Assembly (NCBI GenBank): GCA_001695645.1
Contig: LVZN01000003.1
Span: forward strand, 49,992 to 81,991
Length of the DNA: 32,000 bases
Origin: Erysipelotrichaceae bacterium MTC7
GTDB taxonomy: Bacteria > Bacillota_I > Bacilli_A > Erysipelotrichales > Erysipelotrichaceae
Reading direction: 5' to 3'
The notes beneath the pieces are model-generated. The model did no database searches and was not told the DNA's origin. It worked only from the letters and a program-made list of their open reading frames with translations. The translations under genes and the position numbers were made by a program. Positions 1-32,000 of the stretch are shown here, piece by piece (the first letter of the stretch is position 1; the number at the start of each line of letters is the position of its first letter).

Positions 1-659
1 CTGGACTATATCCAGCAATGAATGCCTATGACAACGTGAAAATGAAATGTTTATTGTTGGGGATTCCCCACAGTGAGAAAAAAATCATTGAGTTGTTAGA
101 ACTTGTTGGTTTGGATAAGGTAGCAAAAAAGAAAGCAAAGAATTTTTCATTGGGGATGAAACAACGTCTTGGGGTTGCACTAACTTTAGTCAATGACCCT
201 GAACTAATTTTATTAGATGAGCCAATCAATGGGTTGGATCCACAAGGAATTGTGGAACTTCGTGATTTATTTTTGAAACTACAAGATCGTGGCATCACGA
301 TTATTGTTTCCAGTCACATCCTAGAAGAGCTGAGTAAAATTTGTAATCGTTTTGGTGTTATCGCTTCAGGAAAATTGATTCGCGAGGTTACTTCTGATGA
401 ACTTCACACGTTGAGTCATACAGCAATTGTAATTGAAGTGGATAAAGATGTAGAAGCGAAAAAAGTATTGATGGAACTCGGTGTTCAAGACTTCCGTCAA
501 GATGATAAAACATTCTTTGTCTTTGATGAAGATGCAAATCCTGGGAAAATCAATACCGCGCTTGTTCATGCCGGAATTGAGGTTTCAAGTTTACATACAC
601 AAGATGAAGATATCGAAAGTATGTTCATTAATATGATGGGAGGAGCAAATTATGTTTAA
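1..659 (+). CDS. ABC transporter ATP-binding protein (5' end lies upstream of the window)
   Basis: Reading frame is already open at nt 3 (GLYPAMNAYDNV...), so the ATG at 18 in the ORF track is internal. Contains ABC signature-like FSLGMKQR, Walker B LILLDEP and H-loop region VSSHILEE. No Walker A is in the window, consistent with a missing N-terminal half. Confidence 0.9.
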   Translation, partial: GLYPAMNAYDNVKMKCLLLGIPHSEKKIIELLELVGLDKVAKKKAKNFSLGMKQRLGVALTLVNDPELILLDEPINGLDPQGIVELRDLFLKLQDRGITIIVSSHILEELSKICNRFGVIASGKLIREVTSDELHTLSHTAIVIEVDKDVEAKKVLMELGVQDFRQDDKTFFVFDEDANPGKINTALVHAGIEVSSLHTQDEDIESMFINMMGGANYV

Positions 660-1395
660 TCTTATTAAGATGGATCTGTATCGTTTATTTAGACAAAAGA
701 GTTTCTACTTTGTGGGACTTACCATTACCTTTTTTGTAGGGATTACGGTATTCTCACTTGCTATGGCAATTGACTATGGAATGTACGATAATTTAAGTAG
801 CTCTGGCATATCAATTGCAACTGTGTTTGATATGACGCGGGGAGATTCGACGTTTCCAATGATCATGGCTATTGGTGCAATTATTTTTACCAATGCCGAT
901 TTCAGTAGTGGTTATATCAAAAACATTGCCAGCAATGTAAAAAACAAAATGGTAATTCCACTTTCAAAGTTTATTGTAAGTTCGCTTGCTTCTTTGATCT
1001 ATATTGTGTGGATGGTGATTATCATTACGGTGATGTCATTTATTATGTTTGACAATGTCAGTCTGGGTAATGCCTCAGATTTGATTTTGGGTATGTTATT
1101 ATACTTATTCTTTGTGATGAATATGCTTGCCTTGGTGATTGGGCTATGCATGTTGTTGCGTAATAGTGCAGGAAGCATTACGATTTTAGTATGTATCGTC
1201 TTGTTTGCAGGTTTGATTTATGCAGCTATTGATTACCTGGTATCGATTGATTTAACACCGTACTCAACAGTTGGAAACTTAACAAAGTTTACAGTCGACA
1301 GCAAAGAGTTGCCAACGATGATGCTCAGTGCGCTGGTTGGTCTTATTGGTTACAATGCAGTAGGCGCAATCGCTATGCAGAAAAAAGATATATAG
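652..1395 (+). CDS. ABC-2-type transporter permease (substrate unknown)
   Basis: 247-aa ORF whose ATG overlaps the ATPase stop by 8 nt. About six long hydrophobic segments (e.g. FYFVGLTITFFVGITVFSLAMAI, LIYIVWMVIIITVMSFIMF, LLYLFFVMNMLALVIGLCMLL). Adjacency to an ABC ATPase. Confidence 0.7.
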   Translation: MFNLIKMDLYRLFRQKSFYFVGLTITFFVGITVFSLAMAIDYGMYDNLSSSGISIATVFDMTRGDSTFPMIMAIGAIIFTNADFSSGYIKNIASNVKNKMVIPLSKFIVSSLASLIYIVWMVIIITVMSFIMFDNVSLGNASDLILGMLLYLFFVMNMLALVIGLCMLLRNSAGSITILVCIVLFAGLIYAAIDYLVSIDLTPYSTVGNLTKFTVDSKELPTMMLSALVGLIGYNAVGAIAMQKKDI

Positions 1396-1402
1396 TCAAA
1401 GT

Positions 1403-1439
1403 AAGATGTGTGTCTCTATGTAAAGATGCACATCTTTTT
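1403..1439 (+). terminator. Rho-independent terminator after the ABC pair
   Basis: AAGATGTG (1403-1410) is the exact reverse complement of CACATCTT (1429-1436), followed by a T run. Begins 8 nt after the permease stop. Confidence 0.6.
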
Positions 1440-1454
1440 ATATATATTTTTATA

Positions 1455-1468
1455 TGAAACCCTTTTCA
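1455..1468. promoter_or_regulatory. Candidate cre (CcpA) site upstream of the adhE promoter
   Basis: TGAAACCCTTTTCA resembles the cre consensus TGWAANCGNTNWCA with one mismatch at the central CG. Palindromic arms TGAAA/TTTCA. About 45 nt upstream of the -35 box. Confidence 0.3.
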
Positions 1469-1488
1469 TTGCTATATAGTATAAGTTT

Positions 1489-1506
1489 TTGTGAAATTCT
1501 TCACAT
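1489..1506. promoter_or_regulatory. Rex-type operator 1 (redox repressor box) abutting the adhE -35
   Basis: TTGTGAAATTCTTCACAT matches 13 of the 14 defined positions of the Firmicutes Rex consensus TTGTGAA-N4-TTCACAA. Confidence 0.6.
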
Positions 1507-1512
1507 TACCAC

Positions 1513-1541
1513 TTGCACCAATGAATACGATGTGGTAATAT
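1513..1541 (+). promoter_or_regulatory. adhE sigma-A-type promoter
   Basis: TTGCAC (1513-1518), 17-nt spacer, TGg-TAATAT extended -10 (1533-1541). Confidence 0.5.
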
Positions 1542-1556
1542 AGGCTCAACCAAAAT

Positions 1557-1574
1557 AAGTGAAACTTTTCACAA
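1557..1574. promoter_or_regulatory. Rex-type operator 2 in the adhE leader
   Basis: AAGTGAAACTTTTCACAA matches 12 of 14 defined positions of TTGTGAA-N4-TTCACAA. Lies between the -10 box and the SD AGGAGG (1583-1588). Confidence 0.45.
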
Positions 1575-1592
1575 CTAGGTGCAGGAGGAAAT

Positions 1593-4223
1593 ATGGCTAA
1601 AGTAGAAAAAGTAGAAAAAGTAGAAATTAGCCCAGCTCAAAAAGAGGTTAACACATTAGTTGACAAAGGGTTAAAAGCATTAGATGAATTTAGACTTCTT
1701 GATCAAGAACAAGTAGACTACATCGTTGCGAAAGCAAGTGTTGCAGCACTTGACCAACACGGGGTTTTAGCAGAAGCAGCTGTTAAAGAAACGGGTCGTG
1801 GTGTCTTTGAAGATAAAGCAACGAAAAACTTATTTGCTTGTGAACACGTAATTAACTACATGCGTGATTTAAAAACAGTAGGTGTAATTGCTAGAGACGA
1901 AGAAGCAGGGATTGTTGAAATCGCTGACCCAGTTGGAGTTGTTTGTGGTATCGTGCCAACGACAAACCCAACAAGTACAGCAATCTTTAAATCATTAATT
2001 TGTTTAAAGACAAGAAACCCAATTGTATTCTCATTCCACCCAAGTGCAAACCGTTGTTCACAACAAGCTGCAAAAGTTGTATATGATGCAGCAGTGGCAG
2101 CAGGAGCTCCAGAAAACTGTATCCAATGGATTGACACACCTTCAATGGAAGGAACTAACGCATTAATGAACCACGATGGAATTTCAACAATTCTAGCAAC
2201 TGGTGGTAACGCAATGGTTCGTGCAGCTTACTCATGTGGAAAACCAGCATTAGGAGTAGGTGCCGGAAACGTTCCAGCATACATTGCTAAAGATGCAAAC
2301 TTAAAACAAGCAACAGCTGATATCGTATTATCAAAAGCTTTCGATAACGGTATGATTTGTGCTTCTGAACAAGCAGCTATCGTTGATAAAGAAGTTTATG
2401 ACGAAGTGAAAAACGAATTCAAATCTTACCACGCTTACTTTGCTACAGCAAAAGAAAAAGCAATGCTTGAAGCATTCATGTTTGGCGTAAATTCTCCAGC
2501 AGAAGTTGACCAAGCAAGATTAAATCCAAACGTAGTTGGAAAATCTGCATTCTGGATTGCTGAACAAGCAGGATTCAAAGTGCCAGAAGATACAAACATC
2601 ATCTGTGCAGAATGTAAAGAAATCGGAGTAAAAGAACCACTTACTCGTGAAAAATTATCTCCAGTATTAGCGTTTGTTAAAGCAAACAGTACAGAAGACG
2701 GAATCACAAAAGCTGAACAAATGGTTAACTTTAACGGTTTGGGTCACTCAGCTGCAATTCACACAGCAAGCGAAGAATTATCAATTGAATTCGGTGAACG
2801 TGTAAAAGCTATCCGTGTTATCTGGAACTCTCCTTCTACATTCGGAGGAATTGGAAACGTATATAATGCATTCATTCCTTCATTAACACTTGGTTGTGGA
2901 TCATACGGACGTAACTCTGTAGGAAACAACGTAGGACCACTTAACTTAATTAACGTGAAAAAAGTAGGGAGACGTAAAAACAATATGCAATGGTTTAAAG
3001 TACCTTCAAAAATTTACTTTGAAAGAGATTCAATCGAATACCTAAGAGACATGGAAAATGTTAACCGTGTAATGATCGTTACAGATAAAGCAATGGTTGA
3101 CTTAGGATATGTAGATAAAGTAACAAAACAATTAATGGCTCGTGACAACAACGTAAAAGTACAATTATTCTGCGATGTTGAACCAGATCCAGATATTACA
3201 ACTGTAAACCGTGGTGTTGAAATTATGCGTTCATTCCAACCAGATGTAATCGTTGCATTAGGTGGAGGTTCACCAATGGATGCTGCGAAAGGTATGTGGT
3301 TGTTCTATGAAAGTCCTGAAACAAACTTCGATGACTTGAAACAAAAATTCATGGATATCCGTAAACGTGCATTCCAATACCCTAAATTAGGACAAAAAGC
3401 TCGTTTGGTTTGTGTACCAACAACAAGTGGTACAGGATCTGAGGTAACTCCATTTGCGGTTATTTCTGATAAAGCAAACAACAAAAAATACCCATTAGCT
3501 GACTACGCATTGACACCAAACGTGGCAATCATTGACCCAGCATTCACAATGGGATTACCTGCATCAGTTACTGCTGATACTGGTATGGACGTACTTACTC
3601 ATGCTCTTGAAGCATTGGTAGCTGTACTTGCAAGTGACTACACGAATGGTTTAGCTGTTCAAGCAATCCAAACGGTATTCAAATACTTACCAAGAGCAGT
3701 TAAAAATGGTAAAAACGATCCTGAAGCTAGAGAAAAAATGCACAATGCATCAGCAATGGCTGGTATGGCATTTGCCAACGCATTCCTTGGAATGTGTCAC
3801 TCAATGGCTCACAAAATTGGTGGAGTTCACCACGTTCCTCACGGACGTACAAACGCAATCTTACTTCCATACGTAATTCGTTACAATGGAACGAAACCTG
3901 CGAAATTGTCTTTGTGGCCAAAATACAACTTCTACAAAGCAGATGAACAATATGCAGATATCGCTCGTTTGATTGGTTTAGATGTTAAAGATACAGCTGA
4001 TGGTGTTGAAAAATTAGCACAAGCAGTTGAAGCATTAATGGCTGAAGTTGGTATTGCAAACAACTTTAAAGCACAAGGTGTTGACGAAAAAGAATGGATG
4101 GATAACGTTCATGAAGTCGCAATGCTTGCTTATGAAGACCAATGTACACCAGCAAACCCAAGACTTCCATTAGTTGAAGACATGGAAGAAATCATGATCA
4201 AAGCTTACAACGGAACAAAATAG
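1593..4223 (+). CDS. adhE: Bifunctional acetaldehyde-CoA/alcohol dehydrogenase
   Basis: 876-aa ORF with SD AGGAGG. N-terminal acetylating aldehyde dehydrogenase half (catalytic Cys context FDNGMICASEQ). C-terminal iron-type alcohol dehydrogenase half (GGGSPMDAAK, HSMAHKIGGVHHVPHG). Length and order typical of AdhE. Confidence 0.97.
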   Translation: MAKVEKVEKVEISPAQKEVNTLVDKGLKALDEFRLLDQEQVDYIVAKASVAALDQHGVLAEAAVKETGRGVFEDKATKNLFACEHVINYMRDLKTVGVIARDEEAGIVEIADPVGVVCGIVPTTNPTSTAIFKSLICLKTRNPIVFSFHPSANRCSQQAAKVVYDAAVAAGAPENCIQWIDTPSMEGTNALMNHDGISTILATGGNAMVRAAYSCGKPALGVGAGNVPAYIAKDANLKQATADIVLSKAFDNGMICASEQAAIVDKEVYDEVKNEFKSYHAYFATAKEKAMLEAFMFGVNSPAEVDQARLNPNVVGKSAFWIAEQAGFKVPEDTNIICAECKEIGVKEPLTREKLSPVLAFVKANSTEDGITKAEQMVNFNGLGHSAAIHTASEELSIEFGERVKAIRVIWNSPSTFGGIGNVYNAFIPSLTLGCGSYGRNSVGNNVGPLNLINVKKVGRRKNNMQWFKVPSKIYFERDSIEYLRDMENVNRVMIVTDKAMVDLGYVDKVTKQLMARDNNVKVQLFCDVEPDPDITTVNRGVEIMRSFQPDVIVALGGGSPMDAAKGMWLFYESPETNFDDLKQKFMDIRKRAFQYPKLGQKARLVCVPTTSGTGSEVTPFAVISDKANNKKYPLADYALTPNVAIIDPAFTMGLPASVTADTGMDVLTHALEALVAVLASDYTNGLAVQAIQTVFKYLPRAVKNGKNDPEAREKMHNASAMAGMAFANAFLGMCHSMAHKIGGVHHVPHGRTNAILLPYVIRYNGTKPAKLSLWPKYNFYKADEQYADIARLIGLDVKDTADGVEKLAQAVEALMAEVGIANNFKAQGVDEKEWMDNVHEVAMLAYEDQCTPANPRLPLVEDMEEIMIKAYNGTK

Positions 4224-4235
4224 TTATATTTCTTA

Positions 4236-4267
4236 GAGGTACATCCTATGGGTGTGCCTCTTTTTTT
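4236..4267 (+). terminator. Rho-independent terminator of adhE
   Basis: GAGGTACATCC (4236-4246) pairs with GGGTGTGCCTC (4250-4260): 11 bp including two G-U pairs, 3-nt loop. Followed by T7 (4261-4267). Confidence 0.75.
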
Positions 4268-4275
4268 ACAAATAT

Positions 4276-4304
4276 TTGATATGTGATTTGAAGTGTACTA
4301 TAAT
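4276..4304 (+). promoter_or_regulatory. Promoter of the adenosine deaminase gene
   Basis: TTGATA (4276-4281), 17-nt spacer, TATAAT (4299-4304). Confidence 0.55.
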
Positions 4305-4334
4305 AAGCCTCACAACAAAAGGAAGGGAAGTCGT

Positions 4335-5342
4335 ATGGATTTTAAAGAAATGATGAAAGCAGAACTCCATTGCCACCTTGATGGTTCTGTTTCGATTGAC
4401 TTGTTAAAAGAGCTTGCAAAGGAAAAAGATGCTGAATTTGCATTGAGTGATCAAGAAATTAAACAATTGGTAAGTGTGGATGATCAGTGCCCTGATTTAA
4501 AGACCTACTTAGAGAAGTTTGATTTTATTTTGGATCACCTACAAAGTGGTGATGCCTTAAAACGTGCTGCTGTAGATGTGCTTAAACAAGGAGTAGATGA
4601 AAATTTGTGTTATATGGAATTACGCTTTGCCCCAAGTTTCCATGGACGTGAAGGCTTGAGCATAAAAAAAGCAATCCAAGCTGTATTGCAAGGGATGAAA
4701 GATGCAAAGAAAGCCTATGGCATTGAAAGTACATTGATTGTTTGTTTGATGCGTCATGAAAGTAAAGAGATTCACCAAGAAGTGATCCAAGCCGTAAAAG
4801 AACTTCGTCGTCGTACAAACATTGCAATGGACTTAGCAGGTGATGAACAAGCGTATCCAACAGTTGGATTTGCAGATCAAATTCATACGATGTATCGATT
4901 GAAAATACCTTTCACTTTACACGCAGGAGAAACGGGGAATGAACAAAATGTAACTGACTCTATTGCGCTTGGTTCTAGACGCATTGGTCATGGGTTAGCA
5001 ATGGCTTCATTTACTGAAATTGAACGTTTTGCAAGTAGCCAGGCTGTAATGGTTGAAATGTGCCCAACCAGTAATTTACAAACCAAGGCAATTGCCTCTT
5101 TGAAAGAGTATCCTATCCAAGAATTCATGGATGAGGATATTGCCATTTCCATCAATACGGACAATCGGACGGTTTCTGATACCACGTTAAGTAAAGAGTT
5201 TGAAAAGTTAGATGCTGTCTTTTCATTGGATCAAGCGATGGTAAAAAAGATTACGATGGACACACTAAGAGCAGGCTTTATGGATGAAGAAACAAAAGCA
5301 AGTCTGCTAGAAAAAGTCGAACAAGCATATCAAGAAGTCTAA
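4335..5342 (+). CDS. add: Adenosine deaminase
   Basis: HCHLDGS metal-binding motif near the N-terminus, TLHAGETG and ISINTDNRTV motifs of the adenosine deaminase family. Start moved from the track's GTG 4293 (overlaps the TATAAT box) to ATG 4335, preceded by GGAAGGGAAG. Confidence 0.9.
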   Translation: MDFKEMMKAELHCHLDGSVSIDLLKELAKEKDAEFALSDQEIKQLVSVDDQCPDLKTYLEKFDFILDHLQSGDALKRAAVDVLKQGVDENLCYMELRFAPSFHGREGLSIKKAIQAVLQGMKDAKKAYGIESTLIVCLMRHESKEIHQEVIQAVKELRRRTNIAMDLAGDEQAYPTVGFADQIHTMYRLKIPFTLHAGETGNEQNVTDSIALGSRRIGHGLAMASFTEIERFASSQAVMVEMCPTSNLQTKAIASLKEYPIQEFMDEDIAISINTDNRTVSDTTLSKEFEKLDAVFSLDQAMVKKITMDTLRAGFMDEETKASLLEKVEQAYQEV

Positions 5343-5366
5343 CAGTTCCAAGTGGAACTGTTTTTT
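5341..5366 (+). terminator. Rho-independent terminator of add
   Basis: CAGTTCC (5343-5349), loop AAGT, GGAACTG (5354-5360), then T6 (5361-5366). Confidence 0.8.
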
Positions 5367-5418
5367 CCTATGGTTCGTTTACGCATCATGGTATAATAGA
5401 TACGATAATGGAGATTCT

Positions 5419-6429
5419 ATGAGAATATTACTATATTTTGAAAATGAAAAAATGATAAAAACCAGCGGAATTGGACGGGCGATGAAACACCAAATGGCTG
5501 CACTTGAAAGCCAGGGGATTGATTATACAACCGATCCCAATGATGAGGATTACGACATTTTACATGTAAATACTTACATGATTAACTCGTCTCGCTTAAT
5601 TGCAAAAGCAAAAAAAGCAGGAAAAAAAGTCGTGGTTCACGCACATAGTACAGAAGAAGATTTTCGTGATTCTTTTGTCTTAAGTAATCAAATTGCCCCC
5701 ATTTTTAAAAAGATTATTATGAACGTATATTCACAAGGAGATTATATTTTAACGCCAACACCGTATTCCAAACGTATTTTGGAAGGGTATGGATTAAAAC
5801 AACCAATTGAAGCTGTGAGTAACGGAATTGATATCCATCGCTTTAACTATAATGAAGAGAAAGTAAAAGCTTTCCGCAAATACTTCAGTTTAACAGATAC
5901 CCAAAAAGTGGTAATTGGGGTTGGACTGTATTTTGATCGTAAAGGGATTTTGGATTTTGTGGAAGCGGCGAAACGTTTGCCACAATACACGTTTATCTGG
6001 TTTGGCTATACCCCACTTTATACCGTGCCAAAACACATTCGTGAAGTAGTAAGTGAAAATGATATTCCAAACTTACTGTTCCCTGGATATGTGAAAGGGC
6101 CAATCATTGAAGGTGCGTATAGTGGAGCAGATGCCTTTTTCTTTCCAAGCAAAGAAGAAACGGAAGGGATTGTTGTACTTGAAGCATTAGCGAGTTACCA
6201 AAACGTCATTGTTCGCGACATTCCGGTTTTCGATCCATGGTTAGTTGATAAAGAAAACTGCTACAAAGGAAACAATGTAGAAGAGTTTTGCGAACTTCTG
6301 ATTGGAACCGTTGAACAAACCTTACCATCAACAAAACAGGCAGGACGACAAACGGCATTGACACGTAGCATTCCAGAAATTGGTAAACAACTGGCAAGCG
6401 TGTACGAAAAAGTGTTGAAGAATACATAG
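5419..6429 (+). CDS. Family 4 (GT-B) glycosyltransferase, glycolipid-synthase-like
   Basis: 336 aa. N-terminus MRILLYFE...SGIGRA and the E-x7-E motif (ETEGIVVLE within FFFPSKEETEGIVVLEALAS) typical of GT4. Preceded by TGGTATAAT extended -10 (5389-5397) and SD GGAG. Size and context resemble CpoA/BgsA-type diglycosyl-DAG synthases (inference). Confidence 0.8.
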   Translation: MRILLYFENEKMIKTSGIGRAMKHQMAALESQGIDYTTDPNDEDYDILHVNTYMINSSRLIAKAKKAGKKVVVHAHSTEEDFRDSFVLSNQIAPIFKKIIMNVYSQGDYILTPTPYSKRILEGYGLKQPIEAVSNGIDIHRFNYNEEKVKAFRKYFSLTDTQKVVIGVGLYFDRKGILDFVEAAKRLPQYTFIWFGYTPLYTVPKHIREVVSENDIPNLLFPGYVKGPIIEGAYSGADAFFFPSKEETEGIVVLEALASYQNVIVRDIPVFDPWLVDKENCYKGNNVEEFCELLIGTVEQTLPSTKQAGRQTALTRSIPEIGKQLASVYEKVLKNT

Positions 6430-6436
6430 GGAAGAT

Positions 6437-7507
6437 ATGAAAAAACAAAGTTATGTTATCAATTTTCTATTGATCTTTGGTTTGACCGCATTTGGGTTAT
6501 GGTTTGCCCTAAAAGATCATTATAAAGAAGTCCTTAATTTACTTTCTAATCTCAGCATCGTCGCGATTGCTTTGATTTTTCTTTATGGACTTTCGTATAA
6601 TTTTATCATCGGTTGGATCTACAAAGTGATTGGAAAAACATATAAAAAAGACTATCGCTATCGTGAAGGGTTGTCCGTTGCATTTGTTGGTGCTTTTTTT
6701 AGCGGGATTACACCGAGTGCTTCAGGTGGACAATTTGCGCAAGCTTATGTCTTAAAGAATCAAGATTTGAAGATGAGCAGTGCGCTTAGTTTGCTTTGGA
6801 TAGATTTTATTATTTATCAGAGTGTCATGGTGGCATATACAACCGTATTGATGGTGTTACGTTTTAGCTACTACTATACCGAACAGTCTTCATTTTTTAT
6901 TTTGGTTTTAATTGGATACGTCATCAATAGTGCGGTTATCGTATTCTTGTATACGATGGCTAAGTTTCCCAAAGCTTATGAACATTTAAGTGGGTTTGTG
7001 GTTCGAATCTTAGCACGATTTCACATCATCAAAAACCCAGATCAAACCATTGAGAAATGGAATATCTCGCTTGGCCAATTCACAAAGGAAATTCAAGAAA
7101 TTAAACATCGTAAAAAAATGGTAATAAAATGCATCGGATTGAATGTTTTGCGTTTAACCTTACTTTATACCTTACCTTTACTGATTGCGTATGTAATGAA
7201 AATTGATGTTTCGTTTTCAATGGTATTTGATGTCATCACGATGAGTGCTTTTGTTATGATTGCCAATGCATTTTTACCAGTTCCCGGAGCCAGTGGTGGA
7301 ACCGAGGCTGCGTTCATTTTAATATTTTCAACAATGTTTACAACCATTCAAGCCAATAGCATCATGATCTTGTGGCGGTTTGCGACGTATCATTTAATCA
7401 TGTTGGTTGGTGGTGTAACGTTTATATTCCTAAAACGGAAATACGATAAACTTAAAAACAGTGTAATTACGAAGGAGGATTATCATGAAAATAGCAATCT
7501 TTACTGA
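6437..7507 (+). CDS. LPG-synthase-TM / flippase-like (TIGR00374-type) integral membrane protein
   Basis: 356 aa and polytopic. Two copies of the P-x-ASGG motif (ITPSASGGQFAQ and LPVPGASGGTEAAF) that I associate with the lysylphosphatidylglycerol-synthase transmembrane domain family. Sits between two GT4 genes and overlaps the next gene by 23 nt. Confidence 0.7.
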   Translation: MKKQSYVINFLLIFGLTAFGLWFALKDHYKEVLNLLSNLSIVAIALIFLYGLSYNFIIGWIYKVIGKTYKKDYRYREGLSVAFVGAFFSGITPSASGGQFAQAYVLKNQDLKMSSALSLLWIDFIIYQSVMVAYTTVLMVLRFSYYYTEQSSFFILVLIGYVINSAVIVFLYTMAKFPKAYEHLSGFVVRILARFHIIKNPDQTIEKWNISLGQFTKEIQEIKHRKKMVIKCIGLNVLRLTLLYTLPLLIAYVMKIDVSFSMVFDVITMSAFVMIANAFLPVPGASGGTEAAFILIFSTMFTTIQANSIMILWRFATYHLIMLVGGVTFIFLKRKYDKLKNSVITKEDYHENSNLY

Positions 7508-9473
7508 TACATACACTCCGGATATCAATGGGGTCGTTAGTAGTGTTGTCACGCTTAAAGCGGGTTTGGAACAATTGGGACACGAAGTGTACATCATTAC
7601 CTCACACAAAGGATTTACCCCAGATACAAGTGAGAAAAACGTGTATCGGTTACCTGGTTTAGAAATCAAGAAACTTTATGGTTATAAATTAGGGACACCA
7701 TATAGTCGTGCCGTTCGTGATGAAATCGCATCACTTGGTTTGGATGTGATTCACGTCCAACAAGAATTTACTGTGAGTATTTTCGGTCGTATTGTGGCAC
7801 ATCAATTACAAATACCAGTTGTGTATACCTACCATACGATGTATGAAGACTATACGCACTACGTCAATCGCTTCAACTTAAAAGGCGTAGATGAAGTAAC
7901 AAAACGTTTACTTTCTGGAGCGGTACGCTACTTGGGTGATTCGGTTGGTGCAGTGATTGCCCCAAGTATGAAAACCGAAGAGGCACTGCTGCGCTATGGG
8001 GTAAGTCGCCCCATCCACATCATTCCCACAGGAATTGATTTGGACGCATTTAAAAAAGAACATATCGACAAACAAGTCGTGAATGATTTGCGGAAGCAAT
8101 ACGGACTGGATGAACAAACCAAACTGATTTCCTACATTGGTCGCGTTGCGCAAGAAAAAGACATCGACATGATTGTTGAAGGATTTCAATACGTAAGTGA
8201 CCCACAAATAAAAATGATGATTGTTGGTGGTGGACCAAGTTTTGATGATTTGAAAAAACAAGCTGCGAAATTGCATCTAGAAAATCGTATCATTTTCACC
8301 GATAAGCAACCAAGCAATATGATGCCAAGTTATTATGCATTAGCAGACGCATTTGTTTCGCCATCGCTAAGTGAAACACAAGGGATGACCTTTATTGAAG
8401 CTCTTGCTTCTGGGCTTCCGGTATTTGCACGTCATGATGAAGTGTTAGACGAATTGGTCTATGAAAATAAAACAGGATTTTATTTTGCCGATGAAAAAGA
8501 GTTCGCACAAAAAGTAGACAGCTTTTTTGCTTTAGAAAAAGCGGAGCGTGAAGCATATGAGCGTGCTTGCCAACAAGTGGTTGAAAAGTATGACGTAGAA
8601 AAGTTTGCCAAAAGCGTGGAAGGTGTCTATAAAGAAGTGATTCGTGATTATGCAGAAAGCTATAGCATTGAAAGCGTACGAACAAGTGATGATTGTATGC
8701 GATTGCGATTAATTAATGAAAAATCAGATGATGATGAAACCTTACTGGTTTCTTTGGATGACTATGTAACTTTCCAATTGCGTAAAGATGGGTTTATCGA
8801 ATATTCACTTTTCTTAATGTTGAAAAAGAAAGAGAAGATGTTATTGGCATACCGAATGTGCTTGCGCAAAATTCGAGTCAAAGACCGTACCCGTAAAGAA
8901 ATTTACGATCTACTTGTGAATGATGAAGATCCATTAAGTATAGATCAAATCAACAAATTGGTCGAAACATTGGAAAATAAAGGATACATTAACGATGAAG
9001 TGTATACATTGATGTACGTTGAACGTAATGGTAGTGCCTTAAGTAAGAAAAAGTTAGTTCGCCAATTGCGCGCAAAGGGAATACCTTATGACATGATTGA
9101 TCAACATCTACAAACGATCACAGAAGAAGATGAACTAGCAAAAGCTAAAGTTCTTGCTAGAAAGTATCAAGATGGAATTCGTAATCGTTCCCTAAAAGAG
9201 AAAAAAGACATGATCAAAAACAAATTGATCAAAAATGGTTTCACCTTTACACAAGCAAATGAAGTAGTTGAACAATTGGACTTTGCCGAAGATGAATTGA
9301 AAGAAAACGTTGCACTGAGTAGCGCTTATGAAAAAGCATTGCGTACCTACAGTCGTAAATACAGTGAAAAAGAACTCGTCAATCGAATCATTCAATATTT
9401 ACTTAGAAAAGGATTCAATTATGATGATATACTTAGAGAATTAGAAAAGAGGGAATTACATGGCTCTGAATGA
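7485..9473 (+). CDS. GT4 glycosyltransferase (monoglycosyl-DAG-synthase-like) fused in frame to a full RecX-like module
   Basis: 662-aa uninterrupted ORF, SD AGGAGG 7473-7478. Residues 1 to about 390 are GT4 (MKIAIFTDTYTPDINGV, E-x7-E in SLSETQGMTFIEALAS). Residues about 393-662 are collinear with Bacillus-type RecX/YfhG. They carry repeated helical units: RKEIYDLLVN, LVETLENKGYINDEVY, LVRQLRAKGIPYDMI, IKNKLIKNGFTFTQA, IIQYLLRKGFNYDDI. Confidence 0.8.
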   Translation: MKIAIFTDTYTPDINGVVSSVVTLKAGLEQLGHEVYIITSHKGFTPDTSEKNVYRLPGLEIKKLYGYKLGTPYSRAVRDEIASLGLDVIHVQQEFTVSIFGRIVAHQLQIPVVYTYHTMYEDYTHYVNRFNLKGVDEVTKRLLSGAVRYLGDSVGAVIAPSMKTEEALLRYGVSRPIHIIPTGIDLDAFKKEHIDKQVVNDLRKQYGLDEQTKLISYIGRVAQEKDIDMIVEGFQYVSDPQIKMMIVGGGPSFDDLKKQAAKLHLENRIIFTDKQPSNMMPSYYALADAFVSPSLSETQGMTFIEALASGLPVFARHDEVLDELVYENKTGFYFADEKEFAQKVDSFFALEKAEREAYERACQQVVEKYDVEKFAKSVEGVYKEVIRDYAESYSIESVRTSDDCMRLRLINEKSDDDETLLVSLDDYVTFQLRKDGFIEYSLFLMLKKKEKMLLAYRMCLRKIRVKDRTRKEIYDLLVNDEDPLSIDQINKLVETLENKGYINDEVYTLMYVERNGSALSKKKLVRQLRAKGIPYDMIDQHLQTITEEDELAKAKVLARKYQDGIRNRSLKEKKDMIKNKLIKNGFTFTQANEVVEQLDFAEDELKENVALSSAYEKALRTYSRKYSEKELVNRIIQYLLRKGFNYDDILRELEKRELHGSE

Positions 9474-10410
9474 TAAAAAGATAAAAGATTTAAGAAGTGG
9501 TGATCGTGTAGAAATCAAGTTGTTGATTTTTCAAGTAAACAAAGGGGTCACAAATAAAGGTGCCCCTTACTTGTCATTTCAACTACAAGATAGCACTGGG
9601 GATATGGATGCGAAGTATTGGAATGTAAGTGAAGCAGAACTTGAAGCTTATAAACCAGGCATGATTTGTAAGTTTAAAGCAGATATTTTACTTCACAACA
9701 ACCAACTGCAAATCCGGATTGCATCGATTGAAATCTTAGATCAACAAAAGGAAGATATTAGCGATTATGTTCGTGCAAGTCGTTATACTGCCCAAGAATT
9801 AAAGTATAAAGTCCAAACCTATATTGAGGATCTTACAAACCCTGTCTACCGCAAGGTTGTCAAAGGCTTACTTGATGCATGTGAAGATGATTTTTACATC
9901 TATCCTGCAGCTAGTAAAAATCACCATAACTTTGTAGGTGGTTTGGCAACACATGTACTTGGGATGCTAGAACTTGGTAAGTTTCTATGTGGACAATACC
10001 CACTGCTGGATGCTGATTTGTTGATGAGTGGAATTTTAATGCATGACATTGGAAAAATTGTTGAGTTAAGTGGACCGGTTATTATTGAATATACAACCGA
10101 AGGAAAACTACTTGGACATATTTCGATTATGCAAGCAAAGATCTATGAAATCGCGCGTCGTTTAGAAGTTGACCAAACCGAAGAAGTTACCTTGTTACGA
10201 CACATGGTGTTAAGTCACCACGGTGCGTATGAGTTTGGTTCACCAGTCTTACCGATGATTCCAGAAGCGGAAATCTTATGTATGGTTGATAACATTGATG
10301 CAAAAATGAATACGATGGAAAAGGCGTTGGATCGCGTAGAACCAGGAACATTTACTCCTCGTGTTTTTGCGATGGAAAACCGCCAACTGTACAAAGCGAA
10401 AAATAAATAA
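9460..10410 (+). CDS. yhaM: 3'-5' exoribonuclease YhaM (OB-fold + HD domain)
   Basis: 316 aa. N-terminal OB-fold (VEIKLLIFQVNKGVTNKGAPYLSFQLQDSTGDMDAKYWNV) followed by an HD phosphohydrolase domain (HHNFVGGLATH, LMHDIGK, SHHG). Overlaps the upstream gene by 14 nt. Confidence 0.85.
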   Translation: MALNDKKIKDLRSGDRVEIKLLIFQVNKGVTNKGAPYLSFQLQDSTGDMDAKYWNVSEAELEAYKPGMICKFKADILLHNNQLQIRIASIEILDQQKEDISDYVRASRYTAQELKYKVQTYIEDLTNPVYRKVVKGLLDACEDDFYIYPAASKNHHNFVGGLATHVLGMLELGKFLCGQYPLLDADLLMSGILMHDIGKIVELSGPVIIEYTTEGKLLGHISIMQAKIYEIARRLEVDQTEEVTLLRHMVLSHHGAYEFGSPVLPMIPEAEILCMVDNIDAKMNTMEKALDRVEPGTFTPRVFAMENRQLYKAKNK

Positions 10411-10422
10411 TGAAAAATAAGT

Positions 10423-10448
10423 GAAGATGCGATTTGCATCTTTTCTTT
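10423..10448 (+). terminator. Rho-independent terminator after yhaM
   Basis: AAGATGC (10424-10430), loop GATTT, GCATCTT (10436-10442), T-rich tail TTCTTT. Confidence 0.7.
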
Positions 10449-10449
10449 A

Positions 10450-10458
10450 TGTTATAAT
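10450..10458 (+). promoter_or_regulatory. Extended -10 promoter (TGtTATAAT) of the glycerate kinase gene
   Basis: TGTTATAAT at 10450-10458. Only 6 nt (ACTTTC, no SD) separate it from ATG 10465. Confidence 0.5.
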
Positions 10459-10464
10459 ACTTTC

Positions 10465-11598
10465 ATGAAAATAGTTGTCGCAATGGATTCATTCAAAGGA
10501 TGTATGAGTTCCGAACAAGCCAATCAAACCGTTAAAGATGCAATTGTGGATATTCAACATTCCCATCAAGTTGCATGTTTTACCATGGGTGATGGTGGTG
10601 AAGGAAGTGTAGATGCCTTTGTGAGTGCTTGTAACGGTCGTTATGTACAGGTGCAAGTGCGTGATGCTTATTTTCAAAACATTACAGCCAGTTATGGTTT
10701 AATTGATCAAGGTAAAACAGCAGTTATTGAAGTGGCAAGTGTGATTGGATTAAACATGCGTGATAGAGCCCAAAGAAAACCATTATATACAACCAGCTAT
10801 GGTGTTGGACAGTTGATGTTGGATGCAAAAGCTAAAGGTGTAAAAAAAATTATTCTAGCCTTAGGTGGAAGTTCAACCAATGATGGTGGTATGGGTATGT
10901 TAAACGCGTTGGGAGCAAAATTCTATAATTCCAACAATGAGTATTTAAAAAGCAATGCAAAATCACTTGGACAAGTTGAACGTATTGATTTACGTAAGTT
11001 TGATCAGCTGAAGGGTATTGATATCATTGCAGCTTGTGATGTTAAAAATACTTTGGTTGGAGAACATGGAGCAACGTATACGTTTGGTAAGCAAAAAGGT
11101 TTGTTTCCAAACCAAATAAAAAAAGTAGATAAAGATATGCAACATTATGCAAATATCTGGAGTCAAAAAGGTTACGATATTTCCAGTTTTGAAGGAAGTG
11201 GAGCAGCTGGTGGAATCGGTGGTGCTTTGGCACTCGTTGATGCACACTTTCAAAGTGGCTTTGAACTGTTACGCGTGCATACAAATCTTGATGAAATCAT
11301 CAAAACTTGCGATCTAGTGATTACTGGAGAAGGACAAAGTGATTATCAAACAATGTTTGGTAAAGTACCAGCTGGCGTTGTCGGTGTCGCAAACACCTAT
11401 CAAAAACCATGCCTGTGCATCAGTGGTGCATTAGGGAAAGACTATGAGAAATTATACGAACTGGGATTCATCGGTATATACAGTACTGCAGATAGAGCGA
11501 TGAGCTTTGCAGCGGCACTTGAACAAGCAAAAGAAAAGTTATATGCTTGTGTGTATAGCATTATGAAGACCATCGATTACTGGGAGGAAAAAAGATGA
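10465..11598 (+). CDS. glxK: Glycerate kinase
   Basis: 377 aa. N-terminus MKIVVAMDSFKGCMSS (DSFKG motif) and C-terminal LVITGEGQSDYQTMFGKVPAGV motif characteristic of the glycerate kinase family. Confidence 0.9.
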   Translation: MKIVVAMDSFKGCMSSEQANQTVKDAIVDIQHSHQVACFTMGDGGEGSVDAFVSACNGRYVQVQVRDAYFQNITASYGLIDQGKTAVIEVASVIGLNMRDRAQRKPLYTTSYGVGQLMLDAKAKGVKKIILALGGSSTNDGGMGMLNALGAKFYNSNNEYLKSNAKSLGQVERIDLRKFDQLKGIDIIAACDVKNTLVGEHGATYTFGKQKGLFPNQIKKVDKDMQHYANIWSQKGYDISSFEGSGAAGGIGGALALVDAHFQSGFELLRVHTNLDEIIKTCDLVITGEGQSDYQTMFGKVPAGVVGVANTYQKPCLCISGALGKDYEKLYELGFIGIYSTADRAMSFAAALEQAKEKLYACVYSIMKTIDYWEEKR

Positions 11599-12041
11599 AG
11601 AAATTATTAACAATCATAACTTGTATGTTACTTGTGGTAAGTGCATGTTCAAGTAATAAAGACTACGAACGTGATACAACACAAGGAAAAATAACAGAAA
11701 TTACATTTGAACAGCTAAGTGATCATTCCTTTGCGAAAGGGGATGCAATGGTTGTCTTGTCGCAAACGACTTGTTCACACTGTAAAATCTATAAAGAAGA
11801 TACCATTGTGCCATATTTATTGGAACACAATCTAACTGTATACGAATTAAACTTTACCAACGAACCTGATCCAGCTGCCTCTTGGGAAAAGGTTTCGAAG
11901 ATGTTGGAAGAAGGATTAGAAGGGACACCAACGACACTCATCGTGAATGGTGGAAAAGTAAAAGAAGTCATTGTGGGTGAACAATCACTTGAAGATTTTG
12001 ATGACATTGTCGTGGAATACCAATTAGACAAAAAGAAATAA
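11595..12041 (+). CDS. Thioredoxin-fold lipoprotein
   Basis: Signal peptide with lipobox (LLVVSAC), CxxC motif (TCSHCK) in a roughly 120-aa mature domain. ATGA start/stop overlap with glxK, SD GGGAGG. Confidence 0.7.
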   Translation: MKKLLTIITCMLLVVSACSSNKDYERDTTQGKITEITFEQLSDHSFAKGDAMVVLSQTTCSHCKIYKEDTIVPYLLEHNLTVYELNFTNEPDPAASWEKVSKMLEEGLEGTPTTLIVNGGKVKEVIVGEQSLEDFDDIVVEYQLDKKK

Positions 12042-12065
12042 TGAAACTATTTTCAAAAAAATGAA

Positions 12066-12100
12066 AAAAATGTCAAAAATGTAACTATTGACATTTTTTT
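12066..12100 (+). terminator. AT-rich hairpin / probable terminator
   Basis: AAAAATGTCAA (12066-12076) is the exact reverse complement of TTGACATTTTT (12088-12098), with an 11-nt loop and a T run continuing to 12100. The stem is AT-rich, hence modest confidence. Confidence 0.45.
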
Positions 12101-12144
12101 ATGTTAGAATGTACGTATATATTGTAAAAGGAAGAGCAAAACAT

Positions 12145-12534
12145 ATGATGAAAGAATTCGAAAATAGCGCATTGTTCTGGCAAAAACTGGATACCATTTA
12201 TTTGTCGAGCAAACTCGTTATACACCGTGCAAAAGATAGTGCACACCCAAAATACAGAAATCTGATTTATCCAGTTAATTACGGTATTTTGGAAGATACC
12301 GGTGGTGATGGACTTCGTGAAATCCGTGTGTTTAAAGGAAGTATGTCAAAAGGCATTCAAGGAATTATTGTTGGTGCTGATATACTGAAGCGGGATTGTG
12401 AAGCGAAAATTATCGTTGGTTGTACTGAGGAAGAAATTGAATCCATCTTAATGATGTTGAATCAAACAGAACACCAAAAGACAGTTCTCTTACGTAGAGG
12501 GAATGAAGTACCTGAATGGGCAAGTAACTCGTAG
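12145..12534 (+). CDS. Small conserved hypothetical protein with a pyrophosphatase-like YPxNYG...DG motif
   Basis: 129 aa from ATG 12145 (SD AAAGGAAGAG 12128-12137). HPKYRNLIYPVNYGILEDTGGDGLREIRV recalls the YPxNYG(F/Y)...DGD segment of family I inorganic pyrophosphatases, but the protein is much shorter. Function not assignable. Confidence 0.45.
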   Translation: MMKEFENSALFWQKLDTIYLSSKLVIHRAKDSAHPKYRNLIYPVNYGILEDTGGDGLREIRVFKGSMSKGIQGIIVGADILKRDCEAKIIVGCTEEEIESILMMLNQTEHQKTVLLRRGNEVPEWASNS

Positions 12535-12562
12535 TTACCAGCCCTTTTTCTTTTGCTTGCTG

Positions 12563-12571
12563 TGGTATAAT
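12563..12571 (+). promoter_or_regulatory. Extended -10 promoter (TGgTATAAT) of the YihY-family gene
   Basis: TGGTATAAT at 12563-12571. Exactly 6 nt (GATGAT) before ATG 12578, no SD. Confidence 0.45.
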
Positions 12572-12577
12572 GATGAT

Positions 12578-13411
12578 ATGAAACATGCGCTAATAAAATT
12601 TCGACAATTATGGAATGAGTTTGCAAGCTTCGAAGGAAGTCTTTTTCGTTATTCGCTCGCCTTTAGTTTGTTGCTGGCATTGCTACCAATCTTAATTGTT
12701 TTGGTGATGTTATTTAACCAAGGAGTATTGGATATCCAAGTATTGCTTAATTTCTTATATAGTTTTATACCGGAAACATTTATTGAAGGTTTTGTGGATT
12801 ACGTCATGGATCAAAACTATCCAAATATTATTTCCTTTATTGTTTCACTAGTTGCTGCATTGCATCTAGCAAGTCGCAGTGTCTATTCTTTTATGTTAAT
12901 CACAGCAGAAAAAGAAGGTGTTGAACTGCCAAAGTTTATCATCCGCATAAAAGCTTATTTGGTCTTTCTTGCCTTAATTGCGGTCGTCACTGGTGTAAGT
13001 TTTCTATCAGGAGTGATTGGATTTAGTTCGGATTGGGTATCCTTTTTATTGATGGTGTTGTTGTTTTACATTTTGTATCGTGTTTTAACTTTTGTAAAAC
13101 ATCCAATCTTATTTGGATTAGAAGGTGCGATAACAACCTCAATTGTGTTATTATTACTCAGTCGCTTATTTCTAACAATCATCAATTACTTTACTAGGTA
13201 TCAAAGTATTTATGGACCAATGGCAACTCTGATCATCAGTGTGATGGCCATCTATGTACTAGCTAGCGTGATTTATCTAGGATATTGCATCAATTTGGTT
13301 TTTGGTGAACGTTATGAGAAACAAGAATACAAACATCCGATGTTATATGACAAATTATTACAAGTTGAAACACAAATAAAGACAAAGATAAAAGGAATCG
13401 TAAAACGATGA
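12578..13411 (+). CDS. YihY/BrkB-family integral membrane protein
   Basis: 277 aa from ATG 12578. N-terminal FRQLWNEF...FRYSLAFSLLLALLPILIVLVML and about six hydrophobic helices typical of the YihY family. The track's earlier ATG (12503) overlaps the preceding gene and the promoter, so it was not used. Confidence 0.7.
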   Translation: MKHALIKFRQLWNEFASFEGSLFRYSLAFSLLLALLPILIVLVMLFNQGVLDIQVLLNFLYSFIPETFIEGFVDYVMDQNYPNIISFIVSLVAALHLASRSVYSFMLITAEKEGVELPKFIIRIKAYLVFLALIAVVTGVSFLSGVIGFSSDWVSFLLMVLLFYILYRVLTFVKHPILFGLEGAITTSIVLLLLSRLFLTIINYFTRYQSIYGPMATLIISVMAIYVLASVIYLGYCINLVFGERYEKQEYKHPMLYDKLLQVETQIKTKIKGIVKR

Positions 13412-14724
13412 AAACAACAATTAAAAAAATTGGTATCAATGGAGAAGGAATTGCTTTTGAAAAGAAAAAACCAATCTTTATTCCCTATACGATGCCTGAA
13501 GAAGTCGTCGAATATCAAATCAGTGAACAGAAACAAAACTATAGTTTTGGTGAACTAAAGAAAGTATTGCGTCCAAGCCCTTTTCGCGTGCAACCAGAGT
13601 GTCGCAGCTTTAAAGAATGTGGAGCATGTACCTTTATGCAAGTTGCATATCCCAAACAATTGGAATACAAAAAGATGCTACTACAAGAAACATTAAGTAA
13701 GTATGCAAGCGTTGATCCTGCACTTGTCGATGATGTGATTGGTTCAACTAGTCCGCTACATTATCGCAATGCGTTAAAGTTACCATTCGGGATGAAAAAC
13801 GATACATTGGTGATAGGGATGTATGGTGCAAACTCCAATCGCTTCATACGAATTGATCACTGTATCATTCACCAAAAACGCTTAGATGCAATCAAACGTG
13901 AGATTGTTAAAATACTTAATGCACATCATCATAAAGCTTATGAAAATGCAAACAAGGATGGTCTGCGTTGTTTAGTGATGCGTATTTTAGAAAACAAGGT
14001 GCAAGTGACTATTATTGGTGGGAAACATGATATATCCAAAGAATGTATAGATCAAATCATGCATATCGAAGAAGTGGTTTCTTTGTATTTCAGCGAAAAT
14101 CGTACAAAGAAAACAACAAACATCTTTGGTAAGGAAATGATTCATTTAGGTGGAGTGAAATTTTTGAACTTCCATTTCAAAGATATTTATGCAACCTTAT
14201 CACCACGCAGTTTCTTTCAACTTAACACTGCACAAGCAAGTCGGCTCTATGATGTGGTGGTTGATGCAGTAGCTGATAATCAAGAGTGTATCGTTGAAGC
14301 GTATTGTGGGGTTGGAATGATGTCGCTTTTACTGGCGGGAAAGGCCAAAAAAGTCATTGGCATTGAAAGTATTCCAGAAGCGATTCAAAATGCCAAACGT
14401 AATGCGCAAAGAAATGATATTAAAAATACAAAGTTTATGGTTGGCGATGCGGGAATTGAGTTGGTAAAACTATCAGCAAAACAACCCATTGATACACTGG
14501 TTGTGGATCCTCCACGCAGTGGCTTAGATGAAATCATGTTAGACTGTATGATGAAAAGTGATATAAAGAATATTGTATATGTTTCATGCAATCCATCAAC
14601 ACTGGCAAAAAATCTTGCAGTATTGCAAGAAAAGTATGCGATCACAAAAATTACACCAGTTGATATGTTTAGCCAAACTGCACACGTTGAGACGGTAGTA
14701 TTGATGTCAAGGGTGGATAAGTAA
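13408..14724 (+). CDS. rlmD: 23S rRNA (uracil-C5)-methyltransferase, RumA/RlmD (RlmCD) family
   Basis: 438 aa. N-terminal TRAM-like domain and a Cx5Cx2C...C Fe-S pattern (CRSFKECGAC ... DHCIIH). SAM-binding motif EAYCGVGMMS, DPPRSG and VYVSCNPSTLAKN catalytic region. ATGA overlap with the upstream gene. Confidence 0.88.
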   Translation: MKTTIKKIGINGEGIAFEKKKPIFIPYTMPEEVVEYQISEQKQNYSFGELKKVLRPSPFRVQPECRSFKECGACTFMQVAYPKQLEYKKMLLQETLSKYASVDPALVDDVIGSTSPLHYRNALKLPFGMKNDTLVIGMYGANSNRFIRIDHCIIHQKRLDAIKREIVKILNAHHHKAYENANKDGLRCLVMRILENKVQVTIIGGKHDISKECIDQIMHIEEVVSLYFSENRTKKTTNIFGKEMIHLGGVKFLNFHFKDIYATLSPRSFFQLNTAQASRLYDVVVDAVADNQECIVEAYCGVGMMSLLLAGKAKKVIGIESIPEAIQNAKRNAQRNDIKNTKFMVGDAGIELVKLSAKQPIDTLVVDPPRSGLDEIMLDCMMKSDIKNIVYVSCNPSTLAKNLAVLQEKYAITKITPVDMFSQTAHVETVVLMSRVDK

Positions 14725-14754
14725 GCGTGTAATAAGATAAGTAAATAAAGGCTT

Positions 14755-14804
14755 TCCGTGATTTGAGATCTGGTTCTAAGCCGGAAGGATAATCACGGAT
14801 TTTT
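14755..14804 (+). terminator. Terminator-like hairpin after rlmD
   Basis: TCCGTGATT (14755-14763) is the reverse complement of AATCACGGA (14791-14799), followed by T5 (14800-14804). The loop is unusually large (27 nt). Confidence 0.6.
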
Positions 14805-14868
14805 GCTTTGAGGGAAGTTATCCAAGAATGATGAAATAAAAAAATATCAGCCGAAATAATTGTTGATG

Positions 14869-14912
14869 TGGTGAGTTGATAAGATGATTGGCAAAACAAT
14901 GGTGAGTTGATA
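14869..14912 (+). repeat. Two perfect 13-bp direct repeats TGGTGAGTTGATA
   Basis: Copies at 14869-14881 and 14900-14912, a 31-bp period, about 40 bp upstream of the island promoter. Confidence 0.8.
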
Positions 14913-14951
14913 GAATTGCTGTCAAAAAGTCAGAAAATATTTACACTTAAT

Positions 14952-14981
14952 ATTGACTGAGTCAATAAAATGAAGTATAAT
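14952..14981 (+). promoter_or_regulatory. Consensus-like promoter with a 15-bp palindromic operator over the -35 box
   Basis: TTGACT (14953-14958), 17-nt spacer, TATAAT (14976-14981). Perfect palindrome ATTGACT-G-AGTCAAT at 14952-14966. Confidence 0.6.
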
Positions 14982-15024
14982 GAATATTAAGTGGAATTAT
15001 AGCTCTGCACCAGGAGGTGAGAAC

Positions 15025-15618
15025 TTGATAGGATTAGAATATGTTTTAAACCTCTATAACCTTCAACATATAGAACTTGCAGAAAAACTTGGCATAAAAA
15101 AACAAAATATTAACATGTGGGTGAAAGGGCGACAGAACATTCCAAAGAAATATCTACCGGTATTAGAAGAACTCTTTGGTATTGATCAGTTTTACTTTGG
15201 ACGTGAGCTTAGTGAAATTGATCAGTTAGAAATCCAGAAGGAAAAGCTGAAAAGAGATCTGAAGCCTGTAATCAAAAAGCATGAACAGCAGTATTCTTTG
15301 GGAGAGATTAATGATCTTGTTGAAGTTCCCATTTACGATAAAGAAGAAATGAATGCCATCGAACGAGATATTGAAAAAGCAAAACTCATATCTAAGTTTA
15401 AGGCCGCGATGGATGTAGTAGATAATAATCCATACTTGGAGACCTATAAGCTCATTGTTGAACTACTTGAAAAAGTACAGCATGAACCTGTTCTACACAA
15501 AACGATTGAAGCGTTGGCACACTATTACGAAGTCTTACCTGATTGGGTAAGTAGCGAACCAGAACAAGAAGGCTTTGAAGGTGAAATATTTGAAGTCTTT
15601 GATGATCATAACTATTAA
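15025..15618 (+). CDS. XRE-family helix-turn-helix protein with long acidic C-terminal extension
   Basis: HTH segment LQHIELAEKLGIKKQNINMWVKGRQNIP. Start set to TTG 15025, 7 nt after AGGAGG (15012-15017). The track's ATG 14980 lies inside the TATAAT box. 197 aa. C-terminal 130 aa unassigned. Confidence 0.7.
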   Translation: MIGLEYVLNLYNLQHIELAEKLGIKKQNINMWVKGRQNIPKKYLPVLEELFGIDQFYFGRELSEIDQLEIQKEKLKRDLKPVIKKHEQQYSLGEINDLVEVPIYDKEEMNAIERDIEKAKLISKFKAAMDVVDNNPYLETYKLIVELLEKVQHEPVLHKTIEALAHYYEVLPDWVSSEPEQEGFEGEIFEVFDDHNY

Positions 15619-15637
15619 ACATTTGGAGGTAAAATAA

Positions 15638-17161
15638 ATGACTGAGAACACAGGAAATATTGGATTTGAAGAGACGCTTTGGAAAGCGGCTGATAAATTA
15701 AGAGGCAGTATGGATGCCAGTGAATATAAACACGTGGTACTGGGGCTTATCTTCTTGAAGTACATATCCGATAAATTTGAAACAAAATTTGACGCACTTA
15801 TTGAAGAAGGTGCAGGCTTTGAAGAAGACCGAGATGAATACGAAGCAGAGAACATCTTCTGGGTTCCTAAAGAAGCGAGATGGTCTTTTATCAAGGATAA
15901 TGCAAAAGATCCCAAAATCGGTCAGTTTATTGATGATGCCATGATTCTTATTGAAAAAGAGAATACATCCCTAAAGGGTGTACTGGATAAGCGTTATGCA
16001 AGACCCGAAATTGATAAAAGAAGACTGGGAGAACTGATTGACTTAATTTCAACGATAAAGCTTCATCAAAATGGAGAAAAGGACTTACTGGGTAGAGTGT
16101 ATGAGTACTTCCTTGGCCAGTTTGCCAGTGTTGAAGGAAAAGGCGGTGGAGAATTCTATACGCCTACTAGCGTTGTTAAGACCTTAGTTGACATGATTGA
16201 ACCCTACCAAGGCAGAGTTTATGACCCTTGTTGTGGATCCGGCGGTATGTTTGTTCAGAGTGAAAAGTTTGTGGAAGATCATCAAGGTAGAGTTGAAAAT
16301 CTATCCATCTATGGTCAGGAGATGAACTCAACTACATGGAAGCTTTGCAAGATGAACCTAGCTATCAGAGGACTTGATGCCAATCTAGGACCACACCATG
16401 CTGATACTTTCCATCATGATCTTCATAAAACATTAAAGGCAGACTTCATCCTTGCTAATCCACCTTTTAATATTAGTGACTGGGGTGGCAATCAACTTAC
16501 AGATGATGTGAGATGGAAATTTGGTATTCCACCTGCAGGTAATGCGAACTACGCATGGCTTCAGCATATGGTTTATCATCTTGCACCTAATGGAAGCGCT
16601 GGTATTGTTCTTGCTAATGGATCACTAAGCACGAACACTTCAAACGAAGGTGAAATTCGGAAGAATTTATTAGAAGAAGATATGGTCGATGCCATTGTCG
16701 CTCTTCCCGATAAACTGTTCTATTCAACAGGTATTCCCGTATCGCTATGGATACTTAACAGAAACAAGAAGGATAATCCGAAGTACAGATCAAGAGAACA
16801 CGAAGTCCTCTTTATTGATGCACGACAATTGGGAGAAATGATAGATAGAAGACACAGAGAGCTAACAGAGGAAGATATTAGTAAGATTTCTGAAACCTAT
16901 CATGAATGGCGAAATATCGATGGGGAGTATGAAGATATCAAGGGTTTCTGTAAGTCCGCTAGTATCGAAGACATCAGAGAGCATGAATATGTTCTAACAC
17001 CTGGGAGATATGTAGGAATTGAAGATATTGAAGATGATGGTATCCCATTCGACGAAAAAATGGAGAGTATGACAGCAGAGTTAGCAGAACTCTTTGCTAA
17101 ATCCCGACACCTAGAAGAAGAGATTAGAAAAAATCTTGGGGGTATTGGGTATGATTTTTAA
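15638..17161 (+). CDS. hsdM: Type I restriction-modification system methyltransferase subunit
   Basis: HsdM N-terminal domain ([35 protein letters not shown]), AdoMet motif [10 protein letters not shown], catalytic NPPF ([11 protein letters not shown]). SD GGAGG. Confidence 0.95.
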
Positions 17162-18296
17162 TGAGTGGAAGACGGTCAAGGTCGGAGAAACTATTATTTC
17201 TTCGAATACAGGCTTGGATGCAATAAAAAGAGCTCCTATAGTAGATTATAACAGCGGAATTAAATGTTTAAGGATACAAGATATTTCACAAAATAAGAAT
17301 TTTGAAGATTGGGGATATTGTCTAGTTGAGGAGAAGAATTTTAAAAAATTTCAATTAGTAAAGGGGGATATTATTGTTGCAAGAACAGGAGCAACAATTG
17401 GTGTTAATAGACTGATAAAGCAAAATCTAAAAGCTGTGTACAACAATGGCTTAATTCGTATTAAAAGTAATGCGGATATAATCAATACTGATTACTTGTA
17501 TTATAATTTGCAAAGTCATAAGTACAAAGGTCATATTCAGGCAATTTCTGGTGGAACTTCAACTCAACCTAATATGAAAATGAATGCACTTTTGGATTAT
17601 GAAATAAAGCTTCCTTCTCTAAATGAACAAAAATCAATAGCCCATATCCTCTCAACTCTAGATGATAAAATCGAAGTCAACAACCAGATTAACAAAACCC
17701 TTGAGAATATGGCGCAGGCATATTTTGATGATATGTTTCCAAATGTAGCTGCAGGAGATACAACAATAGGTGAGTACATTACACCGAAACGTGGCAAGAA
17801 TTTGCTTTCTAAAGACGCAATTAGTGGAGAAGTTCCTGTTATTGCAGGAGGTCTTTCACCGGCCACATACCATAATGTATCAAATACTCAATCACCCGTT
17901 ATTACTATCTCTGCTTCTGGCGCAAATGCTGGTTTTGTTAATCTTTGGACTGTTCCTGTTTGGTCATCTGATTCTTCATTTATCGATTATGGAATGACTA
18001 AAGATGTTTATTTTTGGTATGTAATGCTCAAGAAGCGTCAAAAGGAAATTTATGACTCTCAAACAGGGTCAGCACAGCCACACATATACCCAAAGCATAT
18101 TACAATTATGCCGACTATTAAACTTAACGTTGATGAAATCAACTTATATACTAAACGAGTCACACCTTTGTTTAAAAAAATTGCAAATAATTTATATGAA
18201 ATCTCGAAACTACAGTTAATCCGTGACACGTTGTTACCCAAACTTATGTCTGGAGAAATCAGAGTTCCTCTTGACGAAGAAGGTGCTGTATCGTGA
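17151..18296 (+). CDS. hsdS: Type I restriction-modification system specificity subunit
   Basis: Two variable target-recognition halves. They are separated by the conserved central helix [39 protein letters not shown] and end in the matching C-terminal helix [22 protein letters not shown] 17151 overlaps hsdM by 11 nt. Confidence 0.9.
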
Positions 18297-18496
18297 AGTT
18301 TGGATTTAGAAAACCAAGCTTAAAGAGAAGAATCTCTGCAAGAACTAGCATCAAAAGGCAGGTAGTGCACCGAGCAGGGATAAAGATGCCGCGGGGATAT
18401 GGATTTCTGAGGAATCCCAAGAAAGCAGTTTACAACAAAGTATACAATCGGACATCCTTTGATATATTCAAGACACTAAAAAAGCTGTTCAAATAA
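18293..18496 (+). CDS. 67-aa highly basic protein of unknown function, coupled to hsdS
   Basis: GTG start forms a GTGA overlap with the hsdS stop. 12 Lys + 9 Arg versus 1 acidic residue. Sequence KPSLKRRISARTSIKRQV...PRGYGFLRNPKKAVYNKVYNRTS resembles a recurrent small basic motif I recall from hypothetical proteins in Firmicutes mobile or defence loci (memory only). Confidence 0.5.
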   Translation: MKFGFRKPSLKRRISARTSIKRQVVHRAGIKMPRGYGFLRNPKKAVYNKVYNRTSFDIFKTLKKLFK

Positions 18497-18616
18497 TAAC
18501 TCATTCAAGGTTAATTTGTTGAATGGAGAAGTGGAGGTGCGGGGTGATCAATAAAACAATAGAAATAAATCAAATGACTACTTTAGAAATTAGAGATTGT
18601 CTGGGAGGTGGTAGTG

Positions 18617-21600
18617 ATGAGTAGTGTGAATGGTATTTTTACAGAAGCGATGCTTGAAGAAGCAGCGATAGAAATTTTAGAAAATATGGGCTATGAATAT
18701 GCCTTTGGCCCGGATATTTCTTTGGGTGGAGACTATGAAGAGCGAAAAGATTATCGTGAGGTAATTCTTTCATCTAGAGTGAAAGACGCACTCTTTAAGA
18801 TCAATCGAGATCTTCCAAGAGAGGCCCTTGAGGATGCCTATCGTCAACTGATTACATTCAATAGTCCCATGCTCGAAGAAAACAATCGCTATTTTCATCA
18901 GTTAATGACAGAAGGGATAGAAGTATCCTTTAATGAAGGTGGACAGATTCGCACCAAAAGAGCTTATATTATAGACTTTGAAAATATAAGAAATAATGAA
19001 TTTGTGGTTGTCAATCAATTTACTATTATAGAAAATGAAGAAAGAAGACCGGACCTTATCGTCTTTGTGAATGGACTGCCACTTGTGGTCATTGAGTTAA
19101 AGTCTGCGAGTGATGAAAATGTAGGGATTGAGGGTGCCTATAATCAGATTCAGACTTACAAGAGAGATATTCCTTCGCTATTTAATTACAATGCTTTTTG
19201 TGTAATCTCAGATGGAATCAATGCAAAAGCTGGAACTATTACTTCCAATGAAGAGTGGTTCATGAACTGGAGAACCGTTGATGGCGAGAATATTGCACCT
19301 TTATCTGAGCCTCAGTATGAAGTGCTGTTGGGTGGCATGTTCCAAAGAGAAAGATTATTAGATATTATTCAAAACTTCATTCTTTTCCAGGAGTCGAAAG
19401 AAGCGGAGAAGGATTTTGAAGGCAAGAAAATAGGGGATAAAAAATCCATCATTAAAATTCTAGCAGCCTATCATCAGTACTTTGCTGTTAAGAAAGCGAT
19501 TGAAAAAACAAAAGAAGCGACAAAGGAAGACGGCGATCGTAAGATCGGTGTTGTTTGGCATACACAAGGTTCGGGAAAGAGCTTTTCTATGGTGTTTTAT
19601 ACCGGGGGCCTTGTGAGAGAACTTAATAATCCAACCATCGTGGTTATAACGGATAGAAATGACCTGGATGATCAACTGTTTACAACCTTCAGTAAATCAA
19701 AAGATATCCTGCGTCAGACACCAAAACAAGCAACGATAAGAAAACTCTCAGACAACCAAAGAACGAATTATGTGGGTGGGAATAGTACCGAAGTGAACGG
19801 GCTTTATGACCTCTTAAATGAAAGGGAGTCCGGAGGGATTATTTTTACGACCATACAAAAGTTCAAACCAGAAGATGGCGAGATGCCGGTACTCACCGAT
19901 CGGAAGAATGTCATCATCATTGCCGATGAAGCCCACAGAAGCCAATATGGATTAGAGGCCAAAGTAGATGCTAAAACCGGTGAAGTGAACTATGGCTATG
20001 CGAAATACCTCAGAGACGCACTACCTAATGCCTCTTTTATTGGTTTTACAGGGACACCGATTGATCTGGAAGATCGATCAACGGTAGCCATATTTGGTCA
20101 TACCATTGATACCTATGACATGACCCAAGCGGTAGAAGATGAGGCAACGGTTCGAATTTATTATGAAAACCGCATCATTAAACTGGAAACAGATGAAGAA
20201 GAGCTGACAAAAATTGATGATGAATTTGAAGAAATCACAGAAGGTCAAGAAGAATTTGAGAAGGATAAAAACAGAGCCAAATGGTCCAGAATGGAATCCA
20301 TTGTGGGTTCTCCAAACAGAGTCAAAAAGCTTGCTGAAGATATAGTAAATCACTACGAAGAAAAAGCGAAGAGTATCGATGGCAAGGCTATGGTTGTATG
20401 CATGAGTCGCAGAATCTGTGTTGATCTTTATGAGGCGATAACAGCACTGAGACCTGATTGGCATCATGATGATATTGATAAAGGGAAAATCAAAGTTGTT
20501 ATGACTGGTAGTGCAGCAGATAATGAAAAGCTTCAGAAGCATTTAGGTGGCAAACAGCGTAGAGACCTGCTTGCGAAACGCATGAAGGACAATAGTGACG
20601 AACTTAAAATAGTAATTGTGAGAGATATGTGGCTCACTGGGTTTGATGTGCCGTCCATGCATACCATGTATATTGACAAACCTATGAAAGGTCATAACCT
20701 GATGCAAGCCATTGCAAGGGTTAATCGCGTCTTTAAAGAAAAATCTGGCGGTGTAGTGGTTGACTATATCGGAATTTTAGAAAGCTTAAAGAGCGCACTA
20801 AAACAATATACCAATACGGATCGACAAAATACCGGTATTGATACGGACGTTGCGGTTGCTGTCATGCTTGAAAAACTGGAAATCTTAAGAGACATGATGC
20901 ACGGGTACGATTACTCGAAGTACATGGGGAATTCTCAAGTGGAAAGAATGAGAACTATTGTAGGTGGTATGGACTTCATTCTCGGAAAGAAAGAAGAAGA
21001 ACAAAAGGAATTTAAAAAGATAGCTCTTGAATTAGGAAAGGCTCATGCACTATGTGCGGCAACGGATAAGGGGAAAGAAAAGGCTCTTGAAGTTAGCTAT
21101 TTTAAAGCAGTTAAAGCCAGTCTTGTCAAGTTGAAGGAAAAAGAGAAAACACCTTTATCAAAAAGAGAAATTGAAGCAAGACTTCATCAAATGCTGGAAC
21201 GCTCCATCATCTCAGAAGATGTTATTGATGTATTTGATGCCATGGGAATCAAAAGGCCGGAGATCTCAATCCTTTCTGAAGAGTTCTTAAAAGAAGTTCA
21301 GGGAATGAAGCAGAAGAACTTAGCTGTAGAAATGCTTAAGAAATTATTAGAAGGCAACATCAAAGCTATGGAAAAGAGAAACCTCGTGAAATCAGAGAAG
21401 TTCTCTGAAAGGCTGACAAAGGCTCTAAACAAGTATCGAAACCAAGCACTTACAAATGCTGAAGTGATTGAAGAACTTATTCGAATGGCCCATGACATTA
21501 AAAAGATGCGTGAGGAAGAGGCTGAACTGGGTCTAAGCGACGATGAAATTGCTTTTTATGATGCACTGACAGCGGATGATATCGTTAAAGAACTCATGGA

Positions 21601-21889
21601 AGATGAAACGCTTAAGAAAATCGCTCATGAATTAACTTTGGCTATAAGAAATAATATCACCATTGATTGGAGCGTTCGAAAAAGTGCAAGAGCGAGCATG
21701 AGACGTGTAATTAAGAGGCTTCTTAGCAAGTATGACTATCCACCAGATCAAGCATTAAAAGCGATGAATATTGTCATGAGGCAAGCAGAGAAAATGGCTG
21801 GAAATGTTTATGAAGAAGTTATCTGGTCCGACAGAGTTGCAGAAGAGCCTGGGAAATTCACAACGGTTGATGAAAGGAATGAAGAATAA
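18617..21889 (+). CDS. hsdR: Type I restriction endonuclease subunit R
   Basis: N-terminal PD-(D/E)xK nuclease motif ([20 protein letters not shown]). SF2 motor motifs [32 protein letters not shown]. Long helical C-terminal region. ATG 18617 is 8 nt after GGGAGG (18603-18608). Confidence 0.95.
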
Positions 21890-22110
21890 TGGCAGAAATA
21901 AAATATGAAATCAAAGAAACCGTGGCTACACTTTCAGAAAACAATAAAGGTTGGTCAAAGGAGCTGAATTTAATCAGCTGGAATGACAGGGAACCTAAAT
22001 ATGACATCAGAGATTGGGCACCTGAACATGAGAAGATGGGCAAAGGTGTAACCTTAAGCGTAGAAGAACTTAAAAAGCTTAGGGAGATACTGAATGAAAT
22101 GGAACTTTAG
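21889..22110 (+). CDS. YdbC/PC4-like single-stranded-DNA-binding protein (DUF2128 type)
   Basis: 73 aa. SENNKGWSKELNLISWNDREPKYDIRDWAPEHEKMGKGVTLS is collinear with my recollection of Lactococcus YdbC. Its ATG shares the A with the hsdR TAA stop (TAATG). Confidence 0.8.
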   Translation: MAEIKYEIKETVATLSENNKGWSKELNLISWNDREPKYDIRDWAPEHEKMGKGVTLSVEELKKLREILNEMEL

Positions 22111-22122
22111 GGAGGTTGAGAT

Positions 22123-23112
22123 ATGTACAGTATTAAGGGGAAACAAGCTGCCAGGATTGAACCGGTCACTTTTTCAGAACTGAATATGACTGAAAATGAT
22201 ATAGAGGAAGTTTTAAGAAACAGTATTGATATGATCTGTGATGAAGAAGAATCTATGCTCATTGTCGGTAGACAAGTTAGAAATGAGAAGAATGGAAGAA
22301 GTGATTTGACCGCAGTCGATAACAACGGAAATATTGTACTAATTGAAATTAAGAGGGACCGAAAAGATATTGAACATCGCAAAGAAGCTTTTGAATTTCA
22401 AGCAATAAGATATGCAGCTAGTTATGCAACAATAGATAAAATCGATGATTTAGTGAAAAAAGTTTACGCTCCATACATTGAAAAATATAGAAGTGAGTTT
22501 GAACCGGGAGAGTTAACCTCATTTGAACTTGGTATTCGTAAGTTAAATGAGTTCCTTCAGGTGAATGATGCACAGAAGAACTTCAATGAAAAGCAAAGGA
22601 TCATCTTGGTGGCGTCTGATTTTGATGAGCAGACATTGTCGGCAGTTGCGTGGCTTAATAGCAATAATGTTGATATGAGTTGCTATAGATTAACTCCGTA
22701 CAAGCTGAATGAAGATATATTTTTCTATGTAGAAAAGCTACTTCCGGTTACCAATTACGATGATTATTATGTGAACTTGATGGACAAGTCGGCTGTCACA
22801 ACAGTAACTGGAGATAAGAAAATCACACGAAGATCACTGCCTAAAATTGACTTAATGCTTGAATGGGGTGTGGTTAAAGAAGGCGACATCATTGTTGCTA
22901 AAGGTAGAGAAGATGAAGGAAGGCTTCTATCCAATGGTAATGTAATGGTCAATGGTGAAGAAAAGTCGATGCAAGCATGGCTGAAGGAAGTTTATGGATG
23001 GTCTAGCGTTCAGACTTATGTTTTTGCGGTACACAAAGAAACTGGCAAAACGCTGTCTCAGATTCGTGAAGAGTATATGGCACAAAAGGAGACAGAGAAT
23101 ACTGAAATATAG
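22123..23112 (+). CDS. NucS/DUF91-like PD-(D/E)xK nuclease-fold protein with unassigned C-terminal domain
   Basis: 329 aa, SD GGGAGG 12 nt after ydbC-like stop. Intact D-x13-E-x-K (GRSDLTAVDNNGNIVLIEIKRD) followed by QAIRYAA, then RIILVASDF strand, as in NucS-like endonucleases. Residues about 235-329 (GDIIVAKGREDEGRLLSNGNVMVNGEEKSMQAWLKEVYGW...) have no motif I can name. Confidence 0.6.
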   Translation: MYSIKGKQAARIEPVTFSELNMTENDIEEVLRNSIDMICDEEESMLIVGRQVRNEKNGRSDLTAVDNNGNIVLIEIKRDRKDIEHRKEAFEFQAIRYAASYATIDKIDDLVKKVYAPYIEKYRSEFEPGELTSFELGIRKLNEFLQVNDAQKNFNEKQRIILVASDFDEQTLSAVAWLNSNNVDMSCYRLTPYKLNEDIFFYVEKLLPVTNYDDYYVNLMDKSAVTTVTGDKKITRRSLPKIDLMLEWGVVKEGDIIVAKGREDEGRLLSNGNVMVNGEEKSMQAWLKEVYGWSSVQTYVFAVHKETGKTLSQIREEYMAQKETENTEI

Positions 23113-23168
23113 AAAACAAGCAACTGCTTAGTGAGAAATTATTAATTTTAAAAAGGGGAGGCATCGCA

Positions 23169-24629
23169 ATGAAACGATTATGTTTTGGTACACTTATGAG
23201 CATATTGTATCAAGCTCGCAACCAAAAGGTTACGAATAATTTGTTGTGCGATGCAATCTTTTCATCATATGCCCAATCAATAGAGCTTCGAGATGGTTCT
23301 CTTCCAGGACACCTTAAAAGTGGCCGTGACAATGTACCACCAGATGTTATTGATGCTGCTCGGAATACATCTTTTGAAGATGCAGAAAAAGTATTTCAAA
23401 CTAAAGTGATTTCATTGATCAAAGATAGTAAACGTGAATCGGTAGTCCGTGCTATTAAAGACGTTTTGCGAGAGGATACAACAATTCAAGATCATACAGT
23501 GGTTGGGTATATTAATGGCTATGAAAAAAATAATATCTTAATTAATTCTACATTCAGTTTATCTGCTCTTTTGGCATCGGTATTTTACTTTGCCATAATT
23601 GAAGTTAAAAATCAAGAATGTAAAGACGCAATAAAAGGAATTGACAAAAAATATGTAGAGTCTTTTGAATCATCATCGGAACCTGTATATTTTGAAAGAG
23701 CAAAAGCGGATGTACACTTACCTTTGCAGAAAACGCTTCATGATCCAGTATTTGACCGTGTATTTAATCAAGTATCCTCGCTAACTATATCCGGTCTTGC
23801 TAACCCATCAAATGTAAAAATTTATGGCGTTGATGTAAATAACTGCAAATTTAAGTTCAAATCATTAAAAGAATATCTTGTAGATAACATTGGAAGTTAT
23901 GTGTTTTCTAGAGCAAAAGCTAATAGATATACTAGTTCGGGTAAAAGTGCATCCATCGGAGCACAGGCATTAATTAGATTCATGCAAGCTTATGGAACGT
24001 GTGCTGAAACTATTCTTGGAGAGATGCTCTTATATGTTTTTATGGAGCAGGAGCTCAATGCTCCAAAGATAATGAGTAAGATCGAAATAGATGATCTCGG
24101 AGGGATGAGCTGCAGTAAAAGTGATGGTGTTCATCTTTTAGCGGTAGAAAATAATGGCCAATTATTTCATCAGCTTGTATTTGGTGCATCCGATATTTAT
24201 GGTGATTTGACAGCCAGCATAGATAGAGCCTTTGATAAAATTATTGATATTGAAAATAATAGTGATATTGAATTGAAGATGGTTGAAAACACTACGCATA
24301 ATAATATTTATGATCCCGATACCACTAATTATATGATAGATCTTTTGCTACCGAAAAAATCCAATGTTCCTAAGCCCGATATGGCATACGGAGTTTTTCT
24401 TGGATATACTCTTTCTTTGGATTATAAGGAAACCGATAATAATAAATATCGTACTGCAGTAAAGACTCAAATGCAAAATGATATTGTTTCATTACAGCCA
24501 TATATTGAGAAGAAGATTCGTGACAATGGTTTATCTGGATATAATTTTTATTTATTTGTTGTACCGTTTAATGACGCCCCAACTGAGAAAAACAGCATTA
24601 TTTCAGAGATGCTAAGTGGGAGGTATTGA
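23169..24629 (+). CDS. hamA: DUF1837/HamA-like protein (Hachiman component A), atypically long
   Basis: 486 aa, SD AAGGGGAGG. Central-to-C-terminal core GEMLLYVFMEQELNAPKIMSKIEIDDLGGMSCSKSDGVHLL...LVFGASDIYGDLTASIDRAF matches my memory of the DUF1837 layout. Stop is 2 nt before an SF2 helicase gene. Family call rests on motif memory plus gene pairing. Confidence 0.65.
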   Translation: MKRLCFGTLMSILYQARNQKVTNNLLCDAIFSSYAQSIELRDGSLPGHLKSGRDNVPPDVIDAARNTSFEDAEKVFQTKVISLIKDSKRESVVRAIKDVLREDTTIQDHTVVGYINGYEKNNILINSTFSLSALLASVFYFAIIEVKNQECKDAIKGIDKKYVESFESSSEPVYFERAKADVHLPLQKTLHDPVFDRVFNQVSSLTISGLANPSNVKIYGVDVNNCKFKFKSLKEYLVDNIGSYVFSRAKANRYTSSGKSASIGAQALIRFMQAYGTCAETILGEMLLYVFMEQELNAPKIMSKIEIDDLGGMSCSKSDGVHLLAVENNGQLFHQLVFGASDIYGDLTASIDRAFDKIIDIENNSDIELKMVENTTHNNIYDPDTTNYMIDLLLPKKSNVPKPDMAYGVFLGYTLSLDYKETDNNKYRTAVKTQMQNDIVSLQPYIEKKIRDNGLSGYNFYLFVVPFNDAPTEKNSIISEMLSGRY

Positions 24630-24631
24630 TT

Positions 24632-27247
24632 ATGCAAATCCCAAGAAACCAGACCCTCGCTGAAGCATTATATAAGGATATTGATAGCAATGAATATTTA
24701 AATGAGATTTATGAGTCTCTGCTATATAATTATTCAATACATATTTTTAAGATTCAGAAACAACAAAAAAGAGTTAATGTAAAAGATGCATTACGATTTG
24801 CAGATTTATTGGCAAAGTCTACCATACCAGAGAAACGAGATAGACATAAGCTGTGGGGCCAAGAACTTATAATCCTATTGAGTATAATTTATCCGGAAGA
24901 TTCATCAGTAAAGTATTACCTTGGATCCATACTTTCGACGGTTGGAAATTATCGCGGTTTGCAATCTACTTATGTTGAAGGATTTCAGACTGCTGATGTA
25001 TTTGATGCTTTATATTTCGAATATGACAAATCTACACTGCAGATCCCTGGTCATGAGGAAAGCTATTTTTTTCATGATCAGAAGGACGTATATGATGGTC
25101 TGAGCAGTAAGTATTTTAGCTATTCTGGGCCTACATCGATGGGTAAATCTTTTGTTGTACAAACATATCTTAAACAGCAAATTGAGAATGGTTCAACGAA
25201 AAACTATGCAATCCTGGTACCCACAAAAGCTTTAATAAACGAGGTTCGTAGTAATATAATTGGAAGTCTTCAGGAAAAGCTTCAGGAGACAAATTATCGT
25301 GTTGTCAGTGCGTCAGGAGATATAGTATTGCAACAAGAACACAATTTTATTTTTGTCATGACACCTGAACGACTTCTTCACATGATGATAGGTATGCCAA
25401 AAATAAAAATCGATTTTCTATTTGTAGATGAGGCTCATAAAATATCAGACAGAGGTGGGCGTAGTGCCTATTATTATAAGGTGGTTGCACAGTTATCGAA
25501 GATGAAAGAGATGCCGACAGTTATTTTTGCTTCGCCAAATATTCCGAATCCTGAAGTGTACCTGAGCTTGATTCCAAAGATTCAAGTAGATGAAATTAAA
25601 AAAATGGCGTCAAAATACGCACCAGTATGTCAATTTAAGTATTTCTTAGATTTATGTGAGGGTAGAGCATATTTTCATAATGATTATTCAAAATCACTTT
25701 CATATATTGCTAACATTCCACAACAAGATGAATTAAGTGAGATTGTTACAAGAGTTGGTTCTACACAACAAAACATCATCTATTGTAATTCGAGACAAAA
25801 AGTTGTAGATTATGCTGTTCAGTATGCAAAGAACCTTCCTATCAAGAATGATGAAAAACTTGTATCTTTAGCAAAAGATATCCGTAATGAAGTACATAGC
25901 GATTGTTATCTTGCAGACTTGATACTAAAAGGTATTGCTTACCATGTTGGATATCTACCCTCCAATATTCGACTAAGAATCGAGAAAAGTTTTGTGGATG
26001 GTGTTTTAAGAACTATATTCTGTACAAGCACACTTGTAGAGGGAGTGAATCTTCCGGCAGATAATTTGTTTATTACAAGCTATAAAAATGGGAACTCTAA
26101 TATGGATGAGGTGGAATTTAGAAACCTTGTAGGACGAGTGGGTCGTATTAAATATAATTTATATGGAAATGTGTTCTTAGTTCGTATGGAAGATAATCTT
26201 ATAACTGAGAAGTACATCAACTTATTACAAAATGATGTTCCACAACAGGAAGTTTCGATTAATTTAAAAGACAATAATAAGCATTTGAGCTTGGTTATTG
26301 ATGATTTAATTCGTGGCGATATAGAATTAACTACGGTTCGTGAAGCAACAACCTCAAAGGACTTTGAAGCGTTGCGAAAATTTGCAATGATTCTTATAAA
26401 AGACATTGCAGAAGGTATTAGTACACCAATACGAGAAGCATTCTCACCATTTTTAGATGAATATAAAGAGTATAAAATAAGGGAAATATTCCCTATAGAA
26501 AAGACTAGTGACGATATTAATTTTTCATATGATCAAGTGGTTAACCTGAGAGAACTTGTGAAAAGTGGCCAGAAATATCCAAAGGTGACAGGAGAAAATG
26601 ATGAGGTTGATTTTGAGGAACTTGTTGATTTTCTCATGAAGCTAAGAAAAGTATTTAAGTGGGATATCTATGAGAAAAGAACAATAGGGAAAGCTGGTGC
26701 CTATAGGGAAGATTCTGTTATTAGGTGGTATGCTGTTATTCTATTAAGATGGATTAGAGGTAATGGTCTTAACCAGATTATTTATCATGCACTTAAATAT
26801 AAGGAGAATAATCCAAATACAGGTGTATGGGTTGGCAATATGAAGTTGGCTGATATATATAACAAAAACTCTAAACTTCACAAAAATTATATTATTGCAG
26901 AAACACTTGGTGTGATTGAAAATGTTCTATTGTTTAGCATTTCAAATTATTTCAGGAAATTCTCCCTTGAATATAAGAATGTGCACCAAGTAGATCATTT
27001 CCAAAATGATTGGTATGAATTTGTGGAATATGGAACAACAAATCCACTGACCATTTTTCTTCAACAAAGCGGTTTTTCTCGGGAATCATCAAAATTTATA
27101 GAAGAACCATCTAATAGAAATAAATATTTAACAGAGGTTGACGGTGAATTAAGGATACATCGTTCTATACTTGAATGCGGCAATATTGGTGTCGAAACTG
27201 AAACAAAAGATATACAATTTAATATGCCAGAACTTTTCATTGATTAG
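24632..27247 (+). CDS. hamB: SF2 DEAH-box helicase, HamB-like (Hachiman component B)
   Basis: 871 aa from ATG 24632 (SD GGGAGG 24618-24623; alternative TTG 24626). Helicase motifs I GPTSMGKSF, Ia LVPTKALINEV, II FVDEAHKI, III ASPNI, V TSTLVEGVNLPA, VI FRNLVGRVGR. About 150-aa N-terminal and about 300-aa C-terminal unassigned regions. Confidence 0.8.
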   Translation: MQIPRNQTLAEALYKDIDSNEYLNEIYESLLYNYSIHIFKIQKQQKRVNVKDALRFADLLAKSTIPEKRDRHKLWGQELIILLSIIYPEDSSVKYYLGSILSTVGNYRGLQSTYVEGFQTADVFDALYFEYDKSTLQIPGHEESYFFHDQKDVYDGLSSKYFSYSGPTSMGKSFVVQTYLKQQIENGSTKNYAILVPTKALINEVRSNIIGSLQEKLQETNYRVVSASGDIVLQQEHNFIFVMTPERLLHMMIGMPKIKIDFLFVDEAHKISDRGGRSAYYYKVVAQLSKMKEMPTVIFASPNIPNPEVYLSLIPKIQVDEIKKMASKYAPVCQFKYFLDLCEGRAYFHNDYSKSLSYIANIPQQDELSEIVTRVGSTQQNIIYCNSRQKVVDYAVQYAKNLPIKNDEKLVSLAKDIRNEVHSDCYLADLILKGIAYHVGYLPSNIRLRIEKSFVDGVLRTIFCTSTLVEGVNLPADNLFITSYKNGNSNMDEVEFRNLVGRVGRIKYNLYGNVFLVRMEDNLITEKYINLLQNDVPQQEVSINLKDNNKHLSLVIDDLIRGDIELTTVREATTSKDFEALRKFAMILIKDIAEGISTPIREAFSPFLDEYKEYKIREIFPIEKTSDDINFSYDQVVNLRELVKSGQKYPKVTGENDEVDFEELVDFLMKLRKVFKWDIYEKRTIGKAGAYREDSVIRWYAVILLRWIRGNGLNQIIYHALKYKENNPNTGVWVGNMKLADIYNKNSKLHKNYIIAETLGVIENVLLFSISNYFRKFSLEYKNVHQVDHFQNDWYEFVEYGTTNPLTIFLQQSGFSRESSKFIEEPSNRNKYLTEVDGELRIHRSILECGNIGVETETKDIQFNMPELFID

Positions 27248-27264
27248 TTCTGAGATTCTATTAT

Positions 27265-27300
27265 GCCTCCTGCAGTAATGCAGGGGGCTATTTTTTTTTT
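27265..27300 (+). terminator. Strong rho-independent terminator closing the defence array
   Basis: GCCTCCTGCA (27265-27274), loop GTAA, TGCAGGGGGC (27279-27288): 10 bp with one G-U pair. Then TA plus T10 (27291-27300). Confidence 0.85.
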
Positions 27301-27313
27301 GTCTTTTTAAGTT

Positions 27314-27355
27314 CCATACTTTACCCATATTTCATCCCTACTGCATCCATATTTT
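27314..27355 (+). repeat. Three helically phased CCATAYTTY repeats
   Basis: CCATACTTT 27314-27322, CCATATTTC 27325-27333, CCATATTTT 27347-27355. Start-to-start spacing 11 and 22 bp. Confidence 0.6.
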
Positions 27356-27429
27356 GAAGACGAACTATTAGCGATAATAGAAGTATCAAAGGAATGTCAT
27401 AGAAATCCAATCGGTGGGAGGTGAATGAA

Positions 27430-27570
27430 ATGAGCAAGAACAAGAAGCAAACATCCAAGAGAGTTGCTTCAAAAGCAAGCAAAATCCTTAGTGATGGACG
27501 CTACAGTAAGAAAGCCAAGTCGGTTGCTGGCAGTGCTTTAAGTCAAACAAGACCAAGCAAGAAAAAGTAA
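27430..27570 (+). CDS. 46-aa basic small protein (below the ORF-track length cut-off)
   Basis: ATG 27430 preceded by GGTGGGAGGTG. Encodes MSKNKKQTSKRVASKASKILSDGRYSKKAKSVAGSALSQTRPSKKK, stop TAA 27568-27570. 15 basic and 1 acidic residue. Coding status unproven. Confidence 0.4.
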   Translation: MSKNKKQTSKRVASKASKILSDGRYSKKAKSVAGSALSQTRPSKKK

Positions 27571-27798
27571 TTTTCAAAACAAATGATAGGTAGAGATAGA
27601 TTTGAATAATCAGCCTACTTACCCTCCCTAAGGGAGAAATCTATCCAGAGCGGTTATCGCTCAAAAAAATCAATCTCAAAGTCCTAGTGCGCATACGGAC
27701 GGCGGGATGCATAAGAGTTCAGAACACAGTAATAAAGACTGTGTTTGGAATGAAGATGCACCCACCGTTATTTCGTGTGCCCTTTTTTAGGACAAGCG

Positions 27799-27832
27799 GA
27801 GTCTGTGGTCATCTTCATCACAGGCTCTTTTT
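27799..27832 (+). terminator. Terminator-like hairpin in the leader of the sigma-like gene
   Basis: GAGTCTGTG (27799-27807) pairs with CACAGGCTC (27819-27827): 9 bp with one G-U pair, 11-nt loop. Then T5 (27828-27832). Only 40 nt upstream of ATG 27873. Confidence 0.55.
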
Positions 27833-27872
27833 GTATTCCGCCGCCTGATGCCAGGACGGAAAGGAATACTTT

Positions 27873-28421
27873 ATGAAGATTCGAGTTTTATATGAAGACA
27901 ACATCAAAAATGGTCACAAGAACTACACCACAATTGAAATTCCAGATGGAGATTACAGCGTTATGTTGGACATTGACTATGAGCAGCGTCTTACACAGGC
28001 AAAGCCGGAAAAGAAAGCAGAGGTGAAACGCTGCGAGACTCTACAGGAAATGTTCGACCTCATGAACAACAAGGAATACAACCATTGGCGCCGCTACCAT
28101 AGGCACCTTGGCAAACCAAAGACTCCATATCGTAAAGATGATCAGGCTGAAGATGAAACTGATGTCATGGATACTTTCGCTGATAACTCTCAGGAGATAG
28201 AACGGAGTCTCCAAGATGAGTACGAATCTGTCTGCCAATGGATACGCACCACTCTTGGTAAAAAGCAGGATTGGGCAGATATGTTCATTGCAGTACGCAT
28301 TGACGGCATGTCCATCCGCGAATATGCCAGTTCTATAGGTGTTGATGAAAACAATATTACCCAGAAATTAAAACGAGCAACAAAAAAATTAGAACAAGAA
28401 TATAAAAATCGTCAGATTTGA
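27873..28421 (+). CDS. Sigma-70 region-4-like HTH protein (mobile-element regulator / putative sigma factor)
   Basis: 182 aa. C-terminal IAVRIDGMSIREYASSIGVDENNITQKLKRATKKLEQEY has the region-4 HTH pattern of ECF/sigma-70-like proteins found at the start of Firmicutes ICE and prophage early operons. N-terminal 120 aa unassigned. Confidence 0.55.
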   Translation: MKIRVLYEDNIKNGHKNYTTIEIPDGDYSVMLDIDYEQRLTQAKPEKKAEVKRCETLQEMFDLMNNKEYNHWRRYHRHLGKPKTPYRKDDQAEDETDVMDTFADNSQEIERSLQDEYESVCQWIRTTLGKKQDWADMFIAVRIDGMSIREYASSIGVDENNITQKLKRATKKLEQEYKNRQI

Positions 28422-28485
28422 CCTTCTCCCGTGGCTACTAGGTAGGAGGTCAAGACCTCCCCAAAAAAATAAGGAGGTAATTCGA

Positions 28486-29265
28486 ATGGAATTACAAGTT
28501 TACAAAAATGTAGAGTTCGGCTCTGTACGTACTACAACGATTGGTGGTCAACCATATTTTGTAGGTAAGGATGTAGCAAGCATTCTCGGTTATATAAATA
28601 CCCGAAAAGCATTAATTGACCATGTTGATGAAGAGGATAAGGGGGTAACGAAATGTGACACCCTTGGTGGGAAACAGGATTTGACTATCATCAATGAATC
28701 CGGTCTTTATAGTCTTATCCTCTCAAGCAAAATGCCTAATGCCAAAAAGTTCAAGCGCTGGGTTACAAGCGAAGTTCTCCCTGCTATTCGTAAACATGGA
28801 CTTTATGCTACCGATGATTTAATCGCCAATCCCGATCTTGCCATTGCAGCTTTTACTGCACTAAAAGAGGAACGAGAAAAGAACAAGGAGTTGATAGCGG
28901 CCGTTGCTATTGGTCAACAACAAATTGCTGAGATGAAACCCAAGGCTACTTATTATGATGTGGTTCTTAAATGCAGGGATGCAGTAAATATTTCTGTAAT
29001 TGCCAAAGATTATGGCTGGAGTGCCATGCGCATGAACGAATACCTTCATGAAAAAGGGATTCAGTTTAAGCAAGGTGATATTTGGCTTCTCTATCAAAAG
29101 TATGCTCCCAATGGATATACCAAAACCAATACTCACATTTATGAAGACAGCAAAGGTATCCAACATACGAAAGTGCATACCAAGTGGACACAAAAAGGCA
29201 GACTCTTTATCTATGAACAGCTAAAGGCGGATGGTATTTATCCGCAGATTGAGATGGAGGTGTGA
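28486..29265 (+). CDS. Phage antirepressor, Bro-N + KilAC domains
   Basis: N-terminal Bro-N pattern (FGSVRTTTIGGQPYFVGKDVASILGY...INESGLYSLILSSKMPNAKKFKRWVTSEVLPAIRKHG). C-terminal KilAC/ANT-like segment (ATYYDVVLKCRDAVNISVIAKDYGWSAMRMNEYLHEKGI). SD AAGGAGGT. Confidence 0.85.
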   Translation: MELQVYKNVEFGSVRTTTIGGQPYFVGKDVASILGYINTRKALIDHVDEEDKGVTKCDTLGGKQDLTIINESGLYSLILSSKMPNAKKFKRWVTSEVLPAIRKHGLYATDDLIANPDLAIAAFTALKEEREKNKELIAAVAIGQQQIAEMKPKATYYDVVLKCRDAVNISVIAKDYGWSAMRMNEYLHEKGIQFKQGDIWLLYQKYAPNGYTKTNTHIYEDSKGIQHTKVHTKWTQKGRLFIYEQLKADGIYPQIEMEV

Positions 29266-29266
29266 T

Positions 29267-29701
29267 ATGAGAATTAACATGAAAAATGCAGAGGGTTATT
29301 ATGATCCTACTCCCCATGAAGCACTTAGTAATATAACCCGTGAGGAAAAGGCAGCAGCAAAAGCTGCCTTTAAGCCCCTTGTCTATATTTGCTCTCCATT
29401 TAGTGGCGATATTGAAAACAACAATAAGCGGACACGAGCGTTTTGCCGTTTTGCTTTAGATAAGGGCAATATTCCGCTTGCTCCTCACCTTCTATTACCA
29501 CAGTTTATGGATGACAACAATGAACAGGAACGTGACCTCGCTATTTTTATGGATATTATCCTGATGGGCAAATGCCAAGAGGTCTGGGTGCTAGGTGATG
29601 TGATTTCAAGGGGCATGAGTATTGAAATTGAAAAAGCAAAGAAACGCAGACAGCCGGTCAGATACTTTAATAAAGATTTTGAGGAGGTAGAGTCTCTATG
29701 A
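29267..29701 (+). CDS. DUF4406 / nucleoside 2-deoxyribosyltransferase-like protein
   Basis: 144 aa from ATG 29267 (SD GGAGGTG; the track's ATG 29231 lies inside the upstream gene). VYICSPFSGDIENN...GNIPLAPHLL...VWVLGD pattern resembles the DUF4406 Rossmann-like family common in phage and ICE replication modules. Confidence 0.45.
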   Translation: MRINMKNAEGYYDPTPHEALSNITREEKAAAKAAFKPLVYICSPFSGDIENNNKRTRAFCRFALDKGNIPLAPHLLLPQFMDDNNEQERDLAIFMDIILMGKCQEVWVLGDVISRGMSIEIEKAKKRRQPVRYFNKDFEEVESL

Positions 29702-32000
29702 AGATAGCATACGGCAACAGCCGAATGGATAAAAAGTGGAAAAACACAGACATCAGCTGGGAGGACTTCTGCTCCCGTGTTAAGACCACACAGCGTACCA
29801 CCGAAACGGTAGAAGAATATCGAAAAATGAGAAAAGGTGGCCAGGACTCCATTAAAGATGTCGGCGGTTTTGTTGGCGGTCATTTAAAAGATGGCAGACG
29901 TAAAAAAGGGAATGTTCTATCACGCTCCATGCTCACCCTTGATATGGATTATGGCACAAGTACTATCTGGGAAGAAATCTCTACCTTCTACCCTTATCAG
30001 TGTTGTATTTATTCTACTCATAAGCATGCTCCAGAAAATCCAAGACTAAGGCTGATTATTCCTCTCTTCCGTGATGTTGGAGAGGAGGAGTATGCAGCCG
30101 TTAGTCGCATGGTCGCAAAAGAAATCGGCATCGACCTTTTTGATGATACGACCTATGAACCAGAACGATTAATGTATTGGCCGTCTACTTCAAGAAACGG
30201 CATTTTTGTGTATGAGGAAAAAGATGGTTCTCTCCTTGATCCTGATGTATTTCTAAATAAATATGATGATTGGCGTGACACCAGTACTTGGCCCGTATCC
30301 TCTAGGCAGTCAGAAGTACTTGATCGCTCATTAAAAGAACAAGCCGATCCACTTTCTAAAGAAGGTGTCATCGGTACTTTTTGCCGTACCTACTCAGTTA
30401 GCACTGCAATCGATACGTTCTTAAAGGATATATACGAACCTTCAGTAATGGTTGGTCGATATGATTATATCCCGGCTGACTCCAGTGCAGGGGTTATCCT
30501 CTATGATGATAAGTTTGCCTATTCTCACCACGCAACAGATCCTGCAAGTGGGAGGCTGCTTAATGCTTTTGACCTTGTTCGCATCCATCGATTTGGTCAT
30601 TTAGATGATCGAGCGACAGAAAGCACACCTCCAAGCAAACTCCCATCCTTTATCAACATGTGCGAATTTGCCACCCAAGACGATAAAGTAAAAGCCCAGT
30701 TTACGAAAGAGCGGATGGAACAGGCTACGATTGATTTTACGGAGGATAATTGGCAGACAGCACTTGAACTGGATAAGCAAGGAAAGATTAAAGACACCTT
30801 GGACAATATCGTTCTCATCATCCGCAACGATTCAGAACTAGAATCTATTGCTTTTAATAAGCACCGTGATGGAATCGATGCAAGAGACGGATTGCCTTGG
30901 GAGCAAATGAAGGGCGGCTGGAATGATTCAGATAATGCAGCCCTTAAAGTTTATCTGTCTAATAAATATGGCATCTACTCCCCAACCAAAACAAAGGACG
31001 CAATACTAGCAGTCGCAGCAGAGCGTTCCTATCATCCTATAAAAGAATACCTGGATCATCTACCAGAGTGGGATGGAACCGATCGCGTTGAGACCTTACT
31101 GATTGATTACTTCAATGCAACAGATAATTCCTATACCAGAGCCGTTACTAGAAAAATGATGGTGGCAGCAGTCGCTAGAATTGTTCATCCTGGTACGAAA
31201 TTCGACAGCGTTTTAATTCTAAATGGTCCACAAGGCATCGGTAAGTCTACCTTCTTTGCAAAGCTTGCAGGTGATTGGTTTTCCGATAGTTTGACGCTCA
31301 CGGATATGAAGGATAAAGCAGGTCCTGAGAAACTTCAAGGGTACTGGATTTTAGAACTGGGCGAACTAGCCGGCATGCGAAAAACCGATGTGGAAGTTGT
31401 GAAATCCTTTATCTCAAGATCGGACGATAAATACCGTGCCAGTTATGGGGTGAATGTGGAAAGCCATCCTCGTCAATGTATCATTGTCGGCTCTACCAAT
31501 GCAGAAAGTGGATTTTTGCGAGACATCACGGGTAACCGAAGATTCTGGCCTGTGCGCATTAGTGGTGACGGCAAAAGAAAAGCATGGCAGATGTCCGTAT
31601 ACGATGTAGAGCAGATTTGGGCAGAAACTTTGGTGCTTTATGCCAAAGGTGAAAAGCTCTATTTAGAAGGCAGTGATGTAGAGTTAGCAACGAATGAGCA
31701 GGCAGATGCCATGGAGAGTGATGAGCGAGAAGGGCTTGTTCGCACTTACCTCGATACGCTTTTACCCGATGACTGGAATGCCCTGTCCTTATACGAGCGA
31801 AGAAACTACCTAAACGGTAGTGAATTTGGTGGGGAATCCCGTGTTGGCACGGTAGAACGTACGCTTGTTTGTAATATGGAAATTTGGTGTGAATGCTTTG
31901 GAAGGGATGCCTCCGCCATGAAACCTGCGGACTCCTATGCCATTGCAGGCATTATGAAAAAGATTAATGGGTGGAACAAGTACCAAGGGAACAAGAACGG
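29698..32000 (+). CDS. VirE-family (virulence-associated protein E) primase/helicase-like protein, 3' end beyond the window
   Basis: Not in the supplied ORF track because no stop occurs. I translated nt 29698-31998 by hand: 767 sense codons with no stop. ATGA overlap with the upstream gene. Contains P-loop LNGPQGIGKSTF, Walker-B-like YWILELGEL, and RRFWPV, typical of VirE/P4-like replicative proteins. Confidence 0.85.
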   Translation, partial: MKIAYGNSRMDKKWKNTDISWEDFCSRVKTTQRTTETVEEYRKMRKGGQDSIKDVGGFVGGHLKDGRRKKGNVLSRSMLTLDMDYGTSTIWEEISTFYPYQCCIYSTHKHAPENPRLRLIIPLFRDVGEEEYAAVSRMVAKEIGIDLFDDTTYEPERLMYWPSTSRNGIFVYEEKDGSLLDPDVFLNKYDDWRDTSTWPVSSRQSEVLDRSLKEQADPLSKEGVIGTFCRTYSVSTAIDTFLKDIYEPSVMVGRYDYIPADSSAGVILYDDKFAYSHHATDPASGRLLNAFDLVRIHRFGHLDDRATESTPPSKLPSFINMCEFATQDDKVKAQFTKERMEQATIDFTEDNWQTALELDKQGKIKDTLDNIVLIIRNDSELESIAFNKHRDGIDARDGLPWEQMKGGWNDSDNAALKVYLSNKYGIYSPTKTKDAILAVAAERSYHPIKEYLDHLPEWDGTDRVETLLIDYFNATDNSYTRAVTRKMMVAAVARIVHPGTKFDSVLILNGPQGIGKSTFFAKLAGDWFSDSLTLTDMKDKAGPEKLQGYWILELGELAGMRKTDVEVVKSFISRSDDKYRASYGVNVESHPRQCIIVGSTNAESGFLRDITGNRRFWPVRISGDGKRKAWQMSVYDVEQIWAETLVLYAKGEKLYLEGSDVELATNEQADAMESDEREGLVRTYLDTLLPDDWNALSLYERRNYLNGSEFGGESRVGTVERTLVCNMEIWCECFGRDASAMKPADSYAIAGIMKKINGWNKYQGNKN

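Follow-up and report, generated by a model that had tools for sequence, protein, structure and literature searches.

A two-gene Hachiman locus whose HamA joins a most likely degenerate DUF1837 nuclease to a conserved N-terminal domain found in three immune contexts

N-terminal domains on HamA proteins with an inactive DUF1837 were published in 2024-2025 (PMC12278908, PMC11914072, bioRxiv 10.1101/2025.09.03.673762). E. coli ECOR31 HamAB (PDB 8vx9/8vxy; Tuck et al., Cell 2024, PMC12278908) is type I-A in the PMC11914072 scheme, and its HamA of about 260 aa consists of DUF1837 only, with functional E138 and K140. Changing the catalytic pair in the E. coli systems abolishes defence, both as E138A/K140A (PMC12278908) and as E150A/K152A in DEC14B numbering (PMC11914072). 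Types I-B, I-C and I-D have an N-terminal effector fused to an inactive DUF1837 (Nat Commun 2025, PMC11914072), and HamAs extended in this way have no (D/E)xK and act through the fused domain, as for Cap4 (PMC11914072) and trypsin (bioRxiv 10.1101/2025.09.03.673762). E. coli K-12 AbpAB, or Cap4-HamAB (PDB 8zue; PMC11914072), is type I-B: a PD-(D/E)xK endonuclease domain of about 250 aa sits on a DUF1837 scaffold that has lost the PD-(D/E)xK residues, and this effector is auto-inhibited until HamB acts. Trypsin-HamAB-MBL (PDB 9wh1/9whk/9whu; bioRxiv 10.1101/2025.09.03.673762) is type I-C-like, and the N-terminal effector of its HamA, a trypsin-like protease, activates a third product, the MBL nuclease. 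The DNA-bound structures show that effector as disordered, and its release after DNA-stimulated ATP hydrolysis has been proposed (10.1101/2025.09.03.673762).

The locus described here lies in a 32,000-nt stretch of Erysipelotrichaceae bacterium MTC7 (contig LVZN01000003.1), which we call the window. Its two genes are:

23169..24629, + strand: hamA, 486 aa, with an N-terminal domain, a linker and a most likely catalytically degenerate DUF1837 (ORF list, Pfam, PADLOC)
24632..27247, + strand: hamB, 871 aa, a Ski2/Hel308-like SF2 helicase (PADLOC, Pfam, motifs)

The hamA ATG is preceded by GGGGAGG at a spacing of 7 nt. The gene ends with TGA at 24627-24629, leaving a 2-nt gap before the hamB ATG at 24632, and the hamB ribosome-binding site, GGGAGG at 24618-24623, lies inside hamA. 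The tight coupling described in the first-pass annotation is thus correct in the positions of stop, ribosome-binding site and start. The ORF finder also gives an alternative hamB start, a TTG upstream at 24626. The two genes are adjacent in all three distant homologous loci (L005, L007, L009) and also in four plasmid-borne loci whose HamAs are short.

HamA matches Pfam PF08878 (HamA/DUF1837) over aa 231-467 and profile positions 1-230 of 230 (E=1.6e-38), which settles the question of whether it belongs to DUF1837 at all, and the PADLOC model HamA1 PDLC00164 over its full length (E=2.2e-230). An NCBI protein from Listeria innocua differs from it by one residue (identity rounds to 100%). The AF2 model of HamA (pLDDT 88.9) retrieved E. 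coli HamA 8vxy_A and 8vx9_A as the top Foldseek hits (probability 1.00), with 8zue_A third. HamB matches PADLOC HamB1 PDLC00190 (E=0), Pfam DEAD, ResIII and Helicase_C, E. coli HamB 8vx9_B, 8zue_B and Hel308. Its SF2 motifs are all present: GPTSMGKSF at aa 166-174, VDEAH at 265-269, TSTLVEGVNLPA at 465-476 and GRVGR at 501-505. The pair had been read from the letters as DUF1837 plus SF2 helicase in a Hachiman arrangement, and the profile matches agree: hamA and hamB are a genuine two-gene Hachiman pair and, as such, a predicted anti-phage system. Like ECOR31 HamAB, it combines a hamA-hamB operon, a DUF1837 fold and a Ski2/Hel308-like HamB with intact motifs, and as in ECOR31 we presume that its HamB responds to damaged DNA or to free DNA ends. 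By sequence, the closest solved relative is trypsin-HamAB (8e-72 for HamB against 9wh1_B; 3.5e-19 for the HamA C-terminal domain with the mixed profile A4).

The resemblance to ECOR31 HamA stops at the former nuclease site, for which the relevant features are:

23751..24626, + strand: DUF1837 / HamA C-terminal domain, PD-(D/E)xK fold without E-x-K (Pfam, Foldseek)
24123..24125, + strand: Asp319 codon (SDGVH); this residue opens a beta-strand and keeps the first acid of the former D...ExK
24183..24194, + strand: G339-A340-S341-D342, in the columns of the canonical G-E-S-K motif (alignment A4 and a wider alignment)
24270..24278, + strand: E368-L-K370 ('IELK'), not a relocated catalytic motif (A4)

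In alignment A4, D319 lines up with the Asp of the short HamAs' DGV[HY], and four short HamAs have their GESK opposite G339-A340-S341-D342, so the earlier remark that no E-x-K follows SDGVHLL holds in the aligned columns. Where ECOR31 HamA has E138 and K140, the window's HamA has A340 and D342, a correspondence that is indirect and runs through short GESK-bearing HamAs, as no profile reached 8vx9_A by sequence. The AF2 model has the PD-(D/E)xK fold and strands where they are expected (D319 opens strand 320-328, residues 339-342 close strand 331-343), but Ala and Asp stand in the (D/E)xK positions. The loss extends across the HamAs that carry the N-terminal domain: the catalytic Glu is present in 0/44 and the Lys in 1/44, versus 4/4 short HamAs for each. 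D319 is kept in 27 of the 44 and K317 in 21. Since the E-x-K columns are lost across the clade, we read the DUF1837 nuclease as degenerate, and that of the window's HamA is most likely catalytically dead; nuclease loss had been one of the two options offered in the first-pass annotation. The other question raised there, whether IELK occupies the catalytic columns, is answered in the negative: E368 is an invariant column in A4 and is therefore kept in the GESK-bearing short HamAs too, the K370 position is variable (Lys in 3 of the 44), and so IELK is no relocated ExK. We also considered a canonical type I-A system with HamA as the nuclease and rejected it; D319 is retained, but the GESK columns read G-A-S-D.

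In the close family (n=74), there is no variation at E285, E293, K300, E306, S316, S318, D319, G320, H322, Q335 and G339, and very little at K317. The ex-active-site block SKSDGxHL ... QLxFGAS is unusually invariant in these proteins, which places the pocket under strong constraint and hints at some retained function. The PD-(D/E)xK superfamily includes enzymes whose catalytic residues have migrated, so a DUF1837 that still cuts through a non-canonical site (D319, E285/E293 and a relocated K317 or K300), with a regulatory N-terminal domain, would have both this invariance and a superfamily precedent behind it. We regard it as very unlikely. In the wider clade D319 and K317 are kept only in the fractions given above and the canonical Glu is never present, whereas the N-terminal domain residues described below are at least 94% conserved. 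E285, E293 and E368 are kept in active short HamAs as well, which makes them family features and not compensations. Finally, the published N-terminally extended HamAs have an inactive DUF1837 (PMC11914072; 10.1101/2025.09.03.673762).

The window's HamA has the make-up of that N-terminally extended class, with a folded 177-aa N-terminal domain, a linker and no ExK. Searches of the N-terminal domain with Pfam, NCBIfam, PADLOC and Foldseek found no Cap4 nuclease or trypsin-like peptidase features, so the system is neither I-B nor I-C and by exclusion is type I-D ('X'). The HamA that had looked atypical is thus an instance of a described class and not a new phenomenon. It shares with Cap4-HamAB an N-terminal domain on a DUF1837 scaffold without the PD-(D/E)xK residues, but its domain is all-helical, about 177 aa long and has no known nuclease kin. 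With trypsin-HamA it shares a DUF1837 without catalytic residues; however, it has no trypsin domain, resembles that protein only from about aa 190 onwards and is not accompanied by a conserved third gene (none was seen beside hamAB in L005, L007 and L009). What we add is the delimitation of the N-terminal domain as a discrete conserved domain common to three immune contexts. Its features are:

23169..23699, + strand: N-terminal all-alpha domain (aa 1-177), putative effector, the 'X' domain (AF2)
23700..23750, + strand: inter-domain linker of low confidence, about aa 178-194 (AF2 pLDDT)
23181..23183, + strand: Cys5 codon, in the 'LC[FY]G' motif just ahead of helix 1, near-invariant
23475..23477, + strand: Asp103 codon, near-invariant in the N-terminal domain
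23526..23528, + strand: Lys120 codon, near-invariant in the N-terminal domain
23610..23612, + strand: Asn148 codon, at the end of hydrophobic helix 131-145, near-invariant

AF2 models the domain with nine helices at pLDDT >90 over aa 1-170, and confidence falls in the linker (<50 at aa 178-182; blocks 171-190 average 67-72). Among 101 N-terminal domains from all architectures, C5 is conserved in 96%, D103 and K120 in 95% each and N148 in 94%, and the first three are invariant in alignment A6. From this conservation we infer that C5, D103, K120 and N148 may form an active site. No match to the domain was found in Pfam, NCBIfam, PHROGs, PDB sequences, Foldseek PDB or BFVD, nor in PADLOC beyond the long-HamA model itself (PDLC00164), and neither Cap4 nor 8zue_A nor any protease came up when the domain model was run in Foldseek. 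The first-pass annotation had called HamA unusually long, with about 180 motif-less residues. The length and the lack of a Pfam or NCBIfam match are right; the extension is not motif-less, being a discrete conserved domain. Long-N-terminus HamAs are also common and catalogued (PADLOC PDLC00164, hundreds of homologues) but not characterised, and a literature search found no published phage-defence test of this subfamily.

A search with HamA aa 1-210 gave 343 representative proteins, 91 of which were scanned for architecture: 39 were HamA, 16 were ABC-3C proteins with CTD11, 4 had CTD6, at least five had NACHT and two had NB-ARC, one of these fused to TPR. The domain was at the extreme N-terminus in every case. 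Against the ABC-3C and NACHT/NB-ARC proteins, phmmer gave E-values of 1e-9 to 1e-16, and the first ~180 positions of PDLC00164 align with the N-termini of these proteins at 1e-23 to 1e-33. One N-terminal domain is therefore common to Hachiman, ABC-3C CTD11/CTD6 proteins and NACHT/NB-ARC NTPases. ABC-3C (Lamassu-like) systems consist of an effector with a C-terminal CTD11 or CTD6, an MC7 middle component and a DUF2326 ABC ATPase, and two of the CTD11 proteins sit in complete operons of this kind (N-domain-CTD11, MC7, DUF2326 ATPase). Effector proteins such as P0192 and P0217 start with the same ~175-aa domain, including C5, D103, K120 and N148. Control there is by an ABC/SMC-like ATPase and a middle component, whereas the window has an SF2 helicase and a most likely dead DUF1837. 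Among the NACHT/NB-ARC STAND NTPases (Avs/bNACHT-like), P0189 (NB-ARC plus TPR), P0258, P0260 (NACHT plus SNaCT14) and P0220 carry the domain in the N-terminal slot, usually the effector position; unlike HamAB, these are single-protein sensors without a helicase or DUF1837.

Because the domain occupies the effector slot of other immune systems, it is the obvious replacement effector. The explanation we favour, and think rather probable, is a type I-D Hachiman system in which the dead DUF1837 is a scaffold that docks HamA on HamB, and the killing function has moved to an N-terminal domain under HamB control. In the proposed sequence of events, which is modelled on the characterised Cap4-HamAB and trypsin-HamAB, HamB with its intact SF2 motifs would survey DNA. 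Damaged DNA or a free single-stranded 3' end, such as phage infection produces, would enter the helicase; ATP hydrolysis by HamB would then remodel the HamA-HamB interface, and the N-terminal domain would be released or activated to harm the infected cell or the phage. That the domain is probably the effector follows from domain architecture, and its control by HamB is suggested by analogy with those two systems. The decay of the DUF1837 site alongside an N-terminal domain kept at 94% or more fits an effector slot. Two counterpoints should be mentioned: the fold, all-helical with a single long hydrophobic helix, is not that of a classic hydrolase, and the databases searched gave the domain no relative by sequence or structure.

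Immediately upstream on the same strand is an ORF at 22123-23112; a gap of 56 nt separates its end from hamA and holds no obvious terminator. The ORF carries D...EIK, so the intact PD-(D/E)xK gene reported earlier at this distance is there. This layout is what might be seen if the N-terminal domain were an adaptor or sensor that recruits a separate effector, such as this nuclease, or binds a phage trigger. Work from the Aravind laboratory reportedly describes effector-associated domains, adaptors at STAND NTPase N-termini. Trypsin-HamAB, moreover, works through a third protein, MBL (10.1101/2025.09.03.673762). We nevertheless consider an adaptor unlikely. The upstream gene, a NucS/Shedu-like nuclease-RAMA, matches PADLOC PDC-S11, a separate candidate defence family, and is missing from all three homologous loci (L005, L007, L009), where a different R-M system lies upstream of hamA each time. 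We therefore rejected it as a conserved partner, and the earlier suggestion that HamAB may rely on it is not supported. If the domain were an adaptor pairing effectors with sensors, fusions to recognisable enzymatic effectors would also be expected; there were none among the 91 representatives, and in ABC-3C operons the domain is the sole candidate effector moiety.

The domain could also harm cells without being an enzyme. Its helices at aa 6-15 and 131-145 are strongly hydrophobic, the F-L-A-G-x-F-L-Y pattern is kept across architectures and the fold is all-helical, as would suit a membrane-active or other non-enzymatic toxin whose buried hydrophobic helix inserts once released. We give this little credence: there is a single hydrophobic helix of about 15-17 residues, and polar residues break it up; the near-invariant C, D, K and N are themselves polar, as one would sooner expect of a catalytic or ligand-binding site; and pore-forming domains gave no significant structural match (diphtheria-toxin hits had E>6).

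Returning to the N-terminal domain as effector, a bolder version, which we put forward tentatively as a real possibility somewhat short of probable, is that aa 1-177 are an unnamed effector domain with a fold without PDB or BFVD relatives, a C5/D103/K120/N148 site and a new toxic or antiviral chemistry, interchangeable across at least three unrelated chassis. If true, these chassis would be Hachiman helicase complexes, ABC-3C/Lamassu-like ATPase complexes and NACHT/NB-ARC STAND sensors.

One further feature lies downstream of the two genes:

27265..27298, + strand: terminator-like hairpin and T-run, 18 nt past the hamB stop

Its stem has 10 bp, with 7 G-C pairs, and is followed by TATTTTTTTT. 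This intrinsic-terminator-like hairpin is the probable end of the hamAB operon.

The two Hachiman genes lie on the forward strand, and the coordinates that the first-pass annotation gave for them match the ORF listing exactly:

23169-24629, + strand: hamA, 486 aa in the ORF listing
24618-24623, + strand: GGGAGG, 8 nt 5' of the hamB ATG
24627-24629, + strand: hamA stop codon, TGA
24632-27247, + strand: hamB, 871 aa from the ATG at 24632 (a TTG at 24626 is also listed by the ORF finder)
27265-27298, + strand: strong terminator-like hairpin with a T-run, 3' of hamB

The hamA ATG has a GGGGAGG 7 nt 5' of it, and the 56-nt gap 5' of hamA held no promoter that we found convincing. HamA matches Pfam PF08878 (HamA/DUF1837) over residues 231-467 (E=1.6e-38). 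HamB matches Pfam DEAD, ResIII and Helicase_C, and the four helicase motifs named earlier were all located in it. With PADLOC, PDLC00190 matches HamB with E=0 and PDLC00164 aligns with HamA end to end (residues 1-485 to profile positions 1-488 of 490, E=2.2e-230), so a dedicated model for this long-HamA subfamily already exists. A Listeria innocua NCBI entry named "HamA C-terminal domain-containing protein" is ~100% identical (rounded) to our HamA, with one residue different, and there are hundreds of full-length homologues of 480-492 aa, for example in Lachnospiraceae. Foldseek placed the AF2 model of full-length HamA (pLDDT 88.9) next to E. coli HamA in the PDB (8vxy_A and 8vx9_A, probability 1.00) and then 8zue_A, with no meaningful PDB neighbours beyond these three. 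The solved system nearest in sequence is trypsin-HamAB (9wh1), which matches HamB at 8e-72 and the C-terminal domain of HamA at 8e-8 with the single sequence and 3.5e-19 with A4, a mixed profile that includes short HamAs. The locus is a Hachiman system with a degenerate nuclease, and the earlier reading of it was correct.

Published work places a D-E(x)K site in DUF1837. The double mutant E138A/K140A in ECOR31 HamA abolishes defence (PMC12278908), and E150A/K152A in DEC14B HamA abolishes both defence and DNase activity (PMC11914072). Because we obtained no sequence bridge from our HamA to E. coli 8vx9_A (phmmer and the profiles A3 and A4 reach only 9wh1_A), we mapped the catalytic columns indirectly, using four short HamAs with a GESK motif together with the Foldseek fold agreement with 8vx9_A. 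These short proteins (307-346 aa, plasmid-borne, each with a DEAD/DEAH helicase gene directly 3') likewise have no sequence match to 8vx9_A. All four carry H-G-[AS]-D-G-V-[HY], then about 15 residues, then [FW]-G-E-S-K-x-Y-G, with the Glu and Lys at E158/K160 (in two of them), E166/K168 and E183/K185. In the joint alignment our HamA reads S-K-S-D319-G-V-H ... L-V-F-G339-A340-S341-D342-I-Y-G: the Asp is retained, Glu has become Ala and Lys has become Asp. A340 is invariant among 74 family members. Among 44 HamAs that share the N-terminal domain (residues 1-177, the N-domain), down to about 25-30% identity, none has the Glu, one has the Lys and 27 have the Asp. In the AF2 model D319 opens strand 320-328 and residues 339-342 close strand 331-343, which is the geometry expected of PD-(D/E)xK.

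We also considered IELK as a relocated ExK and rejected it. The E368 column is invariant and extends to the active short HamAs, and Lys occupies position 370 in only 3 of the 44. The motif does not fall in the catalytic columns; an ExK lying there is what the first-pass annotation had said would count against a degenerate nuclease. Since the Glu and Lys columns are substituted and IELK is no replacement, the DUF1837 nuclease is, judging from the alignments, very probably inactive. The other reading of this domain is a residual, non-canonical nuclease site, and E285, E293, K300, E306, K317, D319, H322 and Q335 are indeed almost invariant in the close family; yet the wider clade of N-domain HamAs does not retain K317 and D319, and we judge such a site quite improbable.

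An inactive DUF1837 behind an N-terminal domain is already a class in the literature, and the subfamily, a common one, has been catalogued. Tuck et al. described AbpA as an N-terminal Cap4 domain joined to a catalytically inactive HamA-like domain (PMC12278908). A Nat Commun paper from 2025 splits type I Hachiman into four types (PMC11914072): type I-A, with an active DUF1837 and nothing else, accounts for 86% of 1781 HamAs, and types I-B (Cap4), I-C (peptidase) and I-D ("X") all lack (D/E)xK and all have an N-terminal domain, with average lengths of 87 to 577 aa. Trypsin-HamAB-MBL follows the same logic, with release of the N-terminal domain proposed after DNA-stimulated ATP hydrolysis (bioRxiv 10.1101/2025.09.03.673762). 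In the Cap4-HamAB structure, and in an AF3 model of trypsin-HamAB, the HamA-HamB interface sequesters the N-terminal domain. By exclusion, our system fits type I-D, and our literature search found no paper characterising it. The interest that is left lies in the "X" effector domain and its reuse in Hachiman, ABC-3C/Lamassu-like and STAND systems.

As modelled, the first ~180 residues of HamA make up a genuine domain. AF2 on residues 1-210 with 74 sequences gave nine helices (pLDDT 88, pTM 0.81, residues 1-170 above 90) and a disordered linker beyond about residue 178, and the full-length model is concordant. Searches for relatives returned no match in Pfam at E<=10 or in PHROGs, only a sub-threshold FevR match in NCBIfam (16 bits against a cut-off of 180), and Foldseek values no better than E=2.3 (PDB) and 1.3 (BFVD). 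A Pfam scan of 92 homologues gave no recurring family over the N-domain, and the best profile match to PDB sequences, a nematode ABA-1 repeat (E=0.32), we judged to be chance. Across 101 N-domains the only near-invariant residues are C5 (96%), G7 (90%), D103 (95%), K120 (95%), L135 (91%) and N148 (94%); H48 and C27 are invariant in the close family and not across this wider set. Several candidate motifs were dropped: a HEPN Rx4-6H motif (R41 is not conserved in the wide alignment), an HD phosphohydrolase (position H53 is Arg in our HamA and H48 is conserved in the close family only), a zinc site formed by C5, C27 and H48 (the latter two vary across architectures) and a lipobox (the Cys is residue 5, and there is no signal peptide).

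An exhaustive phmmer search with residues 1-210 against 1.84 billion representatives found 343 proteins at E<=1e-3. The 91 matches that cover most of the N-domain include 39 HamA, 16 CTD11 and 4 CTD6 (ABC-three-component) and at least 5 NACHT proteins. Two further N-domain proteins have NB-ARC matches, one of them fused to TPR repeats. Without exception the N-domain begins at position 1-3 of its protein. For two CTD11 proteins we have complete operons (N-domain-CTD11, MC7 middle component, DUF2326 ABC ATPase), and a NACHT-SNaCT14 fusion with the N-domain is a solo gene inside an integrase-bearing element. In P0233, P0214, P0238 and P0263 the N-domain is joined to C-terminal regions without a Pfam match, one of which proteins matches PADLOC candidate PDC-S50 (2e-47); these fusions imply further, still unclassified partners.

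We infer that the N-domain is the effector because the nuclease site is lost, because its residues are kept everywhere while the DUF1837 site residues decay, because three unrelated chassis carry it in their effector slot, and because the loci examined (three distant ones) hold no conserved third gene beside hamAB. As has been shown for its E. coli counterpart, HamB would sense damaged DNA or DNA ends, the dead DUF1837 would dock HamA onto HamB, and ATP hydrolysis would release or activate the N-domain, in parallel to Cap4-HamAB and trypsin-HamAB. We lean towards this model as a whole. It is unlikely that the N-domain is instead an adaptor or sensor for an effector acting in trans, and that it is a non-enzymatic membrane toxin seems very unlikely.

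Hachiman is among the more widespread anti-phage systems. How it works is understood only where HamA itself cleaves DNA or bears a Cap4 nuclease or trypsin protease. The locus described here belongs to a large subfamily, with several hundred sequence clusters that range from Listeria to Lachnospiraceae of the gut, and the effector of this subfamily is simply "X" in the published classification. Resolving "X" into a single domain, discrete and well folded, supplies a shortlist of residues for mutation and, since the domain is common to ABC-3C/Lamassu-like and NACHT systems, a concrete target for new immune effector activity. Its presence in several systems is also a natural comparison set for how different sensors control one effector.

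The hamAB pair sits in a defence island at 14980-30000, directly after housekeeping genes:

13408-14724: U5-methyltransferase-like gene, last housekeeping gene before the island
14980-15618: HTH/YdaS-like gene, first in the island
15638-17161: type I R-M hsdM
17136-18296: type I R-M hsdS
18608-21889: type I R-M hsdR
21889-22110: PC4-like gene, 73 aa, its ATG overlapping the hsdR stop
22123-23112: PDC-S11 candidate, 329 aa, with a NucS/Shedu-like N-terminal nuclease region (D...E75-I-K77)
27873-28421: sigma-70 region-4 protein, 3' of the hamAB terminator
28486-29265: Bro-N/ANT antirepressor
29231-29701: DUF7768

After the PC4-like gene the order is PDC-S11 candidate, hamAB, terminator. The first-pass annotation had suggested that a degenerate HamA may rely on this upstream nuclease, a tempting idea that we correct here. 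In three distant homologous loci (L005, L007, L009) hamA and hamB are always adjacent, the NucS/Shedu-like-RAMA gene is absent, and the gene 5' of hamA differs, belonging to type I, SacI-like type II and AlwI-like type II R-M systems. The gene itself matches PADLOC candidate family PDC-S11 (1.4e-39), with a sub-threshold RAMA match in its C-terminal region (24.5 bits against a cut-off of 35.2). Reliance is therefore not supported, an obligatory partnership is rejected on gene neighbourhood, and 22123-23112 is probably an independent defence gene rather than a Hachiman component.

The island resembles the cargo end of an integrative mobile element. Wedged between the type I restriction enzyme and the other defence genes, the 73-aa ORF has two matches, eukaryotic-type PC4/p15 (Pfam PF02229, 3.9e-13) and the PHROG family phrog_26484 ("DNA binding protein", 2e-22), and it encodes a small protein that probably binds single-stranded DNA. 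In three unrelated genomes (L005 85-10095, L007 3079-10070, L009 2103-10072) an R-M system in the same orientation precedes the long-hamA/hamB pair by ~30 nt, and sigma-70 region-4-like genes recur nearby (L009, L011 and also the window). Such recurrence suggests a conserved slot for cargo, or Hachiman co-transcribed with R-M systems. A metagenomic contig otherwise identical to L007 (L008 7464-8835) has a hamB shortened to 265 aa with a VapE-like gene after it, and is a copy that has been disrupted or has recombined. In two alphaproteobacterial plasmid loci, both with short, GESK-bearing HamAs, a "DCL family protein" gene lies directly 3' of hamB (L002 7438-7725, L003 7499-8233), and in one of them (Rhizobium, L003 2197-3780) an MBL-fold hydrolase gene lies directly 5' of hamA; the DCL and MBL genes may be accessory components.
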